In this document: positions 1 to 64,000 of the stretch, piece by piece
Layout of the letters: every line of letters starts with the position of its first letter
Position numbering within the stretch: position 1 is the stretch's first letter
Assembly: GCA_001792215.1 (NCBI GenBank)
Contig: MGGC01000033.1
Span: forward strand, 2,527 to 66,526
Reading direction: 5' to 3'
Length of the DNA stretch: 64,000 bases
Source: Candidatus Woesebacteria bacterium RIFCSPHIGHO2_01_FULL_38_10
Lineage (GTDB): Bacteria; Patescibacteriota; Microgenomatia; UBA8517
The notes under the pieces: generated by a model
Database searches by the model: none
What the model was told of the DNA's origin: nothing
Seen by the model: the letters and a program-made list of their open reading frames with translations, nothing else
Made by a program: the position numbers and the translations under genes

Positions 1-216
1 CTCTTTTCCCGAGAGATATAATGGCACCAATACCAAGTTCTGGGGCGTAACGAACTCCTATTTCTCCATCTCCGCCCACACGTACAACTTGGTCGGTATC
101 ACCGAATTTTTTTTCCCCTCCTGACTCGAATACTACTCTCACTTTAGTTCCTGGCTGTAAATTTTTTGTTTCCTCACCAACCGTAAGAATTGTAAACTCC
201 TTACCACCTCGTCCCA
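1..216 (-). CDS. Hypothetical protein, N-terminal part only; the ORF runs off the window start.
   Basis: Minus-strand ATG at 216..214. Open frame to position 1 translating MGRGGKEFTILTVGEETKNLQPGTKVRVVFESGGEKKFGD... No recognisable family. Confidence 0.3.
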
Positions 217-300
217 TAAATCTAGCCTGAAGTATACTCCACCTAAATTTAATTAACAAGACGTAAATTCAAAACTCACTCTACCAATACTTGTTGATCA

Positions 301-507
301 CTACGAAGATTGACCTTGTTTATCAACTTTTACACCCACTCCCTCCCAGGGTTTTACTAAAATTCGTCTCATAAAACCTCCTCTCGGATTCGGAGACACT
401 CCTAAGTCCATCTTTAACAAACCATCATCACTCACCTGTACCTTTGCTATCACTTTTCCACCATCAACTCTAACTCTTACTGTTCCACTCCATTTTCTCT
501 CAGTCAT
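301..507 (-). CDS. Small hypothetical protein (68 aa).
   Basis: ORF-track entry. Same strand as, and directly upstream of, the partial ORF at 1..216. No motif recognised. Confidence 0.3.
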   Translation of the reverse strand: MTERKWSGTVRVRVDGGKVIAKVQVSDDGLLKMDLGVSPNPRGGFMRRILVKPWEGVGVKVDKQGQSS

Positions 508-826
508 ATTTTCAAATTCTTCTGAATTCTAGCGAAAATTCCCAACTCTGTAAATTAAACCAAACCACTTCGGAAGTGGAAAAACAAAAGGTAGAAAAAT
601 TTCACTTTCGTCCCACTTTCCCTATAAAACCTCCAGTTCCCACCTTCAAACCCAATCGGGTCATAGTTCCCCTTGCTCTCACTGCTTTACGACCCCACGC
701 TAAGCAAACTTCAGCATCCCGACAGCCTCCTGTAATAAATTCCATAGCAACTTCCTCATTACTTCCTTTTAGACTACAACACACAGTGTGGATTCATACA
801 GTATCTTTCCCCTGCATCCTCTATGC

Positions 827-2056
827 TCATTTCTTTATCACATCCTTTCCCATCCATTTACGTAAAACTTCAGGAATGGTAACCGACCCGTCTTCTTGCT
901 GATAATTTTCTAAAATCGCTAAGATCGGACGCTGTGAAAATGCAGTACCATTTAACATATGAACAAACTTTCTTTCACCTCTATCCTCATATTTAATGTG
1001 CAACCTTCTCGCTTGAAAATCAGTGGTAGTAGAAGTTGAAGTCAATTCCCGATATTTTCCCTCCCCCGGAAACCATCCTTCAAGGTCATATTTCCGAGCC
1101 ATAGGAAATCCTAAATCACCCGAACACATCTTACTTACTTGATAAGGAATACCTAATTTTCGCAAGAACTTTTCCTCGAGCGAAAGCAAGTATTCATGCT
1201 CTCGATCCGACTCGTCTTCAGTTGTAAAAGAAAACATTTCAGTCTTATTAAACTGATGCACTCGAAAAGCACCTTTTGTGTCTTTCCCATATGAACCCGC
1301 TTCACGCCGGAAACAAGTTGAATAACCAATATATCTTTTAGGAAGTTCATCTTTTTTTAAAACTTCAACTGAATGAAGCGGTCCGATTGACTGCTCACTA
1401 GTTCCCACCAAAACAAGGTTATCTTTATCTAAAACATACATCTCATCTATTCCGCCATGTTCTATATAACCCATTGACTTCATCGAACCTTCTTTTATAA
1501 TCACTGGAGGAATTATTGGAGTAAATCCTTCTTTAATTAATTCGGCAAATGCAAATTGGGTTAATGCAAACTCAAGTAACACTCCATCTCCTTTTAGATA
1601 AAAAAACCGAGTACCAGAAACTACCGAACCAGAATCTGTGTCAATGATTCCTAAGCTTTCACCCAATACCCAATGAGGCTTTGGGTCAAAATTAAATTTT
1701 CTTGGTTCACCCCATTTTCTAATAACTTCATTTTCGGATTCATCTTTGCCGACTTTTACATCATCAGAAGGTAAGTTTGGAATTTGATAAAGTGCTTCCG
1801 TAAACTGATCTTCAACTTTTATTCTTTTATGTTCGAGTTTTTTTAATACTTCTCTGATTCTTTTTCCTTCCTCGATATTTTTATCCTTAGCGAATTTATT
1901 TTTATCAACCCGAAGTTCTCCAATTTCTTTTAATAAAGTACGCCTTATTTCATCAAGTTCCAAAACTTTATCAACAATTTTTGGATCCAACTGCTTATCC
2001 GCCACTCTCTTTTTAACTTTATCTTTATTTTCGCGAATAAACTGAATGTCTAACAT
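827..2056 (-). CDS. serS: Seryl-tRNA synthetase.
   Basis: 409 aa. N-terminal coiled-coil tRNA-binding arm (MLDIQFIRENKDKVKK...) and a class II catalytic core (FRREAGSYGKDTKGAFRVHQFNKTEMF, GTAFSQRPILAILENYQ). Confidence 0.93.
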   Translation of the reverse strand: MLDIQFIRENKDKVKKRVADKQLDPKIVDKVLELDEIRRTLLKEIGELRVDKNKFAKDKNIEEGKRIREVLKKLEHKRIKVEDQFTEALYQIPNLPSDDVKVGKDESENEVIRKWGEPRKFNFDPKPHWVLGESLGIIDTDSGSVVSGTRFFYLKGDGVLLEFALTQFAFAELIKEGFTPIIPPVIIKEGSMKSMGYIEHGGIDEMYVLDKDNLVLVGTSEQSIGPLHSVEVLKKDELPKRYIGYSTCFRREAGSYGKDTKGAFRVHQFNKTEMFSFTTEDESDREHEYLLSLEEKFLRKLGIPYQVSKMCSGDLGFPMARKYDLEGWFPGEGKYRELTSTSTTTDFQARRLHIKYEDRGERKFVHMLNGTAFSQRPILAILENYQQEDGSVTIPEVLRKWMGKDVIKK

Positions 2057-2105
2057 ATCTTTGATGATAAGAAACTTATAAGACTTATCACTTTAAACCT
2101 TTTTA

Positions 2106-2693
2106 CTATAATCCTAACTCTTCTGATATTCCCTGCAAAGCAGAAAGTGCAATTTCGATAAATTCCCTCAAAGGAATTCCTAATCGAGGTGTACATTTCT
2201 CGATCTGCTTTCTATCAACGCCCGCGGCAAATGACGGAGAGTTCCATTTTTTCAATACAGAGTCCGTAGTAACCGAGGCAAGCTTTTTGTCTGGTTTAAC
2301 CAGGGTAACTGCAACAATTAAACCAGTCAGCTCATCACAACAATAAAGCGCCCATCCCATTTTTTCTCTCGGTTCTGGTACCCCCTCAACATAACCCCAA
2401 GCATGAGAAATGATAGCTTCTTTTATATCTGATTCCGCATCAATTTTCTCCAGCCATTTAATAACTTCTTTTGTGTGTTTATTTTTGGGGTCGTCCTTGG
2501 TTTCTTCATAATCTGCATCATGTAAAAGCCCGACAATCCTCCACTTCTCCTCATCATCAGCAAATCTTTTGGCTAAGGAACCCATCACAGCTTCAACAGC
2601 GTAACAGTGACGCCTCAGATTCTCATTCTTCATATGCTTATGAAGAAGTTCTAGTGCCTGATCTCTTTTCATAAATACCTCACCGCCTTTCAA
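2106..2693 (-). CDS. HD-domain phosphohydrolase.
   Basis: 195 aa with an H..HD metal-binding signature (RRHCYAVEAV ... VGLLHDADYEE). Confidence 0.65.
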   Translation of the reverse strand: MKGGEVFMKRDQALELLHKHMKNENLRRHCYAVEAVMGSLAKRFADDEEKWRIVGLLHDADYEETKDDPKNKHTKEVIKWLEKIDAESDIKEAIISHAWGYVEGVPEPREKMGWALYCCDELTGLIVAVTLVKPDKKLASVTTDSVLKKWNSPSFAAGVDRKQIEKCTPRLGIPLREFIEIALSALQGISEELGL

Positions 2694-2950
2694 AATGAAT
2701 GTCCTGTGTAATAATCATTTCCTTCATTCATATAGCTTCTGGTAACTAAAACAACCCCTTCGAATAGTTTCGTCGTTTGGCGAACCTTCAAGCCAGATAT
2801 TTCCTAAATATTTACAGATATACCTATTATTTTTGGCTAGTTTATTTAAAAAAAGTAAGGCCAAAACGGCAAATATCATAAAAAATGGTATCACCAGTAC
2901 AAAATAAATTAAATCGAAATTATTTTTTTGACTTTTCTTTTTTTTCTTTC

Positions 2951-4408
2951 TTAGCATTTTTTGCGCCGCAAAGTTGGGAAAAGAATAACTTCTTTTATCG
3001 ACCAGCTGTTTGTAAAAAACATTACTAATCTATCAATTCCTATCCCAACTCCTCCAAGTGGTGGCATTCCATACTCCATTGCCTCAATAAAATCCTCATC
3101 AACCTGTTGTGCTTCTTCTCTGTCCTTCCTGACAATCTTCACATCAGTTTCGAATCGTGCTCTTTGCTCCATCGGGTCGGTAAGCTCACTCCAACCATCG
3201 CAAATTTCCTTTCCTCCAATGTAACCTTCAAAACGCTCAACCCAGCCTTCTTTATCGCTACGATCTTTAGATAAGGGACTTACATCCTTCGGATAACCAA
3301 TAATCCATGTTGGATCAATAAGTTTATTCGTAACCTCATGTTCAAAAATTAGATAGATCAGCTGTCCCTTAGTCTCACCGCCGACAATTTCTATACGCTT
3401 TTCACGGCAATAATTCTCTAAAGCTTTTTCAGTCTCTGTGAGAACATCCAGACCGAGGTTAATTTTAATAGCACTAACCATCTCAATTCTTGGCCAACTT
3501 TTTCCAATATTTATTTTTCTACCTCCAACCGTCATTTTCAATTCACCGAAAATTTCTTTAGCCAAATGTTTAAACAATCCCTCAGTCACATCCATAATCC
3601 GCTGGTAGTCAGCATACGACTCATAATACTCAACCATCGTAAACTCGGGATTGTGAGACTGATCAATACCTTCATTTCTGAAATCTTTGCAAATTTCGTA
3701 AACTTTTTCGTAACCGCCAATTACTAGGCGTTTTAAGTAAAGCTCATCGGCAATCCTCAGGTAAAAATCGCTGTCGAGTGCGTTGTGGTAAGTAGTAAAA
3801 GGTTTTGCGTTAGCTCCGCCGTAAAGAGGTTGCAACGTGGGAGTTTCAACTTCCCAAAAACCTAAACCGTCCAGATATCTGCGAAGCTCGCGTACCAGCC
3901 TTGTTCTGACATTAAATCTCTCTCTGACCTCGGGATTAAACAAAAGATCCAAATATCTTTTCCTGTACCTATCCTCAATATCTTTCAACCCGTACCAACT
4001 TGAAGGAAGGGGACGAATGGATTTTGTGAGAAGTTGGAAGTCGGAAACGTCAACTGTAATTTCCCCTGCGGAAGTTTTGGTTACTTTTCCTTTTGCATAC
4101 AAAAAATCACCAATGTCTAAATATTTAAGAAATTTGAAATCTTCTATCAAATTATCTTTCTGAAACCAAAGCTGAATTTGACCCGTTTCATCCTTTAAAT
4201 CAGCAAAAACAACATTCCCGTGTTCCCTCCAACCAATTATTCTCCCAGCAACCTCAACAGTCTTTCCTTTAAAACTCCTCGCTTTTCCAATCGCTTTCGG
4301 TTCTCCTTTAACTTTAGAGGGGTAGGGATTAATTCCTAACTCACGCAGTTTCTCAACTTTCTGAAGTCTAATTTTTCTAATTTCCTGAAGTTTATTCTTT
4401 GCCATCAT
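2951..4408 (-). CDS. lysS: Lysyl-tRNA synthetase, class II.
   Basis: 485 aa. OB-fold N-domain followed by class II motifs (FRNEGIDQSHNPEFTMVEYY, GGVGIGIDRLVMFFTNSWSIKEVILFP). Confidence 0.93.
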   Translation of the reverse strand: MMAKNKLQEIRKIRLQKVEKLRELGINPYPSKVKGEPKAIGKARSFKGKTVEVAGRIIGWREHGNVVFADLKDETGQIQLWFQKDNLIEDFKFLKYLDIGDFLYAKGKVTKTSAGEITVDVSDFQLLTKSIRPLPSSWYGLKDIEDRYRKRYLDLLFNPEVRERFNVRTRLVRELRRYLDGLGFWEVETPTLQPLYGGANAKPFTTYHNALDSDFYLRIADELYLKRLVIGGYEKVYEICKDFRNEGIDQSHNPEFTMVEYYESYADYQRIMDVTEGLFKHLAKEIFGELKMTVGGRKINIGKSWPRIEMVSAIKINLGLDVLTETEKALENYCREKRIEIVGGETKGQLIYLIFEHEVTNKLIDPTWIIGYPKDVSPLSKDRSDKEGWVERFEGYIGGKEICDGWSELTDPMEQRARFETDVKIVRKDREEAQQVDEDFIEAMEYGMPPLGGVGIGIDRLVMFFTNSWSIKEVILFPTLRRKKC

Positions 4409-4467
4409 TTTGTTTGGCTTAAGTTTAACAAACTCGAAGCGAACAGTAAATTAGACCGCTCTTAAAT

Positions 4468-4923
4468 TCATCCAATCGAGACTATTTCGTAGATTATTTT
4501 TCCAGCAGGAGCTTCAACTTCAACCTTTTCTCCAATCTTTTTACCAATTAACGCCTTTCCCAAAGGAGAAGTGTGGGATATTTTTTTTCCGGCTGGATCC
4601 GCTTCCCATTCGCCAACGATATAAAAAACATGTTCCTTCCTACCAGTCCTCAGGGTAACTTTGGTTCCCACAGAAACAGCATTTTTACTGGAACTGGCAA
4701 CAACTTGGGCATTTCTAAACACGTACTCGATCTCAGATATCCTTCCGTCAAGAAACTCTAGATCGTTCTTTGCACTATGATAATCACTATTTTCAGTAAG
4801 ATCTCCCTGAGTCCTCGCATCAGAAAGCCTCTCCACAAGTTCCGGCCTTTTAACATTTTTTAACTCCTCAAGTTCTTTCTTTAATTCTTCTAAACCTTCT
4901 TTTGTTATTTGTATTTTTTTCAT
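4468..4923 (-). CDS. greA: Transcription elongation factor GreA.
   Basis: 151 aa with an N-terminal coiled-coil (ITKEGLEELKKELEELK ... DLTENSDYHSAK) and a C-terminal FKBP-like domain. Confidence 0.9.
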   Translation of the reverse strand: MKKIQITKEGLEELKKELEELKNVKRPELVERLSDARTQGDLTENSDYHSAKNDLEFLDGRISEIEYVFRNAQVVASSSKNAVSVGTKVTLRTGRKEHVFYIVGEWEADPAGKKISHTSPLGKALIGKKIGEKVEVEAPAGKIIYEIVSIG

Positions 4924-5263
4924 ATTTTTATTCTGAATTCTGCACCTTGGTTAAGGAAAAATCAGTTATCAGTCTACAATGTTAATATTACCAAAACTAA
5001 AAAAACTCCCTCAATCATGGGAAAGTGATTTAACTTAACCTCCCCACGAGCTTACCCAACCTTGATATCTTGGGTAAAAAAAGAAAATGAGGGAGTAAAT
5101 GACATATTTTTTAATTTGATTTAAAAGGATTTTAGAGACTTTGTAATAAAATGTCAATACAGACTAATATCATCTTTGGACGCCCTTAAACCAAGGTTCC
5201 TACAAGGATTGTAAAATAGCAGCACTATAAGCTAAAATATACCAATCTTTTTTGAATTTACCA

Positions 5264-5336
5264 GGCGCTGTAGTCTAGAGGCTTAGGACATTGGGTTCTC
5301 ATCCCAAAAACCCGGGTTCAAATCCCGGCAGCGTCA
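5264..5336 (+). tRNA. tRNA-Glu, anticodon CTC.
   Basis: Folds manually as a cloverleaf. Acceptor GGCGCTG/CAGCGTC with one G-T wobble, D stem GTCT/GGAC, anticodon stem TTGGG/CCCAA with loop TTCTCAT (anticodon CTC), T arm CCGGG-TTCAAAT-CCCGG, discriminator A. The CCA end is not encoded. Confidence 0.8.
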
Positions 5337-5399
5337 CCCAAGGCTAAATTTTCCAACTTTACAATTTTTCTATCAAATCCGAGGCTAGAAAAGTTCGAA

Positions 5400-5822
5400 T
5401 CAATTTTGGGTGTTATCGGTTTTCTTTACAGCTTTCTTGGAAATAACCCAATAGGTTGTAGATCCTGCACCCATTTTTTCTAAAACTTTTATATCCTCTA
5501 GTCTCTTTAATTTTGCCTGTGCTGTACGCTTAGGTACTTCCAGGATATCGGTAACATCTGAACTTGTGATTTACCCCTTTGTTACCACAAAATCCACAAT
5601 TTTTAACTCATCTTGATCTAAAACATTTCTGACTGCATGCAGGTCGCCTACAACTGACAAGTGCCTTCCACCCTTGGGGTGGAATAGGTATGCCACCTCA
5701 GGGTAATATTGCATATGCCATCTGAATATGTCACCTGTTAGGTCAACTAGTCCTGTCCGGTAAAATGGGTGTACATATAAATTCATTAATAACACTAGTT
5801 CATTTAAACAAAACAGTTTCAA
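5400..5822 (-). pseudogene. Decayed gene: an 83-aa ORF, then an in-frame TAA, then a winged-helix segment of the kind found at the C-terminus of Fic/DOC-type proteins.
   Basis: ORF 5571..5822 ends VVTKG*. The same frame continues as ITSSDVTDILEVPKRTAQAKLKRLEDIKVLEKMGAGSTTYWVISKK... to a TGA near 5400. It also overlaps the upstream 5800..6753 ORF in another frame. No canonical Fic motif (HPFx[DE]GNGR) is present. Confidence 0.35.
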
Positions 5823-6753
5823 ATTCCTTCAGACTCTTCTTCTTTAAAAAATTTGCAATCTTGACCGGCTCTGAAGAATAACCTAATTTCTCAACCAACC
5901 CTCTTAAGTTTAACTCTTTTCCAAACATCAGACCCATTTTCTTAAAACTCCCTTTTTCATTCCTCTGCCTTTGCCTTTCCCTTGCACAATTAAATACATC
6001 TCTAACTGATAATCCGTAAAAAAGAAAGGGGACAAGAATAATATTATCCAAATTAATATTCTCAAAACTCAGTACATTTTTTACTATTCTTCCTATTCCC
6101 TCTCCCCATTTATTTGTAATTTGGGAACCTGCTCCAGGAAAAATAACCACCACTTCACCATTCACAAGTTTATGAGCAGCTTTTTTAAGACTTCCTTGAT
6201 TGAGTCTGATTATATCTTTTTCAGACAGATTTTCACTTCTGTACAGGGCATTTACAGGGCTGAATAAATCCCTCAAACCTCTAATTGGACTGTCAACTGC
6301 ATATCTTTTTGGCATTATCGGAATAAAATTTTTCTTAAAATTTTTACCAAAATGATAGGCTGTTTTGATAACAATCACACTAACGTCACTTCTTTGAAGG
6401 ATGGACGGAATAATAAAAGGTTCAATAGTAAACTCATGACTTCCAAATAGTAAGACACCTTTCTTTTTACTCTTAATCCAAGTTTCCTCTTTTCCTTCTC
6501 TGTCAATATTTATCCCAATGTTGTCTAAAAAAAATTTAGATGCGTTTTGTAAGCCGTAAGATTCAATGTCCTTGTCCATCTGGAAAAATTTTTCCAATAA
6601 GGGGTAAATTCCGTAAAATCTAGAATCCAGATGATAAACTAGATTAATGAGCGTATTTTTACTTCTCAGATCATCCCAGCTATCTAGTGCCTTAGAAAGA
6701 CCTCCCTCTTTTAGAGATTTATGTATTTCACCAATAAAATTCATTATTTTCAT
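5800..6753 (-). CDS. Hypothetical protein with weak acyltransferase-like motifs (FGSHEFTIEP, VVVIFPGAGSQ).
   Basis: 317 aa ORF. It resembles the PlsC-type H(x4)D and FPEGTR motifs only loosely, and the catalytic Asp is replaced. Confidence 0.35.
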   Translation of the reverse strand: MKIMNFIGEIHKSLKEGGLSKALDSWDDLRSKNTLINLVYHLDSRFYGIYPLLEKFFQMDKDIESYGLQNASKFFLDNIGINIDREGKEETWIKSKKKGVLLFGSHEFTIEPFIIPSILQRSDVSVIVIKTAYHFGKNFKKNFIPIMPKRYAVDSPIRGLRDLFSPVNALYRSENLSEKDIIRLNQGSLKKAAHKLVNGEVVVIFPGAGSQITNKWGEGIGRIVKNVLSFENINLDNIILVPFLFYGLSVRDVFNCARERQRQRNEKGSFKKMGLMFGKELNLRGLVEKLGYSSEPVKIANFLKKKSLKEFETVLFK

Positions 6754-6823
6754 TTCAGTCTAATCGATTTTAACAAATTTTCCTCCCAGATTTTAACTGA
6801 AAACATATAGTGAAGTTTTTCTC

Positions 6824-9280
6824 TTAAGCCACTAAAAAAGGAGAACTCTGTCTAAATTTTACACTTTTTAAACTCCTGGAGCTAACAGGTTTTCTCTTAA
6901 GAACCACTTCCAAAACCTCATCATAATTACTAACAAAGACAAATCTTATATCTTTTTTAGTTTTTTCCGGCACTTCCTCTAGATCTTTTTTGTTGTCTCT
7001 GGGCAAAACGATTGTTTTTAGCCCGGCACGATGGGCGGCAATAACCTTTTCTTTTACCCCTCCTATCTCAAGAACTCTTCCTCTCAAGGTTATTTCCCCA
7101 GTCATGCCAACATCTCTTCTTGTCGGAACGCCAGTAAGTGCAGAAACCAAAGCTGTTGTTATCGCAATTCCTGCTGATGGGCCATCTTTCGGAACTGCTC
7201 CCTCCGGCACATGGATATGAACATCAATCTTTCTGCCAAAATTATTTTCCTGTCCCAATTCTCTCCAATGAGACTTTGCCCAGGTAAAGGCAGCCTTAGC
7301 TGATTCTTTCATCACACTACCTAATTGCCCAGTTAAGGTGAGCTTACCTTTACCAGGCATAAGAGCCACTTCGATAAAAAGAATCTCTCCTCCTGCTGCG
7401 GTAACCGAAAGCCCGGTTGCCATACCAATTTCATCCTTTTTTTCGGCAATTAGTGAAGAAAACTTCTGCGGTCCCAAAAACTTCCTAATTTCATCAACCC
7501 CAATCGACTCTTTCCATTTTTTCTTTTCAGCAACCAGTCTCGCAATTTTCCTACAAACTGTTGCCAAATTACGCTCCAAATTCCTTACTCCAGCTTCCCT
7601 TGTATATCTTTCAATTATCTCGTTGATTGCTTTCTCAGAAATTTTAAGTCCCCGGTTTTCAATACCATGAAGTTTGACTTGCTTGGGCCAGAGAAATTCC
7701 TTTGCTATATTGTATTTTTCCTCCTGAGTATATCCGGGAAAAGTAATTATCTCCATTCTGTCCCTTAAGGCTGGGGGTATTTCTTCTACTACATTCCCGG
7801 TACAAATAAACATCACTTGTGATAGATCAAACGCGACTTCTAAATAGTGGTCTGAAAATTCTCGATTTTGCTCTGGATCGAGAGCCTCAAGAAGAGCTGA
7901 TGATGGATCACCTCTAAAATCAACTCCCAATTTATCAATCTCGTCCAACATAAATACAGGATTTTTGGTTCCTGCGTTCTTTATACCTTGAATAATTCTT
8001 CCAGGAAGTGCTCCAACATAAGTACGTCTGTGGCCTCTTATCTCGGCTTCATCTCTTATTCCACCCAATGACATCCTGACAAACTTTCTTCCCAAGGCCC
8101 TTGCTATTGATTTTCCAATAGAAGTTTTACCAACTCCTGGAGGACCTATAAAACAAAGAATTGTCGACTGAGAATCTGACGTCTCCTTTTCCTTTTGGGT
8201 CTTTTGCCTTTTTTTACCCTTAGATTCACTTTTAACTTTCATAACTGCCAGGTATTCAATTATTCTTTCCTTCACCTTTTCCAAACCGAAATGATCATCT
8301 TCTAAAACTTTTGCGGCATTTTTGATTGAAACGTTATTGGGAGTAACTGCCCCCCAAGGCATTTCTGTTAGCCAATCTAGGTAATTTCTGATGTACCCGC
8401 CTTCAGGGTTGTGAGGAGAAAGTTGGCTTAACCTTTTCAACTCTTTATTGGCTTTTTCCAGCACTTCTTTAGGCATTTTTGACTCTTTTATCTTTCTTTT
8501 GTATTCCTTTAGCTCTTCATTAGATAAATCCCCTTCGTCAATCTCACCCAATTCTTCCTCAATAGTTTTCTTCTTTTCCCTAAGCATCGCCTTTCTCATC
8601 TGATCTTCAAACCTCCTTTGCGTCTTTGAGGAAATTGTCTTTTCAAGCTCAAGCACATTAATCTCATGAAGTAAATAGTGATGTACCCTAAGAAGCCTCT
8701 TTTTAATTGGAAGTGTCTCCAAAAGGTCTTGTTTTTTCCTTGTATCAACCTCTAAAATAGAAGCAATTTTATCAGCCAGTTCAGAGGCGCTAACTTTCCC
8801 CGAAACCAATCTCATTACAGTCATTATTTCTGCCTGTTTACCTAAGTTTATTGCCTTTTTAAACAGTTCCTCGATCTTGTTACTAAGAGCAGTTATTTCA
8901 GGAGATTCATTTTTCTCTTCTAAAATTTCTTCAACCTTTCCCAAAAGAAAATCTTCGTTTTCGACAAGATCTAAAAGTCTTATCCTAGATTTTCCCCGAA
9001 CTACTGCATGAATTTCACCCTCTGTTGACATCATCTGGGTAATCGTACCAATGGTTCCCACTTTATATAGGTCCTCAAAGCCGGGATTCGGAGTCCGGGC
9101 ATCTTTTTGTGTAAGTATCCCAACTATCTTATCTTCCTGGAAAGAAAAGTTTACCGCTGCTACACTTTTTTTTCTTCCAAAGGAAAGAACAGCGTCAGTG
9201 TGGGGAAATACGACTGAACCGCGAATTGCAACAATTGGAATTTTTCTAATATTATTTTGTTTATTTTCTTCCATTAACAA
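6824..9280 (-). CDS. lon: ATP-dependent Lon protease.
   Basis: 818 aa. N-terminal LON domain, AAA+ Walker A (GPPGVGKTSIGKSIARALGRKF), and a C-terminal Ser-Lys protease domain (PKDGPSAGIAITTALVSALTG). Confidence 0.95.
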   Translation of the reverse strand: MLMEENKQNNIRKIPIVAIRGSVVFPHTDAVLSFGRKKSVAAVNFSFQEDKIVGILTQKDARTPNPGFEDLYKVGTIGTITQMMSTEGEIHAVVRGKSRIRLLDLVENEDFLLGKVEEILEEKNESPEITALSNKIEELFKKAINLGKQAEIMTVMRLVSGKVSASELADKIASILEVDTRKKQDLLETLPIKKRLLRVHHYLLHEINVLELEKTISSKTQRRFEDQMRKAMLREKKKTIEEELGEIDEGDLSNEELKEYKRKIKESKMPKEVLEKANKELKRLSQLSPHNPEGGYIRNYLDWLTEMPWGAVTPNNVSIKNAAKVLEDDHFGLEKVKERIIEYLAVMKVKSESKGKKRQKTQKEKETSDSQSTILCFIGPPGVGKTSIGKSIARALGRKFVRMSLGGIRDEAEIRGHRRTYVGALPGRIIQGIKNAGTKNPVFMLDEIDKLGVDFRGDPSSALLEALDPEQNREFSDHYLEVAFDLSQVMFICTGNVVEEIPPALRDRMEIITFPGYTQEEKYNIAKEFLWPKQVKLHGIENRGLKISEKAINEIIERYTREAGVRNLERNLATVCRKIARLVAEKKKWKESIGVDEIRKFLGPQKFSSLIAEKKDEIGMATGLSVTAAGGEILFIEVALMPGKGKLTLTGQLGSVMKESAKAAFTWAKSHWRELGQENNFGRKIDVHIHVPEGAVPKDGPSAGIAITTALVSALTGVPTRRDVGMTGEITLRGRVLEIGGVKEKVIAAHRAGLKTIVLPRDNKKDLEEVPEKTKKDIRFVFVSNYDEVLEVVLKRKPVSSRSLKSVKFRQSSPFLVA

Positions 9281-9339
9281 CTTGCGATCAAAAAGCTAAC
9301 ATTAGCAGTCTAGTTCTTAAAGTGCTAATTGTCAAGTGT

Positions 9340-9834
9340 CTACTTTTTGAGAAGCTTAAACAGATGGAGCTTTTCTACACCAACTGCCGTTATTATTCCT
9401 AAGACAGCTCCACCTAAAATGTCTAAAAAATAGTGAACGTTTCCCAACATTCTTCCTGTTCCTACCAGAACAGCAAGGATTAGAAAATAGTTTCCAACTT
9501 TCTTATTGTGTAACCAAATACTGACAGCCAAACTAAATGCGACAGCTGCGTGGTTGGAAGGAAAAGAACCACCCGAAGGAGTTGTTAAAGTTAAAGGCAT
9601 TGCGCCATTTACTTCAAAGGGTCTGGGAGAGGGAAATAAACTTTTGATCATTGTTGAAAGTGTCCAGGCAATTAGCATGGCTAATATTGTATGCAGGACC
9701 TGTTCCTTTCTCATTCTGCCATCGATGACCCAAAGAATGATCAGTCCTGCAAACATAAACCAGATTAAAAAACTTGCTAAAAAGATGGTTATATTTGAAA
9801 AAAGAATTTGATTCATTTTAATCGTGTATGACAA
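9340..9834 (-). CDS. PAP2-family membrane phosphatase (BcrC/PgpB-like).
   Basis: 164 aa multi-TM protein carrying the PAP2 signature SFPSNHAA. Confidence 0.75.
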   Translation of the reverse strand: MSYTIKMNQILFSNITIFLASFLIWFMFAGLIILWVIDGRMRKEQVLHTILAMLIAWTLSTMIKSLFPSPRPFEVNGAMPLTLTTPSGGSFPSNHAAVAFSLAVSIWLHNKKVGNYFLILAVLVGTGRMLGNVHYFLDILGGAVLGIITAVGVEKLHLFKLLKK

Positions 9835-10540
9835 TTCGTGTTCCGGGATTTAAACTATCAGAACTAACCATCGACTTACCCTCAGGTAAAACTGGTCCTG
9901 TCCAAAAATAAAGCTCTTTGGCAATTTCAGTCGGTAGGTTGACACAACCATGGCTTCGAGGAGTTCCAAAATTGCTATGCCAATAAGTTCCATGTAGTCC
10001 ATAACCCCGCCAGCCTGGAATATCTTCATTCTCAAAATACATTACATAAGGTACGTTGGGAAGATTGTAATAATTATTCCCAGATCCTCCCTCCATTCTT
10101 GTTGCTCTCAATTTAATCCAAATTCTAAACTCTCCAGCCGGTGTTTTCCACCAAGGAAGACCTGTTGAAACTAAACTTTGCAAAAAAAGTTTATCACCTT
10201 CCCAGGCATAGAGTTTTTGGTCAGAAAGGTCAACCTCAATCCAGCGCTCTTCGTTTGCAACTCCTAAAATGTCTATATTTTCATTATCGAAAGCAAGTTT
10301 GGGGATCGGAATCTGTCGACCTTCAAAATATGCTAGGGTCTTTGAATAATCAACCTCACCTGAAAAGTTGAAACAGTTACAACCAAAGCTAACAGCTTCG
10401 CCGTAGGTACCAACCCTGTCCACACTGAAAAGTGTAAAAATAAAAATAAAAATGGACGCGAGACAAAGGTATGATAAAAATATTTTCTCCTTTAAATCTT
10501 CAAGCATAGTATTTACGTGTAACATCAGTTTCAGCAACAA
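9818..10540 (-). CDS. L,D-transpeptidase (YkuD-type catalytic domain).
   Basis: N-terminal TM segment and the catalytic motif HGTYWHSNFGTPRSHGCVNL. Confidence 0.8.
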   Translation of the reverse strand: MLLKLMLHVNTMLEDLKEKIFLSYLCLASIFIFIFTLFSVDRVGTYGEAVSFGCNCFNFSGEVDYSKTLAYFEGRQIPIPKLAFDNENIDILGVANEERWIEVDLSDQKLYAWEGDKLFLQSLVSTGLPWWKTPAGEFRIWIKLRATRMEGGSGNNYYNLPNVPYVMYFENEDIPGWRGYGLHGTYWHSNFGTPRSHGCVNLPTEIAKELYFWTGPVLPEGKSMVSSDSLNPGTRIVIHD

Positions 10541-10658
10541 TATCTGAAAGACCAGTTACATTTTAAAAAAAGATATACTTAAACACTCACTCTACAGTAC
10601 AGTTGATACTCCCGGTACTTTTTTAATTATAACTCACCCTGTTATACTTAAGTCCAGT

Positions 10659-11024
10659 ATGGGAATAGGACATCCTGTCAGAAAAAGTTTTGGCTATGCA
10701 TTTGAAGGAATCAAAACTGCTTTTAAAAATGAACCAAATCTGAAAATCCATTCTTTTTTTGCAATCGCAGCTCTCTTCCTAGGATTCATTCTTAAACTTG
10801 ACAAAATTGAATGGCTTATTTTGACCTTCACCATATTTTGGGTAATATCTTTGGAACTACTTAATACTGTTCTTGAAGCGCTTACCAATTTAGTGAGTCC
10901 AGAAATTAAGCCCTATGCCAAAACCGCAAAAGATGTTTCAGCAGCATCTGTTCTTTTAGCTGCCATTCTTTCAATAATTACCGGAATTGTCCTTTTTCTT
11001 CCCAAAATTATTCTTCTTTTGTGA
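10659..11024 (+). CDS. dgkA: Diacylglycerol kinase / undecaprenol kinase (DgkA family).
   Basis: 121 aa, three TM helices, conserved N-terminal amphipathic segment (FGYAFEGIKTAFKNEPNLKIH). Confidence 0.8.
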   Translation: MGIGHPVRKSFGYAFEGIKTAFKNEPNLKIHSFFAIAALFLGFILKLDKIEWLILTFTIFWVISLELLNTVLEALTNLVSPEIKPYAKTAKDVSAASVLLAAILSIITGIVLFLPKIILLL

Positions 11025-12213
11025 GGATATAAATTAAGTTTGCCTTATCATCAGAGATAAAAAGTACGCCATCTTTATCAAAGACTAAATCCACCGGCCG
11101 ACCTAAAACATCTTCCCCCTTGAGCCAACCAGTAATATAATCACTCATTCCGATAGTACTATCGTCTTGCATTTCCAACTTTACAATTTTATATCCCGTC
11201 GGAACGCTGCGATTCCACGAACCATGAAGCGCTGATAGTAAATCTCCTTGATCTTGCTTCGAAAAAAGGGGGGAATTAATGAATACCAGTCCAAGAGGCG
11301 CAACATGGGAAGGATAGTCAAAAGTGCTTAGAGTCTTTTCCAGAGCTTCGCAAACTGAGACCCTTGGAGGGTATAATTTTTTATCGAAGTCTTTGTCATG
11401 AACATTCTTTCCGTAGCAGTTTGGCCAACCATAATCTTTTCCCTCCTCTATAATATTCAGTTCATCAGGCGGTAAGTCATCGCCAAGAAAATCTCTACCC
11501 ATATCATTTCCCCACATTCTTCCTTTTTCATCAAATGTAAAAAAGACCGTATTTCTCAGACCTTCTGCATAAACTCTAAGATTTTTTCCATCAAGATCTG
11601 AAACAAGTACACTTGAACGGTGCCAGTCATTTTCTATACAAACATCACAAGATGATCCTACACTTGTATATAATTTGTCATCGAACACTTTTATTGTTCT
11701 GGTAAAATGTCTTCCGCCTGCAGGAAGGCTAAAAAGTATCTTTGGATCTTCCGCTTTTAAATCCTGGGTATTAAAGGTAAATTTAACAACTTTGTCTGTT
11801 TCAGCAACGAAAAAATTTTCACCGTGAAAGGTAATTCCATGGGGCTTGTTGAGTTTGTCGATAACCACAACAAATTCATCTACCATTCCATTCCTATCGC
11901 GATCAGGAAGGGCTAAGACCTTCCCCTCACTTGGGATTGAAACGACAATTATTCCGTTTGGATCGAAGGCAAGAACTCGGGGAGACCCAACATCTTTTAG
12001 ATTAGCAAAAACCGCTAATCTAAACCCTTGAGGTATGGATAGCTTTTTATCATAATCAAACCCCTGGGGAAGCTTACTGCCCTCTTTGGGAGGAAAATCT
12101 TTAGTTACCAAACTAGTATCTTGATCTAGATGATAAAGGTTTCTCAATAATGCATAAATTAACCCAAAAGAAATAAAAATAATAATCAAGATAATACCAA
12201 CTCTTTTTAACAT
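11008..12213 (-). CDS. PQQ-dependent sugar (glucose/sorbosone) dehydrogenase-like beta-propeller.
   Basis: 401 aa with a signal/TM N-terminus. Motifs GLRNTVFFTFDEKGRMWGNDMG and DELNIIEEGKDYGWPNCYG are typical of soluble quinoprotein dehydrogenases. Confidence 0.6.
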   Translation of the reverse strand: MLKRVGIILIIIFISFGLIYALLRNLYHLDQDTSLVTKDFPPKEGSKLPQGFDYDKKLSIPQGFRLAVFANLKDVGSPRVLAFDPNGIIVVSIPSEGKVLALPDRDRNGMVDEFVVVIDKLNKPHGITFHGENFFVAETDKVVKFTFNTQDLKAEDPKILFSLPAGGRHFTRTIKVFDDKLYTSVGSSCDVCIENDWHRSSVLVSDLDGKNLRVYAEGLRNTVFFTFDEKGRMWGNDMGRDFLGDDLPPDELNIIEEGKDYGWPNCYGKNVHDKDFDKKLYPPRVSVCEALEKTLSTFDYPSHVAPLGLVFINSPLFSKQDQGDLLSALHGSWNRSVPTGYKIVKLEMQDDSTIGMSDYITGWLKGEDVLGRPVDLVFDKDGVLFISDDKANLIYILTKEE

Positions 12214-12225
12214 TCGATTGTTTCA

Positions 12226-12936
12226 CTATCTATACTTACTAAAAACCAGAAAATCCTTCCAATTACTTTTATTTAGAGAATCTAGTTTTACTGAATCTCC
12301 AACTTTACACTCACCGATCTTTGTCCTTCTCAAATTTTTTAAATACGCACCACAGCCAAGTTTTCTTCCAATATCACGTCCCAATGCCCGAATATAAGTT
12401 CCAGAAGACACCTTACAATTAATTTTCAGAATCGGATAGTTATAAGAAACTAATTCAATTGAATAAATCGTAATTTTCCTTGGTCTTAGACTTAATCTGA
12501 CTCCTTTTCTTGCCAACTCGTAAGCTTTTCTTCCCTTAATTTTTATTGCGGAATACTCGGGAGGAATCTGTTCTTGCCTTCCGGAAAACAACCTCAAGGT
12601 GTTTCTCACTTCTTTTTCACTTGGAGGCAAAAACCCCTTGGCCTTCGAAATAACAACTCCTTCTGCATCGTCTGTGTCGGTTTCTGCCCCTAAAAAAATT
12701 TCTGCTTGGTAAGTTTTCATCGTCCCTTTCGAAATTACACCTAACTTTTTCGTTGCATCTCTCCCGACCCCGACAATTAAAAGCCCTGTTGCATTCGGAT
12801 CCAAGGTCCCGGCATGTCCAACCTTCGCCTCGCCGAAGCCTTTGTGCAAAGGCAGGTTATCCCTGACAATCTTTCTCACCCTGTCAACAACATCGTGTGA
12901 AGTAATTCCTTTGGGTTTGTCTATCAAAAGGAACAC
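12226..12936 (-). CDS. truB: tRNA pseudouridine(55) synthase.
   Basis: 236 aa with the catalytic-Asp motif GHAGTLDPNATGLLIVGVG. Confidence 0.9.
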   Translation of the reverse strand: MFLLIDKPKGITSHDVVDRVRKIVRDNLPLHKGFGEAKVGHAGTLDPNATGLLIVGVGRDATKKLGVISKGTMKTYQAEIFLGAETDTDDAEGVVISKAKGFLPPSEKEVRNTLRLFSGRQEQIPPEYSAIKIKGRKAYELARKGVRLSLRPRKITIYSIELVSYNYPILKINCKVSSGTYIRALGRDIGRKLGCGAYLKNLRRTKIGECKVGDSVKLDSLNKSNWKDFLVFSKYR

Positions 12937-12989
12937 TGAATTATTATTGGTAAAAATTAACTTGAACTTAAAGTCTTGAGAAATATTAT

Positions 12990-13268
12990 CTATCTGCCAC
13001 CTAATCTGGCCAATTCCTCAATTATTTGCTCATCAGTCACGTCTTCTCCTGCAACTAATCGAGAAATTCCCTTTTTCCTCAGAGCTCGTTGAACACGATT
13101 AGATTTCCGACTGCAACTTACTTGCACAGGAAAACCGTCGATAGTCATATCTGTCTTTCCAGCGTAATCTGATTCGGGATCCCTCAAAACACTCGACCCC
13201 AATCTCAAAGCTAAATCTTCAACTCGCCCTTCCGCTTTTTTACCCTTCTTTCGTGCCTCTACTGTCAT
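12990..13268 (-). CDS. Hypothetical protein (92 aa). GC-richer than its neighbours.
   Basis: ORF only. No family recognised. Confidence 0.4.
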   Translation of the reverse strand: MTVEARKKGKKAEGRVEDLALRLGSSVLRDPESDYAGKTDMTIDGFPVQVSCSRKSNRVQRALRKKGISRLVAGEDVTDEQIIEELARLGGR

Positions 13269-13322
13269 AATTTCGGTATTTTACAACAAAAATAACATAA
13301 TCCATAGTTTTCTGACCAAAAC

Positions 13323-14009
13323 TCAGTTTTCAAAAACAATCAAGTCGGTTTTTGCACCGAGAAGGGAAAGGGACTTTTGAAGATCTTTTACCATCGTCTT
13401 CGGGCCGCAGATGTAAAAAAACCTAGCAAAATCATCGATATACTTCTTGAGAAAATCGGTATCAACTCTACCATATTCATAACCTCTAAGTTTCTCCCTA
13501 GTCAGAGTAAGAACAAGATCTCCATTATCGAACATGCTCTTAAACTCTTTCTCTAAAATAATATCGCGGGCTTTTTTGTTAGAAAAAATCAATTTATTCC
13601 CCTTGATTTTGCCGTCTTTTTTAAGCTGTCTTAAAATGGCAATAAATGGCGTAATTCCGGCACCACCAGCTATAAATACCCCGGGCCCTTGATAATTTAT
13701 CGTTCCCCAAGGATTATCAATTAAAAGCTCATCGCCCGGAAGAAGTTTATGAAGCTCTTCGGTCATTCCCCCATGATCCGGATGTCTATCAAGCACATAG
13801 CCTTTGATAATAAATTCCAAAACTAAATCTTCGTTTAATGAAGTAAAAGTAAAGGGATGTTTTTTTCCCTCCCAACCAGGTTTATTAACGGCAATCTCTG
13901 TTGCCTGCCCGGGAGTAAATTTATATCCTTCCGGTTTTTCAACGATAAATCGCTTTACATCGTGGGTCACAAAACTGGTCATTAAAATTTTAACTTTGTA
14001 ACTCGCCAT
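13323..14009 (-). CDS. FAD/NAD(P)-binding oxidoreductase, ferredoxin-NADP reductase-like.
   Basis: 228 aa. FAD-binding barrel (FTPGQATEIAV...HPFTFTS) and an NAD(P)-binding GGAGITPFIAILRQL motif. Confidence 0.7.
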   Translation of the reverse strand: MASYKVKILMTSFVTHDVKRFIVEKPEGYKFTPGQATEIAVNKPGWEGKKHPFTFTSLNEDLVLEFIIKGYVLDRHPDHGGMTEELHKLLPGDELLIDNPWGTINYQGPGVFIAGGAGITPFIAILRQLKKDGKIKGNKLIFSNKKARDIILEKEFKSMFDNGDLVLTLTREKLRGYEYGRVDTDFLKKYIDDFARFFYICGPKTMVKDLQKSLSLLGAKTDLIVFEN

Positions 14010-14019
14010 TTTAGTGATA

Positions 14020-14412
14020 CTAATATTCTTGTTCTTCTCCTTTTACAGCTTCCTCGCGGGTTTTGTGAACAGTTTTGTCTGGATGGTTTGGCGGGGAGTA
14101 AATTGTGTAAAGTTTTAGCTCTTTATCGGCAGATGTATTGATAATATTATGTTCACTCCCGGCCGGAACGATAATTGCAAAACCATCCCCTGCCTCTGAC
14201 ACCTCTTTGTCAATTATTACTTTTGCCAGTCCTGCCTCGATTCTGAAAAATTGATCTACATTGGGGTGAACTTCCGCTCCAATCTCCTCACCCGGTTTTA
14301 GACTCATAACAACCAGTTGTAAATATTTACCCGTAAAAAGGACTTTTCTAAAATTACTGTTTCCTAAAGTCGTTTTTTCTATACCATCAATATATCCCTT
14401 CATAATTTTCAC
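14020..14412 (-). CDS. Cupin-domain protein.
   Basis: 130 aa with a cupin-like pattern of His/Glu-containing beta-strands (GAEVHPNVDQFFRIEAG...PAGSEHNI). Confidence 0.55.
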   Translation of the reverse strand: MKIMKGYIDGIEKTTLGNSNFRKVLFTGKYLQLVVMSLKPGEEIGAEVHPNVDQFFRIEAGLAKVIIDKEVSEAGDGFAIIVPAGSEHNIINTSADKELKLYTIYSPPNHPDKTVHKTREEAVKGEEQEY

Positions 14413-14418
14413 CTCCCA

Positions 14419-15078
14419 TTAATATCTCAATATCCTAACTATAATCCTATTAAAAACAATAAAAATCAAGTCTATAAATATGGGTACTAGTAATATTTTA
14501 TCGGCTTTTTGAATCAAGTTAACCAATTCAGGATCACTTTTGAAGGATATACTCACTCCCAAAAAATAAAAAGCTCCCAATAAAAACAAAAATATAATTG
14601 CAATCTCCCACGCCCCGGACAGGTCACTCTTGCTCAGATACATCGTATTGGATATGGTAAATATTAAGTAGGTAGTTAAAGTTATGTAATAAGGGTTATT
14701 GCTGTGCCCTTGCGAGAGGAAAAGATAAATAAGTATGCTGATCAATCCAACTCCGAATATAAATGGTGCAATGCCGATTAAAAATCTCCTGAAAAAGTCG
14801 GACCTTGCTATAGAAACACTTCCTAGTTTTACATAACTTTTCTCAAACTCAGGAGTTAGCTTAAATTTTCCAACTGGGACGAACAAAAGTATTGCAGTAA
14901 TAAAGTGGGAGAGTTCATGAACAGCGGTTCCAGGTAAGAAAAGTAGCGAAGTAAGGTAGACCGTCAACTTCTTACTTTTAGTCAAGCGATAAAAAGACTC
15001 AGAAAATTTTCTATAAATATCTTTAGAAAGAAAATACAAAAAGACAATTTCAAATATGAATATTAAAAGATGGTACAT
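14419..15078 (-). CDS. Polytopic membrane protein with an HExxH motif (putative membrane zinc metalloprotease).
   Basis: 219 aa, several TM helices, HELSH motif (TAVHELSHFITAILLF). Confidence 0.45.
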   Translation of the reverse strand: MYHLLIFIFEIVFLYFLSKDIYRKFSESFYRLTKSKKLTVYLTSLLFLPGTAVHELSHFITAILLFVPVGKFKLTPEFEKSYVKLGSVSIARSDFFRRFLIGIAPFIFGVGLISILIYLFLSQGHSNNPYYITLTTYLIFTISNTMYLSKSDLSGAWEIAIIFLFLLGAFYFLGVSISFKSDPELVNLIQKADKILLVPIFIDLIFIVFNRIIVRILRY

Positions 15079-15120
15079 TGCAATAACCGGCTTTAATACA
15101 TTATTCTAAATCTAAATCAA

Positions 15121-16332
15121 ATGAAACGGAAATTTCCCAAAATACAAAAATTAAAATTCTCCAAGACTGCTAAACTAACTGTTTCTTTTCTTTTTCTTGC
15201 GGCTTTTTTAACTTTTAGATTTTATGCCTTTGAATCAAAAAATAAACTCTCTCGGGTAAATCAAGAATTGTCGAACCTGCAAAAGGAGAAAGACGAGAAT
15301 ATTAAGAAATTAGAAAGTTTTGAAAAAGACTTGGAAAATCTTAAAAAAGAAGATCAGTATAAAAAAAATGTGGCTTTACAAGAAGAAATTGCAAACATTC
15401 AAAAAACTTATAAAGGTGCTGTATTGATTTACGAAGATTTGATTAAACTTAAAGAAAAGACTGATAAAACAAAACAATTTGATGAACTGTTTACAAAAAT
15501 ACTGGTTGATCTTTCCAGTCGTGATTTCCTGAAAGCCCAGGAAAAGATAAATAATTTAAGTCAAAACATTAAAGGCGAAGAAGCTAAACTTGCCGCCAGT
15601 TTCACAATTCCCCAAAGTGTCCCTGAAAATGATCTTGCGCCGGAGACTGGTTATAGCAGACAAAGGGTTTTGACTGACGCAGAAACTTTTATGGTAAGTA
15701 TTGTTGCTGGAGATTTGGGAACAACTAAAGTGGTTGTTGATACCGCATCAGACAGTGATTGCTTTGACAACTGTCCTACCCTACCTCTGGCAACTTATGT
15801 CTCAAGAAATGGTGCTTTTGCCGGAGTTAATGGAAGCTATTTTTGTCCAGCTGAGTATCCGTCCTGTGCTGGGAAAACAAACTCATTTGACCTTCTGGTT
15901 ATGAACAAAAACAAAACCTACTTCAATTCTGGAAACAATGTTTATAGCGGCAATCCCGCCGTCATCTTCGGGGGTAATTATATAAGATTTGTCGGAACTG
16001 TTTCAGAATGGGGAAGAGACACGGGTCCCAACGGGGTTTTATCCAATTTTCCCTTACTTCTTTCTGGGGAAAATATCAGTTTTGGCGGCGATGAAGATCC
16101 CAAAAAAGGCAGTAAAGGAGCAAGGTCTTTCGTTGCCAATAAAGGAAATACTATCTTTATAGGAGTAGTTCACAATGCGACCGTTGCCGAATCAGCCAGA
16201 GTTATGAAAGCTCTGGGAATGGAAAACGCTTTAAATTTAGATAACGGAGGATCAACTGCCTTATGGTACGGAGGTTATAAAGTCGGTCCTGGCAGAAATT
16301 TACCCAATGCAATCATTTTTATAAGAAAGTGA
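15121..16332 (+). CDS. Phosphodiester glycosidase (NAGPA/DUF2233) domain protein with an N-terminal TM segment and coiled-coil.
   Basis: 403 aa. The C-terminal domain contains SYFCPAEYPSCAGKTNSFDLLVMN and LNLDNGGSTALWYGG, typical of this family. Confidence 0.6.
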   Translation: MKRKFPKIQKLKFSKTAKLTVSFLFLAAFLTFRFYAFESKNKLSRVNQELSNLQKEKDENIKKLESFEKDLENLKKEDQYKKNVALQEEIANIQKTYKGAVLIYEDLIKLKEKTDKTKQFDELFTKILVDLSSRDFLKAQEKINNLSQNIKGEEAKLAASFTIPQSVPENDLAPETGYSRQRVLTDAETFMVSIVAGDLGTTKVVVDTASDSDCFDNCPTLPLATYVSRNGAFAGVNGSYFCPAEYPSCAGKTNSFDLLVMNKNKTYFNSGNNVYSGNPAVIFGGNYIRFVGTVSEWGRDTGPNGVLSNFPLLLSGENISFGGDEDPKKGSKGARSFVANKGNTIFIGVVHNATVAESARVMKALGMENALNLDNGGSTALWYGGYKVGPGRNLPNAIIFIRK

Positions 16333-16337
16333 TTTTT

Positions 16338-17693
16338 TTAGAGGCTTCTTAAAATTCCCCTGGCAGCCATAATTCCAGTAGCTGCGGCTCCTGTTATTGT
16401 TCCTGAAAGACCAGAAGCGTCGCCAGCGACATAGACGTTTTTCAGAGCCGTTTGCATATCGTAAGTGGTTAAAACAAACGACGAGCGGAATTTCACTTCA
16501 GGAGCATACAAAAGCGTTGATCCTGAGTTAACTCCGGGCATAACTACATCCAACTTTTCCAGACCTTCAATAATATTTGTCACCAACCGATGAGGTAAAG
16601 CCATTGAAATATCTCCTGGTGTAACTTTATTGGAGGGCAAGGATGCTCTTACTATTGACTTTGAAAGTCTTGACGGTGTACTTCGACGGCCTCTTCGTAA
16701 ATCAGTTAATCTTTGAATAATTGGCTTGCCACCTCCAATAGTTGACGCCAAACGAGCGATTGATTCTGCGTAAGCAATTGAATTTTCAACAGGTTCGGTT
16801 AAATTGACTTCACAAACAAAGGCAAAATTAGAATTTTCAGATTCATGGTTTGAGGTTGAATGACCATTAACACAAACATAGTCACCGTACTCTTCAATGG
16901 TCACCATACCGTTCGGACAAGAACAAAAAGTACGCATGATATCATCGTATGTTTTGGTCCTAACCTTAAGAACAATTTCGTATAAGCTATCAGCATACTT
17001 TCGCATAACTGATTTGGGAAACTCCACCCTGACCCCCACTTCAACCATCCCATATTGATATCTAATGCCAACCCTGTCAGCTAAATCTTGAAGCCATTTA
17101 GCCCCGATCCTTCCGGGAACAAGAAGAATCTTTTTGGCAAAGTATTTATTCTCCTTTTCATCGATAACACCTAAACACTTTTGATCCTTAATAATTAAAT
17201 CAACAATTTTGGTGTCCTCAATTAAATTTATCCCGTTTGTCAGCAGATAATTCTCAATAACTTTAATTATTTTTCTCAATCTATCCGTTCCAACATGCTG
17301 AGCACGACGAACAATAAGCTCAATATCATTTTTCTGGGCTTCTTCTACCAGCGCACTAACCTCATCGATATTCTTCGGATAATACTCACTGTCAACTCCA
17401 AAACCTGTAAACGCCTTATCAATTTCATCTAAAATTTTTTGGTAATTTTCCGGGTCTAGTAAATGAAACGTTCGCTCATGCGATAGTTTTGCAGTATAAA
17501 TAAGCTTCCCATCAGAGTAAGTGCCTGCCCCTCCGAATCCGCTCATTACCTCATTTTCTTTTCTTTTTTCCAACCTTGAACCCATGTCTATCAAAGCAGC
17601 ACTAAGCTTCCTTTTCGACTTGATAAACTCCAAACAAGCAAAAATTCCGGCAGGTCCGGCCCCCACAATAATGACGTCAAAACTTTTCTTCAT
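16338..17693 (-). CDS. FAD-dependent dehydrogenase (COG2509-like).
   Basis: 451 aa with an N-terminal dinucleotide-binding motif (DVIIVGAGPAGIFA) and GGAGTYSDGKL. Confidence 0.65.
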   Translation of the reverse strand: MKKSFDVIIVGAGPAGIFACLEFIKSKRKLSAALIDMGSRLEKRKENEVMSGFGGAGTYSDGKLIYTAKLSHERTFHLLDPENYQKILDEIDKAFTGFGVDSEYYPKNIDEVSALVEEAQKNDIELIVRRAQHVGTDRLRKIIKVIENYLLTNGINLIEDTKIVDLIIKDQKCLGVIDEKENKYFAKKILLVPGRIGAKWLQDLADRVGIRYQYGMVEVGVRVEFPKSVMRKYADSLYEIVLKVRTKTYDDIMRTFCSCPNGMVTIEEYGDYVCVNGHSTSNHESENSNFAFVCEVNLTEPVENSIAYAESIARLASTIGGGKPIIQRLTDLRRGRRSTPSRLSKSIVRASLPSNKVTPGDISMALPHRLVTNIIEGLEKLDVVMPGVNSGSTLLYAPEVKFRSSFVLTTYDMQTALKNVYVAGDASGLSGTITGAAATGIMAARGILRSL

Positions 17694-17863
17694 AACCAGT
17701 TCAATTATATGAAATAAAATTACAAATTCAAATTAGAGAGCTTATGACGTCCTCCCCGCGCAGATAGCGCGGGGTTTACTTCTAAAAGAAGACAACATAT
17801 CAGGTTCGATTCATCCCCACCCTGAAAGGGCGGGGTTTTCCCGAAACTGATATAATAAACCCC

Positions 17864-18472
17864 ATGTATGGTGAAGTATTTTTTGACGTCGAAACCAAAA
17901 AATTATTTAGCGATATAAAAGGAGATAACCCGGCAGACTTGGGAGTTTCTATTGTTTCTCTTTACACAAGAATATTAGATAATAGTTATCAGGAAGTTAA
18001 AGGAAAGTTACAAAGTTTTTGGGAACATGACTTTGATCGTATGTGGAAAATCTTTCAGGAGGCCGATCGCATCATAGGTTTTAACTCAATTGCCTTTGAT
18101 GTTCCGGCGCTTTCCCCATATTCCAATTTTTCTTTCAAAAAACTTCCTCATTTTGACATAATGGCAAAGGTCAAAGATATTTTCGGAAAAAGAATAAGTT
18201 TAGACGCAATTGCCAAAGAAACTTTGGATCGAGAAAAAAAAGAAACCGGACTTAAGGCTGTTTATTATTGGGAAAAAAAAGATAATGAAAGTTTAGAAAA
18301 GCTAAAAAAATACTGCGAGGATGATGTTTTAATAACTCGGGATATCTACGACTTCGTCCTGAAAAATGGACACCTTCTTTTTAAAGACAGGTGGAATACT
18401 TTAAGGAAGGTCAAGCTTGATTTTTTTTATCCAGAAAAGTCCTCGAAAGATACACAAATTGGCTTGTTTTGA
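17864..18472 (+). CDS. DEDDy-type 3'-5' exonuclease (RNase D / DnaQ-like fold).
   Basis: 202 aa. Exo I (FDVETKK), Exo II (IGFNSIAFDVPAL) and Exo III (YCEDDVLITRDIY) motifs. Confidence 0.65.
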   Translation: MYGEVFFDVETKKLFSDIKGDNPADLGVSIVSLYTRILDNSYQEVKGKLQSFWEHDFDRMWKIFQEADRIIGFNSIAFDVPALSPYSNFSFKKLPHFDIMAKVKDIFGKRISLDAIAKETLDREKKETGLKAVYYWEKKDNESLEKLKKYCEDDVLITRDIYDFVLKNGHLLFKDRWNTLRKVKLDFFYPEKSSKDTQIGLF

Positions 18473-19698
18473 AAGCCTGTTATAATTTTAAGCTTCACTG
18501 CAATCAACAGCCCAATCGGGTGCTTTACTGTTAACCACATTTAATACTGCTCCAACCACTTGTCTTTCGGTTGGAGATCACTCATGGCGAGATTGCAGAT
18601 GCTAAGGTCTTCGACCTTTAAGCTCTTATCTTATAAATTGATTTGTTACTTGTTCACAACCCTCTTTAAGTATTGGACAAGATAATGGCCTTGATCGTCT
18701 GTGATTGTCCTTTGATCTTGTGGCAAAACGCCCGGGATCGCAGACTGGTCCTTCATTAGTAATAATTCTGGCGGGACAATTATAGCAAACTTGATTCCAG
18801 ACTTTTTCCTGTTCAACCGCACCCACATCTAACTATATGCATATCTCTAATTTCTAAATCAATCCTGTAATTAATTACTAAAACAGTGTTACACTGAAAA
18901 TTGACGCTCCAAAATTTCATATAATCGGGAGTAAACTATATACAAATAACTCTAGATCAGATTTTACCTTTTGCGTATAACAAGAAGCTAAAACTTAGAG
19001 CTACACTCCAGCGGAGGCAATTACAATCACCTCATTAATCAGTGTTATTGAAAAGCCCAGAACGACTAATCCGCCAACAAATAACCCACCTTTAATAAAT
19101 GGGTTTTCTTTTAATGTTTTTTATTCTTCCTGATAACACAACTTTAGGAACTAACTTCAAAATTAATTTTTTAGGGTCATTCAGAAACCAGAATCGCACC
19201 TTCAAAGTTTCTTGCAACTGGACAGCTTCCTGTACTTCTATCCGGATACACACATCCTCCCTTACCTGGCAGATTTTTTCTTAATTCACATATCTCGTCC
19301 TTCTTCGGTTTCATAAATTTTCCGTCAACATTATCATTAGTTCTGTCCTGCGTCCCGCTAGTTAATTCCTGCTCCCTTTTTATAACTCTATATTTACAAT
19401 GAGACATTCCAGCGCTTTTAAATTTTACACAAGTTTTGCAGACAGGCCAAATCACCTCCGAGGTTACCAACTGACTTCACCTCGGAGGAGTCCCTTCGGG
19501 CCACCGTCCGAGGTAGTTATTAAGGGAAGTACGAAACTTGTATTTTAGAGAAAAATTCTCCCGTCGGGCAGAAAATCTATTTCGTATAAAGTTCTAAGAT
19601 ATTTCATGCCCAAAATGCTTTACTTTGCAACTTTATAAGTAACATAGACATAAAATATGTTAAAATTAGCCTTACAATTGTTTTTTCTTTTATTATAT

Positions 19699-19772
19699 TG
19701 CCCGGTCGGCTAAAGGTAGGCCAGATGGCTCTGGACCATCTAATCCACGTTCGAATCGTGGCTGGGCAGCCA
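19699..19772 (+). tRNA. tRNA-Gln, anticodon CTG, with an encoded CCA end.
   Basis: Manual cloverleaf. Acceptor TGCCCGG/CTGGGCA (U1-A72, one G-T wobble), D stem GGCT/GGCC, anticodon stem GATGG/CCATC with loop CTCTGGA (anticodon CTG), T arm CCACG-TTCGAAT-CGTGG, discriminator G73, then CCA. U1-A72 and G73 are known tRNA-Gln identity features. Confidence 0.85.
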
Positions 19773-21344
19773 AGTAGGACGAGAGGGTCGCAAAGACCCC
19801 TTTTGGGTTGATTTATCGGGCAATTCGTTAGGTTCGAAAATCTTCGCTCCATTTTTTGCCAAATTAGCCACTTTCGAACCGTTAGTCTCAAGCACTGCAT
19901 TGTGTATCAGTTTGAAGGCTTTGGAATACTCGTAAGCCAGAACTCCTTGGGTTAGGGTCATGTTAGTAAATACCAGATTGATAAGTCGTCTTTGTTCTTC
20001 CAAAAGGTGGCATTCTTTGGCTCGCAGGTAGATTTCTTTGGCTCTCTGGGAGAGTTCATAAAGGTTAATCCCCAAATCAAAGTGGTTATTCTTGGCTTTG
20101 GTATGTTTCTCAATCGCTGCCACAATGTCTGCCTTCTCTTGGGTATATTGCCTGAATTTCTGGTCATAAAAGGCTTTGGTGATCTTTTCATCCAGTTTGT
20201 CGTCATACAGGCGGTCTAAGCGCTTCTCAACCTGCGCCAGGCGGATTTGTAGTTCTTTGAGGCTGCTGGTTTCGTATTCAGTGGCATCCTGATGGCTTTC
20301 TTTGAGAGCCTTTTTAAGCCATTCGGCAATATGGCTGTTTTTTAACTGTAGTCCTTCAAAGCCTGTTAATAGCTGGTTCTCAATCACATCCTCTCTTGTC
20401 CATTTCTTCTGGGAGCAGTTGCGGTAGTGATTACAATGTCCATAGATAATGTTCTTGTGAATTTCCCAGGTGACCGTGCCTTTACACTCGGCGCATTTGA
20501 GTAATTGCTTAAAGAGAAACATATGTCTATTTATTTTAGGTGTATTTTTACCAGCCAGCACTAACTGTATCTTATCAAAAATCTCCTGACTTATTAAAGG
20601 CTCATGTTTGCCCTGATAAATCTCTCCGTTCCACCTGATCTTACCGATGTAAAACGGGTCTTTGAGAAGTTGATGGACACGGCTTTTGTAGATTCTGCCT
20701 CCTGTTGACGAGCGAAGTCCCGCCTCAAACATTAAATCAGCCAGTTTTTTGACCGAGCAGTCTCCTTCTGAATACTGTTCAAGGAATCTGCTTATAAGAG
20801 GAGCGGTGATTTCATCCTGGACATGGGTTTTATGTCCACGCTCACCAACGGTTTTATATCCTGGCAGTGGTCGGCAAGGTAACCATCCCTGTGACAGCTT
20901 CTCCTTTTGCCCCTTCTTTACTTCCTCGGATAAGTTATCAATGTAGTTTTTGGCAAAGATAATGCGCACACCCCAATTGAGTTTGTCTTGGGAGCGGGAG
21001 TTTTTGTGGAGGATAAGGGAATCTTTGACCAGATGGACTTGGCGTTCTTCGTCCTCCTCCAGCCATTCGTCGATCATCACCGCATCTTTAAAGTTTCTGG
21101 TTAAGCGGTCAACCTTCTCGCAAATGATAATTTTAATGTTGTTTTTCTTAACATACTCCGTCATGGATGAGAAGATCTCTCGTTGTTTCCTCCCGCTTGC
21201 CGATTCAGAGATGGAGAAGATTTTAGTCACTCCAAAGACCAGCTTCTCGGCGTAGCCCTTGAGTAGCTTCTCCTGGGCTGGCAGTGAGTAGCCTGTTTCT
21301 TCTTGTTCTCGACTTGATACTCGGCAGAGCAGGACAGCTTTCAT
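19740..21344 (-). CDS. Large serine recombinase (integrase).
   Basis: 534 aa. N-terminal resolvase/invertase catalytic domain with the Ser nucleophile (LLCRVSSREQEETGYSLPAQ), a recombinase domain, a zinc ribbon (CAECKGTV...CNHYRNC) and a coiled-coil. Its last 30 nt overlap the 3' half of tRNA-Gln on the opposite strand. Confidence 0.9.
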   Translation of the reverse strand: MKAVLLCRVSSREQEETGYSLPAQEKLLKGYAEKLVFGVTKIFSISESASGRKQREIFSSMTEYVKKNNIKIIICEKVDRLTRNFKDAVMIDEWLEEDEERQVHLVKDSLILHKNSRSQDKLNWGVRIIFAKNYIDNLSEEVKKGQKEKLSQGWLPCRPLPGYKTVGERGHKTHVQDEITAPLISRFLEQYSEGDCSVKKLADLMFEAGLRSSTGGRIYKSRVHQLLKDPFYIGKIRWNGEIYQGKHEPLISQEIFDKIQLVLAGKNTPKINRHMFLFKQLLKCAECKGTVTWEIHKNIIYGHCNHYRNCSQKKWTREDVIENQLLTGFEGLQLKNSHIAEWLKKALKESHQDATEYETSSLKELQIRLAQVEKRLDRLYDDKLDEKITKAFYDQKFRQYTQEKADIVAAIEKHTKAKNNHFDLGINLYELSQRAKEIYLRAKECHLLEEQRRLINLVFTNMTLTQGVLAYEYSKAFKLIHNAVLETNGSKVANLAKNGAKIFEPNELPDKSTQKGSLRPSRPTWLPSHDSNVD

Positions 21345-21390
21345 AGGTTTTTGTTGCTAACACAACACATAAATGAAACTTCAAGTAATA

Positions 21391-21993
21391 TCAACTTGAA
21401 CTATCATCTTTGTTGTCCTCTAACTGTTTTTTATTAAATTCCATTTCTAACTTTGTTATTTCCTTTGACAATTTTTCCTCTTCTGGGGTAAGGGGTTTTT
21501 GCTCTGCTTCGTCAATGCCTCCTACTATCTGATGTTTGCCGATTGATTCTCCAAATTCTGTCCTGTGCATTTCCCATAATGCTTTGACTTCCTGGACAGT
21601 TGCTGGCTCGCCTGCCTGCATTTGCTTTTTTAATGCCTGCAGTTTACTCCAGAATGCTTCCGTGATCAGATATGCTCTTTTCTGCCTGATTTGAGTTGAC
21701 TTCTTTTTCAAGCTCTCCAAGTCTTCTGTTAACTTCTTATCTGCCCGTTTAATCCACTGGTATTTAACCGACCAGCGTTCAATCGTCCTTTCTGAGGGTA
21801 AATTCCCAAGTTTAGTGCCAAAAATCACCGACAACTCTCCTACAGGATTCCGACATATTTGCTGCCATGCTTGGATCAGCTTGGAAACACTTCCTACTTC
21901 GCAATAAAGGAGGAATGCAGTATATTGACTTTCTGTCTCTCCAGGCATCTTTGAAGTTATTAGTTTTTCTGGTTGGTCACTTATTTTGTTCAT
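21391..21993 (-). CDS. Hypothetical protein (200 aa) in the recombinase operon.
   Basis: ORF closely packed with the neighbouring minus-strand genes. No motif recognised. Confidence 0.5.
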   Translation of the reverse strand: MNKISDQPEKLITSKMPGETESQYTAFLLYCEVGSVSKLIQAWQQICRNPVGELSVIFGTKLGNLPSERTIERWSVKYQWIKRADKKLTEDLESLKKKSTQIRQKRAYLITEAFWSKLQALKKQMQAGEPATVQEVKALWEMHRTEFGESIGKHQIVGGIDEAEQKPLTPEEEKLSKEITKLEMEFNKKQLEDNKDDSSS

Positions 21994-22204
21994 GTTTTTT
22001 TATCCTCCTGTAAAATATCTGGTCAATCTTATTAGCTGCCCTAATTCGTTCTCCCATAGGCAGCGATTCGTCGTCGGCTTTATTAAGATGTCTTTCAAAA
22101 ACTGCATAACTTCTTGGATTCCAAGAGCTATAAATTCCTACTCTCAATAAAAGAGATCGAGCTTGTTTTCTTTCTAACTTTGTTAACAATTCTCGATGTT
22201 TCAT
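21977..22204 (-). CDS. Hypothetical small protein (75 aa).
   Basis: ORF overlapping its neighbours by a few nucleotides, a typical operon arrangement. Confidence 0.4.
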   Translation of the reverse strand: MKHRELLTKLERKQARSLLLRVGIYSSWNPRSYAVFERHLNKADDESLPMGERIRAANKIDQIFYRRIKKHEQNK

Positions 22205-22560
22205 GGTTGTTTTGTTTTTGAAACTTGTTTATTAAAAATCTTGTCTACTTTCTCCCTAAATTCCTGATACTTTTCTGGCGATACTGGTTCATATGGCGCT
22301 TCGGTTGCTCTTCCTGGAAGTGTCTTAGAATCTTTAAGAAATCTTCTCTCTCGATAAAAATCAGTAATATAAGGAATGGCAATCGTAAATGTTTGAAACA
22401 CAATTGCCCCACGGTCACCCCTTGCCATTGCTTCCTGAACTAACCTGGCTTGATTTTTCGACAGCTGATACTCCCTCTTTGAAACCGTGATAACTGTCCA
22501 AAGCTCCTCAAAATCATCGTCATTTAATGTGCCTGGCGTCAATTCCTCTTTTGCTGACAT
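22201..22560 (-). CDS. Hypothetical protein (119 aa).
   Basis: ORF showing translational coupling (overlapping start/stop). Confidence 0.45.
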   Translation of the reverse strand: MSAKEELTPGTLNDDDFEELWTVITVSKREYQLSKNQARLVQEAMARGDRGAIVFQTFTIAIPYITDFYRERRFLKDSKTLPGRATEAPYEPVSPEKYQEFREKVDKIFNKQVSKTKQP

Positions 22561-23242
22561 GTTCGCTCGCCTCCTTTCTGATCTGTATTGCGTCTCGTTT
22601 TACAAAATTCCATAGGGTTGCCAACCAATTTTTTCGAACCTTACCAGTTGATTCGTGCCAATTCACCATGTCGTCATATTTGCTCATAACAAAGGCAAGC
22701 GAAACCTGATAACGCTGCGCTGTATCCTGGAACTCAGCTTCGCCAAGGCTGGTAATGTCAGAATACTTTCCTTTAAGAGGAACTAAAACTTTCTCTTTAT
22801 TTATTTCTCTTTCAGTATCTGAAGAAATCTCTGAAGTAGTCTCTGGGATAGATTGTTGGTTTTCTTCAAATAAGTTTGTGGAATTTCCACAAACAAGTTT
22901 GCTGATATTCCCCAGATTGAGTTTGAAATGCCGTTTTGCAGGTATACCTTTTCGTTTAACTTCAACGAGTTTTAGATTTTTAATTTTCTGAATTGCCCCA
23001 TCCTGTTCATACCTTGAAAGAGCAGTTTCTTCCTCAATCTCGTCGATAGTTTTATAGATCCACTCTGGGTTTTGACCTTTTCCCCACCAGTATAAAAGTT
23101 GTGATAACAACAATCCTGCCTTTACCGATCCTATTGCTTTTGCTAATAAAGGATTGAAGGCTATGGGTTTGATACTTAGAACTTCCAACAATTTCTTGTT
23201 GTAGTTCGGACTACTGGTTTTATGTGTTTGGTTATTTTCCAT
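22520..23242 (-). CDS. Hypothetical protein with an N-terminal winged-helix region reminiscent of plasmid/phage replication initiator or replisome-organiser proteins.
   Basis: 240 aa. N-terminal segment LLSQLLYWWGKG...IDEIEEETALSRYEQDGAIQKIKNLKLVEV resembles RepA/DnaD-type wHTH domains. This is a weak call by inspection only. Confidence 0.35.
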   Translation of the reverse strand: MENNQTHKTSSPNYNKKLLEVLSIKPIAFNPLLAKAIGSVKAGLLLSQLLYWWGKGQNPEWIYKTIDEIEEETALSRYEQDGAIQKIKNLKLVEVKRKGIPAKRHFKLNLGNISKLVCGNSTNLFEENQQSIPETTSEISSDTEREINKEKVLVPLKGKYSDITSLGEAEFQDTAQRYQVSLAFVMSKYDDMVNWHESTGKVRKNWLATLWNFVKRDAIQIRKEASEHVSKRGIDARHIK

Positions 23243-23411
23243 ACGGTTTACTTTTATTTAGGCAACTTGTTTTCTTCTCTATCTGAGCCAAAGTTTCAAA
23301 ATATCCTAAAAGCGCAACACCCATCTTTGTAACCTCTTGCATGGTTAAATTGAGGCGAAAATCCTCCTCAAGTATTTTTTTCAGTTCCAGTAATAAAGAT
23401 TGGCTGATCAT
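23235..23411 (-). CDS. Candidate small ORF (58 aa, below the ORF-track cutoff).
   Basis: Minus-strand ATG at 23411. Translates MISQSLLLELKKILEEDFRLNLTMQEVTKMGVALLGYFETLAQIEKK... and overlaps the start of the 22520..23242 gene by 8 nt. Confidence 0.2.
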
Positions 23412-23418
23412 AAGTTTG

Positions 23419-23730
23419 CTACAATTTCTGTTGCCACAGCTTTTCTTTCAAACTTTTGATAACGGCAACAGCTTTCCTAAAATCGACCATTAAATCGGGG
23501 GAATTTTCAGGGGAGAAGTTGAATTGTTGAAGGAGTTCTTTTCTCTGGGGAAAATCTCTGAAGATAAAAACAAACTGCTTGGAATTGTTCTCTGATTTCT
23601 TGATGCCTATAATCTGCCCACCCTTGAGGATCAAAAAGACCGAGGCATAAAAATTGACCGATAAGTAATTTTGGTTTATATTTGCATCAGACATAGGCCG
23701 TTGTTCGCAGCCCATAAAAAAGGACTGCAT
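23419..23730 (-). CDS. Hypothetical protein (103 aa), first gene of the minus-strand operon that ends with the recombinase.
   Basis: ORF directly upstream of the small ORF at 23411. Preceded by a repeat-rich non-coding region. Confidence 0.35.
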   Translation of the reverse strand: MQSFFMGCEQRPMSDANINQNYLSVNFYASVFLILKGGQIIGIKKSENNSKQFVFIFRDFPQRKELLQQFNFSPENSPDLMVDFRKAVAVIKSLKEKLWQQKL

Positions 23731-23758
23731 AACTCCAGCACACTGCCATTTTTTGCGT

Positions 23759-23892
23759 GTTGCTATCGTGCAGTCCGTTTATTGCGTCCGATTATGTCTG
23801 AAAAACCTCTTGCAGGAAAAAAGAGGATTTATGCTTGGCGTTTCGAAGATCCTGCGGCGTGTCCTTTATTGCGTAGTTGCTTTCGTGCGGTC
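23759..23892. repeat. Imperfect repeated motifs, candidate iterons or operators.
   Basis: ttgctatcgtgcagtcc at 23759-23775 matches ttgctttcgtgcggtct at 23876-23892. (g)tttattgcgt at 23776-23786 matches tttattgcgt at 23864-23873. Confidence 0.35.
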
Positions 23893-24246
23893 TTGCTGTC
23901 CGAATCCTATTGCTTCACTAATTCCGATTAAAGGCAGATGTGCCTTCTATAAGTAATTCTTACAGAATTTATTCTGATAGTCAAGGGGTAGTGAAAAACC
24001 CTCAAAATTGATAGAATATAAGCATAAAGCCTAAACCCTTTTGGGGCATGGCTAAGAAAACCGATCAAGGTAGGAAGCTCCTCGTCAGAGCACCTTGATC
24101 GGTCATATCCCGAAAGGGGTATGGGTAGTCGAAAGGCTATCGCTGGCGGGGAGCTTTTTGTTTGGATTTGACAATCTCCCCGACACGAAGTTAACATGCA
24201 ACACTCAAGGCTAAATTATCGGTTTATGTCTGAGGGGAGGTGAAAA

Positions 24247-25119
24247 ATGAAAATGACAAATAAAAATAAGTCTAATTTTCTACCTGTTATCCTTATCCTT
24301 GCCATAGTTGCCATTCTTGCTGTAGTTTTAGCCCCTCGCATGGTTAGTCAATCAAAGATTGCTCAGACCTTGCAATCCAGCGCCAAGGACAAAGAAGTTG
24401 CAGAGCTTCTGGCTACGATGAGCAAGAACCCAAATAAGGACTCACAGGAGTATAAAGAAGCTCGCCAGAAGTTTTGCCTTTTGACAGCCAGACCAGTAAA
24501 AGAGCGAGAAAAGGCAATCGCCAACATTCGTGAGTTTCTGGGTATACCTGACATCCCAGTGGAGTTCCTTTGTAGCAGGTTTGCGGGTAAGCCAGATGAC
24601 AGCGAGACTGATTATAATAACCCAACCAGCGAACACTATGAAGCTGCACGCCACGGTTTTGAAGTCGATCCAAAAACCAACTACCTCATTGGAGTTGGAG
24701 ACGCCGAGCGCAGGACAGGAAGAAAAGAGGACGGCACCCGCTGGTCTGAACCACTGCCAGAGTATGATTACTCAGGTCGTTACAGCACACCAGAGGAAGT
24801 TAGAAAGGTCGCTGAGAAGTTTCTAACGGATCACAAGGACATTTTTGGTATTGATCTTACTAAGATGACCTACAAGTATGAAGGCACAAAGCCAGGCAAC
24901 TTCTTCATGCACTGGGAAGACAAAAGTGTCTCGGTAACCAAAGAGCATGAAGTCTGTGGGGATGTAGATCAGAACCGAGAGGGCGCATACCAAGACGCCA
25001 AAGGAGTATGGTGCATTAAGCAGAAGTCGACGAATTATCAAAGGATCGACATCGCTATCACCAACGGCGGGCAGATCATTATCTATCGCAACAACATCAA
25101 CGATCTGGACAAACTCTAA
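24247..25119 (+). CDS. Hypothetical membrane-anchored or secreted protein. GC-richer than the host genes.
   Basis: 290 aa with an N-terminal hydrophobic segment (FLPVILILAIVAILAVVLAP) and no recognisable domain. Confidence 0.55.
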   Translation: MKMTNKNKSNFLPVILILAIVAILAVVLAPRMVSQSKIAQTLQSSAKDKEVAELLATMSKNPNKDSQEYKEARQKFCLLTARPVKEREKAIANIREFLGIPDIPVEFLCSRFAGKPDDSETDYNNPTSEHYEAARHGFEVDPKTNYLIGVGDAERRTGRKEDGTRWSEPLPEYDYSGRYSTPEEVRKVAEKFLTDHKDIFGIDLTKMTYKYEGTKPGNFFMHWEDKSVSVTKEHEVCGDVDQNREGAYQDAKGVWCIKQKSTNYQRIDIAITNGGQIIIYRNNINDLDKL

Positions 25120-25152
25120 AACTGGTTGCTTGGTTTCTGCCAATATAAAAAC

Positions 25153-25296
25153 ATGAGAAGAAACTGGATGTTGGGATTTCTGGGGTTTCTTGGACTTCTG
25201 GGGATTCCAGGAATTTTAACCCAAGATTGGAAGGATATACTTTGGCTTCTTTGGCTTGCCTGGTTTACTTATTTTTTACCCCAAAAGAAAAAATAA
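25153..25296 (+). CDS. Candidate small membrane peptide (47 aa).
   Basis: ATG at 25153. Translates MRRNWMLGFLGFLGLLGIPGILTQDWKDILWLLWLAWFTYFLPQKKK, two hydrophobic segments. Below the ORF-track size cutoff. Confidence 0.25.
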   Translation: MRRNWMLGFLGFLGLLGIPGILTQDWKDILWLLWLAWFTYFLPQKKK

Positions 25297-25419
25297 CTCC
25301 CTACAGTCTGCAACAAATGCCCAACGAGGCTTCTGAAGCTAAATACAGGTGAAACTATGCCACCCCAGGCACGAAAGGCTGTTACGAGCCAACACAGGGG
25401 GTTACGATTAAGGCAATTC

Positions 25420-28284
25420 TCATATTCTGTATTTTTGTTGCCGTTTCTTGAAGGCTTCCGATCCACCTTCTAACACCTTAACCGCTCTATTCCGAATCTT
25501 AGGTTCTTCTATTGAACCTGAGATATACGAGATTTTTCCGTTGCTATCTCTATTTGCCAAAATAACCTGTTCTGCATCGCTGTTTATAACAACATTGCCG
25601 TTATTGGATACCAAGATAATCTGTCGATACTTTTTAGCTTCTCTTATAGAACCAATAAGCTCGTCCATAATAAATTCGTTATCCAGATGATCATCGTGTG
25701 AGTCGATAATGATAGGTTTGTCTCCTTCAGCTAAATAAATCTTAATAAGAACCGTAGCTTTTTGCCCCAATGAAAGTTTATTAACGCTCGTATTTTTGTA
25801 TTTAACAACGGGGATAACTGTAAGGTAGCTGTCATATAAGAATTTATAGAAATCACCAACACTTATCACACTTGAAGTTTTTATTTTACCTTTCAAGTCA
25901 TTACTCAAGTGCTCAAGCTCATCAACTAAAACATTCACCTTAGTTTCATCGCCAGCTGCAACTGCCTTATAGAATCCTACCAAACCCTTAAACACCCAAG
26001 TATCCCCATCTTCTGGTCTAACCATAACCTTCCTATTGTCGACTACATCCTCTGCATTTTTTAGTAATTGTTTAGAATTAAAATTAACTTCTGCAACAAA
26101 ATCAAGGTCAGAAAGCACCTGTGCCTTGTCTACAGAAAATAACGAGATAATCTCATCGTATTTTTTCTTCAACTCAAGAAATGCAGTAACCATTTGAGTA
26201 AACAGCTCTTTCCTTTCTTTGATCTCAGATGCAAGCTCTTTCTTCTTTTTCTTTAAGTTTTTATTTTCCTCCTCAGCTTTATTTAGAGCAATTTCCGTTT
26301 CCCTCTTTTTATCAAGTAGTGATGTGTGACTTCGTATTCCTGCTTCGAACTGATCAATATCTTTTTGAGCTTTTCCAATGTTCTCAATTGCCTTATTTAT
26401 CTCTTGCTCGATATAATCTAATTTCTCCTGCAATTTGTCTTTATCTGCGTATGCTAAATCAGGGAAGGATTCTGGGACTTTTAACTTCTTAAGCAATTGA
26501 TTGATTGAAGAAATGTAAGAGTTAAATGTTGGAAACTCTTGGTCAATAAAAGCAATCGCCTGTGTTAATTCCTCCTTTAACTTAATGAGCAGGTCTCTCC
26601 TGTTTTTTAAGTTTGCTATGGCTTCTTGCTTTCCTTTTGCGATTTTAACCTTTTTGCTATTCAGACTTTTCTCAAGTTCTGCAATTCTCTGGTTTATGTC
26701 TTTCAATCCTACCTTGAGCTGTTTTTCTTTAACCTTTGCTTTTTCGACAATTTCTGTTTTTGTCGCTTGCTCTGTTGACTCGATTGACTGTGACTTCTGT
26801 AGAATTTTCTGTTTAAGGTCACCAATCTTTGTCTGGATTTTTGAAAATTCGTATTTTTCTACTGAATTTTGTATCTTTGGACTTTGGAAAATTAAGTCAT
26901 TAACATACTCGTCAAGATCCGATTTCTCTCCAATATACTGTTCTAATTCCCCCTGGGCGATATAAGCAATTTGCCCCTCTTCAAAAAACGATAGGTCTGT
27001 AGCTTTTTTTGAAAATGTTGTCTTATCCTTGAAAGTTAACTCAGTTTTTAAGTCAGGGTTCTGATCCGAAATTCTCTTAATAAAAGAGTTCTCGTCGCCA
27101 GAATTAACTCTATCGATGTAACAGTTAGCAATCTGGTCAACAAAGGCTGTCTTACCAGTCCCTTTTCCTCCTGCTACTGCGACTAAGCCTGGATTAAGAT
27201 TTATATCTGTCTTGGCAATAGACAATTCGTCGTTAATTTTCGACTCTGTAATTTTTATCTGGTCGATTGTTAAATTACTTCTGGGTGGTATTGGGCAACC
27301 TGGTTGGATTGAAACTCTATCTTCTGGTTCATATAAAAGCTGTTTTAATCCTTCAAATGTTGGGTCTGCTTCTACCCAACAAAATCTCAAATCACAGGCA
27401 TCAGTCTTTTCACCACACTTATGTGTAGATACACCCCTTTTTGCACACGGGACTCCCACTTCATCAATGCAATGACTGTCTGATCCGTGTATACAAGATT
27501 TCAGAGTCTTAAACTCCTCTTTAAACTTCTTTTCACCTTCTTTATAGGGTTGTTTTCCAAGACACCACTGTATAGTTTTAGGATTAGAGGAAAAAACCAT
27601 ATCCGATTTCTGAAGAAGTCCTTTTCTCATAAGATGATCTTGACCATTCCAGTCAATCAAATTCGACAGTTCTTCGGGAAGAACAAGAAGATATTTTCCC
27701 TTGAAACGGCTATCTCCACTTAATAGCTCTGTTATTTCTTCATGGCTAACAACCGCATTCGATGCACCCAATTCCAGAGGGTTTCTTCCTTTGAAGAGTG
27801 CATGTTGAGATATAAGTTGTTTTCCTAAAACAGTTAAGTTGGATAGTTTTAATTTGCGACTCTCATCCTTGCTCTGGGGGTTACCTTCGTAATAAAAATG
27901 GAGATCATGTAGGAAATGTTCTTCTATATCTTGAGGAGATACTTCATCAGAAAAAATTACATGGTAATTTAGTCTTCGTGGATCAGTTCCGTCTTTTCTG
28001 CTTGAAATGACGCTGTTTAATCGAAACTCAATGTTCGGCAGAACCAACGAGATGTTTTTCAGTCTTCCTGCTTTTCTAAACTCCAGAATCTTCTTATATC
28101 CTTCTATTGAGAAGTAATCCGTTATTCCTACAGCAGCCAGATCAAGCCCCTCAAGTTTTTTAAGAAACTTATTCCAATCTGGCTCACCATTTGCCAGCTT
28201 AGGATATTTATTAGCGAGTATTGAAAGAGGACTGTGAACATGCAAATCCCACTTTCGCCATTCAGAACCTCTTGGATATTCCAT
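25420..28284 (-). CDS. PHP-domain phosphoesterase fused to an ABC/SMC-like ATPase with long coiled-coils, resembling the single-gene Ppl (PHP-like) anti-phage architecture.
   Basis: 954 aa. N-terminal PHP motifs (WDLHVHSP...AAVGITDY...). Walker A VAVAGGKGTGKTAFVDQ. Extensive coiled-coil. C-terminal ABC signature-like LSLGQK followed by Walker B PIIIDSHDDHLD. Confidence 0.7.
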   Translation of the reverse strand: MEYPRGSEWRKWDLHVHSPLSILANKYPKLANGEPDWNKFLKKLEGLDLAAVGITDYFSIEGYKKILEFRKAGRLKNISLVLPNIEFRLNSVISSRKDGTDPRRLNYHVIFSDEVSPQDIEEHFLHDLHFYYEGNPQSKDESRKLKLSNLTVLGKQLISQHALFKGRNPLELGASNAVVSHEEITELLSGDSRFKGKYLLVLPEELSNLIDWNGQDHLMRKGLLQKSDMVFSSNPKTIQWCLGKQPYKEGEKKFKEEFKTLKSCIHGSDSHCIDEVGVPCAKRGVSTHKCGEKTDACDLRFCWVEADPTFEGLKQLLYEPEDRVSIQPGCPIPPRSNLTIDQIKITESKINDELSIAKTDINLNPGLVAVAGGKGTGKTAFVDQIANCYIDRVNSGDENSFIKRISDQNPDLKTELTFKDKTTFSKKATDLSFFEEGQIAYIAQGELEQYIGEKSDLDEYVNDLIFQSPKIQNSVEKYEFSKIQTKIGDLKQKILQKSQSIESTEQATKTEIVEKAKVKEKQLKVGLKDINQRIAELEKSLNSKKVKIAKGKQEAIANLKNRRDLLIKLKEELTQAIAFIDQEFPTFNSYISSINQLLKKLKVPESFPDLAYADKDKLQEKLDYIEQEINKAIENIGKAQKDIDQFEAGIRSHTSLLDKKRETEIALNKAEEENKNLKKKKKELASEIKERKELFTQMVTAFLELKKKYDEIISLFSVDKAQVLSDLDFVAEVNFNSKQLLKNAEDVVDNRKVMVRPEDGDTWVFKGLVGFYKAVAAGDETKVNVLVDELEHLSNDLKGKIKTSSVISVGDFYKFLYDSYLTVIPVVKYKNTSVNKLSLGQKATVLIKIYLAEGDKPIIIDSHDDHLDNEFIMDELIGSIREAKKYRQIILVSNNGNVVINSDAEQVILANRDSNGKISYISGSIEEPKIRNRAVKVLEGGSEAFKKRQQKYRI

Positions 28285-28286
28285 AT

Positions 28287-30608
28287 TTATTTTTTATCAA
28301 TCTTATAAGCGCTGCTGATGATAGCGTCAAAACTGTTAATTCTGCTTACTGCTGTATGGGGCAGGAGTTTATAAATCCACTGCTTGTTGGTTGCTCCAGA
28401 GGCGATTTTACACCATTCTTCAGCTTGTTTTGCCTTCTCCAAGACCTCTGGGTCTTTTTTGTCGAGTTTACTTTTATCTTTAACCTCCACCAAGTAATTA
28501 GCGTCTTTTCTTTCAACAATAAAATCGGGGTTGTAGTTACCGTAAATATACTTAATCGGTAGTTGCCCGTTCCTAAGTCTCAACCAGCTCACTACAGATT
28601 TATCTCTTTCCAGAGAGTCCGCTAACAGTTTCTCCTGGGTTGAATCAAAAACATAGGCTGGGTAAACACTTTTGTCATATCCCTTGATGATGTTGCCTCT
28701 GGATTCTGCTTCGCTCACTTCGTCTTTATCCAATGGCACAGCCGAGACCTTTACGACTTTCAGATAAGGTTCAAACGGCAACTGCTCATCAAGAACTCCA
28801 AACTTGATTCTTGTTTGTTCTTGGAGCTTCTCCTGAAGCTGAGGCAGAATATCATTTAAGATTGTCTGTTCATGCAGTTTAACCAGTTTCGATAGCTCTT
28901 TTCCTGTTACCTGGAGTTGATCAAGGTAGTGTTTTACGATCTTTTGTAAGATTGCCTTGAAAGAGATGTCAAACTCGGACATCTCCAAGATAATCAACCT
29001 AACGATGCGATTAACAGGATTGATTTCTTCTTTGATCTCGACTTCTCCAGCGTCTTCTGTTTGTCTGGAAACAATGTCTGTCTTAACCATTCTTGGCTTA
29101 ATCTTCTTTAATTCCTCCAAACGCAACTTAATCGGGAAGAACTCCAGTTTATTGCTGGAATAAACTTTCGCTTCGACAGCAGGTATCTTGATCCAAAGTT
29201 TTTTATTACCTGTTGGTTTGATCTCAACAGTCTTTAATTCTTCTTTCTTTTCAGCCTTTTTAACCCCAATCCCCTCAGCCACTTCATGGGCAACCGCTAT
29301 CACTCTGGCAAAGTTGTCATGGGAGATAATGTCGAGCGAGTCAAGTTCCTCAACGCCTGAAAGCTCGCCAAACGGTAGCCTAAGCCCTCTGCCGATAGTT
29401 TGCTCGATCAAAGTCTTACTGATTGAAGCCCTGAAGGGGATAATGGTGTAGACATTTTTGACATCCCAGCCTTCTTTGAGCTTGTCAACATGAACAACAA
29501 TCTCGTTTTTGTTAACTGGATAAGGTTCTTCCAAACGGAGAAGCTGATTGATTGAATCTACCTCGCTCTCGCTGGTTACCAATAGAGTTTTGTCCTTGTA
29601 ATAGCCATCAAAGAAACTGTCGCTTTCGATTAGAGCTTTAACATCTTTGGCGTGCTGAATGTTCTTGGTCGTTAGGAGAGTAACTGGTAAAACAAACGGC
29701 AATTTATTGTTTTTGCAGTATGCCTCGATAAGTGCTTTCTTCTCTCGGTGTCTCCTGATACCATCCTCAAGTTTCACTAACTCAAGGTCACCTTTGTAGG
29801 TGTAGTCATCACTTCTGGCTATAACATACGGAATCTTGATATAACCACCCTTAGCGCCATTGCCGTTGTGTAAGCTCGCCAAAGCCTTCTTAGAATCGTT
29901 TATGGCGTCTCCAAGGGTGTAAGAATAAACCACATTGTCGCTAATGGGTGTTGCCGTAAATTCCAGTCCCAACTCTGGTTTGAGATGGTTGATCGCTTTG
30001 ATCGACTTTACTCCCCGATACCTGTGACTCTCGTCCATTAAAATAACCAGATCCTTTTGCTGGAGAAGCTCGGCAAAGCTCGACCCCAGTGTTTCTTGAT
30101 AGCGGTGGAATCTAAACTCGACATCGGTTCTTTCGTTGAAAATCTTCTGGATATTAAAAACATAAATGTTAACCGCATCAAAAAGCTGATTGCCAAAGTT
30201 AGCATAGGTGTAATTTTCTCCTGTAATCAAATTAAACATTGGGAAATCAGTCAAACCATCCAGGACATATTTTTTGCTTGAAGGGGTAAAGTTATCGATA
30301 GTTTTGGTATAAATGGTTTCTCCTGGAGTTAGAATGAAAAAGTCTTTTAGCCCCTTCGTGTAGTAAAGATAAGCGATCATGGCTGCCATCAGTCTTGTTT
30401 TCCCCACACCTGTTGCCAGAGCAAAAGTAAAGGAAGGAAACTCTGTATCAAACTTCACATTTCCCACCAACCTCGCCTCAATATCTTCCAATTTGTCCCT
30501 GTCTAACTTAACCCCAGAAAGGATTGCGTCTAATTTGATCAATGAAAGCTCTTGTGGCTTTCTCAGGCTTAATTCTTTGGTTAATTTTTCTGTTATGTTC
30601 ATGCTCAT
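28287..30608 (-). CDS. res: Type III restriction enzyme, Res subunit (SF2 helicase-like ATPase plus C-terminal PD-ExK endonuclease).
   Basis: 773 aa. Walker A ALATGVGKTRLMAAM, DEAH-like MDESHRY, C-terminal D...LVEVKDK nuclease motif. Translationally coupled to the Mod gene. Confidence 0.85.
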   Translation of the reverse strand: MSMNITEKLTKELSLRKPQELSLIKLDAILSGVKLDRDKLEDIEARLVGNVKFDTEFPSFTFALATGVGKTRLMAAMIAYLYYTKGLKDFFILTPGETIYTKTIDNFTPSSKKYVLDGLTDFPMFNLITGENYTYANFGNQLFDAVNIYVFNIQKIFNERTDVEFRFHRYQETLGSSFAELLQQKDLVILMDESHRYRGVKSIKAINHLKPELGLEFTATPISDNVVYSYTLGDAINDSKKALASLHNGNGAKGGYIKIPYVIARSDDYTYKGDLELVKLEDGIRRHREKKALIEAYCKNNKLPFVLPVTLLTTKNIQHAKDVKALIESDSFFDGYYKDKTLLVTSESEVDSINQLLRLEEPYPVNKNEIVVHVDKLKEGWDVKNVYTIIPFRASISKTLIEQTIGRGLRLPFGELSGVEELDSLDIISHDNFARVIAVAHEVAEGIGVKKAEKKEELKTVEIKPTGNKKLWIKIPAVEAKVYSSNKLEFFPIKLRLEELKKIKPRMVKTDIVSRQTEDAGEVEIKEEINPVNRIVRLIILEMSEFDISFKAILQKIVKHYLDQLQVTGKELSKLVKLHEQTILNDILPQLQEKLQEQTRIKFGVLDEQLPFEPYLKVVKVSAVPLDKDEVSEAESRGNIIKGYDKSVYPAYVFDSTQEKLLADSLERDKSVVSWLRLRNGQLPIKYIYGNYNPDFIVERKDANYLVEVKDKSKLDKKDPEVLEKAKQAEEWCKIASGATNKQWIYKLLPHTAVSRINSFDAIISSAYKIDKK

Positions 30609-32272
30609 ACTTTGAATTTCTTGAGTAAAACATCAGGAATTTTCCTGATTTCTACATTTTCTGGTAATTTAATTTTACTCGATATGGTTTTGGCATAAAC
30701 GATCAGATAATCGGCTGCATCGCCAACTTCTCGCAAGATAGCACTTACATAATCTTGGTTGAGATATTGCTCGGTTACATGAGCGATAGTCCTTCCTGAA
30801 ACGCCGTGTAGGGCATTATTTGGATTAAGGAGTTTGAATCCTTCGACCTTCAAAACTGCCCGAATAAGAGTGCCGTTATATACTTTTGGATTTAGAACTG
30901 TCAATCTCAAGTCGTCATCTGCTACAAAAAGACTGTCCCCCAATTCAAAATACTTAAATCCACTCCCGCCCCTCCAATTTATTTCCTTACTGATTCCAGT
31001 CTGATCCTTACCCTCGACAACCTCTTTTAATCGCTTTAAGCAGTGCGTTTTAACTTGATCGCTAAACTCAACCATGATCCACTTTCTTCCCATCTTGTGT
31101 GCAACTGCCCCTGTAGTTCCCGAACCCGCAAAACTGTCAAGAATCCAATCGCTCTCTTTTGATCCTATCTCTAAGATTCTCTTTATCAACTTTTCAGGTT
31201 TCTTGCCCTTGGGAAATTCCACATTCCCTTCTTTTGCTATTCCTTGCCAACCGATGTCGTCCCAGAAGTTCGTTAGAGGTTCAACAATGCCCTTCTCGCC
31301 ATTTACTGTCCTAACTTTATCCTCTAAAAAGAGGATTCTATTTCCTTTATAGAAAAACATATCACTAAAATCTTCTCGTTTAAGTAAGTAGACTTTTTCA
31401 CCATCACTTTTTGATTTATCGATAAGTTCTCTTGCTGCCTGACTCACTCCCTTATAGTTTGGTAGTGCAAAACGGATCACCCCTTCTGGATTACCCACCG
31501 CAAACTTAACAACCTCTTTTTCAAATACTTTACTGGACAGTTTTTTCCTTGCCTCTGATGCAGAAGAGTATCCCAGCTCAGTTGCAACTTTATCCGCTAA
31601 ATTGATAAATCGCCATTTTTGATAATCCTCTGAGTAGTTCTCGATGAACTTGCTGTATTGCCTATCATATTTTTCTCTTAACACATGTTGTTGTTTGTAA
31701 CGCCATTCAGTTTTGTCTTTGCAGTAAACGATGAGATATTCGGTCACATTTACAGGAGCTGGGTTTATTGCCTTATGTCCTGTAGCAGCACTCCTTTTTA
31801 TGCTTATATTAACTACACGATTCTTACGACCAAATATCTCATCAAGGAGAACGCTCAAATAGGCAACCTCCGTATCATCAATTTCAACAAAAATTACTCC
31901 ATCTTTTTTTAATAAGTCGTGAAGAAGTTTTAGTCTGTCCCTCATCATCGTGAGCCAGATAGAATGCTCTAAGCCATCATCGTAGTATTCAAACGCAGAA
32001 CCAGTATTGAATGGAGGATCAATATAAATCAGCTTAATTTTGTTTCTAAAATCTTGCAGCAATGCCTTAAGCGCTAATAGATTATCGCCCTTTATGAGCA
32101 TGTTTTCAGCATCTCTATCACCGTAAGCTGCCTTTTCGAGAAATATACGAGGTTCAGATACTCTGGGGTCTTTTTTGTCTACCCAAAGATATTTTTTCTC
32201 TTTGAGATCATAGTAAAGACTTTTGTCTTTGTGATACCAGGTTAATTCTAATTTTTTATCGTTTTTAGTCAT
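30605..32272 (-). CDS. mod: Type III restriction-modification Mod subunit (N6-adenine DNA methyltransferase, beta-class motif order).
   Basis: 555 aa. Motif IV IYIDPPFNTG precedes motif I DSFAGSGTTGAVA. Overlaps the Res start by 4 nt. Confidence 0.85.
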   Translation of the reverse strand: MTKNDKKLELTWYHKDKSLYYDLKEKKYLWVDKKDPRVSEPRIFLEKAAYGDRDAENMLIKGDNLLALKALLQDFRNKIKLIYIDPPFNTGSAFEYYDDGLEHSIWLTMMRDRLKLLHDLLKKDGVIFVEIDDTEVAYLSVLLDEIFGRKNRVVNISIKRSAATGHKAINPAPVNVTEYLIVYCKDKTEWRYKQQHVLREKYDRQYSKFIENYSEDYQKWRFINLADKVATELGYSSASEARKKLSSKVFEKEVVKFAVGNPEGVIRFALPNYKGVSQAARELIDKSKSDGEKVYLLKREDFSDMFFYKGNRILFLEDKVRTVNGEKGIVEPLTNFWDDIGWQGIAKEGNVEFPKGKKPEKLIKRILEIGSKESDWILDSFAGSGTTGAVAHKMGRKWIMVEFSDQVKTHCLKRLKEVVEGKDQTGISKEINWRGGSGFKYFELGDSLFVADDDLRLTVLNPKVYNGTLIRAVLKVEGFKLLNPNNALHGVSGRTIAHVTEQYLNQDYVSAILREVGDAADYLIVYAKTISSKIKLPENVEIRKIPDVLLKKFKV

Positions 32273-32274
32273 AT

Positions 32275-32937
32275 TTATAAATTCTCTGCTAAGAATCTCT
32301 GCACGCCTTCAAGCATAGCCTTAACATCTTCTGTTTTGTAATCCTCAAACTTACCATGATCAGCGCTGTCTCTTATTGCCTTCCACGCCTGAATTTGTTT
32401 TTGAAGCAAGCGACTATAAACTTCTTTATCTGCGAGCTTTGTATTGAGTGATCCTATGTCATCGCCCGATTTGACATCGACAGTATGTTTCTGTGCAATT
32501 TGTCTCAGTCCATTTTCTAATACTGCTCCCACCAAAGAAGCAGCAGAGTCTTTGTAGCTGTTATCCAAGAGATGCTGAGCCATTTCGATAAAATCTGTGA
32601 AGATTTCAGCGCTTACTAAGTTTCTTACTCTTGTTAAATAACCAAGTTCCAAATCTTCTTTTAATGCCGTGAGGATGCCAATACCGTGGTCTACATCGCT
32701 TGGGTGGGCTGTTTTTACCCCGTCAACAAAGTTTTTGTAGTAAGGGCTGTCTTCTCCACAAACCATAGATATAAAGTTTTGTGAGTTATTCTTCCATTCG
32801 TGAAATAGAGGGCTATTGACCGTGGAGGGTGCAATAACATGCTCCGAACTGTTATTTCTTTTTGTTGCTGCGACTTTTTGCCCTTTTTCGAGCAGTTGTC
32901 CAACCCGCTCAATTAGCTTATTTGTTGTTGTGTTCAT
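32275..32937 (-). CDS. Hypothetical protein with an Rx4H motif in a predicted helical C-terminal region, a possible HEPN-like (DUF4145-type) partner of the R-M genes.
   Basis: 220 aa. AIRDSADHGKF matches the HEPN Rx4-6H signature. Sits between the HTH gene and Mod. Call made by motif inspection only. Confidence 0.4.
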   Translation of the reverse strand: MNTTTNKLIERVGQLLEKGQKVAATKRNNSSEHVIAPSTVNSPLFHEWKNNSQNFISMVCGEDSPYYKNFVDGVKTAHPSDVDHGIGILTALKEDLELGYLTRVRNLVSAEIFTDFIEMAQHLLDNSYKDSAASLVGAVLENGLRQIAQKHTVDVKSGDDIGSLNTKLADKEVYSRLLQKQIQAWKAIRDSADHGKFEDYKTEDVKAMLEGVQRFLAENL

Positions 32938-33125
32938 ATTTTTATTTTCATTAGCTTTTCTAAATCTCCAGGTCTGTATCTTCGATCTCCTCGCTTGTTG
33001 AGTCTTATAGCCTTCAGTTTACCGCTTTTATCCCATCGTCTAAGTGTCTCCACATGCACATTTAACACCTCAGCAGCTTGTTTAATGGTTAGTAGTTTTG
33101 GTAACTCGTCTTTATTCTTCGGCAT
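32934..33125 (-). CDS. Excisionase-family / MerR-like helix-turn-helix DNA-binding protein (copy 1), first gene of the defence operon.
   Basis: 63 aa. LTIKQAAEVLNVHVETLRRWDKSGKLKAIR is the classic Xis/AlpA-type HTH. Overlaps the next gene by 4 nt. Confidence 0.75.
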   Translation of the reverse strand: MPKNKDELPKLLTIKQAAEVLNVHVETLRRWDKSGKLKAIRLNKRGDRRYRPGDLEKLMKIKI

Positions 33126-33173
33126 AACTCAACTTAATTATACAAAAATTAAAGGAAAAAGGGTATACTAACC
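33126..33173 (-). promoter_or_regulatory. Putative promoter for HTH copy 1 (TATAAT-like -10 element); conserved with the region upstream of HTH copy 2.
   Basis: Sense-strand sequence upstream of the ATG reads ...TTTTTGTATAATTAAGTTGAGTT-ATG. The same GTATAATTA(A/T)GTTGAG core occurs upstream of the 36221 start codon. Confidence 0.35.
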
Positions 33174-34097
33174 TTGATGCGTAAAGTCGTCCCTCCGAAA
33201 CTCGTATGGAAGTATATCGGTGATGAGAGTTCTGAAAAGCGGAAGGAGTCGGAGGAGAGGGTAAGACAGGTTTATGATCGTATTTTTACGGCAGCAAGGG
33301 AGAATATGCGGCAGCGGAAGCATCAAGAAATTGGTAAAATTAAAGGGTCTAATATGAAGATGAAAAATAAGTTTGCTGTAGTTACGGGTTCATCTACTGG
33401 CATCGGTCAGGCTATTGCCATTGAGTTAGCCAAAAAAGGTGCTTTTATTGCTCTGGCTGGTCGCACGCAGGACAAGCTACTAAAAACAAAGAGTTTAATT
33501 ACTGAGAATGGTGGACAGGCAGAAGTATTTTTAGGGGATTTTACCAAGTTGGATTCGCTGGAAGCTCTTATTGCCTTAATTAAGCAAAAAACAGATAAAG
33601 TAGATGTCTTGGTGAATGTGGCTGGTATTTGGCATGGCGAGGATGAGGTTTATGCAGGTAAGGATTTTGAGTCTTTTCCTAAGCAAGTTATTCTTGACAC
33701 TTACGCAGTTGGCTTAACTGCGCCAACACTTCTTGCTCATGCTTTTATCCCCCTTATGCCAAAAGGAGGAAGGATTATCAATATCTCTGGAACATTTGAA
33801 AACGGAGCAAAAGGCTGGTTACCGTATTTTGTCTCCAAGAAGGGTATCGAAGATTTAACCATTGGACTTGCCGAGGAATTGAAGGATAAAGGAATACTGG
33901 TAAACGCCATTTCTCCTTCTGACACGGCTACTGATGCTTATAAAAAGTATTTTCCTCAGTATATTGGAGAAGTAATTGATCCGAAGGAGATTGGTAAATA
34001 TGCGGTATATTTGTGTTCAGAAGAAGCAAACGATATTACTGGCAAGGTTTTTGTCCTGAAAAAAGGCAAAGAACCCTATGAAGGTTATCACACTTAA
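33174..34097 (+). CDS. Short-chain dehydrogenase/reductase (SDR).
   Basis: Rossmann motif AVVTGSSTGIGQAIA and a catalytic YxxxK region (YFVSKKGIEDL). The true start is probably the internal Met near 33355 (MKMKNKFAVVTG); the listed N-terminal extension is doubtful. Confidence 0.8.
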   Translation: MMRKVVPPKLVWKYIGDESSEKRKESEERVRQVYDRIFTAARENMRQRKHQEIGKIKGSNMKMKNKFAVVTGSSTGIGQAIAIELAKKGAFIALAGRTQDKLLKTKSLITENGGQAEVFLGDFTKLDSLEALIALIKQKTDKVDVLVNVAGIWHGEDEVYAGKDFESFPKQVILDTYAVGLTAPTLLAHAFIPLMPKGGRIINISGTFENGAKGWLPYFVSKKGIEDLTIGLAEELKDKGILVNAISPSDTATDAYKKYFPQYIGEVIDPKEIGKYAVYLCSEEANDITGKVFVLKKGKEPYEGYHT

Positions 34098-34695
34098 TAT
34101 GAGCAAGGTTAAAGTTTTAATTGAAGGTTATGCTAAGAAAACCAAAGAAGGATGGTTAGCCTCATCTTCTACTACTCTTATTGAAGACGGTGGGAAAAAG
34201 ATAATTGTCGATCCTGGGATCAACAGGGAGTTACTGTTTCGAAAACTTAAAGATCAAGGCTTGACTCCTAACGGCATCGATATTGTCTTTATGACCCATT
34301 ACCACCCAGACCACATGTTTTTGACTTCAGTTTTTGAGAAAGCCATGGTAGTTGATGGCGATACCGTTTATGAAAAAGATAATGAAACTGGGTATGAGGG
34401 TAGAGTTCCAGGAACGAGCCTGGAGGTAATCCTTACTCCTGGACACGCTCATGAACACGCTGCCTTACTTGCTACAACCGAGAGGGGGAAAATCGTTGTT
34501 GCTGCGGATGTTTTTTGGTGGACAGACGAGGAAAAGCAACAAACGGATAATGTTAAGGCTCTGGTTAATAAGGAAGATCCTTTTACTAAGGATCGGGAAG
34601 CCTTGAAAGCAAGTAGAAGGAAAGTTTTAGAGATAGCTGATTGGATTATCCCTGGACATGGTAAAATGTTTAGGAATCCTAAAAAGAAAGGATAA
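34078..34695 (+). CDS. Metallo-beta-lactamase-fold hydrolase.
   Basis: 205 aa with the HxHxDH motif (MTHYHPDHMF) and later His/Asp ligands (PGHAHEHAA). Confidence 0.75.
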   Translation: MKVITLNMSKVKVLIEGYAKKTKEGWLASSSTTLIEDGGKKIIVDPGINRELLFRKLKDQGLTPNGIDIVFMTHYHPDHMFLTSVFEKAMVVDGDTVYEKDNETGYEGRVPGTSLEVILTPGHAHEHAALLATTERGKIVVAADVFWWTDEEKQQTDNVKALVNKEDPFTKDREALKASRRKVLEIADWIIPGHGKMFRNPKKKG

Positions 34696-34697
34696 AA

Positions 34698-35183
34698 ATG
34701 AAAAAGTTAATTCCACCAGATTTCCAAATACCAGAAGTTTTAGAAGCAGACAGGTTTAGATTGAGAATGCTGAAAGTTACAGATGTGGTTAAAGATTATG
34801 ATGCTGTAATGACCAGCATTGATCATCTCCAGGGCATATTCGGTGTTCGCTCTAAATGGCCTTCAAAAGATTTGACATTTGAGCAAGACTTGATTGATTT
34901 AGGCTGGCATCATAAAGAGTTCCAAACACGCTCATCCTTCGCTTATACGGTTATGAACCCAGGTGAAAGTCAATGTTTGGGCTGTGTCTATATTTTTCCT
35001 CCGACAAAATCTGGCTTTGATGCTGAAGTTTATATGTGGGTTAGAAAAAGTGCATACGATGAGGGCTTAGATCCCATTTTATACGAAACAGTTAAAAACT
35101 GGATTGCAGAAAAGTGGCCTTTTAAGAAAGTTGCCTACCCTGGAAGAGAGATCGATTGGGAAACATGGAAGTCTTTGGAATAG
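34698..35183 (+). CDS. Hypothetical protein, possibly a GNAT-like acyltransferase.
   Basis: 161 aa. Weak resemblance to the GNAT core (YTVMNPGESQCLGCVYIFP). Low-certainty call. Confidence 0.35.
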   Translation: MKKLIPPDFQIPEVLEADRFRLRMLKVTDVVKDYDAVMTSIDHLQGIFGVRSKWPSKDLTFEQDLIDLGWHHKEFQTRSSFAYTVMNPGESQCLGCVYIFPPTKSGFDAEVYMWVRKSAYDEGLDPILYETVKNWIAEKWPFKKVAYPGREIDWETWKSLE

Positions 35184-35563
35184 CGGGCAAGGATTAAGGT
35201 GTTGCTACAAAAAGTTTTAGGTTACGGCTAAAAGCTGCTGGGTAGATTTAAGTGTTGTTTCTGGAAATTCCAGGATGTCTAACCAGTTTGCTGACCTAAA
35301 ATCGTTCCATTTGTCCAGCAAGACTGGACGCTAAGCGACCGTAAGCTCTCAAATGGGTCGATTTGGCTTGCTAAATGTCCACTTTCTTATTAGGAGTCTC
35401 GGACCGTACCCTTGTTATTCAGCGGCCTTTTTTACTCTCGAAGATACGACCTTACGGTCGTGAAGATAGAGCTGTTCGCTGAAAAGCTGAATTAGTTGTC
35501 GTTTTCTCTCAATATCTCCATTACTTAAGATGTTCCTTGCGTAGTCCCTTACGTCCATTGTTT

Positions 35564-36031
35564 TCATCTGGGTTGATATCTTGCCTTAGGATCATCACCG
35601 TCAAACCTATTACTTGCTTCAAGTTTACAGGCAGACGCCAGGATTTCACTTGCGGTCGAAGTGCTGGTGTCAGCGGGAAGAATACAATGGAGTTGAATAC
35701 CTGTTTTACCCTCATATGTTGTGAGTTCAAAACCTGGGAAAATTGTTAATTCATAACCTTCTTGTTCCAGTTTTTTTGCTTCTGTGCAAAGGCTTTCCAG
35801 CACAGAGTCTTTGGGGTCATTAACAAAGTTGTGATCTGTAAGCGCAATAGCATCAAGTTTCTGCCTCCTGCAAAAAGCAACAAATTCTTTCGCAAAATCT
35901 TCTTTTGTATAGTCTTTACTTATTTTCTTTCCCTTCCAACGAGCATCAAGGCAAGTATGACAATGTAAGTCGCACTTAAAGAATTTAGCCTCTTTAAGCT
36001 GATATTTATCTGTGTTTGTATAGTCAGTCAT
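35564..36031 (-). pseudogene. Truncated PHP-domain gene, paralogous to the N-terminus of the 954-aa PHP-ATPase; the ATPase part is missing.
   Basis: 155 aa. KCDLHCHTCLD...AIALTDHNF...ELTIFPGFEL...GIQLHCILPADTS parallels WDLHVHSP...AVGITDY...ISLVLPNIEF...LNYHVIFSDEVS of the 25420..28284 protein. It is followed by about 380 bp with no ORF. Confidence 0.55.
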
Positions 36032-36221
36032 ATTTATTTTTCTTTAATAGATTCTCCAAATCTCTTGGGTCATAACGCCTATCGCCACGCTCGTTGACCC
36101 GAATGGCTTTCAGTTTTCCGCTTTTACCCCACCGTCTCAATGTCTCCACATGGACATTCAGCACTTCAGCTGCTTGGCGGATAGTTAACAGTTTTGGTAA
36201 AGTCGTCTTATTCTTCGGCAT
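36024..36221 (-). CDS. Excisionase-family / MerR-like HTH protein (copy 2), a near-identical paralog of 32934..33125.
   Basis: 65 aa. MPKNKTTLPKLLTIRQAAEVLNVHVETLRRWGKSGKLKAIRVNERGDRRY versus MPKNKDELPKLLTIKQAAEVLNVHVETLRRWDKSGKLKAIRLNKRGDRRY. The upstream promoter-like sequence is also conserved. Confidence 0.75.
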   Translation of the reverse strand: MPKNKTTLPKLLTIRQAAEVLNVHVETLRRWGKSGKLKAIRVNERGDRRYDPRDLENLLKKNKYD

Positions 36222-36286
36222 ACCTCAACATAATTATACAATTTTTGACCAAAAAGAGTTATACTTGTTTTGGTAAAATAAAAAGA
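36222..36286 (-). promoter_or_regulatory. Putative promoter for HTH copy 2, conserved with 33126..33173.
   Basis: Sense strand reads ...TTGGTCAAAAATTGTATAATTATGTTGAGGT-ATG. The TATAAT box sits at the same distance from the start codon as in copy 1. Confidence 0.35.
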
Positions 36287-36675
36287 ATGAAAACTGTTGT
36301 AATTTGCGGTAGCAGAAGGTTTAAAAAAGAAATAAGAGAGTTTGGAAGCAAACTGATTAAAGCAGGAATTGTTGTCTTTTCGCCCTATCTCCATGAAGGT
36401 AAAGACGAGTGGGATAAACTATCACTCCAATATAAAAAGTTCGTTGCTTTGGGTCTTACTCACAACCATTTTTATAAAATCAGGATGGCTGATGTTGTGT
36501 TTGTCTACAACAAAGATGGTTATGCTGGTGTAAGCACTGCCTTGAGCTTGGGTATGCTGTTGCTCTTGGGAAGCCAATTTACGCCCTATCGGATAAAGAT
36601 GAAGAACTTTGCAGACTAACTCTGTTCCGTGAGGTAGTTAAAACACCAAAAGAACTTATAAATAAACTAAAATGA
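36287..36675 (+). pseudogene. Nucleoside 2-deoxyribosyltransferase-like (SLOG/NDT-fold) protein with an apparent -1 frameshift near 36545.
   Basis: Starts MKTVVICGSRRFKKEIREF... At 36544 the reading frame that continues the family-like sequence (ELGYAVALGKPIYALSDKDEELCRLTLFREVVKTPKELINKLK*) is the -1 frame. In that frame the stop overlaps the next gene's ATG (ATGA at 36672). Confidence 0.5.
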
Positions 36676-37109
36676 AAATCGTAATTTGTGGCTCAATGGC
36701 TTTTGCACAGGATATGCTTAATGCTAAATGTCTTCTGGAGGAGAAAGGCTATCGAGTTGTTCTCCCCGAAGGCACAGATGAATACTGCAAAGGAAAATTA
36801 AAGAAACTTGCAAATGGATGGGGAACGGTTGAGGGAGCAAAGAGGAAGATCGATAACGATCTTATAAAAAAGCATTATAACGAAATAAAAGACGGTGATG
36901 CCATTTTAGTTATAAACAAGAGTAAAAACGGAATAAAAAATTACATCGGTGGTAATAGCTTTCTCGAAATGGGCTTTGCCTACATTCTGAATAAGAAGAT
37001 TTACACGCTAAATGATCTTCCAGACAGTCTTCCTATCTTTTATCAGGAACTTATTGCTATGCAACCTATATCACTTAGAGGAGATTTAAATAAAATTAAA
37101 AATGGGTAA
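36672..37109 (+). CDS. Nucleoside 2-deoxyribosyltransferase-like (SLOG/NDT-fold) protein, paralog of the upstream gene.
   Basis: 145 aa. Starts MKIVICGSMAFAQDM. The Rossmann-like layout is typical of the NDT/LOG superfamily. Confidence 0.6.
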   Translation: MKIVICGSMAFAQDMLNAKCLLEEKGYRVVLPEGTDEYCKGKLKKLANGWGTVEGAKRKIDNDLIKKHYNEIKDGDAILVINKSKNGIKNYIGGNSFLEMGFAYILNKKIYTLNDLPDSLPIFYQELIAMQPISLRGDLNKIKNG

Positions 37110-37570
37110 AGAATGTGACCATACCAGCGTTGGTATGATAATCAAAAGAGGAGAAGAGACACTTCTTATCGAGCGCAAGAAGCCTCCTTTTGGATTTGCC
37201 CCTCCTTGCTGGACATGTAGACAATAAAGGTTCTTTTGAAAATGCAGCCAAAGAAGAAGTTGAGGAGGAAGTAGGATTATCCCCGAAAGACATAAAACTT
37301 CTTTTGGAAGGGAGAAAGGACAATTCTTGCAGGCGGGAAGGTGGCTCTTGGCATTACTGGAAAATATACCAGGTTGATGCGGATAGAGATATAAAACGGA
37401 GTGAAGACGAAACAAAGCAAGCTGGATGGTTTAGTCTCGATCAAATAAAATCACTTGCCCAAAAAACTGAAAGATATTTAGCTGGAGAAATTCCTGAAGA
37501 AGAGTGGAAACAATCTCCTGGAATCGAACCTGTCTGGCTTGAATGGTTTAGAGAACTTGAGATGGTTTAA
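37102..37570 (+). pseudogene. Nudix hydrolase with an apparent +1 frameshift at a C-run near 37200.
   Basis: The N-terminal piece (MGKECDHTSVGMIIKRGEETLLIERKKPPFGF) is in frame 1. The Nudix box (GHVDNKGSFENAAKEEVEEEVGL) continues in frame 2 (ORF 37190..37570). The junction gcccctcc looks like a one-base-longer homopolymer. Confidence 0.55.
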
Positions 37571-37590
37571 TTTAATATAAATCAAAAACT

Positions 37591-38167
37591 ATGGCTAAGG
37601 ATGACGTTGAAATAGAAATAAAAATATCAACTGACAAAAGAACTTTTGGGAAGGTTAAGCAATACCTTAAAGAACACGCTAAGTTTATCGGTAGCTCACA
37701 GGAAATGGACAAATACTAATTCTCCCCATAGAGACTTCTTAGAGCTTAAACACCCCGAAGAATACCTCAGAATAAGGGTAAAGGGTGGCGGTGGTGCTAT
37801 AACATACAAAAAGGTTTACTTTAATGAAAAAGGTTGGAAAACCCATGCTGACGAATACGAAAGCAAGATAGATGATACGGGACAACTTGAGAAAATTTTC
37901 TCAGTTTTAAACTTTGACAATTTTTTGACAATCGACAAACAAAGAGAAAGTTACGAATTTGAGGACAGATTTGAAATCGATTTGGATATTGTGAAAGGAC
38001 TGGGGTATTTTGTTGAAATAGAGGCAATGAAAGATTTCGGCGGAAGAGACGCAACTTATGATGAAGTTGCTAACTTTGCCCAAAAATTAGGCCTGAATTC
38101 TAAAAACCAAGATAATGATGGCTATGTCCTTATGATTATGAAGAAAAAAGGATTAGCGAAAAATTAA
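37591..38167 (+). pseudogene. CYTH-domain (triphosphate tunnel metalloenzyme) protein with an apparent +1 frameshift near 37720.
   Basis: The N-terminal CYTH signature EIEIK (MAKDDVEIEIKISTDKRTFGKVK...) is in frame 1 and ends at TAA. The body continues in frame 2 (SPHRDFLELKHPEEYLRIRVKGG...FEIDLDIVKGLGYFVEIE). Confidence 0.5.
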
Positions 38168-38556
38168 AACGATTCTTCAAACTCTACTCCTATCGGACAA
38201 TGATCTGAACCCCTCACTTCTGAAAAAATAGACGCACTTGTTAATTTGGGCTTAATTTTTCGGGAGACAAAAGCATAATCTATTCTCCAGCCCAGACCTC
38301 GTTCTCGGGCGTGGGGAAAATATAACAGCCAGGTGTAATTGCCACTTTCTTGATGAAACTGTCTAAAAGTGTCAACAAAACCCAACTCTATCAACCTGTC
38401 TATTTCTTTTCTCTCTTCTGGCGTGAACATTATATTGTTTTTGTTTTGCTTCGGTCTTGCTAAGTCAACCTCTTTGTGAGCGATGTTAAAATCGCCGATT
38501 AAGATAGCCCTTTCATTTCGAACCTTACCCAAGTAGTCAAAGAGGGCAGAATACAC
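38164..38556 (-). pseudogene. xth: Exodeoxyribonuclease III (Xth), C-terminal half only; N-terminal catalytic half missing.
   Basis: 130 aa with the C-terminal ExoIII/AP-endonuclease motifs (GDFNIAH, WRIDYAFVS, GSDHCPIGVEF). The upstream DNA (38557-38648) is non-coding, then a SET-domain gene follows on the other strand. Confidence 0.65.
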
Positions 38557-38648
38557 TTGGAGTAACTGGTTATGGGCTCGAATGGGTCTGAACCGAGATA
38601 CTCAGCTCACCCTCCCAAAGACAACAACATCTTTGTTATAATCACATC

Positions 38649-39056
38649 ATGAAAAATATTCTCGCTTCAAACAACGTATATATCAGTAAATCAAGAATTC
38701 TTAATGCGGGCCGAGGGGTTTTTGCCAGACGTGATATTAAAAAAGACGAAATAATTGAAAGATGCCCTGTTATTGAAGTTCCAAAATACGATACGTCTAA
38801 TTTAAGAGAAAGTATTCTTGTTACTTATTTCTTTTATTTCGGAAAAAATAAGCAACGTTTAGCAATTGCCTTGGGTTTTGGATCAATATATAACCATACT
38901 TATAAACCAAACGCAAGATTCAAGACAAAACAAAAAGATATGATAATTGATTTTATTGCCTTAAATGATATTAAAAAAGACGATGAGATAACATTTAATT
39001 ACTACAATCGTAGTAAACCCAAAGACAAGAAAAGTCCATTATGGTTTGAAGTGTGA
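38649..39056 (+). CDS. SET-domain protein (putative lysine methyltransferase).
   Basis: 135 aa with GRGVFA, the NH-xx-PN motif (YNHTYKPNARF) and an ELTFDY-like motif (DDEITFNYY). Confidence 0.7.
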   Translation: MKNILASNNVYISKSRILNAGRGVFARRDIKKDEIIERCPVIEVPKYDTSNLRESILVTYFFYFGKNKQRLAIALGFGSIYNHTYKPNARFKTKQKDMIIDFIALNDIKKDDEITFNYYNRSKPKDKKSPLWFEV

Positions 39057-39090
39057 AATTGCCTACAGAATAATCAGGTACTAGAGCGGT

Positions 39091-39507
39091 ATGCCCAATC
39101 ATTATCACTTGCTGGTTAAACAGCTTGAAGATAGCGGAGTGAGGAAATTCATATCAAATTTTCAAAATGGATTTGCTAAGTTTTTTAATATTTGAAATAA
39201 AAGACCTGGTCCTTTATTCCAACGACCATTTAAGGCAAAACATCTTTCAAAAGATGAGGAATTTTTGCATGTGTCAAGATATATTCACTTAAACCCTGCG
39301 ACTTCTTTTGAAATGTCTTTAGATAATCTGAAAAATTTAAATATTACTTCACTACCTTTTTATATGAACAATATCCAAAATAACATGATAAAAATTGAAC
39401 CGATCTTAAAATTAATTGGTTCTCCTGAAAAATATTGGCAGTTTTTAGAAAATCAGTTGGATTATCAAAGAAAATTAAATAAAATAAAACATCTAATATT
39501 GGATTAA
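39091..39507 (+). pseudogene. Degenerate IS200/IS605-like (COG1943, Y1 HUH) transposase/RAYT remnant, N-terminally truncated with an in-frame TGA.
   Basis: HuH motif MPNHYHLLV, then GPLFQRPF...EEFLHVSRYIHLNP (catalytic Tyr region). In-frame TGA at 39193-39195. About 60 aa that normally precede the HuH motif are missing. Confidence 0.55.
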
Positions 39508-39861
39508 TTAAAGTAAAGAGAGTTGTGTACGCATATAACACCCGAAGGGTGATTTTTTTAATAATTTCAGTATTTGTCTAACTAAAGAAACTTTTTTAAC
39601 AACCTTTCTCTTCAGAGGTTTTTCCAACCAGACCGAAAGAATGAGCCATTTTCCCTTATCGTTCTTCTTTACTACAACTTCTATCTCTTGATTTGCAAAA
39701 GTACGCTGATAAACCCAAACCCCTTTCAAACTTTCATATCTTGATTTATCGGGAAACCTCCAAGTTGCCCAAACATCGCCTTGTTTTATTCCCCGCTCGC
39801 GCATGCGTTTAATAGCATGCTTAGTAAAAATTAAACCTTTATATTCATTTTGCATTGTCAA
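39508..39861 (-). CDS. DUF4258-like small protein (toxin-like).
   Basis: 117 aa. FTKHAIKRMRERGIKQGDV matches the conserved H..eRM.eRgI core of DUF4258. The gene overlaps its upstream partner by 4 nt. Confidence 0.45.
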   Translation of the reverse strand: MTMQNEYKGLIFTKHAIKRMRERGIKQGDVWATWRFPDKSRYESLKGVWVYQRTFANQEIEVVVKKNDKGKWLILSVWLEKPLKRKVVKKVSLVRQILKLLKKSPFGCYMRTQLSLL

Positions 39862-40184
39862 CCTTTTCTGAAGATCTCCTGAAGAATCTCTTGGGAAAAA
39901 ACTTTAGTTTCCTTTTTTATTAAATCTTCGATATCATCTTCAACCAATTCTTCAATAAATTGGAGAATCTTTTCATCATATGGACATTCATAAAACAGAG
40001 ATAAAAATTGATGATGATGTTCTTTGGGTAGTCTATCTAAAATACACCCCAATACTCTATGATGAACCATCTCGTCAATAATCTGCCAAATTTCTTCTTT
40101 TTCTTCAGGGGTTTCTGTAATTTTACTTATCTCCCTTTCAAGATTATCCAAAGTTATTAAATGATCGTAAAAAAGCTTCGACAT
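39858..40184 (-). CDS. Hypothetical acidic protein (108 aa), possible partner (antitoxin?) of the DUF4258-like gene.
   Basis: ORF translationally coupled to 39508..39861. Confidence 0.4.
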   Translation of the reverse strand: MSKLFYDHLITLDNLEREISKITETPEEKEEIWQIIDEMVHHRVLGCILDRLPKEHHHQFLSLFYECPYDEKILQFIEELVEDDIEDLIKKETKVFSQEILQEIFRKG

Positions 40185-40185
40185 A

Positions 40186-41133
40186 CTAGTTATTCAACTT
40201 AGGCACGATATTTTCATTATACTCGATAGGTCCTAAGGAAATTTTATTTTCCGGATCATCTACAAAAAAAAGTACAACTAGCCCTTTTTTATACGTCGGT
40301 CCCCCCAAATAATCCATCACTTCCGGACTGCCACCAAAGTGCTTTCCAGTCCAGGCAGCTGGGCCTGAATCGGCAACGGCGGCAACAACTACCTTTCCAT
40401 TTAGGGTATCTACAATTAAAACTTTTCTATACTTGTACCAGTCTCTTAAATATCTGGTTCTTATATTCCAGTCAGGCAGATAAAGTGTTTGCACTACCGC
40501 ATACCATTTTTCTATATCAATCAAATCCCTCGTGAGATCTTCTTTTAAAAAAGCAAAATACCCCCAGGCTCCAAGACCTGGCGCCATTCCTTCCTCTAAT
40601 ATCTCTTTTCCATGTTCATAAAGACTATCTCCGGGAAAACGTCTTAAATGCTGCTCAGCTCCAATATAACCATAAGTGGTATTTAAGTGTTCTCCTTCTA
40701 AACTCGCTTTTGACTTAACTCCAATTATATTTTGGAAAACTTGTTCTAGGAACTTTTCTTCTTGATATGTTAAAGGTCTTGGCCTCTCAGGCAGAAGGGA
40801 TTTTAGTATTTGAACGATTAAACCTTCATTCTGTCCCCTCTCAGAAATTTTTTTCTGGGCTTTGAATTTTTCAAAGAGTTCATGTGGAGGAAGGAGAGAC
40901 TTAATGTTGGTTGGAGGGTTCAGAAGAAGTGTCCCTGCAATTGCTCCTGCTCCTAGAATTCTTGCCGAGTGTTGTCTTACTTTTCCAGGATCAATTCCTT
41001 TACTTTTAAAAAACTTTTCAACATGGGGATGAATTTGGGAAAGCCTTCGTCTAGCTTCAAGGTGTTTAAGTTTCAGTTTTTGACGAACCGTCTCAGCTGT
41101 CAACTTTCTTTTTGTTTTTTTTCGGGCAGACAT
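40186..41133 (-). CDS. Hypothetical protein, basic N-terminus, possible C-terminal RlpA/3D-like (double-psi beta-barrel) domain.
   Basis: 315 aa. The C-terminal AVADSGPAAWTGKHFGGSPEVMDYLG weakly resembles DPBB lytic-transglycosylase-like cores. Confidence 0.4.
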   Translation of the reverse strand: MSARKKTKRKLTAETVRQKLKLKHLEARRRLSQIHPHVEKFFKSKGIDPGKVRQHSARILGAGAIAGTLLLNPPTNIKSLLPPHELFEKFKAQKKISERGQNEGLIVQILKSLLPERPRPLTYQEEKFLEQVFQNIIGVKSKASLEGEHLNTTYGYIGAEQHLRRFPGDSLYEHGKEILEEGMAPGLGAWGYFAFLKEDLTRDLIDIEKWYAVVQTLYLPDWNIRTRYLRDWYKYRKVLIVDTLNGKVVVAAVADSGPAAWTGKHFGGSPEVMDYLGGPTYKKGLVVLFFVDDPENKISLGPIEYNENIVPKLNN

Positions 41134-41142
41134 TACAGAAAT

Positions 41143-42498
41143 TTAAGGTTGTAAAACAAATTTGAGCCTTCTTAAAGTTTTAAGTTTCCCCAAAATCACA
41201 ATTGATTCATTTATAGGAGGAGTTACCCTACTTCCGGTTATAGCAACCCTCAAATCCATAAAAAAACTTCCTGTTTCAAAACCTTTATCCTTAATCAAAC
41301 CCGTCAAAACACTATTAATCTGGTCTAAATTCCACTCCCTCAGTTTTTTCAAAATCGTAATTGCCTCCTTTAAATGGACTGAAGCATTTTTTCCTAATAA
41401 TTTCTGCTTAACTTTAGGTTTTTCAAAGAAAAAGCCTGCAAGCGTCCCTATCTCTGAAACTTTCGTCAATCTTTCTTTGACAAGAGGAGTAATTCTCAAA
41501 AGTGTTTTATAATCCACATTTTTAGGTAGAAATTCCAGAAAAAGTTTCGCCAACTCTTTATCGGTTTTCTGTCTTATATAGTATCCGTTAAACCAATCAA
41601 GTTTTGCTCTATCAAAAATTGGATTGGACTTCTGAAAACCTCTGGGATCAAAAATCTTTACAAATTCCCCAAGGCTAAAAATTTCCCTATTATCCTTTGG
41701 GGCCCAACCTAAAAGAATAACATAATTAAGAATCGCCTCAGGTAAATAGCCATCGCCAATCATCACTTCACACGAGACGCTCCCTTTTCTTTTAGACAAT
41801 TTTCCTCCATCAGGGTCTAATATGTCTGTTAAGTGTCCAACCTCAGGCCTTTTATAACCAAGATATTTATAAACCAGAAGGTGTATCGGAGTTGACGGCA
41901 TCCAATCGTGCCCGCGGAGTACGTGCGTAATTCCCATAGCGTGATCATCTACAACAACTGCTAAATGATAAGTCGGAAGATTGCTAAATTCCTCTGACTT
42001 CAATAATGTCGTATCGGCGACCAAATCGGTTTTCCAAAAAATCTCTTTATTAATAATAAAATCGTGATAACCGAGAACTTCATTGTCAGGAACTTTCAAC
42101 TTAATAGCTCCAGTCTCATAGTCTTTACTTCTACACGGATCACGAAGAATATTTGAATAGCCTTCGCTTTTCGGATTCTTGGGTTTACATCTGCAGTAAA
42201 AAGCATTACCTGACTCAATCAATCTTTTAGCTTCTTTAAGGTATATTCCTTGTTTTGCCCTTTCAGTTTGAACATAATATTCATCCCATTTCAAACCAGA
42301 TTTGATTAAAGAGTTTTTGAGGTTTTCAACCGATCCCGTAACCAGCCTTTTTTGGTCGGTATCTTCTATTCTTAAGACAAATTTCCCACCACTTTTTTTT
42401 GCTAAGGCATATGAATAGATAGCGGTTCGCAATCCTCCTATGTGGAGCAATCCTGTCGGAGAAGGCGCAAAGCGGGTTTTTACTTTTGACATCTTCAA
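41143..42498 (-). CDS. gltX: Glutamyl-tRNA synthetase.
   Basis: 451 aa. HIGH region FAPSPTGLLHIGGLRTA, a KMSKS-like LSKRKGS, and an anticodon-binding C-domain. Confidence 0.9.
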   Translation of the reverse strand: MKMSKVKTRFAPSPTGLLHIGGLRTAIYSYALAKKSGGKFVLRIEDTDQKRLVTGSVENLKNSLIKSGLKWDEYYVQTERAKQGIYLKEAKRLIESGNAFYCRCKPKNPKSEGYSNILRDPCRSKDYETGAIKLKVPDNEVLGYHDFIINKEIFWKTDLVADTTLLKSEEFSNLPTYHLAVVVDDHAMGITHVLRGHDWMPSTPIHLLVYKYLGYKRPEVGHLTDILDPDGGKLSKRKGSVSCEVMIGDGYLPEAILNYVILLGWAPKDNREIFSLGEFVKIFDPRGFQKSNPIFDRAKLDWFNGYYIRQKTDKELAKLFLEFLPKNVDYKTLLRITPLVKERLTKVSEIGTLAGFFFEKPKVKQKLLGKNASVHLKEAITILKKLREWNLDQINSVLTGLIKDKGFETGSFFMDLRVAITGSRVTPPINESIVILGKLKTLRRLKFVLQP

Positions 42499-42600
42499 CT
42501 AAATTTTACCACCAAAGGACTCTTTTATCATTTGCCATTTTACGAACAGTTTACATGCTTGTAGCGAATTCAAGTAAGATGGGTATATAATTATTTTGCT

Positions 42601-43662
42601 ATGGCTTCTTTAACCGAAACAGCGATTGTCTCACGAAAGGCTATAAAGTACACAGTTCTTCTGATCATCATTATTGTTGTTGCCAGACTTGCCTTTAAAG
42701 GCGGTGTTTCTGTCTATAAGCGCCTTTTCCCACCCAAACCACCCAAACCCACAGTCTCCTTTGGAAAACTTCCTTCCATTCCCTTTCCTCCTAAAAACCA
42801 ACCTGAAAACTTAAGTTATAGCCTTGAAACCACCTCAGGTCGTTTACCTGAATTTCCTCAACAAGTTGAGGTTTATTTCATGCCTCCAACAGCCACCAAC
42901 ATTCAGGCACTAGAACAAGCAAAACATAAGGCAAGTGCTCTGGGATTCAGTTCAGAAGGAAAACTTATTATTGAAAATGTCCAAAACGTTTATCTTTTTC
43001 CCAAAGCAAGAACTCCTTCCAATTTAACCATGAACATCATTACTGGAATTTTTTCCATAAATTATGATCTCCGATCCAACCCAAGAATCACCGAGGGAGT
43101 GCCACCGTCTCCAGAATCTCTGGAGAAAAAAGCTATGTCTTTGCTCTCCAAAGCTGGTTATCTTGATACGGATTTAAAAGAAAGCATTGTAACCCGAAAA
43201 CTTTTAAAAGCCGAAGGCGAAAATTTTGTTTCGGTAAGCTCTCTTTCTGAGTCGAATTTGGTCAAAATAAATTTATTTAGAAAAAATTTGGGCAGTAAAA
43301 AGGATATTCCTTCTGTCACACCTGACATGCCAGAAGCAAATGTTTGGTTTCTCTTCGCCGGATCTAAAGGAGAAATAATCGCCGCTGAATATCATCATTA
43401 TCCCAGAGATGAAAAACAATCATCCACCTACCCTTTAAAAACGGCTGAACTAGCCTGGCAGGAATTAAATTCTGGCAAAGCCTATATTGCTAACTTAGGC
43501 GAAAACAAATCTGAAAAGATAGCAATTAGAAATGTTCATCTTGCTTACTTTGATGCAGGTCTATATACAGAGTATTTTCAACCAGTTGTAGTTTTTCAAG
43601 GAGATAACGATTTTTATGCCTTTGTTCCGGCTGTAACTGAGGAATATTTAGCCAAAAAGTAA
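42601..43662 (+). CDS. Hypothetical membrane-anchored protein.
   Basis: 353 aa with an N-terminal TM segment (VLLIIIIVVARLAF). No motif recognised. Confidence 0.5.
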   Translation: MASLTETAIVSRKAIKYTVLLIIIIVVARLAFKGGVSVYKRLFPPKPPKPTVSFGKLPSIPFPPKNQPENLSYSLETTSGRLPEFPQQVEVYFMPPTATNIQALEQAKHKASALGFSSEGKLIIENVQNVYLFPKARTPSNLTMNIITGIFSINYDLRSNPRITEGVPPSPESLEKKAMSLLSKAGYLDTDLKESIVTRKLLKAEGENFVSVSSLSESNLVKINLFRKNLGSKKDIPSVTPDMPEANVWFLFAGSKGEIIAAEYHHYPRDEKQSSTYPLKTAELAWQELNSGKAYIANLGENKSEKIAIRNVHLAYFDAGLYTEYFQPVVVFQGDNDFYAFVPAVTEEYLAKK

Positions 43663-43668
43663 GTATTC

Positions 43669-44592
43669 TCACTCATCTTTCCTTACTCTCTTCCACTCAT
43701 AATTTTTAAAAATCCAGTCAATAAGTTTTCTTGTTTCCCCAAATCTATCCTCACTCCCCAGAACCGCAATCATTATTTTCCTGTCACCCCTCTCAACATA
43801 AGTAACCAGATTTTCTCTGGCATTTTCAGTCCAACCGGTTTTTACTCCCAAAACTCCTTCCACTTCACCCACAAGCTCATTGAGATTCCTTAAGCCATGG
43901 ACAACCTTACCATCTTCACTTGTTACCACCATCTTTTTGCTGGCAACGGTTTTTTTAAAAAAGGGTCTCTGCATAGCAACAGCCGATATAAAAACAAGAT
44001 CTCTTGCAGTTGTCAGATGATTATCTCCATCCAAACCTGTCGGGTTTTTGAAAGAACTACTCGTCAATTCCAAATTTTTCACCTTGTCATTCATTGCCTC
44101 AATAAAAGCATTCCTCCCTCCCGGATAATTTTCTGCCAAAACCTCAGCTGCATCATTGGCACTGGCAATTAAAAGTCCAGACAAAAGATTTTTAACTGAA
44201 ATTTTTTCCCCCTCAACAAGGTGCATTTTTTGCCCCTCGATATTTATTTTACCCACAGTCAAAATTTTCTCCATTGGATACTTGTCCATTGAAACCAACG
44301 CAGTAACAATTTTGGTTGTTGAAGCTGGCAAAAGGGGAGTGTCTGAATTTGCATCGAAAAGAATTTTTCCTGAGGGTAAATCGCTGGCCATAATCGATTG
44401 GGCAGATAACTCCGGAAAGACAAAACTTTCTTTCAAAAAAGGAACCTGAGCATAATAAACTTTTCTTTGACCCTCTTTGGTTGTCGGAGTTGATAACTTA
44501 TAAGATTTATCAGTTTTTTTAAATTCACTCAGCTTCAGAGAGAAAGTTGATATTAAGATAAAGGTAGTTATCAAAAGGTAAAAGAACTTCAT
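43669..44592 (-). CDS. D-alanyl-D-alanine carboxypeptidase (S11 peptidase, PBP5/6-like).
   Basis: 307 aa with a signal peptide. SxxK (ASTTKIVT), SxN (SANDAAEV) and KTG (KTGWTE) motifs. Confidence 0.8.
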   Translation of the reverse strand: MKFFYLLITTFILISTFSLKLSEFKKTDKSYKLSTPTTKEGQRKVYYAQVPFLKESFVFPELSAQSIMASDLPSGKILFDANSDTPLLPASTTKIVTALVSMDKYPMEKILTVGKINIEGQKMHLVEGEKISVKNLLSGLLIASANDAAEVLAENYPGGRNAFIEAMNDKVKNLELTSSSFKNPTGLDGDNHLTTARDLVFISAVAMQRPFFKKTVASKKMVVTSEDGKVVHGLRNLNELVGEVEGVLGVKTGWTENARENLVTYVERGDRKIMIAVLGSEDRFGETRKLIDWIFKNYEWKRVRKDE

Positions 44593-44788
44593 GAAAGATG
44601 ACCTTTAAGAATAATTCAAAGTTTAGAGTCCAAAAGGAAAAATTACAACAGGAGGTAATTGCCCGAGATTTCTAAAGATTAATCGCTACACCCAAAATAC
44701 TATTTTTAGAGTTGCAAACCAGAGTATTTTGGGTTCATAATTGTTTAACGAGATTCATAAACTCGAGTTAAACAAGTATATCAACAAT

Positions 44789-46189
44789 TTAAGACTTTTG
44801 GGAAATTGATACTTCTATTCCCAACTCCTTAAGCTGCTCTTCAGTTGCCTGATTGGGAGCACTCATTACCGAAGTCAACCCTCCGGCTGTCATCGGAAAG
44901 GCAATAACTTCCCGAAGACTTGGCTCTCCCATTACAGCCATTAAAAATCTGTCAATCCCTGGAGCAATTCCGCCGTGCGGCGGCACACCATATTTGAAAG
45001 CATCAAGCATGTGTTTAAACTTTCCTTTTTGCTTGTCAGTAAACCCAATAAGCCCAAAAACCTTCGCTTGAACTTCTGGCTGGTGGATTCTTACACTTCC
45101 TCCTCCAACTTCATAACCATTTAAAACCATATCATGCTGAAGTCCTCTTACTTTTAGAGGATCTTTATTAAGTAAACTGACATCATCCGGATGGGGAGCT
45201 GTAAACATATGGTGTGACGGAGCAAATTTGGCTGATCCTGATCCGTGATAAAAATCTTCCTTTACTTGTTTACTGAAAAGCGGAAAGTTGACAATCCAAG
45301 CAAAGGCAAGTTCATCTTTATCATTTTCATCTTTTCTTAAGTCAGGTTTATCCGATCCATATTTTTCCAGAGCCTCTTTATGAGATATTCTTGGCCAGGG
45401 AACTTTGGCAATTTTCTTCTCAGGAAATATTTTCTTGACCAAACTTGTAAAAAGCTCCTCGCTGAGTGCCAAAATATCCTCCTGAGTCACAAAACTCATC
45501 TCAAGATCCAGTTGGGTAAACTCTCCGTAAGCTCGATCAGCTCTTGGATCCTCATCCCGAAAACATCTGGCTATTTGGAAATATCTCTCAAATCCGGCTA
45601 CCATCAGAAGTTGTTTGTACTGTTGGGGAGACTGGGGGAGGGCATAAAATTTTCCCGGCTGCAAGCGTGAAGGAACGATAAAGTCCCGTGCTCCTTCCGG
45701 AGTTGTTTTGGTCAAAATTGGAGTTTCAATCTCAACAAAATCACGTTCAAACAGCCAGTTTCGGATAAATTGAACCGCTTTTGAGCGAAGCCTCAAATTC
45801 TTCGCCATTCGAGTTCGGCGAAGATCCAAATATCTGTATTTTAAACGCGTACTTTCTTCAATCTCCAATCCGTCTGAATCAAGTGGAAAAGGAACTTCTC
45901 CGGCTCGCGAGAGAGTCACTAAACTTTCAATTTCAACCTCAACCTTACCTGTTTCCAAATTTGGGTTTACTAAGTTTTCGGGACGCTTTTTGACTTCACC
46001 GATTATCTCAACAACCGACTCATTTGCCATTTTTGCCAAATCTCTGCCCACACACTGAACAATCCCTGATCTGTCGCGAAGGTCAATAAAGGTGATTTTC
46101 CCATGATCCCGGAGTGTATCAACCCAACCTTTTAGCAAAACCTTCCTGCCAACTTTATTAAGCGTCTTTCTTGCCAAAGTTCTTTGCAT
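44789..46189 (-). CDS. aspS: Aspartyl-tRNA synthetase (compact form).
   Basis: 466 aa. Class II motifs FRDEDPRADR and GGGSVRIH...GIAPGIDRFLM, and an OB-fold N-terminus. Shorter than typical bacterial AspRS. Confidence 0.88.
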   Translation of the reverse strand: MQRTLARKTLNKVGRKVLLKGWVDTLRDHGKITFIDLRDRSGIVQCVGRDLAKMANESVVEIIGEVKKRPENLVNPNLETGKVEVEIESLVTLSRAGEVPFPLDSDGLEIEESTRLKYRYLDLRRTRMAKNLRLRSKAVQFIRNWLFERDFVEIETPILTKTTPEGARDFIVPSRLQPGKFYALPQSPQQYKQLLMVAGFERYFQIARCFRDEDPRADRAYGEFTQLDLEMSFVTQEDILALSEELFTSLVKKIFPEKKIAKVPWPRISHKEALEKYGSDKPDLRKDENDKDELAFAWIVNFPLFSKQVKEDFYHGSGSAKFAPSHHMFTAPHPDDVSLLNKDPLKVRGLQHDMVLNGYEVGGGSVRIHQPEVQAKVFGLIGFTDKQKGKFKHMLDAFKYGVPPHGGIAPGIDRFLMAVMGEPSLREVIAFPMTAGGLTSVMSAPNQATEEQLKELGIEVSISQKS

Positions 46190-46288
46190 AAGTGAAATTC
46201 TTTCTTTCCTACTTTCCTAAGCGCTATTCTACTTTAACTAACTCCTTCTTGACAAGCACAAGGGGAAATTCTGTATAATATCCCTCGT

Positions 46289-46522
46289 ATGTCAGAAAAA
46301 CCTCCAAAAAAATTAACAACAGAATTGGACGGCGAAAATGTAACTTTAGATGTAGGTCGCAATTTAATGTCAGATGGAAGTATAGTTCTTGTTGACCGTG
46401 TACCGCATGCTAGGCACGAAGGTTCTTTTCAAATAGCTCAGGTTAAACCAGGAGAACAAGGTAAACCAGGAAAATTAATTAGAGGAAAAGTAGTGCGAGC
46501 TTCCACTTCCGAGACGGAATAG
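46289..46522 (+). CDS. Hypothetical small protein (77 aa).
   Basis: ORF only. Confidence 0.3.
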   Translation: MSEKPPKKLTTELDGENVTLDVGRNLMSDGSIVLVDRVPHARHEGSFQIAQVKPGEQGKPGKLIRGKVVRASTSETE

Positions 46523-46534
46523 ACCGACACTCTC

Positions 46535-47101
46535 TTACAAACCAACCTCTTTTACAATTTCTCTAAGCAGTTCCTCTTTTGTCTTTGATCCGTCTAAATG
46601 AATTGTTGATGGAGGAAGAAGGTCTTTCGCAATTTTATTCATTAAAGTAAGATCCTTCAAAGTAAACCTGGGTTTTTTGCCTTCTTCTTTTTGCCTTTGC
46701 TGAGAAATTTGCGGATCTGTTTCAAAACTAAAAATTAAATCTGTAAGTGACAAAAAAGGTTTCAAAAATAAAGAAAGCTCTCGATATTGTCTTGCAGTAA
46801 TTAAACCTTTCTCCTTAAGGAGATTTATAAAAACAATCTGATCCCAAAGTCCCCTATCTAGGATTAAAAATTCAGGTTTACTCTCAGTGCCAGAGTTCTT
46901 AAACTCTAAGATTTTATTAACAATTGAAAATATCACCCAAATTTGCTGTTCAAAATGAGCTCCTTTCTTATCCTTGAAAGGGCACATTCTGTAGCCTTCG
47001 TAAACCGGAGAAACTTTTTCTTCTCCCAAATAATCAATAAGCCTTTTGACTAAAGCAGATTTCCCTGACTTGGGAGTTCCTGTAAATTCAATTACTTTCA
47101 T
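46535..47101 (-). CDS. P-loop kinase-like protein (deoxynucleoside/nucleotide kinase-like).
   Basis: 188 aa with Walker A GTPKSGKS near the N-terminus. Confidence 0.45.
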   Translation of the reverse strand: MKVIEFTGTPKSGKSALVKRLIDYLGEEKVSPVYEGYRMCPFKDKKGAHFEQQIWVIFSIVNKILEFKNSGTESKPEFLILDRGLWDQIVFINLLKEKGLITARQYRELSLFLKPFLSLTDLIFSFETDPQISQQRQKEEGKKPRFTLKDLTLMNKIAKDLLPPSTIHLDGSKTKEELLREIVKEVGL

Positions 47102-47121
47102 AATCCTAAAAAGCTTTAAAC

Positions 47122-48624
47122 TTAACTGTCTAATCTTCTCAATTGCTTTGCTATTGAGTGTTTGGCTTGCAAAGTTACCACAAAATCAAGCCAGCGACTG
47201 CTCGGCTTTTTCGGACTTTTCCCCTTGATAACCTCCACTACATCGCCGCTTTCAAGTTTTTTACTAAGAGGAGAAATTTTCTCATTAACTTTTGCACTCT
47301 TTACATATTTGCCTAAACCAGTATGAACTGCATAGGCAAAGTCGATAGGAGTAGCACCAGAGGGCAAATCATAAACATCACCTTTTGGAGAAAAGACAAA
47401 GATTCGCCTACTCAAGGTATCAAATTTAACGGCTTTTAAAAACTCTTCTGAGTCGGTAATCACTTTTTGCCATTCTGTTAACTGTTTTACCCAGGCAAGT
47501 TTATCTTTATCTACACTTATGCCCCTTGCCAATAGTTCATCTTTTACTCCTTTTGACTTTGCTTGAGAATATGCCCAATGAGCAGCCATTCCAAATTCTG
47601 CTTGCTCATGCATAGTATAAGTTCTAATTTGCACTTCAATAATTTTCTGCCCAGGGCTAAAGACTATTGTGTGGATTGACTGATAACCGTTTGGTTTGGG
47701 CTGGGCAATAAAATCTGAAACTCCTATGTGAGGAACCAGTTTATAGCATTGATGGACTATTCCTAAAGCGGCGTAACATTGGGAAACTGTATCAACTAAA
47801 ATCCTTAGTGCACCAATGTCATAAATTCTCTCAAAATTCCAATTAACCCCAGGCCTCTCTAATTTTTTCCATAGGGAATACAAATGCTTTTTTCGAGTAT
47901 CAATTTTTGCTTTTATAGCCTGATCAGACAATTTTTTAAGAAGAGTCCTTTTCATTTTTTTAATCCGCAAATCTGCCTTTTTATAATGAACTTGCGACTT
48001 TTCTTTAACTTTTTCGTATTCGGCAGGATAAACATAAGGGAATGCCAAATCATCAAGTTCGGCCTTAACTTCTCCCATTCCAAGTCTTTCCACAAGAGGA
48101 GCAAATACTTCCAGTGTTTCCTTGGCTATTCTTTCCTGCTTTTCTTCTGCTACATACGAAAGCGTCTGCATATTGTGAAGCCTGTCAGCAAGTTTAACCA
48201 AAACAACTCTTAGATCTTTTGCCATTGCCAAAAACATCTTTCTTAGGTTTTCAACAAATTCTTCTTCCTTTTTTCCACGCAACTTGACGTTTGAGACTTT
48301 TGTGACACCGCTAACCAATCCGGTTACTTCTTCACCAAAATTGTCAATAATATCTTCATTTGTAGCCGCTCCATCCTCTACAACATCATGTAAAAGTCCT
48401 GCCGCAATCGTCTTTATGTCAAGCTTCCAATTTGCCAAATTTTTAGCAGTTTCCAGTTCATGCAACACATAAGGGTCTCCGGACAAGCGTTTCTGTCCAC
48501 TATGGGCTAGTTTTGAAAATTTCCAGACTTTTTTCAAAAACTTAACATCCAATTCGTCGGCATTGTACCCTTTGATTTTGACTATCAACTTTTCAAACTC
48601 CTTTTCCAAAGATCTCTTCATCAT
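47122..48624 (-). CDS. rel: RelA/SpoT-family (p)ppGpp synthetase/hydrolase.
   Basis: 500 aa. HD hydrolase domain (GLLHDVVEDG), synthetase domain (YDIGALRILVD), TGS domain (VFSPKGDVYDLPSGATPIDFAYAVHTGLG). Confidence 0.85.
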   Translation of the reverse strand: MMKRSLEKEFEKLIVKIKGYNADELDVKFLKKVWKFSKLAHSGQKRLSGDPYVLHELETAKNLANWKLDIKTIAAGLLHDVVEDGAATNEDIIDNFGEEVTGLVSGVTKVSNVKLRGKKEEEFVENLRKMFLAMAKDLRVVLVKLADRLHNMQTLSYVAEEKQERIAKETLEVFAPLVERLGMGEVKAELDDLAFPYVYPAEYEKVKEKSQVHYKKADLRIKKMKRTLLKKLSDQAIKAKIDTRKKHLYSLWKKLERPGVNWNFERIYDIGALRILVDTVSQCYAALGIVHQCYKLVPHIGVSDFIAQPKPNGYQSIHTIVFSPGQKIIEVQIRTYTMHEQAEFGMAAHWAYSQAKSKGVKDELLARGISVDKDKLAWVKQLTEWQKVITDSEEFLKAVKFDTLSRRIFVFSPKGDVYDLPSGATPIDFAYAVHTGLGKYVKSAKVNEKISPLSKKLESGDVVEVIKGKSPKKPSSRWLDFVVTLQAKHSIAKQLRRLDS

Positions 48625-48673
48625 ATTTCTATAAGATTGAAAAATTATCTTTTGCTACACTTCCAAGATTTTT

Positions 48674-50575
48674 TCAAAAAAACTTTATATCTCTAATCCT
48701 AAGTTCCAAATTTTTTCTGCCATTCCAGTCATTCTCGAAAATATTATAAGCAACATCTATAGTTTTTCTAGTCAAAAACCTTGAAAAAAGCTCTCCGAGT
48801 CCAAATCCAATTACTGCAAAAACTTTCCCGTCCTTTTCAAGGCTAAGTCTCAAATGACTTCCCTCTTTCCCAAGCATTCTTGCATTTAAAACGTTAACAC
48901 TTCTGGTTACAAATGTCGGTGTTGGGTTACCTATTCCTGTTGGCTCAAAACCCTTCAAAGCTTCTGCCAAATCCCAAACGATATTACTAAATTCAAGCTC
49001 AGTATCGATTCTTACTTTCCTTTGTAGAAGCTCATCAGTCAGTAATAATGATGAAATTTTATCAAATTCCTGAGCAAAAACTTCAATTTTATCTGTCTTT
49101 ATCGTAAATCCAGCGGCCATTGAATGACCACCTCCGCCGACTATCAGTGAATCCAATTTTCGGATACTCTCAATTATGTTAAAACCCGGAACGGATCTGG
49201 CCGATGCTTTGGAAAATCCTTCCCCGCGTGAAACCACGACCACAGGTCGCCAGAATTCCTCAACCAGTTTTGAGGCAGCCAAACCGATAACACCCTCATG
49301 ATACGATTCATGCGCCAAAACTATTGCCCCTTGCCAATTTTTCACCCGTGCCTTTTCTCTGGCATGCAAAACCACCTTGTCCAAAATCTTCTGTCTTTGA
49401 GCATTTGTTTTACCCAGTAGTTTAGCTAGTTCAAATGCCCTTTTCTTATTTGTGGTACACAAAAGTCTCAAAGAATCTAGTGCATGCTCCATTCTCCCCA
49501 TCGCATTAATTCTTGGAGCAATTATGTAATTAACTTCGTATGTCCCAATTTTTTTAAGGTTCGGAACCTTTCGCACCTTTTGGCTAGTCAAACCCGACTC
49601 CTGAAACAGTGCAATAAGCCCGGGTCGCTTTGTCTTATTTAAGCTTACCAAACCGTATCTTACTAAAGACCTGTTTGGGCCAATTAAGGGTAACTGATCG
49701 GCAATCGTCCCTATGGCGCAAAGGTCTAAACTTTCATTATTTTCCGTTTGGAGGTTTGGAGTTTTGGTGATCTTTATTTTTCTTTTGATTTCTCTTGCCA
49801 ACACCCAGGCAATTCCCGATCCACTTATCTTTTCCGTATGAATTATCGAATATGCTTTGGGAAGCTTTTTCCCCTTCTTATGATGATCAGTTATTATCAC
49901 ATCAATTCCCAGCTCACTCGCAGCATCAACCGCATCGTGGGCGACAATACCATTATCAACAGTTACTATAACTTTTAATTTTTCATTTTTACTTTTTAAT
50001 TTTTGAATGCTATCTGCATTCAAACCGTATCCTTCAGAAAACCTGTCCGGGATATAAGGAAGAACATTTCGGCTAAAAGAATAAAGACATTCCCAAAGTA
50101 TTGCTGTTGCACAAATTCCATCAGCATCATAGTCTCCATATATAACAATGCCTTCTTCACTCTTAATAGCGTCCTTGATCCGTCTTATAGTCTCTTCGAT
50201 TTCCTTTTGATTTATACTTAAACTTTTTACTGAAATCTTTTCAGGATGAACTGGGTTAAAAAACTCCTCTTTTTCCCTTTTTCCCTTTAACCCTCTATTT
50301 TCCAAAAGTACGTCAATTATCTTACCAACTTTGAACTTACCCAGTATCTCCCACTTTTTATCCGCCTTCGCAGAAAACCTACGAGCTGTCAAGCTCGCGG
50401 ATGAATGCGAAGCATTTTCCGCTTCGGCGGATTTTGCTCCGACGAAGCGGGCGGAGAAGATACCACTGGCGTAAGCCAGTGGAGCTTCATCCTGATTAGT
50501 CATTTTATTCACGCTTAAAGTATAATGGTAACAAATGAAAATAAACTTACCAAAAAAAGTAAAACAAATCATCAA
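48674..50575 (-). CDS. recJ: Single-stranded-DNA-specific exonuclease RecJ; the listed N-terminus includes a GC-rich, possibly non-native segment.
   Basis: DHH motifs (IYGDYDADGICATAIL, VIITDHHKK), DHHA1 domain (GGGHSMAAG), OB-fold C-terminus. The conserved RecJ N-terminus (KKWEILGK...) is preceded by about 45 aa encoded by a GC-rich hairpin-rich stretch. Confidence 0.85.
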   Translation of the reverse strand: MMICFTFFGKFIFICYHYTLSVNKMTNQDEAPLAYASGIFSARFVGAKSAEAENASHSSASLTARRFSAKADKKWEILGKFKVGKIIDVLLENRGLKGKREKEEFFNPVHPEKISVKSLSINQKEIEETIRRIKDAIKSEEGIVIYGDYDADGICATAILWECLYSFSRNVLPYIPDRFSEGYGLNADSIQKLKSKNEKLKVIVTVDNGIVAHDAVDAASELGIDVIITDHHKKGKKLPKAYSIIHTEKISGSGIAWVLAREIKRKIKITKTPNLQTENNESLDLCAIGTIADQLPLIGPNRSLVRYGLVSLNKTKRPGLIALFQESGLTSQKVRKVPNLKKIGTYEVNYIIAPRINAMGRMEHALDSLRLLCTTNKKRAFELAKLLGKTNAQRQKILDKVVLHAREKARVKNWQGAIVLAHESYHEGVIGLAASKLVEEFWRPVVVVSRGEGFSKASARSVPGFNIIESIRKLDSLIVGGGGHSMAAGFTIKTDKIEVFAQEFDKISSLLLTDELLQRKVRIDTELEFSNIVWDLAEALKGFEPTGIGNPTPTFVTRSVNVLNARMLGKEGSHLRLSLEKDGKVFAVIGFGLGELFSRFLTRKTIDVAYNIFENDWNGRKNLELRIRDIKFF

Positions 50576-52013
50576 AAATCTAGAAGAAAAAGGGGTTGAA
50601 ATCTACATTGTCGGCGGGGCAGTTCGCGACATTCTAATGGCAAAGTTAGTATATGATTGGGATTTTACAACAAATGCAACGCCAGATACTATCCAAAAAT
50701 TATTTCCTGATTCCTTCTATGACAATAAATTCGGAACCGTTGGAATTCCAAGCGAAGTTGAGGGAGAAAGATCTTATGAAATTACGACCTTCAGAACCGA
50801 ACATGGGTATTCTGATGCCAGACGGCCTGACAAAGTTGAATGGGGGAAAACTTTGGAAGAAGATCTCAAAAGACGAGATTTTACGATTAATGCAATGGCC
50901 CTTCGACTCACTTCGTTCGCTCAGAGTAAACCCGCAAAACACTCATCGGGTGACCGGCTTGTCCGCCGAAGCCTCGGCAAAGGCGGAGTGGACTCCCGTG
51001 GGGCAGACGCTTGGAACGAAAACGAAGCAGAGGTTGAATTAATAGATCTTTATGCCGGCAAGAAAGATCTTGATAATAAACTCATCCGAGCAGTTGGTGA
51101 TCCGAACGAGCGATTCTCAGAGGATGCTCTTCGTATGATGCGGGCAGTAAGAATTGCCTCAGAACTTAATTTTAAGATCCAGCCGGCAACCCTTACAGCA
51201 ATCCAAAAAAACGTTAGTTTAATCGCAAAAATTGCAAGAGAAAGAGTCAGGGATGAACTTCTTAAAATACTTTCCTCTCCGCACGCTTACCAAGGAATGA
51301 CACTTTTCCGAGAAACTGGTCTGATGGAAAAAATCTTGCCGGAAATGCAACAAACATTCGGGGTAGATCAAAAGTCGCCGGGAAGACACCACATCCACGA
51401 CGTGGGAACACACCTGATGCTTTCCTTAAAACATGTGCTCCAAAGAAACCCCGATCCCATCACAAGATTTGCGACTCTTATACACGATATTGGAAAGCCG
51501 CACACGAAAAAAGTGTTGGAAAACGGTGTTATCACTTTCTACAATCATGAAATGGTCAGTGCAAAGATAGCCAGAAGAATTGCAGCAAGACTTAAGTTTT
51601 CCAAAAAGCAAAGTGAAAAACTCTATAAACTAGTTCGTTGGCATCAATTCTCGGTTGATGAAACCCAAACAGATTCGGCCTTAAGACGCTTTATAAGAAA
51701 TGTTGGAGTAGAAACCGTTCTGGACATCTTGGATTTAAGAGTCGGTGATAGATTAGGAGGAGGAGCAAGAGAAACCTCATGGCGATTGGAAGAATTTAAA
51801 AAGCGTCTAATTGAGGTCCAAAAACAACCATTTACAGTTCATGATTTAAAAATCTCAGGCTTTGATGTCATGGAGGCATTCAAAATTCCCCCAGGACCGA
51901 AAGTAGGAGAGGTGCTAGAAAAACTTTATAAGGAGGTAGTTGAGAAAAAAATTGAAAACGAAAAGGACGCACTCTTAAAACGCTTAGGGGTCATTTCAAA
52001 ACCTCACATCTAA
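50535..52013 (+). CDS. cca: CCA-adding enzyme (tRNA nucleotidyltransferase, Pol-beta head plus HD domain).
   Basis: 492 aa. GGAVRDILM, RRDFTINAMA, HD region (HHIHDVGTHL...IHDIGKP). Contains a roughly 42-aa GC-rich insertion after RRDFTINAMA. Confidence 0.85.
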   Translation: MKINLPKKVKQIIKNLEEKGVEIYIVGGAVRDILMAKLVYDWDFTTNATPDTIQKLFPDSFYDNKFGTVGIPSEVEGERSYEITTFRTEHGYSDARRPDKVEWGKTLEEDLKRRDFTINAMALRLTSFAQSKPAKHSSGDRLVRRSLGKGGVDSRGADAWNENEAEVELIDLYAGKKDLDNKLIRAVGDPNERFSEDALRMMRAVRIASELNFKIQPATLTAIQKNVSLIAKIARERVRDELLKILSSPHAYQGMTLFRETGLMEKILPEMQQTFGVDQKSPGRHHIHDVGTHLMLSLKHVLQRNPDPITRFATLIHDIGKPHTKKVLENGVITFYNHEMVSAKIARRIAARLKFSKKQSEKLYKLVRWHQFSVDETQTDSALRRFIRNVGVETVLDILDLRVGDRLGGGARETSWRLEEFKKRLIEVQKQPFTVHDLKISGFDVMEAFKIPPGPKVGEVLEKLYKEVVEKKIENEKDALLKRLGVISKPHI

Positions 52014-52032
52014 TTACTTCTAGGTGACTTAA

Positions 52033-52914
52033 TTAAGGTAAGCTTTCGCAAACTTTCCCATCACCATCTCGGTCGAGTTTGTGAACGTCATTAGCTACCC
52101 CACCGCAAGTTTCAAAAACACCTTGCGCCTCAGCTTGAGTTTTAAAATCACTACAGTTATATTTATTCAAACTACACTCAATAGTATCCGTGGACTGGTT
52201 CACAGTAACATTATCGTCTTCATTTGGCACTTTTGATACATCCGATACTTCTTCTTGGCAACTACTCCATAACCCGCGTCTTTCCTCCCTTGCCTCTTTC
52301 TCTGCCTCTTTAAACAATAGTTGATATTTAACATCAGGTGGATAAGTTGCACCTAGCGCATATCCCTCTTTTACCAAATATTCATTAACAAATACTTCAT
52401 TCTCGCTCTTACTCTTACTGTTACTCTTACTCACATACACATACCTCAGCAGTCTCCCATACCTATCCCTTTCCGAAACATCTCTCTCGAGCCTCACCTG
52501 TCTACCCAAAACCAGCTCTTCATTTTTCCTTTTAGCCTCTTCAGAAAAACAATTTTCAACTTGCGATATCTCGGGCGCATCAATGCCTATGTATCTAACT
52601 GTTTCGCCATCTTCTCGACCAGAGAAAGATTGTCCTTGCAAGAATACAGCCACCGTATCACCATCGATTACTTTTATAACTTTTGCCGTGCTGCCATTAT
52701 TTATATTTACTACCCTTTCACCCATTACCTCGGAAGTCGAGGCCGAATTTTCTTGAGAAGATTGCAGTATGTTAACATCCGACAGCTCTCTAACAAGAGG
52801 TTTTTGCAGTCTACTCACAAAAACAAAGATAAAAACCATGTTCAAAAATAAGGAAAAAAGAAGTAAGCTTTTTCTTTTACTCATTTGGAAAAAAGGCAGG
52901 GATGTCTGAAACAA
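52033..52914 (-). CDS. Secreted thermonuclease (SNase-like) with a C-terminal Excalibur calcium-binding domain.
   Basis: 293 aa with a signal/TM N-terminus. SNase motifs ([38 protein letters not shown]). Excalibur motif [10 protein letters not shown]. Confidence 0.8.
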
Positions 52915-52926
52915 AAAGGTCCATGC

Positions 52927-53871
52927 TCAACCGGTTTTACTTTTTTTCGAAGGATTTTTCCTAAAAACCTTATCCCAGCTGACCAAAAGTGGAACTGCAA
53001 CAAAGGGTGAAGAATAAGTTCCCAGGATAGTGCCCAGAAAAAGGGCAACAGCAAACCACCTGATGCTTACTCCACCAAGAAGAATTAAAGATGTGAGCAT
53101 AAAGAGAATTGTAAAAGAGTTGTTAAGAGAACGAACCATTGTCTCAGTTACAGCCTGATTGGCAAGTCTGGAAAAAGAATCTTTCAGCAAGTTGGATGAC
53201 TTTTTGGACCGGTCATCAAACTTTTTCTGTGATTCCCGGATTCTATCAAAAACAACAATTGTGTCATGAACAGAAAAGGATAAGGTAGTCAAAAGAGCGG
53301 TAACAAAAAGAAAGTCGATCTCAACATTATAAAAGTGACCTAAAAAAGAATAACCTGCGATCAATAAAAAACTATCATGAAACATGGCTAGGATTGCACT
53401 TATGCCAAACTTCAAATTTTTAAATTGATAAGCCACCCAAGCCAGTATCACTCCCGAGGCAATCAGGATTGCATAAATGGTTTTTCTTACAAGTTCAGGT
53501 CCTATCGAAGGGCCAACTGTCTCAAAACGCAGTTCCTCAACCCCGGAATAAGATAGATTTTCAAGAACTTTTTTAAGCTTTTCCTTACCTTCCTTATCCA
53601 AAGATGCCAACCTTAAAAGATATTTATTGTCTCCTAATGCTTGAATAGAATTAAGTTTTAACCCCTCTTCTTCCAATTTTTTATCTATTCCTTCAGTTGA
53701 AATCCCTTTTTCAAATTTATACTCAATTAAAGAACCACCTTTAAAATCAACTCCAAATTTTAATCCCCACTTAAAAAGACCAAGAATTCCCAATACAATC
53801 ATTAACCCCGAAAGAGTAAAAAAGATAAATTTGTAGCGCATCCAATCCATAGGTGCAATTCTGCAGGACAA
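52927..53871 (-). CDS. secF: Protein translocase subunit SecF.
   Basis: 314 aa, six TM helices, conserved FGVDFKGGS periplasmic-domain start. Confidence 0.85.
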   Translation of the reverse strand: MSCRIAPMDWMRYKFIFFTLSGLMIVLGILGLFKWGLKFGVDFKGGSLIEYKFEKGISTEGIDKKLEEEGLKLNSIQALGDNKYLLRLASLDKEGKEKLKKVLENLSYSGVEELRFETVGPSIGPELVRKTIYAILIASGVILAWVAYQFKNLKFGISAILAMFHDSFLLIAGYSFLGHFYNVEIDFLFVTALLTTLSFSVHDTIVVFDRIRESQKKFDDRSKKSSNLLKDSFSRLANQAVTETMVRSLNNSFTILFMLTSLILLGGVSIRWFAVALFLGTILGTYSSPFVAVPLLVSWDKVFRKNPSKKSKTG

Positions 53872-53885
53872 AGTAACAAATACGA

Positions 53886-55274
53886 CTAAATATTAATTCT
53901 TCGCGTCGTGTCCTTTGCCACTTTTTTTTCTTTTACGAATACTCTCAATAAATTTCTACTAACAATGATTCCCGTAAAAAGGCTAATCGCAATACCCAAT
54001 GCAAGCGTTATGGCAAAACCCCTGACAGGTCCTGATGTATGTAAAAAAGGAAAGTCCAAGGGATTAGCCAAAACAAAAGCTGCAACCAAAGTTGCAATAT
54101 TTGCATCTCTTATCGAATCCCAAGCTCTGCCAAACGAATACTCCAAAGCGTCCTGAAAATCTCTTTCTTTTATTTCCTCCTTAAGCCTCTCAAAAATTAA
54201 GATATTTGAATCCACCGCCATTCCCACACTTAGCAAAAATCCCGAAATTCCAGGTAAGGTCAAAACAATAGGTATCAGTTTATACAAAGCCAGAGTCAAA
54301 ATCCCGAATGTGATTAAGGCGACATTCGCGATCAATCCCAACTTTCCATATATAAAAACCATAAAAAGCAAAACCATAAAAAGCCCAATCAAACCTGCAT
54401 TGATACTTTTTTTGATCGATTCCGCCCCTAATGTAGCTCCAACTGTTCTTTGCTCAACCAGTCTGATAGATACGGGTAAAGCTCCAGCATTAAGTTGTAT
54501 AGCCAGATTTTTTGCCTCATCTGAACTAAAATTTCCTGTAATTTGAGCCGAGCCTCCAATAATTTTTTCTTGAACAACCGGAGCCGATATAGGATTATCA
54601 TCCAAAAGAATTGCAATTGGTTTACCAACATTCTTTTCCGTTAACCTGGCAAACTTACCAGAACCTTCATTAGTAAATTCCAAAGAAACGGAAGGTTTTC
54701 CGGTAGTTCTATCAAAAGTCACATCAGCACTCTTAAGATCAGCTCCAGTTAAATCGGTAGGGTTAATTCCAGAACCTTCTTCTCCAATTTCAGCAAAAGT
54801 TAGCTGGGCAGTTTTGCCAATAAGATCAATTGCTTTCTCTACCTCCTTGACTCCGGGAAGTTCAACAATAATCCTATCTTTACCCTGAAAAGAAGAGACT
54901 AAAACATTGGGTTCGGAAATTCCAAAAAGATTTACTCTTTTTTCGATCACCTTTCTTACCGATTCAATAGCTTTTTTCTTCTTACTCTCATCAACACTTC
55001 CAGTATCTGCTTCAAAAGCCAGGTGTGATCCTCCTGCAAGATCAAGTCCTAAAACCAAATCAAAATTCTTTTTAAAAGAGATTCCGCCAATCTTTACATT
55101 TAAATTAGGTCTTGTCAAAGTCTTATTGACAGAAATTCCAGGAAGATTTACTTTGATGGGAATTTCTTTTGGCAGACTTATAAATCCGGCCACCAAAGCC
55201 AAAATCAAAACCAAAATTAATTTTTTAAGTGGGGAAAAAAACATAAATTTAAATTTCGGTCTAATTTCTCCCAA
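53886..55274 (-). CDS. secD: Protein translocase subunit SecD.
   Basis: 462 aa. An N-terminal TM helix, a large periplasmic domain (LGLDLAGGSHL) and a C-terminal six-TM bundle. Adjacent to secF. Confidence 0.85.
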   Translation of the reverse strand: MGEIRPKFKFMFFSPLKKLILVLILALVAGFISLPKEIPIKVNLPGISVNKTLTRPNLNVKIGGISFKKNFDLVLGLDLAGGSHLAFEADTGSVDESKKKKAIESVRKVIEKRVNLFGISEPNVLVSSFQGKDRIIVELPGVKEVEKAIDLIGKTAQLTFAEIGEEGSGINPTDLTGADLKSADVTFDRTTGKPSVSLEFTNEGSGKFARLTEKNVGKPIAILLDDNPISAPVVQEKIIGGSAQITGNFSSDEAKNLAIQLNAGALPVSIRLVEQRTVGATLGAESIKKSINAGLIGLFMVLLFMVFIYGKLGLIANVALITFGILTLALYKLIPIVLTLPGISGFLLSVGMAVDSNILIFERLKEEIKERDFQDALEYSFGRAWDSIRDANIATLVAAFVLANPLDFPFLHTSGPVRGFAITLALGIAISLFTGIIVSRNLLRVFVKEKKVAKDTTRRINI

Positions 55275-55304
55275 AAAAAATCTTTGGGATTCTCTGAAGG
55301 AAGT

Positions 55305-55889
55305 TTAGCTTACAAGTTCTTCCTCATCGCCAATTATCATAACCCGACTGCGGGAAAGAATTCCCAAAAGGAAAGGGTCTCGCCTTTTTTTCCTGAACTC
55401 ATATTCATCCCTACTCATAACAGTATAGTTTATTTCCTGACCTCTTAATGTCTCTTCCTGACGGATCAGAGTGGCAAGTTCAGGCAAAACCACATCCCCA
55501 ACTACCAGAATATCTACTTCATCATCTTTTTTTCTTGGCTTTCCTCTCACAAATTTTCCTGAAAACATCACAAAGACTATTTTTCCTATTTTTTTACTGT
55601 TTTCAATAATTCCTTTACCTAATCCTTTAGACTTGGCAACTATCGCTATCAAATCTCCAAAAAAGGAGTAGTCTTTTCTTATCCAATAGTAAAGTCTATT
55701 TCCCCTGGCTTCATTTTTTAGAATACCTGCTTTATGAAGACGGTTAAGCTCCCTTCTTACAGCGTTTATCTCCTCTTTGGTTTTCCTAACTATTCCCCGA
55801 ACATGATACATCTCATTGATGTCCGACAAAAAAAGTTCCAAAATCTTAACTCTTACTTTTGAAGTAATTATGTCTGAAAGATCCGCCAT
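55305..55889 (-). CDS. Putative winged-helix transcriptional regulator with a C-terminal domain of unknown function.
   Basis: 194 aa. The N-terminal segment (KVRVKILELFLSD...VRGIVRKTKEEINAVRRELNRLHKAGIL) resembles ArsR/MarR-type wHTH. Confidence 0.4.
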   Translation of the reverse strand: MADLSDIITSKVRVKILELFLSDINEMYHVRGIVRKTKEEINAVRRELNRLHKAGILKNEARGNRLYYWIRKDYSFFGDLIAIVAKSKGLGKGIIENSKKIGKIVFVMFSGKFVRGKPRKKDDEVDILVVGDVVLPELATLIRQEETLRGQEINYTVMSRDEYEFRKKRRDPFLLGILSRSRVMIIGDEEELVS

Positions 55890-55925
55890 CTATCGATTAG
55901 GCAGGCTTTAGCAGAAGTGGAAATC

Positions 55926-57146
55926 TTAGTATACTACTTCGCTTCCAAAAGGAATAGCTTCTATCCAAATCACTCCTCTAATAAAACCAATTTCCTTTCC
56001 TTTCTTATCAAAAAACTTGGTTCTTGAACTTTGAAAATCCTTCTTCCAAATTCCCTCAATTACATCTCCATTTTGGAATATAAGGGCTTTTCCTTCGCCT
56101 ACTGTGGTATAAAACATGTGCTTCTCTTTGTCAACAGGACCTTTCTCTTTAACGAATTGAACTACTACATTTTTTGCAATTAATCCTATCTTTGTCTCAA
56201 AATCCTGATGCTCTTTTCCTCCGTTGAATCTTAAGTAATGGTTACCTGTCAAATCATATTTCCAACCAACATCATAATCAACCATTCCATCCCAAAACTT
56301 AAAAGATATCTCGGTTGCATTAGGAGCTGGAACTGGCTTTTCATCAATAAATTTCCAAACCGTAAAGTTTTCATCCCAAGCATTTCCTTCACTGTCTTTA
56401 TAGCCAAAACCACGCTTTTTAGCTTCCTCAAAAATTTTATCCGTATAACCTTCAAACGAATGTTCCCAGGCAGATTTTGTACCCAGACGGTATTGATCTC
56501 TTTTTACCGCCGGATAGCCAAGATTAGTACCAGCATCCATTGCATTACCATTTGCACTCCTCCAGCCTAATTTGACCAATCTTTTGAAGGCGTCGACTTC
56601 AGGAGCAACCTCTCCCTTATATTTAACTCCCCCAGGACAATTATTACAGATATTATTTGCTCCTCCTGAATGAACAAGAAGTGGGTAGTTACCGAACTCA
56701 GAGGCCCAATCAATAAAGTAAACTCGGATACTTCTAATGGGTGCAATTTTTACATCTTCAGCCGAAGCTCCGCAATAATAAACAGCCAGAAACCTGGTTA
56801 TTCCGCCCTCGGCAACTGCTTCATAGATAAGATCTGCCTTGGATAATCCAGACTGGGAACGTGAATCCAAATGATTCTCGATAACTGCAGTTATTGGTCG
56901 CCTTTCTTCCCAAATAACCTTTTCAGGTTTGGAAAACATTTTACCGTTTATTGGACATTCTTCATCCTTGGGCAAATTTGGATCAATTCGGGCCCGCCCT
57001 TTTTCAACTTCCCTTGGAACAAGAGGTTCTTTCTTTAAGAAAGAAAAAAACGCCCAAGAGCTACCCAAGGATAAAAGAAAAAGACCTAAAAAACTTAGAA
57101 CTAACATTGCCTTCTTTCCTAAAATTAGATTTTTTACTTTTTCCAT
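55926..57146 (-). CDS. DUF3048-like secreted/lipoprotein-type protein.
   Basis: 406 aa with an N-terminal TM/signal segment. Motifs IENHLDSRSQSGL and AEGGITRFLAVYY fit the DUF3048 pattern (called from memory of the family). Confidence 0.45.
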   Translation of the reverse strand: MEKVKNLILGKKAMLVLSFLGLFLLSLGSSWAFFSFLKKEPLVPREVEKGRARIDPNLPKDEECPINGKMFSKPEKVIWEERRPITAVIENHLDSRSQSGLSKADLIYEAVAEGGITRFLAVYYCGASAEDVKIAPIRSIRVYFIDWASEFGNYPLLVHSGGANNICNNCPGGVKYKGEVAPEVDAFKRLVKLGWRSANGNAMDAGTNLGYPAVKRDQYRLGTKSAWEHSFEGYTDKIFEEAKKRGFGYKDSEGNAWDENFTVWKFIDEKPVPAPNATEISFKFWDGMVDYDVGWKYDLTGNHYLRFNGGKEHQDFETKIGLIAKNVVVQFVKEKGPVDKEKHMFYTTVGEGKALIFQNGDVIEGIWKKDFQSSRTKFFDKKGKEIGFIRGVIWIEAIPFGSEVVY

Positions 57147-57151
57147 AAAAC

Positions 57152-57604
57152 CTAGCGCTTTTGGGCGATTTTTAACGCCTTTTTTTCCTCATCGGAAAGT
57201 TCATGTTTACTCTTCCCCCCTTTTATGTCTCTTACATAAACCCTGGTTCTCTCTCTCGTATGCAAACCAGTAATTACAACACCGTTATCTTTTCCATTCA
57301 AAAGTGCAATTGAAAAACTTTGATCTCCACCCATTTCATTAAATGGGTTAAAACGCACCAATCCTAATTTCTGAATGTGCAAAAGGTTATCTTGCTTAAT
57401 AACTTCAATTCCTTTTTGAAAAGCCTTTAAACTTTTTGAGTTTTCGTCAAAACTTTTTAACACAGAATTTAGTATTTTGATAAGATTCCCGTTCTTAACC
57501 CCTTTGGAAAATTTCAGAAAAAAAAGGAAAACCCACGACAGCGAAACTGTTAATAAAAAAAGGTAAACAACCAATCCAACTAAAACAAGTTTGCTAACCT
57601 GCAT
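57152..57604 (-). CDS. Hypothetical membrane protein (150 aa).
   Basis: N-terminal TM helix. No motif recognised. Confidence 0.4.
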   Translation of the reverse strand: MQVSKLVLVGLVVYLFLLTVSLSWVFLFFLKFSKGVKNGNLIKILNSVLKSFDENSKSLKAFQKGIEVIKQDNLLHIQKLGLVRFNPFNEMGGDQSFSIALLNGKDNGVVITGLHTRERTRVYVRDIKGGKSKHELSDEEKKALKIAQKR

Positions 57605-57733
57605 ACTGACCTACGCGCATTTATAAAAGTATCAAAGAATAACCTCAAACATTTTTGCATCTTGAAATCAGAGTGTCAAGGAGATATAAAAGTAAAACTC
57701 CAGCCTAAAATTCCAAATTCAATCTAAAAAAAT

Positions 57734-58039
57734 ATGGCAAAAAGAAGAACCAAAAAGCAAAAAAAATGGGCAAAACATAAATTTTCAGCATCTTGGAAAA
57801 CTGAGATTCCAGGTTTTCCCTCTAATCTTAGAGCAAACTTAGTCGAAGCTAATGTCAAGAGGCAGTTTAAAAATAAAAAATCCAAAGATTTTCATTCAAA
57901 AAAACTTAAAAAAATAACCAAAGATATGGCTAGAACCAGCGTTTCAGGCTCGGTAAAAAAAGATATATATAAAAGTCTGTTCTTCGCTTCGATCATTGTA
58001 AGTTTGGAGATAGTGTTATACTTAGCTTTGAATAAGTAA
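57734..58039 (+). CDS. Hypothetical lysine-rich protein with a C-terminal TM segment (101 aa).
   Basis: ORF only. Confidence 0.35.
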   Translation: MAKRRTKKQKKWAKHKFSASWKTEIPGFPSNLRANLVEANVKRQFKNKKSKDFHSKKLKKITKDMARTSVSGSVKKDIYKSLFFASIIVSLEIVLYLALNK

Positions 58040-58153
58040 ACCAGTTTTTTTAGTCCAACTGCCCTAAGAAAGAGCTCCAGTTTACTTAGCCTTCTTTAAA
58101 AGAAGAGTTTTTTAAACTGGAAGACCATTTGGGAAGGGGGTGAAACGAAATTT

Positions 58154-58291
58154 ATGTATTGTGTAAAGTGTAGAACCAAAAGAGAAGGCAAAAACCATGA
58201 AGATGTGACAATGAAAAACGGTAAAAAAGCCACAAGAGCTGTTTGTGAAGTTTGCGGTACCAGGATGTTTAAAATTAAGGGTAATGCTTAA
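58154..58291 (+). CDS. Candidate small zinc-ribbon protein (45 aa).
   Basis: MYCVKCRTKREGKNHEDVTMKNGKKATRAVCEVCGTRMFKIKGNA contains two CxxC pairs. Below the ORF-track size cutoff. Confidence 0.35.
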   Translation: MYCVKCRTKREGKNHEDVTMKNGKKATRAVCEVCGTRMFKIKGNA

Positions 58292-58364
58292 AAGAATAAA
58301 TTCTATTTAATCTCCCAAGAGAGCCCTTTTAAGGGGTTCTCTTGTATTAGGAAATCTTTTCCAA

Positions 58365-58970
58365 ATGAAAAAAGACTTCTCCGAAGTTTTTAAAATCTTT
58401 AAAAAACATTATCAAAGAATCCCTTTGGAAATATTCCATAACAATGCCTACAAAACCCTCATATCAACACTTCTTTCTTCAAGAACCAAAGATGAGGTTA
58501 CTTTAGAAGCATCAAAGAGACTATTTAAAAAGGCGCCAGATATTGGAAAACTTCAGCAATTGAATCTACAAACAATCGAGCAGTTGATCTATCCTGTTGG
58601 TTTTTATAAAACCAAAGCAAAACACCTAAGACGACTGGCCAGAGTAGTAATCAAGAAATACAAAGGTAAAATCCCCAAAACAAGAGATTGTTTGACGCAG
58701 TTGTCCGGCGTTGGAAGAAAAACTGCAAATTTAGTTCTAAACCATGCTTTTAGAATTCCGGCAATCGCCGTTGACACACACGTTCACAGAATCAGCAACA
58801 TCTTGGGTTGGGTAAGCACAAAAACTCCTGAAACTACGGAAAAAGAATTAGAAAAAATCTTGCGGAAAAAATACTGGACTGATATTAACCGCCTCTTCGT
58901 TTCCATCGGAAGACAATATACAACCAAAAACAAGCTTGAAAATTTCTTGAAAAAAGAGAAGGTTATCTAA
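58365..58970 (+). CDS. nth: Endonuclease III-like HhH-GPD DNA glycosylase.
   Basis: 201 aa with a helix-hairpin-helix and Gly/Pro-Asp loop (LSGVGRKTANLVLNHAF...AVDTHVHR). Confidence 0.8.
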   Translation: MKKDFSEVFKIFKKHYQRIPLEIFHNNAYKTLISTLLSSRTKDEVTLEASKRLFKKAPDIGKLQQLNLQTIEQLIYPVGFYKTKAKHLRRLARVVIKKYKGKIPKTRDCLTQLSGVGRKTANLVLNHAFRIPAIAVDTHVHRISNILGWVSTKTPETTEKELEKILRKKYWTDINRLFVSIGRQYTTKNKLENFLKKEKVI

Positions 58971-59045
58971 CCTAACTTTTTGACTAAACCTTAAAAAATC
59001 AATCACCTTCAAGAACTATCAAAAAAATCTCATAAACAGCTCAAT

Positions 59046-59735
59046 TCAATAATCTAAACTTTTTCCTTCCTCAGCCTCATCTACTATCCCGACAATATCA
59101 CCTTTAGAGAATTTTGCTATTATCCAGCCGGTCGCAAAACCTCCAATATGGGCAAACCAGGCAACTCCGCCAATTTGAGCAATTGCAATCGATCCGACTC
59201 CTGAAAATATTTGGGTGGCAAACCAATAAATAAGCATTAGTGATGCTGGCAAATTAACTATTCGACTAAATAATCCAAAAGGAATTAAGGTTTCAATCTG
59301 ATGTTTGGGGAAAAATACTAAATACGCACCTAATATTCCAGCAACAGCCCCGCTTGCCCCAAGCATTGGAATATCAGAATTCGGAGAAAGTAAATATTGC
59401 GCCAAACCTCCTACAACTCCGGAAAAAAGATAGATCAATAAATATTTAATATGCCCAAATCTCTCCTCCACATTATCTCCGAATATTTTCAAAAACCACA
59501 TATTGGAAATTATATGTAAAAACCCTGCATGCAAAAACTGGCTTGTGATAAATGGAGTAAACGTTATGTAATTTGTAAAATCTACATTAGCGGGAATTAA
59601 GGCGTAAGAATTGATAAACCCTTCCGTATCAAGTACAAAAAGTTCCAATCCAAAAACAAATGCGTTAACCAATATTACTATTACTGTTATTAAAGGATAC
59701 TTATGGCTTTTATGAGAATCTCTGAGAGGAAACAT
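59046..59735 (-). CDS. Rhomboid-family intramembrane serine protease.
   Basis: 229 aa. GxSG (GASGAVAGILGAY) and catalytic His (AHIGGFATG) in TM helices. Confidence 0.85.
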   Translation of the reverse strand: MFPLRDSHKSHKYPLITVIVILVNAFVFGLELFVLDTEGFINSYALIPANVDFTNYITFTPFITSQFLHAGFLHIISNMWFLKIFGDNVEERFGHIKYLLIYLFSGVVGGLAQYLLSPNSDIPMLGASGAVAGILGAYLVFFPKHQIETLIPFGLFSRIVNLPASLMLIYWFATQIFSGVGSIAIAQIGGVAWFAHIGGFATGWIIAKFSKGDIVGIVDEAEEGKSLDY

Positions 59736-59773
59736 TATAGATTAGCTCAAAACTCAAATGTCAAAAGTTAAAA

Positions 59774-60433
59774 TTAAAAAGCAGTTATTGCAACAGCAAA
59801 GGTATTTTGGGCATAAATACAACCCCAAACATACTCGCCACCGGTCAAAAGTTTTCTATGGCCTAAAGTATTTTCCCAAAGTGATACAGTTTCTCCGGGA
59901 GTACTACCACCAAAAGCCAAAAATTCAGCCAATGTTGAATACTTTTCAAATATCCACTCCAAATCAGACCGCCTTTTTTGCATATTGCTAAAACCTTGAT
60001 GACCATCAAGTTTTCCCAACTCAAGAAGTTCATTTAATCGAATTGAGGCAATTGTACATAGTTCATCCCTTTGATCCAAAGAATTAACACCAAACTCCTG
60101 TCTTTTTTTGTTTACCTCTTGCCAAAGCTCAGGTCCTCCCCAATTCGCAATGACGACATTACTGGGTTTTTTCGTTGAAAATCCCGATGTTGGTGTTGCA
60201 GCTATCTTCTCTTTAATAGAATTCTCTAAAGAAGATTTGTCCTCTTCCCAATTAATTTCCGATTCTCCAGCTAACGATAAAAAATAATTTTCAGTATTAA
60301 TTTGACCTTGTTTAAAACCTATAAAATAACCAAAACGAAAGACTGCAAAAATAAGAAGTAAAAAAAAAGGCAAAGTTAAAGAGACAAGTATGACTTTCGC
60401 GATCAATATTACTATATATCTTGAAAACTCCAT
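59774..60433 (-). CDS. Membrane-anchored protein with a possible CAP/SCP (PR-1-like) domain.
   Basis: 219 aa. N-terminal TM helix. The C-terminal segment GHRKLLTGGEYVWGCIYAQN weakly resembles the CAP domain GHYTQVVW motif. Confidence 0.4.
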   Translation of the reverse strand: MEFSRYIVILIAKVILVSLTLPFFLLLIFAVFRFGYFIGFKQGQINTENYFLSLAGESEINWEEDKSSLENSIKEKIAATPTSGFSTKKPSNVVIANWGGPELWQEVNKKRQEFGVNSLDQRDELCTIASIRLNELLELGKLDGHQGFSNMQKRRSDLEWIFEKYSTLAEFLAFGGSTPGETVSLWENTLGHRKLLTGGEYVWGCIYAQNTFAVAITAF

Positions 60434-60449
60434 ATATCTCCACCTTTCA

Positions 60450-60899
60450 TTAAAAGGCTTTGTCCGTATCCAGTATTATTGTTACTGGTCCATCAAGCTC
60501 TACCTTAATTTTCATATAGCCTCCGAACTCTCCGCTTTCAACTCTGACCCCAATCTCTTTTAATTTAAAAATAAAAAAGTTGTAAAGTTCTTCCGCTATT
60601 TTTGGATCAGCTGCGTGGATAAAAGAGGGTCTATTTCCTTGGGAGGTATCCGCATATAAAGTAAATTGCGAAACGACAAGTATCGACTCATCAATATCCC
60701 TTATTGATAAATTCATCTTCCCTTTTTTATCCGCCATTACCCGAAGTCTCCCTATCTTCTCAGCTAGATTTTCAGCTAAAACTTGCGTATCACCCTCTCC
60801 CACCCCCAGTAAAATAAAAAAACCCTTTTCAATCTTCCCAATCACCTTACCATCCACTTCAACCAACGCCTTTTTCACTCTCTGGACAACCAAACGCAT
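60450..60899 (-). CDS. dtd: D-aminoacyl-tRNA deacylase.
   Basis: 149 aa. MRLVVQRV...GFFILLGVGEGD...SQFTLYAD pattern and C-terminal GP motif region. Confidence 0.9.
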   Translation of the reverse strand: MRLVVQRVKKALVEVDGKVIGKIEKGFFILLGVGEGDTQVLAENLAEKIGRLRVMADKKGKMNLSIRDIDESILVVSQFTLYADTSQGNRPSFIHAADPKIAEELYNFFIFKLKEIGVRVESGEFGGYMKIKVELDGPVTIILDTDKAF

Positions 60900-60918
60900 G
60901 AGAAGTATTTTACCACGC

Positions 60919-61125
60919 TTAAGCTTTTTTATCTTTCTCCACTAAATCCCAGAAGTATTTGATTAAAAATATTATCCAGCCAACGACAATTATTAAAAAA
61001 GTGATATTTACCAGTGTTCCCTCGGGCTGAAGAAAAGCATAAATTGCTCCCATTGTAAAAATAAAAAGGAGTCCTCCTAAAAATACAAAATATTCAGCCA
61101 AGAAACGAAAAATTTTTTTAATCAT
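60919..61125 (-). CDS. Small membrane protein (68 aa).
   Basis: Two predicted TM helices. ORF only. Confidence 0.35.
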   Translation of the reverse strand: MIKKIFRFLAEYFVFLGGLLFIFTMGAIYAFLQPEGTLVNITFLIIVVGWIIFLIKYFWDLVEKDKKA

Positions 61126-61528
61126 GGAAAATAATCCCCCATATATATTCTACTCAAATTTTGATTAGACAAAATAGAAAATCCCTAAGATCGCCTGAAA
61201 GTAATATTCCCTAATACTTTACCTAGAAATATTCTTTAGTATATTGTAGTTTATTGTATTCTTTAAAAATATACTGACAACTTCTGAAAGGGGGGAAAGA
61301 AAATGGGTCAAGCTTTAAGAGTTGAGCCAAAAGAGTTATTACCTTAAATTACTTATTTATTATTTCCCTTCGTAATAACCCAGCACAATATCATCTTCAC
61401 TTTCGTAACCCCTAAGTCTTCCGTAAAGGTATCCTAATCTATAATCAACACTTCAAAAAGAACTAAGTTTTTCTGTTTTATCGAACATATTATTAATTAT
61501 TTGAATAAAAACAGATATCATTATAAAT

Positions 61529-62308
61529 ATGATTTATTTTGAGATAGCAAAATTCCAATTTTTAAGGTTTTTGACATACCCCTTAGAAATACTTACCTCC
61601 GTCTTAAAAAGATTAGTAGATACAGCTTTCCTAATTGTTCTTTGGTCTATCATTATTAAAAATACTTCAGGATTGATAACCCTGCCTGAAATAGTCTCAT
61701 ATTTTCTTCTCGCTTCTGGGATAGAGGAAATTGTAATGGCTCACTGGGGATTTTTAGGTGACTACCTTGGATGGAGAATAAAACTGGGAAAATTCAGTAA
61801 CTACCTGCTTAAACCTGTAAGTATAATTCCACAATTGTATGCTTCGGCAATAGGCAGAAACGGCATGAGAGTAATTTTGGCAATAGTAAGCATAATTGCA
61901 GGAATAATAATTCATCCTCCTCAAAACTCCTTATCAGTAGCTTTATTTCTCGTATTTTTTATTACCGCTCTCTTTACAGGATTGGCTTACAACATTATTT
62001 TAGGAACAATGTACTTTCACTTTGTCGACGCAAGCGGAGTAAAGAATGCGATTTCCCATATGTCGAGATTACTTTCAGGTGCAATGGTTCCAATTTATCT
62101 TTTTCCTGAAAACTTTAAGAATTTAATACTTTTAACGCCTTTTCCCGGAATGGTATATGGACCTGTTAATGCTCTTAAGACTAATCAGCTAAACCAAGAG
62201 GTCATTGTTCAGTTATTTGTAATTATCTTTTGGATGCTAATACTTAATGTTGGCGCATACCTATTTTGGAACCAATCGATTAAAAAATATGAAGCTGTTG
62301 GAACTTAA
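61529..62308 (+). CDS. ABC-2-type transporter permease.
   Basis: 259 aa multi-TM protein upstream of a second permease and an ABC ATPase. Confidence 0.55.
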   Translation: MIYFEIAKFQFLRFLTYPLEILTSVLKRLVDTAFLIVLWSIIIKNTSGLITLPEIVSYFLLASGIEEIVMAHWGFLGDYLGWRIKLGKFSNYLLKPVSIIPQLYASAIGRNGMRVILAIVSIIAGIIIHPPQNSLSVALFLVFFITALFTGLAYNIILGTMYFHFVDASGVKNAISHMSRLLSGAMVPIYLFPENFKNLILLTPFPGMVYGPVNALKTNQLNQEVIVQLFVIIFWMLILNVGAYLFWNQSIKKYEAVGT

Positions 62309-63113
62309 ACAAAAAGTTATCAATAAAATCCTGCTTATAAAGGCAATAACAATTTATACTTTCCAGCAGGAAACTGCTTATTGGGCAAATACATGGGCAC
62401 ATGTATTATCAACTTTCTTCTATATGCTATCGATGATTTTATTTATCGATGTAGTATATTCAAATGTTAATCTGGTTGCAGGTTACACAAAAAATGAGAT
62501 GCTTTTATTCCTTCTTATGGCGCAAGCTACTTATTATTTAAGCTGGACTATCTACGGGAATCTTATTGACCTAGTCGAAAACGTCAATAATGGAAATCTC
62601 GACCTTGTTTTAGTAAAACCAATTTCTTCCTTGTTTTATATTACTTTCAGACGAATCAGATTGTTTAGAGTAGCTATGGATGGTATTCCCCCATTAATTT
62701 TTCTTGCGCTTGCTATCAACTGGAGTGCACTAAATATATCTTTTCTGCCACTTCTAATAGGAATAATTATTTCAGTCATGGGGACAGTTTGTTCACTTTC
62801 CTTTCATCTTTTGGCAACCTTACCTGTGTTTTGGGTTGGTGAATCCCGAAATATAGTGGAATTTACTTCACATTTTGAATACAACGTAGGGAAAATAATT
62901 CCTCTTGAAGGCTATGGAAAAGATTTCAAATTTTTTTTCAGTACTATTTTTCCATTCCTAATATCAACAGGTTTTTCTACATCAGTAATCCTTGGTAAAT
63001 CTGAACCTTTACCAACCTTATTGTGGGGTTTAACTGTTACAATATTAATGCTTACGGTAAGACAATTTGCTTGGAATAAAGCTCTAAAAGTTTATACATC
63101 TGCATCATCATAA
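62247..63113 (+). CDS. ABC-2-type transporter permease (second subunit).
   Basis: 288 aa multi-TM protein between the first permease and the ATPase gene. Confidence 0.55.
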   Translation: MLAHTYFGTNRLKNMKLLELKQKVINKILLIKAITIYTFQQETAYWANTWAHVLSTFFYMLSMILFIDVVYSNVNLVAGYTKNEMLLFLLMAQATYYLSWTIYGNLIDLVENVNNGNLDLVLVKPISSLFYITFRRIRLFRVAMDGIPPLIFLALAINWSALNISFLPLLIGIIISVMGTVCSLSFHLLATLPVFWVGESRNIVEFTSHFEYNVGKIIPLEGYGKDFKFFFSTIFPFLISTGFSTSVILGKSEPLPTLLWGLTVTILMLTVRQFAWNKALKVYTSASS

Positions 63114-63157
63114 ACAAGTTTGTTCACTCCTTGCCTTTGGCGAGTTTGAATAAAAAC

Positions 63158-64000
63158 ATGGTAGTAAATGTTAAAAATCTAACAAAGGTTTATAAAGTAA
63201 AAAAAACAGCTGGTTTCTTAAAGGATACCTTTTACCCAACGTTTGGAGAAGTGCTGGCAGTTAATAATATTTCTTTTTCAATTGAGAAAGGCGAATCTGT
63301 AGCACTCCTAGGTCCAAACGGAGCTGGAAAAACAACTACCATGAAAGTTCTGACTGGTCTTATTTATCCTACCTCCGGAAACATTAACGTTTTAGACTTC
63401 TTTCCTTTTGACAGAAAAAGAGAATTCCTTAAAAAAATTGGTTTAGTGATGGGTAATAAAACCTCGCTTGAATGGGATTTAACACCCATGCAAAGCTTCC
63501 AATTAAATAAACGAATTTATAACATTAGTGAAAGTAAATTTAATTTAAAAATCAAAGAGTTGTCAGAACTCTTAAGTGTTGAAAAACTCCTAAACACTCA
63601 GGTTAGAAAATTGTCTCTTGGTGAACGAATGAAAATGGAACTAATTAGTTCAATCATTCATAACCCTGATGTTTTATTTTTGGACGAGCCAACAATTGGC
63701 CTTGATATAATCTCAAAACAAAAAATTAGAGACTTTCTGAGAGAAATCCAAAGAAATTCTGAAGTAACCATTCTTTTAACAAGTCACGACATGGACGATG
63801 TAGAAAAAGTAACAGACAGAGTTATCGTAGTAAACGAAGGCTCAATTATTTTTGACGACTCCATGAGCAAACTTCTTTATAAATACAAAAATAAGAAATA
63901 TCTGACGCTTATCTTCACAGAAAAAGTAAAGTCCTTCAAGGTCAAAAGGTTCGGGAAAATTGTTGATAAGAAACCGCTATCTTATACTATTGAAATAAAA
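63158..64000 (+). CDS. ABC transporter ATP-binding protein (3' end beyond the window).
   Basis: ATG at 63158. Walker A GPNGAGKTTT, signature LSLGERMK, Walker B VLFLDEPTIGLD. Not in the ORF track because no stop codon falls inside the window. Confidence 0.85.
   Translation, partial: MVVNVKNLTKVYKVKKTAGFLKDTFYPTFGEVLAVNNISFSIEKGESVALLGPNGAGKTTTMKVLTGLIYPTSGNINVLDFFPFDRKREFLKKIGLVMGNKTSLEWDLTPMQSFQLNKRIYNISESKFNLKIKELSELLSVEKLLNTQVRKLSLGERMKMELISSIIHNPDVLFLDEPTIGLDIISKQKIRDFLREIQRNSEVTILLTSHDMDDVEKVTDRVIVVNEGSIIFDDSMSKLLYKYKNKKYLTLIFTEKVKSFKVKRFGKIVDKKPLSYTIEIK

Follow-up and report, generated by a model that had tools for sequence, protein, structure and literature searches.

Within the window, the whole 64-kb stretch of DNA analysed here, which comes from a groundwater bacterium, two small helix-turn-helix (HTH) genes lie on the minus strand where the preliminary description had placed them, and each of them heads a cassette. 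HTH1 (32934..33125; 63 aa), a predicted autoregulator, is the first gene of operon 1, which then continues on the same strand, in agreement with that description, with four further genes. These encode a HEPN-like protein (32275..32937; 220 aa) with RDSADH as its Rx4H motif and a Pfam HEPN match (3.6e-4) just under the curated cut-off; the methyltransferase (Mod; 30605..32272; 555 aa) of a type III restriction-modification (R-M) system, matched by N6_N4_Mtase of Pfam (6e-41) and MTase_III of PADLOC (8e-129); the type III restriction subunit (Res; 28287..30608; 773 aa), a helicase followed by a C-terminal endonuclease, matched by ResIII (5e-21) and RE_endonuc (3e-7) of Pfam and REase_III of PADLOC (1.4e-87); and, as the last gene, a Ppl-like protein (25420..28284; 954 aa; PADLOC Ppl, 1.9e-24) with the N-terminal PHP-type motif WDLHVHS and an SMC/ABC-like ATPase. 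All junctions in the operon are 4-nt overlaps or 2-nt gaps, and the start of the HEPN-like gene overlaps the stop of HTH1 by 4 nt. Convergent with operon 1 on the plus strand is a gene that we call c4 (24247..25119), encoding a membrane-anchored protein of 290 aa with no match in Pfam or PADLOC. Three plus-strand genes between the cassettes (33174..35183), for a short-chain dehydrogenase (adh_short), a metallo-beta-lactamase-fold hydrolase (Lactamase_B) and a 161-aa protein, are context and lie outside the module; relatives of the dehydrogenase (SDR) and the hydrolase (MBL) also flank HTH genes in the genomes L026 and L018.

Cassette 2 is headed by HTH2 (36024..36221; 65 aa), which is intact and keeps all 27 residues that are invariant in the family. 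A 155-aa ORF (35564-36031, minus strand) overlaps it by 8 nt, and the 5' part of this ORF (35603..36031) is an N-terminal stump, about 143 codons long, of a Ppl-like PHP-ATPase with the PHP motifs CDLHCHT and TDHNF. The stump matched positions 5-118 of the 894 in the PADLOC Ppl profile (E 9e-9), and the 281 phmmer matches of the ORF, the best at 2e-17, fell on residues ~10-125 of 900-1000-aa proteins; only the N-terminal 120-150 residues of these PHP-ATPases were matched, and by alignment the homology extends to about residue 143. A C-terminal Ppl remnant was sought downstream of the stump and not found. The payload of cassette 2 is thus a truncated gene, as had been proposed. Ppl, a PHP exonuclease joined to an NTPase, is a single-gene defence (PMC12904381), and the 954-aa protein matches its PADLOC model over the full length; unlike that system, the intact gene here ends a type III R-M operon and the second is a stump. 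The proposed paralogy of the stump to the N-terminus of the 954-aa protein holds in that both are remote members of one family (profile to profile, hhalign 91.5%, E 8.6e-7), but their PHP regions are only 21% identical and BLASTP detects no similarity between them, so that they are not close paralogs.

The ~380 bp behind the 155-aa ORF had been regarded as free of ORFs and as the trace of a deletion. In fact, a coding remnant with one frameshift and three in-frame stops occupies 35220..35598 on the minus strand, covering a 50-aa ORF (35415-35567), the supposedly ORF-free DNA and, out of frame, the last 12 codons of the 155-aa ORF. By tblastn, 54 aa are 78-81% identical to relatives, 33 aa are 100% identical, and a 128-aa stretch that runs across the stops is 35% identical; one relative (P0277) has a weak Zn_ribbon_recom match and, in its own contig, a Resolvase-domain ORF directly before it. 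Judging from these translated matches, a large serine recombinase gene was joined by its 3' end to the Ppl stump, and the ~380 bp are what is left of that end after decay. A rearrangement or deletion is hence supported, but the event was more specific than had been proposed.

The HTH protein is a winged HTH of the MerR type, similar to BldC and mad1 and without a dimerisation domain. In Pfam, HTH1 matched HTH_17 (3.7e-12) and MerR_1 (7.8e-12), and the two HTH proteins matched mad1 of PADLOC with E 8.4e-14 (HTH1) and 1e-12. A profile search of the PDB with HTH1 gave Streptomyces BldC as the best hit by sequence profile (6amk and 6ama, at 5e-7 and 1e-5), and Pukovnik Xis was also matched; the AF2 model is a winged HTH (pLDDT 71), and Foldseek aligned it with BldC at full length (target-normalised TM ~0.8, 40-42% identity). 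Like BldC (PDB 6AMK, 6AMA), the protein is a single MerR-type winged HTH of ~65 aa with neither a coiled coil nor an effector domain. The family is mainly confined to Patescibacteria, with weaker relatives in Chloroflexota, and has almost no members in 2.9 million viral contigs. Its identity is at least 73-94% across many Patescibacteria and stays at 73% or more where that of the neighbouring gene falls to 30-36%. In some relatives, the domain is fused to larger proteins, such as one of 428 aa in L031, a predicted cytosine methyltransferase in L040 and fusions of 292 aa.

Upstream of HTH1, three GTATA-type boxes are placed at a fixed distance from the ATG (33126..33168, minus strand): box 1, GTATACC, at -43 (33162-33168); box 2, GTATAAT, which contains TATAAT, at -18 (33137-33143); and box 3, GTTGAGT, at -8 (33127-33133). 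The same layout is found in cassette 2 (36222..36264, minus strand) with GTATAAC (36258-36264), GTATAAT (36233-36239) and GTTGAGG (36223-36229). The motif TTGTATAATTA-N-GTTGAG-N-TATG is common to both genes, exactly as had been claimed, and the pattern TTGTATAATTANGTTGAGNTATG, with up to 3 mismatches allowed, occurs in the 64 kb only at 33123-33145 and 36219-36241, against 0.01 occurrences expected (100 shuffles). Boxes 2 and 3 are 10 bp apart and lie over the -10 element and the start codon, and box 1 is at the -35 position, 25 bp from box 2, which is not a multiple of the helical turn; the TATAAT has no -35-like hexamer with it and was not called by a simple sigma-70 scan. The three boxes keep their positions, without indels, in 31 promoters of other genomes (22 aligned ones and 9 further ones), and in 40 other loci of ~12 kb each, the three-box motif is found only before the HTH gene or an S26-HTH operon. 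In L031 and L074, box 3 is plainly a GTATA repeat, and distant fusion relatives have two to three GTATAAG repeats spaced by 10 bp. Multimers of BldC assemble head to tail on tandem direct repeats (PMC5859096), and the HTH promoters here similarly carry direct GTATA-type repeats, as predicted sites, with a 10-bp spacing. BldC differs in acting pleiotropically on development, at many chromosomal targets and through AATT-type repeats (PMC5859096), whereas the present family is tied to the start of its own operon before defence genes and has predicted boxes of the form GTATA(A/C)T.

Across 30 genomes of other Patescibacteria, at least 10 different defence-type cargos stand behind this HTH gene and its three boxes: two kinds of type III R-M, type I R-M, Ppl, PARIS-like AriAB, TPR-GreAB-C-PIN, DUF4297, AbiU2-HEPN, PDC-S54 and SLFN_AlbA_2, plus unknowns, with 5 of the 30 cargos having no recognisable function. 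This bears out the earlier idea of a modular head reused for different defence payloads. A Ppl gene alone follows HTH in L015, L021, L034 and L036, those directly after HTH in L021, L034 and L036 being orthologues of the 954-aa protein (85% and 75% identity); HEPN-like orthologues (71-91% identity) come after HTH in L011, L012, L022, L028 and L098, with two different R-M types alongside. Where near-identical genomes differ in cargo, similarity breaks off within HTH or at its end: L024 and L037 are 99.9% identical up to HTH codon 24 and 64% thereafter, with unrelated cargos, the block shared by L036 and L039 stops at the HTH stop codon, and L019 and L022 differ by an exact indel of the HEPN gene after HTH, although, these being metagenome assemblies, the junction of any single pair could be a chimera formed at a conserved repeat. 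In L015, L020, L029, L033 and L094, the cargo is directly followed on its 3' side by an orthologue of c4 (29-70% identity), and c4 orthologues adjoin six different cargos at this side, marking a hotspot. In nine genomes, the promoter and HTH have an S26 peptidase gene between them, so that HTH does not always come first and the control exerted by the module may extend beyond defence.

The two copies share a strand, are separated by 3 kb and are both followed by PHP-type genes, as would be expected if the HTH leader had recently been duplicated in tandem within this genome, with copy 2 as what remains of a second cassette 1, namely HTH and the PHP end of the 954-aa gene, now in decay. This reading is already contradicted by the substitution pattern and is hardly credible. 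While the proteins are strongly alike, "near-identical" was an overstatement: 50 of 60 residues are the same (83%; BLASTP E 1e-35), which is the level seen between genomes throughout the family, and with synonymous sites saturated (pS 0.74) and dN/dS ~0.05, the pair, which had been described as duplicated, is not a recent duplication. Only 25 of the 50 codons for identical residues are themselves identical, and the nearest full-length relatives of the stump belong to a different Ppl branch (FKCDLHMHT...TDHNF). The two cassettes were probably derived independently. Furthermore, the longest exact run common to the genes is 15 nt, making this pair a poor substrate for homologous recombination, even though boundaries elsewhere do fall in or at the HTH gene, as the recombination proposal would have it. 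In a nucleotide alignment, 18 of 20 positions from -20 to -1 are identical, yet third codon positions are only 50% identical, and similarity is at background beyond -50 and past the stop codon; the upstream conservation accordingly reflects constraint and not residual identity. One might still see in it a generic strong promoter and ribosome-binding region with nothing specific to HTH, given the perfect TATAAT and the GAGG-like element beside the ATG. Only 1-2 nt, however, separate the GAGG from the ATG, which leaves too little room for a Shine-Dalgarno sequence, and the rarity of the pattern in the window, its restriction to HTH operons and the invariant box positions make this very improbable.

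That an integrative mobile element carries the cassettes as its cargo and uses HTH as its excisionase, or recombination directionality factor, is also improbable, if a little less so. HTH_17 is an excisionase family, in keeping with the "Xis-like" label and the match to mycobacteriophage Pukovnik Xis, a serine recombinase remnant adjoins cassette 2, and a full serine recombinase lies ~5.6 kb from the relative in L097. Nevertheless, no integrase accompanies the gene, rendering such a role unlikely: among 150 flanking ORFs at 30 loci, no integrase or recombinase family has two or more members, and tblastn found no resolvase or integrase elsewhere in the 64-kb window. Against it also speak the near absence from viral contigs and the constant place of HTH at the 5' end of a defence operon, translationally coupled and behind a conserved promoter. 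The extreme conservation of HTH relative to its neighbour, its tight coupling to the cargo and its fusions to larger proteins could instead suggest a working part of the defence, such as a sensor bound to DNA or an antitoxin-like protein that neutralises the cargo, in place of or besides transcriptional control. We consider this unlikely, although it deserves more weight than an excisionase; deletion of mad1 had little effect on defence by MADS (bioRxiv 10.1101/2023.03.30.534895), a single 63-aa domain is unlikely to be the specific partner of more than 10 unrelated cargos, and autoregulation is suggested by the cognate boxes conserved in the gene's own promoter.

Controller (C) proteins, known from type II R-M systems, are Xre-type (HTH_3) dimers that recognise C-boxes built as inverted repeats. 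The HTH protein is likewise a small DNA-binding protein, predicted to be autoregulatory, at the start of an R-M operon, with putative operators overlapping its own promoter, a predicted mRNA leader that is short or lacking, and cross-talk expected between systems sharing operators; it differs in its MerR/HTH_17 fold, its direct-repeat boxes and its cargos, among which are R-M systems of types III and I as well as systems other than R-M. mad1 (PADLOC PDLC04133) is similarly a small HTH protein heading a defence operon with a methyltransferase; it is the first gene of the methylation-associated defence system MADS and an accessory "widespread regulator" (bioRxiv 10.1101/2023.03.30.534895). The mandatory mad6-8 set is, however, absent here, with only a weak mad8 match (E 1e-3) on the Ppl ATPase, and the cargo is type III R-M, HEPN and Ppl here and many other systems elsewhere. 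A further parallel is RptR (PMC12255303), a repressor of 79 aa whose gene opens a type I R-M/DarTG island and whose own promoter contains the three repeats that it binds. Genomes that conserve the protein also conserve the sites, as in the present family; the fold of RptR (a bZIP-like helix pair) is unrelated, its sites are 6-bp palindromes inside 9-bp repeats, and it occurs in Gammaproteobacteria, essentially with type I R-M only.

Taken together, an autoregulated controller and its promoter probably constitute the conserved head of exchangeable defence cassettes. This head would consist of a compact three-box promoter/operator and a winged-HTH gene for 60-65 aa, translationally coupled to the cargo. 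Transcription would start a few bases downstream of the TATAAT in box 2, giving a nearly leaderless mRNA, and the protein, like BldC, would bind the direct repeats of boxes 2 and 3. Such binding might feed back on the operon, so that a potentially toxic cargo (type III restriction enzyme, HEPN and Ppl nuclease) is held in check and its expression is timed after transfer. Since the head is conserved while the cargos differ, Patescibacteria appear to swap cassettes among themselves, one junction falling within or at HTH, at recurrent chromosomal sites beside c4 or behind an S26 peptidase gene. Cassette 1 is an intact example (HEPN, type III R-M and Ppl); in cassette 2, a rearrangement would have cut the Ppl-like gene to about 143 codons and put the 3' end of a serine recombinase gene, since decayed, directly behind them, leaving an intact but now orphan regulator with its promoter. 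HTH2 probably still recognises the operator of cassette 1. Counting against this overall reading are the 25-bp distance of box 1 from box 2, the lack of a -35-like hexamer, the S26 genes ahead of HTH in nine genomes, the cargos of no recognisable function and the small effect that deleting the homologous mad1 had in MADS. One regulator family heading many defence systems and islands is also seen in the WYL-domain regulators BrxR/CapW, which are ~300-aa wHTH-WYL-WCX ligand-sensing dimers found mostly in Proteobacteria (PMC9122601), whereas the HTH protein has no sensor domain and occurs mainly in Patescibacteria. A regulator family that heads many defence systems is a useful marker of defence loci.

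The region holds two minus-strand cassettes, each of which begins with a promoter and a small HTH gene. In one of them, HTH2 (65 aa, 36024-36221) is followed, with an 8-nt overlap, by a 155-aa ORF (35564-36031) and, 3' of it, by a 50-aa ORF and about 230 bp without ORFs. Three plus-strand genes for a 161-aa protein, a metallo-beta-lactamase-fold protein and a short-chain dehydrogenase (33174-35183) separate this cassette from the other, in which HTH1 (63 aa, 32934-33125) leads an operon of a HEPN-like gene (220 aa), type III Mod (555 aa) and Res (773 aa) genes, and a gene for a Ppl-like PHP/ATPase of 954 aa (25420-28284), coupled by 4-nt overlaps or 2-nt gaps. Mod and Res occur together as a type III restriction-modification (R-M) pair (PADLOC MTase_III 8e-129 and REase_III 1.4e-87; Pfam N6_N4_Mtase, ResIII and RE_endonuc). 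The 954-aa protein is matched as Ppl by PADLOC (1.9e-24) in two stretches, the better of which is C-terminal (residues 834-950, profile 774-890 of 894), and with an N-terminal WDLHVHS motif and SMC_N/LmuB/JetC-like ATPase matches it carries the PHP and ATPase parts that define Ppl. Neither Pfam nor PADLOC matched the 141-, 145- and 161-aa neighbours or several of the cargos, i.e., the genes behind the HTH genes, described below. The window belongs to a groundwater Patescibacterium, and contigs identical to it came from Rifle aquifer metagenomes.

The preliminary description regarded the two HTH genes as a duplication with a common upstream motif. The pair and its motif are real: the proteins are identical at 50 of 60 residues (BLASTP E 1e-35), and, with three mismatches allowed, the window contains exactly two occurrences of the 23-nt motif TTGTATAATTANGTTGAGNTATG, against 0.01 expected. 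In the 60 aligned codons, nonetheless, the first, second and third positions are 77%, 92% and 50% identical, the same codon is used for only 25 of the 50 identical residues, and pS is saturated at 0.74 with dN of 0.15 (dN/dS ~0.05). Upstream, 18 of 20 nucleotides agree from -20 to -1, only 3 of 10 do so from -30 to -21, and identity is at background beyond -50 and past the stop codon. Since the proximal 20 nucleotides have been kept while synonymous sites are saturated, the upstream identity reflects selection. "Duplicated" is thus a misleading term for copies that are ancient, and with a longest common exact run of 15 nt they would also be poor partners for the homologous recombination that had been proposed between them. 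HTH2 is intact; it keeps all 27 invariant positions of the family and differs from HTH1 in the predicted recognition helix only by D32G, besides a single other substitution (K15R) in the first helix. The apparent duplication in this genome is two independent cassettes, one of which was wrecked by a recombinase-associated rearrangement.

Evidence for this rearrangement is found behind HTH2. The 155-aa ORF covers only positions 5-118 of 894 in the PADLOC Ppl model, and, although a word-indexed homologue search returned only the ORF itself, exhaustive phmmer gave 281 matches (best 2e-17, 33-45% identity) to the first 120-150 residues of 900-1000-aa proteins, with the Ppl homology extending to about residue 143. 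The ORF had been described as a truncated paralog of the N-terminus of the 954-aa protein. Its truncation is confirmed, but close paralogy was rejected since BLASTP gave no match between the two; hhalign aligned them with a probability of 91.5% (E 8.6e-7) at 21% identity, and they are remote relatives from different Ppl branches. A merely frameshifted Ppl gene was also rejected, because tblastn with 80 full-length Ppl relatives against 35100-35700 detected no C-terminal remnant (best E 0.03); the 155-aa ORF is a stump and not a functional Ppl member. The DNA downstream, which had been considered free of ORFs, is not anonymous. On the minus strand, 35220-35598 contains one reading frame, interrupted by a 1-nt frameshift and three stops, that is 78-81% identical to the database proteins P0273, P0276 and P0277 across 54 residues, 100% identical to P0280 across 33 residues, and 35% identical to P0284 across 128 residues with the stops spanned. 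P0277 has a weak recombinase zinc-ribbon match and lies directly behind a Resolvase-domain ORF in its own contig, so that the remnant represents the 3' end of a large serine recombinase gene. Furthermore, the 155-aa ORF takes its last 12 codons from this remnant, in another frame, and this indicates that a rearrangement joined about codon 143 of a Ppl-like gene to the recombinase tail, which decayed later. An Rfam search of 32800-36500 gave one sub-threshold chance match and no RNA element in this DNA.

The same state of cassette 2 is seen in all contigs of the population. The locus L007, examined as a different context of the stump, turned out to be a population variant of this locus from which 125 bp within the 161-aa plus-strand gene, beside the recombinase remnant, have been deleted (relative to 34975-35100 of the window). 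Also, we noticed that the last 33 codons of the remnant (35223-35321, minus strand; LLDKWNDFRSANWLDILEFPETTLKSTQQLLAV) are 75-93% identical to several database ORFs besides P0280, and that all relatives found for this tail are short (67-176 aa); this suggests that the tail of this recombinase frequently stays behind or is split, possibly owing to an overlap with an attachment site.

HTH1 and HTH2 match the Pfam families HTH_17 (residues 11-59), MerR_1 and MerR, and each is a single winged HTH without a coiled coil or an effector domain. An AF2 model (pLDDT 71) has the corresponding order of a strand, helices 14-21 and 25-34, a wing and helix 52-61. When a profile of 25 family members was compared with the PDB, the BldC-DNA complexes 6AMK (E 4.8e-7) and 6AMA (1.3e-5) (PMC5859096) were the best matches, followed by Xis of mycobacteriophage Pukovnik (4j2n, 2.5e-4) and N-terminal domains of classical MerR regulators. 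Foldseek superposed the model over its full length on both BldC structures (TMt 0.78-0.84, rmsd 1.3-1.6, 40-42% identity) and also on RacA and Xis, and on longer MerR proteins only in the DNA-binding domain. The family is hence a BldC-like/HTH_17, MerR-type winged HTH without a dimerisation domain. The PADLOC model mad1 (PDLC04133) matches HTH1 and HTH2 as well (8.4e-14 and 1.3e-12), and a type II methyltransferase model matches HTH1 with its first 45 residues. A word-indexed search gave at least 665 relatives; the best 120 clusters are 76-100% identical, so that the 83% identity of HTH1 and HTH2 is a normal between-genome level, and their members with a named source are all Patescibacteria (Woese-, Beckwith- and Pacebacteria, Patescibacteria group). 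A scan with one genome per species gave 166 relatives. A phage origin was rejected, given that the family is essentially absent from the viral contigs scanned, in which one partial relative was hit. More distant relatives are N-terminal fusions: to a likely C5 cytosine methyltransferase with a GFPCQDFS motif (L040:3277-4548), to a 230-aa domain without a known role in 292-aa ORFs (L041, L042, L044, L060 and L069), to a 365-aa domain ahead of Mod-Res (L031:3653-4939), and, in ORFs of >2000 aa (L043, L046 and L047), to giant proteins rich in repeats, in which a transmembrane segment is predicted behind the HTH.

Aligned at the ATG without any gap, 22 promoters contain GTATAcC at -43 (box 1), GTATA(A/C)T at -18 (box 2, which includes TATAAT or TATACT) and GTTGAGg at -8 (box 3). 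In L031 and L074 the sequence of box 3 is GTATAGG or GTATAAG, and the distant 292-aa fusions have two to three GTATAAG repeats at exactly 10-bp spacing ahead of the ATG, from which boxes 2 and 3 can be recognised as a tandem direct repeat with one-turn spacing; direct GTATA-type boxes spaced by 10 bp are conserved in 31 promoters. BldC, which has no dimerisation domain, forms cooperative head-to-tail multimers on tandem direct repeats (PMC5859096), and the one-turn repeat is as expected for a BldC-like protein, whose binding to these boxes is predicted. The three-box motif is confined to the two HTH genes within the window and, in other loci, stands only ahead of the HTH gene, except for nine genomes in which the identical promoter precedes, with its distance to the ATG unchanged, a membrane-protein gene discussed below. 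The likely ATG of the plus-strand gene at 36194-36619 lies ~66 nt from that of HTH2, and the three boxes thus fill the whole divergent intergenic region. This gene and a second one at 36672-37109 have no Pfam match; their products both begin with MK(T/I)V(V)ICGS and look like tandem paralogs.

TATAAT ends 11 nt ahead of the ATG, which would place the transcription start 3-7 nt before the start codon, and the GAGG of box 3 is too near to the ATG for a Shine-Dalgarno role. The TATAAT sites were not called in a scan for the sigma-70 consensus, since they have no -35 partner: no -35-like hexamer was found, and box 1 sits at the -35 position. The operon led by the HTH gene would accordingly be driven by a nearly leaderless promoter, and the HTH protein is predicted to assemble as a head-to-tail multimer on the boxes and to repress, or control biphasically, its own operon; HTH2 would act on both promoters.

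The proposal that the promoter and HTH gene constitute a reusable head for defence payloads holds far outside the window too. As the check that the preliminary description had put forward to refute it, we surveyed the contexts of 30 close relatives in different genomes and of two from metagenomes. The HEPN-Mod-Res set of the window recurs in L011 and L012, and a second type III-like pair, Res860-Mod, occurs with or without the same HEPN gene in L013, L016, L017, L019, L022, L023, L024, L028 and L098. Ppl stands right behind the HTH gene in L021 (85% identical to the 954-aa protein), L015, and L034 and L036 (75% identical and followed by a type II R-M pair). Mod-Res has other partners in L025 and L038 (AbiU2-type HEPN), L037 (DUF4365), L039 (Ppl-like) and L031 (HTH fusion). 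The other recognisable cargos are type I R-M (L032), PARIS-like AriAB (L083, E 2e-61), TPR-GreAB-C-PIN (L020), DUF4297 (L033), PDC-S54 (L035, E 1e-161) and SLFN_AlbA_2 (L094), and five loci (L018, L026, L027, L029 and L030) have large or small cargo proteins without any family. No recognisable housekeeping gene was found as cargo among the loci surveyed; their flanks are ordinary metabolic genes.

Within these cargos, the HEPN-like gene of the window (32275-32937) has relatives 71-91% identical that are paired with two unrelated type III-like R-M pairs, also in L098:8189-8863. Between the window and L011 or L012, Res is 92% and HEPN 82-91% identical, and Mod (30605-32272, compared with L011:1859-3526 and L012:6854-8557) only 56%, a pattern that would be expected if the target-recognition part of Mod had been exchanged for a new specificity. 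Behind Mod-Res there is regularly one more large gene, which varies from genome to genome: Ppl in the window, a Ppl-like gene (L039:10131-12164), a DUF4365/Aga-type nuclease (L037:11023-12159), an AAA_13 ATPase with PD-(D/E)XK (L098:13442-16051), or genes of no known family (L011:5857-7185 and L012:10926-12188). A type III R-M system with a variable second effector may constitute a composite system. In the genome of L014, furthermore, a second HTH copy (L074:6001-6191) is pseudogenised by an in-frame stop after codon 24 and then frameshifted, with its boxes still recognisable; multiple and decaying heads in one genome thus occur elsewhere too.

Evidence for an exchange of cargos comes from individual junctions. 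L037 matches L024, which comes from a complete Woesebacteria genome, at 99.9% identity across 1.9 kb that include HTH codons 1-24; identity falls abruptly to 64% inside the HTH gene and is absent in the cargos, which are Res860-258aa-Mod in L024 and 279aa-Mod555-Res772-DUF4365 in L037. L036 and L039 have only a 90% identical head block in common, which ends 6 nt past the HTH stop and is followed by Ppl and by Mod-Res-Ppl-like, respectively. Between L019 and L022 (6185-6847), the HEPN gene is exactly present or absent between the HTH stop and the Res start. These pairs come from metagenome assemblies, in which any single pair could be a chimeric join, but three independent pairs and the overall pattern agree against it. 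At the 3' side of cassette 1, a plus-strand gene that we call c4 (24247-25119) encodes an N-terminally anchored 290-aa protein with no Pfam or PADLOC match. Its orthologues are convergent and directly 3' of six different cargos in six genomes, and have diverged normally, being 29-70% identical where the HTH proteins of the same genome pairs are 73-82% identical. The gene thus marks a recurrent insertion site, and the pattern is that of a recurrent chromosomal site with a variable payload and a conserved head.

The head blocks of L024/L037 and L036/L039 include a 602-aa gene, which lies between the three-box promoter and the HTH gene in nine genomes (L019, 4173-5999; L022, L024, L027, L028, L034, L036, L037 and L039) and stops 1-3 nt before the HTH start. 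Its product combines an S26 signal-peptidase-I domain with four predicted TM segments and, at the C-terminus, a domain of ~250 aa without a family; we had considered an HTH fusion or a LexA-like repressor, both of which were rejected as the translation is a membrane signal-peptidase-I-like protein. The promoter-S26-HTH block is 90% identical between genomes whose flanks and cargos differ.

Several known systems resemble this arrangement. An excisionase/RDF would share the HTH_17/Xis-type fold; the window has no integrase or recombinase gene apart from the decayed recombinase fragment, and the lack of a recurring integrase or recombinase family (none in two or more members) among 150 ORFs flanking the HTH loci argues against such a role. 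The controller (C) proteins of R-M systems have the Xre-type HTH_3 fold, whereas the present proteins match HTH_17/MerR only and MerR-type structures in the PDB. In its position upstream of R-M genes the HTH gene agrees with them; its promoter also contains repeats as putative operators, direct ones and not inverted C-boxes. BrxR/CapW has a WYL ligand-binding domain, of which the 63-aa protein has no match. The R-M controllers, BrxR/CapW (PMC9122601) and RptR (PMC12255303) are functional parallels, none of them homologous. As for MADS, to which the mad1 match points, mad6, mad7 and mad8 are mandatory (bioRxiv 10.1101/2023.03.30.534895), and cassette 1 has no mad6 or mad7 match on any operon protein and mad8 at E 1.3e-3 on the Ppl-like ATPase only. 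The deletion of mad1 barely affected defence (bioRxiv 10.1101/2023.03.30.534895), which is compatible with a regulatory accessory role.

Regulators at the head of defence operons are already known, namely C proteins, BrxR/CapW, RptR and mad1. Our literature search found nothing on this HTH family or element in Patescibacteria (Candidate Phyla Radiation); the kind of element is thus known, and what appears to be undescribed is this family in Patescibacteria, with its operator and its function as a junction for exchange. A bolder reading, which we consider rather unlikely, is that the head with its operator is the fixed docking end for cassette exchange of Patescibacteria defence genes by homologous recombination, an integrase-free counterpart of the integron platform. 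Payloads at fixed chromosomal sites may then be swapped by crossovers within the ultra-conserved HTH core, which L024/L037 exemplify, and within a flank that is also conserved (c4 or the S26 peptidase gene), and orphan heads such as copy 2 may persist by acting in trans, where they may silence incoming cassettes with the same operator until these are established, or may serve as landing pads.

Apart from this reading, the family offers a sequence-defined pair of promoter/operator and regulator that can be tested in vitro for unculturable organisms. It also serves as a bait for new defence systems of Patescibacteria; indeed, its cargos without a known family include proteins of 1134, 929 and 495 aa and a 443-aa partner of type III R-M. 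The HTH loci are, furthermore, direct examples of the exchange of defence payloads at fixed sites, with the junction inside the regulator gene.

Follow-up and report, generated by a model that had tools for sequence, protein, structure and literature searches.

The four tightly packed genes at 36287-38167 of the window, by which we mean the whole 64-kb stretch of DNA analysed here, probably make up two pieces of nucleotide metabolism, each conserved independently of the other, that adjoin by chance and have recently decayed in a tiny groundwater bacterium of Candidatus Woesebacteria (Patescibacteria/CPR). The first piece would be the local version of a Patescibacteria-wide operon in which a Nudix hydrolase gene is grouped with nucleoside 2-deoxyribosyltransferase (NDT)-like genes, often beside a Q_salvage (DUF2419) gene; the second would be a CYTH gene convergent with a gene for exonuclease III (ExoIII).

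All four genes lie on the + strand, as the sequence-only reading of this DNA had described. The NDT-like gene g1 (36287..36675; 129 aa once repaired) is followed by its intact NDT-fold paralogue g2 (36672..37109; 145 aa), by the Nudix hydrolase gene g3 (37102..37570; 155 aa once repaired) and, after a gap of 20 nt, by the CYTH gene g4 (37591..38167; 192 aa once repaired), which is triphosphate tunnel or class IV adenylate cyclase-like. The printed g1 reading frame stops at 36619 and, as had been pointed out, only in the corrected frame does the TGA of g1 overlap the ATG of g2 (ATGA at 36672-36675). The proposed families (two NDT-like paralogues, a Nudix hydrolase and a CYTH enzyme) were borne out when the suggested HMM searches were run on the repaired proteins: g1 matched PF05014 Nuc_deoxyrib_tr at 35.2 bits (Pfam cut-off 28.8), g3 matched PF00293 NUDIX at 58.3 bits (gathering threshold 21.1) and g4 matched both PF01928 CYTH at 73.1 bits (cut-off 23.2) and TIGR00318 cyaB at 94 bits (cut-off 57.95). 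g2 is related to g1 by 31% identity (BLASTP E=4e-12).

g2 itself matched no model in Pfam, NCBIfam or PHROG, and its matches among PDB sequences were at chance level only (E of at least 0.5). Its AlphaFold model (pLDDT 91) is that of a flavodoxin-like NDT fold as judged by Foldseek, where the top matches are NDT 2a0k, BcmB 4jen, NDT 6evs, DNPH1 8rpt and YtoQ 8of6, and where the top 19 PDB matches are all NDT, BcmB, DNPH1, YtoQ or close relatives, with a probability of 1.00 and TM-scores of 0.4-0.6. The two paralogues resemble the NDT/DNPH1 (Rcl)/BcmB-MilB superfamily in that g1 lies above the PF05014 threshold and in that members of this superfamily are the best structural matches of the g2 model; a conserved Asp, together with a conserved Glu in a (L/F)LE(L/M)G(Y/F)A motif, may be a further resemblance. 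g2 differs from the superfamily in having no family-model or PDB sequence match, and in TM-scores of only ~0.45-0.6. Across 33 homologues of g2, D76, E99 and a YIGGN motif are invariant; from the position of the motif, we take D76 and E99 to occupy the places of the catalytic acid and nucleophile known from NDT and DNPH1, and the N-terminal ICGS motif may correspond to the phosphate-binding FCGSIRGG of DNPH1. g1 has an Asp and a Glu in the corresponding motifs, and its deletion falls two codons ahead of the conserved Glu in LELGYA. Since g1 and g2 retain the acidic residues that an NDT-type enzyme should have, they look like enzymes rather than sensors.

The g2 family is large (1918 homologues; 569 confirmed places in species-representative genomes) and is found widely in Patescibacteria and also in DPANN archaea, being near-ubiquitous in CPR/DPANN. 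g2 is the most widely conserved of the four genes and the only intact one. The genes next to its relatives are of the housekeeping kind, with LysS at 18 loci, SerS at 16, GreA at 14, SecA at 9 and dCMP deaminase at 7. Homologues of the Nudix protein are also numerous in Patescibacteria (more than 1000, of 155-166 aa and 60-85% identity, in several lineages). Its Nudix box, G37...E52-V-x-E55-E56-x-G58-L, is present and invariant, including the EEVxEE core. The canonical box is GX5EX7REUXEEXGU; a manual alignment places G43 and E51 of g3 where this box has its first E and its R, at what we take to be the equivalents of MutT E44 and R52. The closest solved structures to g3 are 2yyh, which is an 8-oxo-dGTPase domain, and those of plant NUDX1 and of Ap4A hydrolases; the MutT/Ap4A hydrolase/NUDT1-like Nudix hydrolases are its nearest known counterparts. 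It departs from these in PDB E-values of only ~1e-4, in the apparently non-canonical box, in the frameshift and in its subfamily, which is specific to CPR and extended at the C-terminus by a conserved segment (...SPGIEPVWLEWF). We found neither a solved structure nor an assay for any member of the g2 family or the g3 subfamily.

The association between the Nudix and NDT-like genes is conserved well beyond this genome. Of 80 Nudix loci, 69 have an NDT-like gene on the same strand no more than 200 nt away; among the 53 loci flanked on each side by 450 nt or more, 48 do. The conserved unit consists of the Nudix gene and one to three NDT-like paralogues, with variable gene order and paralogue number; at one place (L017) g2 and Nudix are fused in a single ORF. 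A Qng1-like Q_salvage (DUF2419) gene adjoins 12 of the 80 Nudix loci. The search for intact clusters elsewhere, which the sequence-only reading had proposed, recovered the NDT-NDT-Nudix triad in intact form but not the set of four. Members of the operon are lost recurrently (g1 was broken independently in a separate lineage, L114-L116), which suggests redundancy among the paralogues. Literature searches for a Nudix/NDT-like/Q_salvage operon, or for Nudix enzymes in CPR nucleotide salvage, returned nothing relevant, and the operon appears to be undescribed although common in Patescibacteria.

Is the operon a housekeeping unit, or could it be, when intact, an anti-phage system that depletes or modifies nucleotides? 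The immediate surroundings of g1 give some substance to the second idea. Divergent from g1 lies a gene for an HTH_17 protein (36024..36221, minus strand; MerR/excisionase-like, a Pfam assignment taken from the L094 gene table), one of two HTH_17 paralogues in the window (the other at 32934..33125) that each head a minus-strand defence cassette. It is followed by a Ppl-like fragment (35564..36031, minus strand) that comprises the N-terminal 155 aa of a PHP-domain protein, matches positions 5-118 of the 894-position PADLOC Ppl profile (E=8.9e-9), shows a weak PHP match too and is continued by no reading frame downstream. We considered whether this fragment is a relative of the 954-aa Ppl-like protein of the window and rejected the idea, as the two have no significant similarity; the fragment is therefore what remains of another, distinct gene. 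The earlier statement that the cluster sits next to a defence cassette head was thus accurate, the head being an HTH_17 gene with a defence remnant. In L098, an HTH_17 gene likewise stands directly ahead of a Ppl-like gene, and the operon adjoins the latter. This adjacency to defence genes, seen only in the lineage of the window and in L098, weighs against a salvage function, and variable gene order and paralogue number together with recurrent pseudogenisation are typical of defence loci. However, the strong conservation of the Nudix protein across several Patescibacteria lineages and the position of g2 beside aminoacyl-tRNA synthetase genes in many genomes argue against an anti-phage role: rather than the patchy distribution of a defence island, the g2 and Nudix families show a widespread one with housekeeping neighbours. 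In addition, none of the four proteins had a PADLOC match at E<=0.01, their PHROGs were the generic NDT and Nudix families only and no relatives of g2 were found in IMG/VR, so that we dropped membership of a defence system for these genes. We consider an anti-phage operon unlikely.

The repaired CYTH protein resembles CYTH/TTM enzymes such as CyaB and SaTTM (Saci_0718) in exceeding both profile cut-offs and in its N-terminal EIEIK (ExExK, residues 7-11). The Sulfolobus Saci_0718 TTM (7ns8) is its best solved relative, and the g4 protein may be either a cyclase or a triphosphatase. It differs from these enzymes in that a 2-nt deletion interrupts its gene and in that close relatives pair this gene with ExoIII rather than with Nudix or NDT. 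Intact orthologues of 192 aa are 82-86% identical to it. Convergent with the CYTH gene lies an exonuclease III-type remnant (38164..38556, minus strand) that retains the C-terminal 130 aa of ~251; its match to the PF03372 profile, which has 225 positions, is confined to 138-225. In L087 the ExoIII gene is intact (251 aa) and also convergent with CYTH, and the nucleotide homology of L087 and L092 to the window ends at 38562/38563. At the other end, the homology of the closest CYTH contigs starts at the CYTH start codon, with different genes upstream. Conservation of the convergent CYTH-ExoIII pair does not extend beyond close relatives. Conversely, we found no CYTH gene within 6 kb at any of 80 loci with a g2 relative and only one among 80 Nudix loci, and no Nudix or NDT-like gene at six CYTH loci (L087-L090, L092, L093). 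At L155, a distant CYTH (34% identity) stands ahead of g1-Nudix.

Three of the four genes are broken, each by a single lesion whose exact position we fixed by aligning the sequence with that of intact relatives. In g1, one base is missing between 36540 and 36541 (versus L005, L006 and L007); in the Nudix gene, one extra T at 37206/37207 (versus the same three) splits the reading frame; in the CYTH gene, two nucleotides (TA) are missing after 37716 (versus L087, L092 and L093), creating a TAA at 37717-37719 that cuts off EIEIK from the rest of the protein. The directions of the three frame changes had been correctly read as -1, +1 and +1. The second change, which had been attributed to a C-run, is real but leaves the length of that run unchanged, the extra T following CCTCC.

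Some features would fit errors of assembly or consensus, with all four genes functional: there is one lesion per gene, and the repaired lengths are those of intact orthologues, namely 129 aa for g1 and 155 aa for Nudix in L005 (129 and 156 aa in L098) and, as predicted, 192 aa for CYTH in L087, L092 and L093. Against intact relatives (for g1, 83% identity in L005 and 95% in L098), dN/dS is low: it amounts to 0.03-0.15 in the broken genes, compared with 0.04-0.08 in g2, which is intact. However, the allele of the first site is identical in six other assemblies (L001, L002, L094-L097), that of the second in six (L001, L002, L003, L094-L096) and that of the third in three (L001, L002, L094). These come from different Rifle groundwater samples and from different assemblers (ANAN16 scaffolds; contigs labelled k127 and k141), and L097, a slightly diverged haplotype, is the same as the window across the first site while differing at two other positions. 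Furthermore, none of the sites is in a long homopolymer. The truncated products are present in a 15-billion-sequence collection, where NCBI protein accessions of two sets, among other sources, contain them; the exact repaired proteins are absent from this collection, and so is any intact allele. Because independent assemblies from different samples carry the same alleles, the three indels are not consensus errors, which makes functional genes hidden by assembly mistakes a very unlikely explanation. The frameshifts are genuine alleles at the assembly level; a minority intact allele may exist within the population, beneath that level. The independent-assembly check advised by the sequence-only reading thus came out in favour of the printed sequence, and frameshifts that had the look of assembly errors proved to be real, all the assemblies that we examined having them.

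It had also been proposed to read all four genes as a single module for nucleotide-centric conflict or signalling, now broken or mis-assembled, in which CYTH makes a signal, Nudix processes it and SLOG-type proteins sense it. Such systems are reportedly the subject of a paper by Burroughs et al. in 2015. The compact co-directional arrangement, with only 20 nt between Nudix and CYTH, the HTH_17 and Ppl-fragment cassette head in front of it and the CYTH gene ahead of g1-Nudix in L155 are all consistent with this proposal. There is also precedent for NDT-like domains as effectors of defence, retron Ec86 (PMC13276650) being one example. The neighbourhood counts given above nevertheless largely refute it: CYTH is not a conserved partner, being missing from all 80 g2 loci and from all but one of the 80 Nudix loci, and the upstream neighbours of its orthologues differ, with homology starting at the CYTH ATG. 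The assignment of g1 and g2 to the SLOG/LOG fold did not hold either. Neither protein matched LOG (PF03641), DprA, YpsA, STALD, LSDAT or LD_cluster at E<=0.1 in Pfam, and the SLOG-type structures DprA 4ljk and MoCo carrier 6y01 come only far down the Foldseek list of g2, so that we abandoned a SLOG/LOG identity for an NDT-type fold. No effector domain was detected by Pfam in the four proteins. The cluster shares with nucleotide-centric conflict systems (Thoeris ThsA-SLOG and the Aravind-group predictions) the general theme only, that of nucleotide-processing domains near defence genes, and differs from them in having no SLOG match, no conserved signal generator and no effector, and in a housekeeping-like distribution, with near-ubiquity of g2 in CPR/DPANN and its absence from our IMG/VR search. 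A single module is thus highly improbable, and the case is a cautionary one: a plausible generator-processor-sensor module dissolves once neighbourhoods are counted.

Continued expression by programmed ribosomal frameshifting or transcriptional slippage at the three sites, with which the otherwise clean frames, the signature of purifying selection and the single lesion per gene would also be compatible, is extremely unlikely given three events of different kinds (-1, +1 and -2 nt), no slippery heptamer or long A/T run at the sites, proteins encoded in one frame in all close relatives and no Rfam match at E<=0.1 to any non-coding RNA or regulatory element in 34500-40000.

Two conserved pieces undergoing decay therefore remain our preferred explanation. 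In the population, g1, Nudix and CYTH are knocked out and ExoIII is without its N-terminal half, leaving g2 alone intact; the broken genes are presumably not expressed. Decay is visible in the neighbourhood as well, in the Ppl fragment, the half ExoIII gene and a remnant (39091..39507, + strand) that lacks its N-terminal part and is interrupted by an in-frame stop (...FFNI-stop-NKRPGPLFQRPFKAKH...HVSRYIHLNP...). We assigned the latter by eye, from its motif, to the IS200/RAYT-type tyrosine transposases; its two fragments had no match in Pfam. The block, which borders a variable defence island, is probably a stretch of gene decay and not a working module. Promoter-like and terminator-like sites are no commoner in 34500-40000 than in shuffled sequence. 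The low dN/dS of the broken genes suggests that their inactivation was recent. We set aside the idea of old pseudogenes, as relative-rate and dN/dS tests showed no excess of lineage-specific amino-acid change, tests that have little power at a dS of at least 0.7. No compensating paralogues of the lost genes were found elsewhere in the 64-kb window. The loss of so conserved a gene in CPR is unexpected, unless paralogues sit elsewhere in the genome.

What the intact operon might do can be proposed from the resemblance of its proteins to known families. DNPH1 and BcmB cleave or transfer the N-glycosidic bond. By analogy, the Nudix protein may convert nucleoside di- or triphosphates, or conjugates, into 5'-monophosphates, whose N-glycosidic bond the NDT-fold enzymes would then cleave or transfer. 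The products would be bases and (deoxy)ribose-5-phosphate, and the purpose would be salvage or the removal of aberrant nucleotides from the pool. A nucleotide-salvage pathway of this kind would suit organisms without de novo nucleotide synthesis, and the Nudix/NDT-like operon is a plausible candidate for a share in the nucleotide scavenging on which reduced CPR cells depend. More tentatively, and with some doubt on our part, we suggest that the operon encodes an undescribed pathway from scavenged nucleotides, possibly including modified ones such as queuosine-5'-phosphate, to free bases and (deoxy)ribose-5-phosphate, and that its loss in this lineage reflects a shift in host dependence. If so, the loss of the operon with retention of g2 would record a change in what these cells need from their host.

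The four genes at window positions 36287-38167 are co-directional on the + strand and closely spaced, and the sequence-only reading had correctly assigned them to two paralogous nucleoside 2-deoxyribosyltransferase (NDT)-like proteins, a Nudix hydrolase and a CYTH protein. The first gene (g1, 36287..36675, + strand) is NDT-like only with a frame change near 36541; once repaired, its 129-aa product passes PF05014 in a Pfam search (35.2 bits vs a cut-off of 28.8) and ends on the start of g2 as ATGA, the stop/start overlap that had been foreseen. The second (g2, 36672..37109, + strand) is an intact ORF of 145 aa, without a match in Pfam, NCBIfam and PHROG profile searches. It is related to g1 (31% identity, E=4e-12 in BLASTP) and its AlphaFold model (pLDDT 91) has as top matches nucleoside 2-deoxyribosyltransferases, the CMP N-glycosidase BcmB, DNPH1 and YtoQ. 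The Nudix gene (37102..37570, + strand) scores 58.3 bits with PF00293 and the CYTH gene (37591..38167, + strand) 73.1 bits with PF01928 and 94 bits with TIGR00318; the nearest solved relative of the latter is 7ns8, a Sulfolobus triphosphate tunnel metalloenzyme.

Nucleotide-level alignment of the window with intact relatives located all three suspected frameshifts to the base: (i), in g1 one base is absent between 36540 and 36541, two codons ahead of a conserved Glu; (ii), the Nudix gene carries one surplus T at 37206/37207; and (iii), two bases (TA) are absent after 37716 in the CYTH gene, creating a TAA at 37717-37719 and severing the N-terminal EIEIK motif from the remainder of the protein. 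No long homopolymer and no slippery heptamer occurs at any of these sites. Exact-protein look-ups recovered eight more contigs of the source population, a Candidatus Woesebacteria from Rifle groundwater, obtained from different samples and with different assemblers. One of them (L004) covers none of the sites; site 1 is spanned by L001, L002, L094, L095, L096 and L097, site 2 by L001, L002, L003, L094, L095 and L096, and site 3 by L001, L002 and L094. The printed indels recur identically in every spanning contig (6, 6 and 3, respectively), including L097, which shares the site 1 deletion despite two differences from the window elsewhere. In a collection of 15 billion proteins, the exact repaired proteins were not found and the truncated products were present, under two sets of NCBI protein accessions. 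Because the same alleles recur across samples and assemblers and only the truncated products are on record there, we conclude, judging from assembled contigs, that these are genuine indels, common in the population. Differences between the window and L001, the other 100-kb assembly, are confined to two tight clusters. One, of 8 SNPs, spans 46 nt of the type III Mod gene (30899-30944); the other, of 10 SNPs and 2 indels, spans 21 nt (44702-44722). Both have the look of strain-level hotspots or of local recombination.

The dN/dS values of g1, Nudix and CYTH against intact relatives (0.03-0.15) are low, as are those of the intact g2 (0.04-0.08), the window shows no more lineage-specific amino-acid changes than its relatives do, and each broken gene carries one lesion; this pattern fits a recent inactivation of the three genes. 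Taken alone, the dN/dS pattern would also be compatible with continued expression through recoding, which is unlikely given three different indel types and no slippery sites. The g1 orthologue was broken separately in another Patescibacteria population (L114 4195-4582, same in L115 and L116), by an in-frame stop and a frameshift (1-nt insertion), and is reduced to fragments at 4398-4558 of contig L121; in L114-L116 and in L121 the g2-like and Nudix neighbours look intact. Loss of these paralogues is therefore recurrent.

The Nudix protein has more than 1000 homologues in Patescibacteria (155-166 aa, 60-85% identity). Of 80 metagenome loci in which its neighbourhood was counted, 69 have a co-directional NDT-like gene no more than 200 nt away; among the 53 loci that extend at least 450 nt in both directions, 48 do. 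Order and copy number vary: g1-g2-Nudix, g1-Nudix-g2, or Nudix ahead of two or three g2-like genes. In a single Paceibacterota MAG (L017 5965-6891), a g2-type NDT-fold domain and a Nudix domain are fused in one 308-aa ORF, a Rosetta-stone link between both families, followed by a Q_salvage gene; a Q_salvage (PF10343-like) gene adjoins in 12 of the 80 Nudix loci. A CYTH gene occurs in only one (L155, 34% identity). What is conserved is therefore the Nudix gene together with NDT-fold paralogues.

The g2 family (about 1900 homologues) is encoded at 569 places confirmed in a scan of species-representative genomes; the best 80 of these bear titles of Patescibacteria or DPANN archaea, except some that are generic or probably mis-binned. 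When g1, Nudix and CYTH were sought around g2 in these best 80 loci and in the close relatives L005 and L006, no CYTH was found within 6 kb. Intact relatives of the cluster do exist as a g1-g2-Nudix triad, confined among the g2 loci searched to the closest relatives (L005, L006 and L007), and they lack the CYTH gene within 6 kb; a Nudix gene also adjoins or lies near g2 in L017, L018, L056 and L069. The commonest g2 neighbours among the best 80 of 569 loci, identified from sequences of cluster representatives, are LysS (18 loci), SerS (16), GreA (14), SecA (9) and dCMP deaminase (7), with cytidylyltransferase-like genes nearby (11 ORFs in 8 loci). The setting of g2 is housekeeping, and the proposal that CYTH, Nudix and SLOG-type sensors form a conflict module is not supported. 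A GreA-LysS-HD-SerS block directly flanks g2 in many Patescibacteria; in the window (827-4923, cf. L005 11779-16804) it lies about 31 kb from g2, so this usual synteny is broken.

Intact CYTH orthologues (192 aa, 82-86% identity) sit in other surroundings. In L087 and L092 the orthologue converges on an exonuclease III-type (ExoIII) gene, intact in L087 (251 aa) and running off the contig end in L092, and a remnant of the same kind, the C-terminal half only, lies downstream of CYTH in the window. Between the window and these relatives, homology extends from the start codon of CYTH (37585-37591) to 38562/3 inside ExoIII; the genes 5' of the orthologues are unrelated ones, and more distant CYTH loci have yet other neighbours. 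The Nudix-CYTH junction is therefore lineage-specific, and the four genes make up two adjoining units.

The surroundings are a zone of decay that borders a variable defence island. On the 5' side stand an HTH_17 gene and a fragment (N-terminal, 155 aa) of a protein like Ppl, the PHP-domain defence protein modelled in PADLOC; on the 3' side follow the ExoIII half, an intact SET-domain gene and a transposase-like remnant. The SET gene (38649-39056, + strand, 135 aa; PF00856 E=8e-16) lies between the two remnants, where relatives have the N-terminal half of ExoIII. The remnant (39091-39507, + strand) lacks its N-terminus and has an in-frame stop (FFNI*NKRPG); Pfam did not detect its fragments, and its IS200/RAYT tyrosine transposase family is assigned by motif only. 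At 39508-40184 (- strand), on the margin of the decay, a gene with a DUF4258 domain, a family whose name suggests a toxin, precedes a 108-aa partner; the two are a possible toxin-antitoxin pair. In the closest relative (L098), g1 is intact (95% identity), directly abutted by an HTH_17 gene and a Ppl-like gene. The latter is 94% identical to window 25420-28284 (- strand), which encodes a 954-aa PHP-plus-SMC-like ATPase (PADLOC Ppl, 83.9 bits), and is cut short at 431 aa; in the window this gene sits at the end of a type III restriction-modification cassette. Missing from L098 between these two genes (junction 1717-1719) is window 28296-36033 (7.7 kb), containing type III Res and Mod, HEPN-like, a second HTH_17, SDR, metallo-beta-lactamase, a 161-aa ORF and the Ppl fragment. 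Each of the HTH_17 paralogues (32934..33125 and 36024..36221) stands at the head of a minus-strand cassette, an arrangement suggestive of cassette exchange at the HTH gene. A 103-nt non-coding stretch (window 35217-35319, L098 4813-4915) is 96% identical in the two despite different flanking genes, above the 84-92% of nearby coding DNA; it has no Rfam match and a long predicted + strand hairpin (z = -2.5). A small RNA, the end of a mobile element and a recombination site are possible identities.

The locus is a run of nucleotide-metabolism genes that recently became pseudogenes. In the intact operon, the Nudix enzyme would convert nucleoside di-/triphosphates or conjugates to 5'-monophosphates, and the NDT-fold enzymes would then act on the N-glycosidic bond to yield bases and (deoxy)ribose-5-phosphate. 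This predicted route is the most likely one, given a fold like that of DNPH1 and BcmB, an Asp and a Glu invariant in g2 homologues, the Nudix fusion and the frequent Q_salvage neighbour; the DUF2419/Qng1 family frees queuine from queuosine-5'-phosphate. Structure and literature searches found no assay or solved structure for the g2 family or this Nudix subfamily. CPR bacteria are not known to make nucleotides de novo, which makes a scavenging or pool-cleaning role plausible. The by-product to note is the uncharacterised operon that links Nudix and NDT-like genes strongly in Patescibacteria.

What the first reader, a model, noticed from the sequence alone, without database searches (positions are those of the whole stretch)
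50361..51035. GC-rich hairpin-rich in-frame inserts inside recJ (N-terminus) and cca
Two segments of about 130 nt (50361-50492 in recJ on the minus strand, about 50901-51035 in cca on the plus strand) are far more GC-rich than the surrounding AT-rich coding DNA. They are packed with short inverted repeats, for example cgagctgtcaagctcg, cgaagcattttccgcttcg, ccactggcgtaagccagtgg, and cttcgtt...aacgaag flanking the cca insert. They also share the short palindromic motif ccgcttcggcgg / ccgccgaagcc. Both are in frame and encode Ala/Ser/Arg/Gly-rich peptides. In cca the insert sits after the conserved RRDFTINAMA motif, where CCA enzymes normally have a short loop. In recJ it lies between the only available ATG and the conserved N-terminus (KKWEILGK). 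This resembles small palindromic mobile inserts (REP/MITE-like) tolerated in coding regions. A decayed RAYT/IS200-like gene lies 11 kb away.
Basis: seen in the sequence. Interest (0 to 1): 0.55.

Follow-up and report, generated by a model that had tools for sequence, protein, structure and literature searches.

The report
In-frame palindromic mobile element in recJ
The GC-rich stretch at the start of recJ is one copy of an apparently undescribed, hairpin-forming mobile DNA element that sits in frame inside many unrelated genes of CPR bacteria, much like the Rickettsia palindromic elements; the cca stretch is an older, fast-evolving loop expansion and not the same element.

Summary
Both segments are strong GC islands and both are in frame.

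**recJ segment**
- It is 129 nt (window 50360-50488, minus strand), lying between codons 5 and 6.
- It is the most stable 130-nt fold in the 64-kb window (z about -6).
- It is absent from recJ in about 55 syntenic relatives.
- It belongs to a dispersed repeat family. I recovered 13 DNA copies and about 25 host proteins, including Adk, ribosomal protein S8, RNase P protein, PIN, NUDIX, SDR and a RAYT-like gene, from Woesebacteria, Nealsonbacteria and other metagenomic contigs that look like CPR genomes.
- Every DNA copy is flanked by NAT^AAA and has a length divisible by three (126, 129, 144 or 159 nt).
- Four of the six reading frames are largely free of stop codons and all four are used by host genes. 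The hairpins are kept by compensatory changes.
- It behaves like a Rickettsia palindromic element. It lacks the inverted ends and target duplication of a classical MITE.

**cca segment (50901-51038)**
- It is not significantly structured and is not a member of this family.
- It is partly orthologous to inserts in related cca genes, at a loop that is a hot spot for hairpin repeats.
- It carries a nested 30-nt GC hairpin that has a paralog in another gene of a sibling genome.

The parts
50360..50488 (-). Inserted element, 129 nt = 43 codons (EAPLAY...SAKAD). It is a member of a dispersed family whose common length is 126 nt.
   Evidence: Alignment of 13 DNA copies. nhmmer E = 1e-40 for the window copy. 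Absent from recJ of about 55 syntenic relatives.
50489..50491 (-). Left flank GAT (codon 5, Asp). This is the NAT half of the constant NAT^AAA junction.
   Evidence: The AT dinucleotide precedes the element in 13 of 13 DNA copies. N, D or Y precedes EAPL in all frame-A proteins.
50357..50359 (-). Right flank AAA (Lys). It is probably a host codon: relatives read M-x-N-Q-x-K-K-W.
   Evidence: AAA follows the element in 13 of 13 DNA copies. RecJ N-termini of relatives. The PIN_3 profile ends at the junction.
50463..50482 (.). Hairpin H1, CCACTGGC-GTAA-GCCAGTGG (plus-strand reading).
   Evidence: Folds. Helix 2 of the family has 4 pairs with compensatory changes.
50419..50450 (.). Central hairpin P3, CCGCTTCG-GCGGA...TCCG-ACGAAGCGG. 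It contains the 11-mer shared with cca. In three other copies its tip carries a 33-nt nested hairpin.
50367..50412 (.). Stem P4 (TTCGCAG/TGCGAAG) enclosing hairpin H4 (CGAGCT-GTCA-AGCTCG). The window copy has 3 extra nt here.
48674..50503 (-). recJ coding sequence, 609 aa. The start is homologous to that of relatives.
   Evidence: This exact 609-aa product is on 9 JGI/ENA contigs, and a 632-aa call is recorded under two NCBI protein accessions.
50535..52013 (+). cca coding sequence, 492 aa, class II CCA-adding enzyme with an HD domain.
50901..51038 (+). Variable expansion segment of cca: 46 codons where distant relatives have 4-6. It is composite and partly orthologous to relatives.
   Evidence: Strain variants differ almost only in this segment.
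50901..50942 (+). 5' block of the cca segment, orthologous to the cca genes of L001/L002 (88% identity) and L068.
   Evidence: A 25-nt paralog lies just 3' of cca in L080.
50957..50986 (+). Nested 30-nt GC hairpin, GCTTGTCCGCCGAAGCCTCGGCAAAGGCGG, coding for RRSLGKGG.
   Evidence: A 27/30 paralog, in the same peptide frame, lies in a PEGA-domain gene of a sibling Woesebacteria MAG (L092 13909-13938).
39085..39507 (+). Truncated RAYT/IS200-like Y1 transposase pseudogene. It is a candidate for the enzyme type that moves the element, but no link is shown.
   Evidence: An intact homolog elsewhere (P0129, L091) itself carries a copy of the element.

Best explanation
**recJ.** The recJ segment is one copy of a non-autonomous, strongly hairpin-forming repeat element that is dispersed among CPR (Patescibacteria) genomes.
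- The inserted DNA reads GAAGCTCC...GCGAAGGCGGAT and is typically 126 nt long.
- It sits between an NAT and an AAA, has no inverted ends and makes no target duplication.
- Its length is always a multiple of three, and four of its six reading frames are largely free of stop codons.
- It can therefore land inside genes, at surface loops or at protein termini, and be translated as an extra peptide of about 42 residues without destroying the protein.
- In this genome it landed between codons 5 and 6 of recJ. It is read through as EAPLAYASGIFSARFVGAKSAEAENASHSSASLTARRFSAKAD.

**Shown.** Family membership, multiple copies, the insertion site, absence from orthologs, conserved structure with compensatory changes, and intact host reading frames.

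**Inferred.**
- That the peptide is actually made.
- That movement goes through single-stranded hairpin DNA handled by a Y1 (IS200/IS605 or RAYT-type) transposase. On its own I give this step about 0.3.

**cca.** The cca segment is a different thing. It is an old expansion of a permissive beta-hairpin turn after motif B and is under relaxed constraint. In Woesebacteria this turn has repeatedly taken up or grown hairpin repeats. The window's version is a composite that includes at least one short GC hairpin also found elsewhere.
For: **Dispersed copies**
- A peptide-pattern scan of JGI metagenomes found the element inside adk and inside a membrane-protein gene, the latter in the opposite orientation.
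- Protein searches found it in 24 proteins, 16 of them with E < 1e-3. Hosts include S8, RNase P protein, PIN, NUDIX, ASCH, SDR, GT2, a methyltransferase, a GalU-like enzyme, a pilin leader and a Y1_Tnp protein.
- There are 13 DNA copies with nhmmer E between 1e-32 and 1e-44. Two of them lie on one 9.7-kb contig, and one of those is intergenic.
- NCBI accession series suggest that one MAG carries both the recJ copy and the P0134 copy.

**Insertion and not inheritance**
- About 55 syntenic recJ genes lack it and read M-x-N-Q-x-K-K-W.
- In S8 and Adk the element replaces a short loop.

**Anatomy**
- Flanks are NAT and AAA in 13 of 13 copies.
- Core lengths are 126, 129, 144 and 159 nt, all divisible by three.
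- Among the 13 copies, frames A, D, B and C are open in 12, 9, 9 and 5 copies, and the other two frames in none.
- Hosts use all four open frames.

**Structure**
- z about -6.
- 95.8% of pair cells form a standard pair.
- 9 pairs carry changes on both sides, against 3.5 +/- 1.2 in shuffles (0 of 500 as high) and at most 3 in slid controls.

**Not an artefact**
- The recJ product with the insert is on 9 JGI/ENA contigs and is recorded under two NCBI protein accessions.

**cca**
- z = +0.3, and no family hit.
- Orthologous blocks are shared with L001, L003 and L068.
- Loop length across relatives runs from 4 to 46 aa.
- Hairpin inserts in relatives have paralogs elsewhere.
- The nested GC hairpin has a paralog.
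- Strain variation is concentrated in the insert.
Against: - No empty-site allele of this very recJ was seen, so the exact ends of the element and the status of AT and AAA (target or element) are inferred from relatives only.
- Copies were found mostly through protein searches, which biases the sample towards coding copies. The true ratio of coding to intergenic copies is unknown.
- Copy number looks low: 1 in this 64-kb window, 0 in 1.43 Mb of other Woesebacteria loci, and only 3 hits among 1.84 billion representative proteins.
- No transposase is shown to be linked. The RAYT-like gene in the window is a pseudogene and scores below the Pfam cut-off. The RAYT-like gene carrying a copy may be just another target.
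- The conserved AAA 3' of the insertion point is not what the IS200/IS605 model predicts.
- Translation of the insert is not demonstrated.
- For cca, growth in place by slippage or template switching explains much of the data as well as insertion does.
Confidence: 0.82

Rival explanations
1. The cca segment, and the small nested hairpins seen inside copies of the recJ-type element, grew in place. They arose by replication slippage and template switching at existing hairpins and not by insertion of mobile elements. On this view the cca loop is simply an unconstrained turn that accumulates palindromic filler.
For: - The cca segment is partly orthologous among relatives.
- It shows no significant fold.
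- It varies mostly by indels and point changes, even between strains.
- Many relatives carry arms made of tandem heptamers, which is typical of slippage.
- Nested hairpins of 18 and 33 nt sit in or beside the hairpins of the recJ-type element.
Against: - Several cca insert types have paralogs at unrelated places in the same or other genomes: L047 12667-12745, L009 12727-12799, L052 4100-4167 and L059 8470-8508.
- The 30-nt GC hairpin has a paralog at L092 13909-13938, and the 5' block at L080 11362-11386. This points to dispersed repeats.
- The closest relatives, at about 70% protein identity, carry unrelated insert sequences at the same site.
Confidence: 0.4
2. The recJ-type element is primarily a functional structured RNA, for example a regulatory or stabilising mRNA element or a small RNA gene. 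On this view selection acts on the RNA, and the in-frame property is secondary.
For: - The fold is very stable, with covariation.
- The hairpin loops read GNRA- or GNNA-like (GUAA) on one strand.
- The element sits 16 nt after the recJ start codon and just upstream of the divergent cca promoter.
Against: - No Rfam family matches, even at E <= 10.
- Copies occur in both orientations relative to the host gene and at arbitrary positions: N-terminus, internal loops, C-terminus and intergenic.
- G.U and A.C mismatches in the stems are equally frequent, 10 each, so neither strand is favoured as RNA.
- Lengths are kept divisible by three, and frameshifts are compensated within copies. This indicates selection on translation.
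Confidence: 0.08
3. Both segments are vertically inherited, lineage-specific protein extensions or linkers that have a function at the protein level.
For: - Both segments are in frame and free of stop codons.
- The cca segment shares short peptide motifs with relatives, such as AQGKP.KH and DAW.E.EAE.
Against: - The recJ segment is absent from about 55 relatives.
- The same DNA is translated in four different frames in unrelated proteins. A protein-level function cannot explain that.
- The cca segment ranges from 4 to 46 aa with unrelated sequences among close relatives, and strain variation is concentrated in it.
Confidence: 0.04
4. The inserts are removed before or during translation, as an intron, an intein or a translational bypass, so the proteins are unchanged.
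For: GC-rich hairpin inserts in AT-rich coding DNA resemble the bypassed 'byp' elements of yeast mitochondria. This comparison is from my own knowledge and was not tested here.
Against: - At 129 nt the insert is too small for a group I or II intron or for an intein, and no intron family matches.
- Reading frames are kept open, lengths are divisible by three, and internal +1/-1 shifts are compensated in several copies. That would be unnecessary if the segment were removed.
Confidence: 0.03
5. The segments are assembly or chimera artefacts.
For: The source is a metagenome-assembled genome.
Against: - The identical RecJ with the insert is on 9 JGI/ENA contigs and is recorded under two NCBI protein accessions. 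The CCA with its insert is on 9 contigs from several sources.
- Family copies come from independent projects: JGI, ENA, NCBI and Logan.
Confidence: 0.01

Closest known systems
Rickettsia palindromic elements (RPEs)
   Same: - Palindromic repeats of about 100-150 bp, more GC-rich than an AT-rich reduced genome.
- Dispersed in many copies and inserted in frame into unrelated, often essential, genes.
- Translated as extra peptides, and no transposase is known for them (review PMC10969869).
- That RPE insertions lie at protein surfaces is from my own knowledge.

Here the element is likewise in frame in RecJ, Adk, S8, RNase P protein and others. It has open frames, replaces short loops or sits at protein termini, and has a conserved hairpin fold.
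   Different: - Unrelated host phylum (CPR/Patescibacteria) and apparently low copy number.
- Whether the sequence is related to any RPE family was not tested.
- Strict NAT^AAA junctions and lengths divisible by three in all 13 copies.
- Four frames are used.
- Nested hairpin additions of 18-33 nt.
- Near-identical copies occur in distant CPR lineages (Woesebacteria and Nealsonbacteria). I read this as horizontal spread, which is an inference.
IS200/IS605-derived non-autonomous elements (PATEs) and REP/BIME with RAYT
   Same: - No terminal inverted repeats and no target duplication.
- Subterminal hairpins.
- A fixed short sequence 5' of the left end (AT), and an element end that mimics it (GGAT).
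- A Y1 HUH transposase relic in the window, and an intact homolog elsewhere.
   Different: - No demonstrated link to a transposase.
- The conserved AAA 3' of the insertion point is not expected in this model.
- REPs are 20-40 nt, extragenic and start with a conserved tetranucleotide (GTAG). This element is 126 nt, often lies inside genes, and has no conserved GTAG.
Classical bacterial MITEs (Correia, ERIC, RUP, Nezha and similar)
   Same: Short, structured, non-autonomous dispersed repeats that sometimes make in-frame fusions with genes (PMC10969869).
   Different: The defining inverted terminal repeats and target-site duplication are absent here.
GC clusters and 'byp' elements of yeast mitochondria
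   Same: GC-rich hairpin elements that spread in very AT-rich genomes and can sit inside coding sequences. This comparison is from my own knowledge.
   Different: They occur in eukaryotic organelles. Byp elements are skipped by the ribosome and need not keep the reading frame. Here the frame is kept.

Membership tests
In-frame palindromic repeat elements (RPE-like, by behaviour) | Dispersed, multi-copy sequence family | tested here: met
   13 DNA copies and about 25 host proteins. Two copies lie on one 9.7-kb contig.
In-frame palindromic repeat elements (RPE-like, by behaviour) | Palindromic or hairpin structure conserved among copies | tested here: met
   z about -6. 95.8% of pair cells form a standard pair. 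9 pairs are compensatory against 3.5 in shuffles.
In-frame palindromic repeat elements (RPE-like, by behaviour) | Inserted in frame in unrelated genes whose domains stay intact | tested here: met
   RecJ, Adk, S8, PIN, NUDIX, SDR and others keep their Pfam domains. Core lengths are all divisible by three.
In-frame palindromic repeat elements (RPE-like, by behaviour) | Absent from the orthologous site in relatives | tested here: met
   About 55 syntenic recJ genes lack it.
Rickettsia RPE families (by descent) | Sequence similarity to RPE-1 to RPE-10 | not tested
   No RPE sequences were available in the tools. The host phylum is unrelated, so common descent is not claimed.
Classical MITE | Terminal inverted repeats | tested here: not met
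   The left end GAAGCTCCAC and the reverse complement of the right end, ATCCGCCTTC, do not match.
Classical MITE | Target-site duplication | tested here: not met
   The flanks are NAT and AAA. The base before AT varies (A, G or T) while the element ends in GAT, so at most the AT is repeated.
REP/BIME with RAYT | Short (20-40 nt) extragenic palindromes with a conserved 5' tetranucleotide | tested here: not met
   The element is 126 nt and mostly inside genes in this sample. GTAG is present only in the window copy.
REP/BIME with RAYT | RAYT gene in the genome, flanked by the repeats | tested here: inconclusive
   The window has a RAYT-like pseudogene 11 kb away with no copy beside it. The intact homolog in L091 has a copy inside it and is flanked by a different short repeat.
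IS200/IS605-derived element (PATE) | No inverted ends, no duplication, fixed short target 5' of the left end, subterminal hairpins | tested here: met
   AT precedes all 13 DNA copies, and N, D or Y precedes EAPL in the frame-A proteins. H1 starts 8 nt from the left end, and the closing stem ends 1 nt from the right end.
IS200/IS605-derived element (PATE) | Mobilised by a Y1 transposase; a full-length parent element has the same ends | not testable with these tools
   No parent element was found in 1.6 Mb of held sequence. Whole-genome scans and biochemistry are needed.
Known structured RNA families (Rfam 15), including group I/II introns and ribozymes | Match to a covariance model | tested here: not met
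   No match at the gathering threshold, and only noise at E <= 10.
recJ-type element family, applied to the cca segment | Similarity to the family profile | tested here: not met
   nhmmer with --max at E <= 100 gives no hit at 50901-51038. Only an 11-mer is shared.

The most novel reading that the evidence does not exclude
CPR bacteria, which have almost no intergenic space, may host a class of hairpin elements that has adapted to living inside genes. Its features would be a length divisible by three, four open frames, and a preference for NAT^AAA sites that are common in Lys/Asn/Asp-rich surface loops. The elements would be moved as single-stranded DNA by RAYT or IS200-type Y1 enzymes and exchanged between distant CPR lineages. 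Together with the smaller hairpin repeats that pile up in the cca loop, and that nest inside the element itself, this would be a general route by which new peptide segments are added to essential proteins of these organisms, including S8, RNase P protein, Adk, RecJ and CCA.
Probability: 0.3. Interest if true: 0.75.

Novelty: new member of a known kind. Interest (0 to 1): 0.6.

Why it matters
- In-frame selfish palindromic DNA has been a curiosity tied mainly to Rickettsia. Finding an unrelated family with the same lifestyle in CPR bacteria suggests convergent evolution in small, AT-rich, gene-dense genomes.
- The family has sharply defined ends, a fixed junction and a conserved fold. That makes its mechanism of movement testable.
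- It is a practical warning for annotation. Gene callers placed different starts on this recJ, and such inserts inflate "lineage-specific" protein segments and can mislead alignments and phylogenies of marker genes such as S8 and Adk.
- It offers natural experiments on which loops of essential proteins tolerate about 40 extra residues.

Tried and rejected
- **Local similarity.** blastn of both segments against the window and against 1.43 Mb of related Woesebacteria loci found no paralogs of the recJ element. For cca it found orthologous hits plus one marginal 24-nt match outside cca (L080).
- **Rfam.** Nothing at the gathering threshold or at E <= 10.
- **Viral contigs.** A 19-nt right-end probe hit one locus, seen in two related contigs, over 27 nt only. 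That is compatible with chance and it is not a tRNA. A two-block probe found nothing.
- **Representative-protein search with the insert peptide.** Only 3 hits, as expected when insert-bearing proteins are hidden behind cluster representatives that lack the insert.
- **Source contigs.** The look-up of contigs encoding the NCBI RecJ product (P0147) found no record.
- **RAYT link.** No RAYT-like gene lies beside the other copies, though those contigs are short. No inverted repeats related to the element flank the pseudogene. An apparent extra partial copy in L091 (1082-1101) is the P-loop coding region of a kinase gene, so it is coincidence.
- **Inverted ends or target duplication.** None found.
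- **One family for both segments.** The idea that the shared 11-mer makes the two segments one family was rejected.
- **Literature.** No paper on RPE-, MITE- or REP-like elements in CPR was found in the searchable library. That library is incomplete.

Full report
**Source and setting.**
- The window comes from a CPR bacterium, Candidatus Woesebacteria RIFCSPHIGHO2_01_FULL_38_10. Its CCA protein is 100% identical to the NCBI entry. Overall GC is 38%.
- recJ (minus strand, 48674-50503) and cca (plus strand, 50535-52013) are divergent neighbours. This arrangement is conserved in relatives.

**Check of the observation.**
- Both segments are real GC islands. In 120-nt windows they reach 0.575 and 0.617, against a mean of 0.380 and SD of 0.056.
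- The quoted inverted repeats are present.
- The two segments differ in structure.
  - The recJ segment is the most stable 130-nt fold of about 4,250 windows tested: -65 kcal/mol against means of -20 to -23 and SD 6-7. Its z-score is -6.1 or -6.3 on either strand.
  - The cca segment folds no better than dinucleotide shuffles (z = +0.29; -0.04).
- Both segments are in frame and all host domains are intact.
- The shared motif is one 11-mer, TCCGCCGAAGC. It is read in different frames in the two genes.

**The recJ segment is an insertion.**
- The two closest relatives start MNNNSLGWEIL and MRMKSNNYRWEIL.
- Across about 55 syntenic loci the N-terminus reads M-x-N-Q-x-K-[KR]-W-E-[IV]-L, for example MVNQTKKWEIL and MTNQTKRWEVL. 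None has an extension like the window's.
- The window reads MTNQD + 43 residues + KKWEIL. So 129 nt (50360-50488) lie between codon 5 (GAT) and codon 6 (AAA).
- The homologous start is the ATG at 50503.
- The 609-aa product with the insert is on 9 JGI/ENA contigs. A 632-aa call is recorded under two NCBI protein accessions. It is therefore not an assembly artefact.

**It belongs to a dispersed family.**
- There are no paralogs in the window or in 1.43 Mb of related loci.
- Back-translated pieces of the insert peptide, scanned over JGI metagenomes, found the same element in two places. One is the LID domain of an adenylate kinase (L084). The other, in the opposite orientation and another frame, is a 596-aa membrane protein (L085).
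- A four-frame query and then a four-frame profile found 24 proteins, 16 of them with E < 1e-3. Their sequences show the element translated in all four open frames:
  - frame A: EAPLA..SGIFSARFVGAKSAEAEN.SHSS...RFSAKAD
  - frame D: MKLHWLTPVVSSP..SSEQNPPKRK.LRIHPRAY.RGFLRRRI
  - frame B: LSAFAEN.....DECE.F.ASADFAPTKRAEKIPLA.ASGAS
  - frame C: YPPSQKT..VS..MNAK.F.LRRILLRRS.RRRYHWR.PVELH
- Host proteins include:
  - ribosomal protein S8, RNase P protein and Adk;
  - a PIN toxin, two NUDIX-related sites and an ASCH protein;
  - a short-chain dehydrogenase of Nealsonbacteria, a GT2 glycosyltransferase and a methyltransferase;
  - a GalU-like enzyme, where the element's own ATG serves as the start codon;
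  - a type IV pilin leader, and a RAYT-like Y1 transposase.
- Fetching the contigs gave 13 DNA copies with nhmmer E between 1e-32 and 1e-44. Two are on one 9.7-kb contig, and one of those is intergenic, next to what look like tRNA genes.
- NCBI accession series (OGM60794/5 for recJ and cca, OGM61058 for P0134) suggest that one MAG carries two diverged copies.

**Anatomy of the element.**
- The alignment gives sharp ends. All 13 copies read N-A-T | GAAGCYCC ... GCGAAGGCGGAT | A-A-A.
- Comparison with uninserted relatives suggests that the NAT and AAA codons belong to the host. The evidence is the RecJ N-termini and the PIN_3 profile ending at the junction. In S8 and Adk the element replaces a short loop, which does not fix the exact ends.
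- On that reading the inserted DNA is 126 nt. It is 129 nt in the window copy and in L092. It is 144 nt with an 18-nt nested palindrome and 159 nt with a 33-nt nested hairpin. All of these lengths are divisible by three.
- In some proteins the base after AA varies. The constant part of the right flank is therefore AA(A).
- There are no terminal inverted repeats and no target duplication beyond a possible AT.
- Frames A, D, B and C are open in 12, 9, 9 and 5 of the 13 copies. The other two frames are never open.
- Two copies carry a -1 and a +1 indel that compensate each other.
- The consensus fold has an outer left stem enclosing hairpin H1, then a closing stem holding a long central hairpin and a second stem-loop.
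  - 95.8% of pair cells form a standard pair.
  - 9 pairs have changes on both sides, against 3.5 +/- 1.2 in shuffles (0 of 500 as high) and at most 3 in slid controls.
- G.T and A.C mismatches in the stems are equally common, 10 each. This gives no sign that one strand is selected as RNA. It fits a constraint at the DNA level or on both strands.

**Interpretation for recJ.**
- The data fit a non-autonomous mobile element that survives inside genes because it does not break the reading frame. This is the behaviour described for Rickettsia palindromic elements (review PMC10969869).
- The element is not a classical MITE (no inverted ends, no duplication) and not a REP (too long, and often inside genes).
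- The lack of inverted ends and duplication, the fixed AT 5' of the left end, a right end that mimics it (GGAT) and the subterminal hairpins resemble IS200/IS605-derived elements moved as single-stranded DNA by Y1 transposases.
- The window has a truncated RAYT-like pseudogene at 39085-39507, and an intact homolog elsewhere carries a copy. No functional link is shown, and the conserved AAA on the right flank is not predicted by that model. I rate this step at about 0.3.
- That the insert is translated is inferred from the kept frames and was not observed.

**The cca segment.**
- Against solved CCA enzymes it replaces a turn of about 5 residues after motif B.
- Among 120 Woesebacteria orthologs and 79 genomic loci the turn is 4-6 aa in most distant relatives, for example LDKNLK. 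It is 10-46 aa in many closer relatives, and the window's is the longest.
- The window's segment shares its first 42 nt with L001/L002 (88% identity) and with L068. Its last part (DAWxExEAE) is shared with L003. It is therefore partly inherited.
- It is not detected by the recJ-family profile.
- Many relatives instead carry long hairpins whose arms are tandem heptamers (AGAGTAA, AGTACAA, CTTGTCA), with z down to -5.4. Several of these have paralogs elsewhere, both intergenic and inside other genes.
- The window's segment contains a 30-nt GC hairpin (50957-50986) with a 27/30 paralog in a PEGA-domain gene of a sibling MAG, read in the same peptide frame. Its 5' block has a 25-nt paralog next to cca in L080.
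- Near-identical strain variants of this CCA differ almost only inside the segment. This indicates relaxed constraint.
- One quarter of the uninserted loops contain ATAAA, often as GAT AAA (Asp-Lys), which is the junction preferred by the recJ-type element. About 0.1 per loop is expected by chance. This is a possible reason for the hot spot, but I give it little weight.
- I conclude that the cca segment is an old composite expansion at a permissive, repeat-prone loop. Whether each piece arrived by insertion or grew in place remains open. The rival of growth in place is rated 0.4.

**Comparison and novelty.**
- By behaviour the recJ element matches the RPE paradigm. Its relation by sequence to RPE families was not tested. 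The host is an unrelated phylum.
- I found no report of such elements in CPR bacteria in the searchable literature. That library is incomplete, so this is not proof of novelty.
- I classify it as a new member of a known kind.

**Limits.**
- Only 64 kb of the source genome was available.
- Copies were found mostly through protein searches, which biases the sample towards coding copies.
- Copy number per genome, strand bias, empty sites and expression could not be examined.

Noticed in passing
window 24028-24141 (+): LOOT RNA (Rfam RF03000), 86.9 bits against a gathering score of 46.4. It is one of the few GC-rich, strongly folded spots in the window.
   Followed up: no
window 17700-17870 (-): An intergenic stretch that folds at -60.5 kcal/mol with z = -4.84. 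No Rfam family fits; the best is HgcC at 23 bits against a 50-bit cut-off. It may be an unannotated structured RNA.
   Followed up: partly
window 39085-39507 (+): A truncated RAYT/IS200-like Y1 transposase pseudogene with NHYHLLV and YIHLNP motifs and one in-frame stop. Pfam Y1_Tnp scores 18.9 bits, below the cut-off. P0129 (L091) is an intact homolog.
   Followed up: partly
window about 12790-12835 (-), inside truB (ORF 12226..12936): A small GC-rich hairpin stretch coding for DNLPLHKGFGEA, which contains GGCTTCGGCG. From memory, TruB proteins have a shorter link here. It may be another mini hairpin insert.
   Followed up: no
L052 10367-10444, L031 4707-4781, L047 10367-10450, L063 10367-10441, L007 3559-3633 (cca loop of relatives): In-frame inserts that are long hairpins whose arms are tandem heptamers (AGAGTAA, AGTACAA, CTTGTCA). 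The two arms translate into 'mirror' peptides, for example VTSNK...LVTCH. z-scores range from about -2.5 to -5.4.
   Followed up: partly
L047 12667-12745, L009 12727-12799, L052 4100-4167, L059 8470-8508: Paralogs of the heptamer-hairpin cca inserts at other places, both intergenic and inside other reading frames. This points to at least one further dispersed hairpin-repeat family in Woesebacteria.
   Followed up: partly
L092 13909-13938 (PEGA-domain gene) versus window 50957-50986: A 30-nt GC hairpin shared at 27/30 between unrelated genes of sibling genomes, read in the same peptide frame (RRSLGxGG). In L092 it is flanked by a 10-nt direct repeat, ATTGGAAATT.
   Followed up: partly
L088 5600-5764 and 6823-6987; L089 501-665; L091 676-825: Copies of the recJ-type element carry nested extra hairpins: 33 nt at the tip of the central hairpin, or 18 nt after H1. 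These additions are always divisible by three. Protein P0133 has further nested pieces, including the peptide PEPVEGR.
   Followed up: partly
L091 117-176, 586-622, 985-1005: A short repeat, TTGATTCCCGGWATC, occurs several times upstream of, inside and downstream of the RAYT-like gene. This resembles a REP-RAYT arrangement. It is unrelated in sequence to the 126-nt element.
   Followed up: no
P0149-P0152 versus P0001 (CCA strain variants): Among variants that are otherwise nearly identical over the length they cover, almost all amino-acid differences fall inside the 46-residue insert.
   Followed up: yes
window 50392-50390 (-): The 3 extra nt in the window copy create an in-frame TTG inside the element (..AGC TTG ACA..). 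The recorded calls for this recJ are 609 aa and 632 aa. A 572-aa call from this TTG is not on record.
   Followed up: partly
L097 11242-11269 and L098 2564-2590 (IMG/VR contigs): A 27-nt match to the right end of the element (TTTTCTGCGAAGGCGGATA) in two related viral contigs. It is not a full copy and not a tRNA, and is probably chance.
   Followed up: partly
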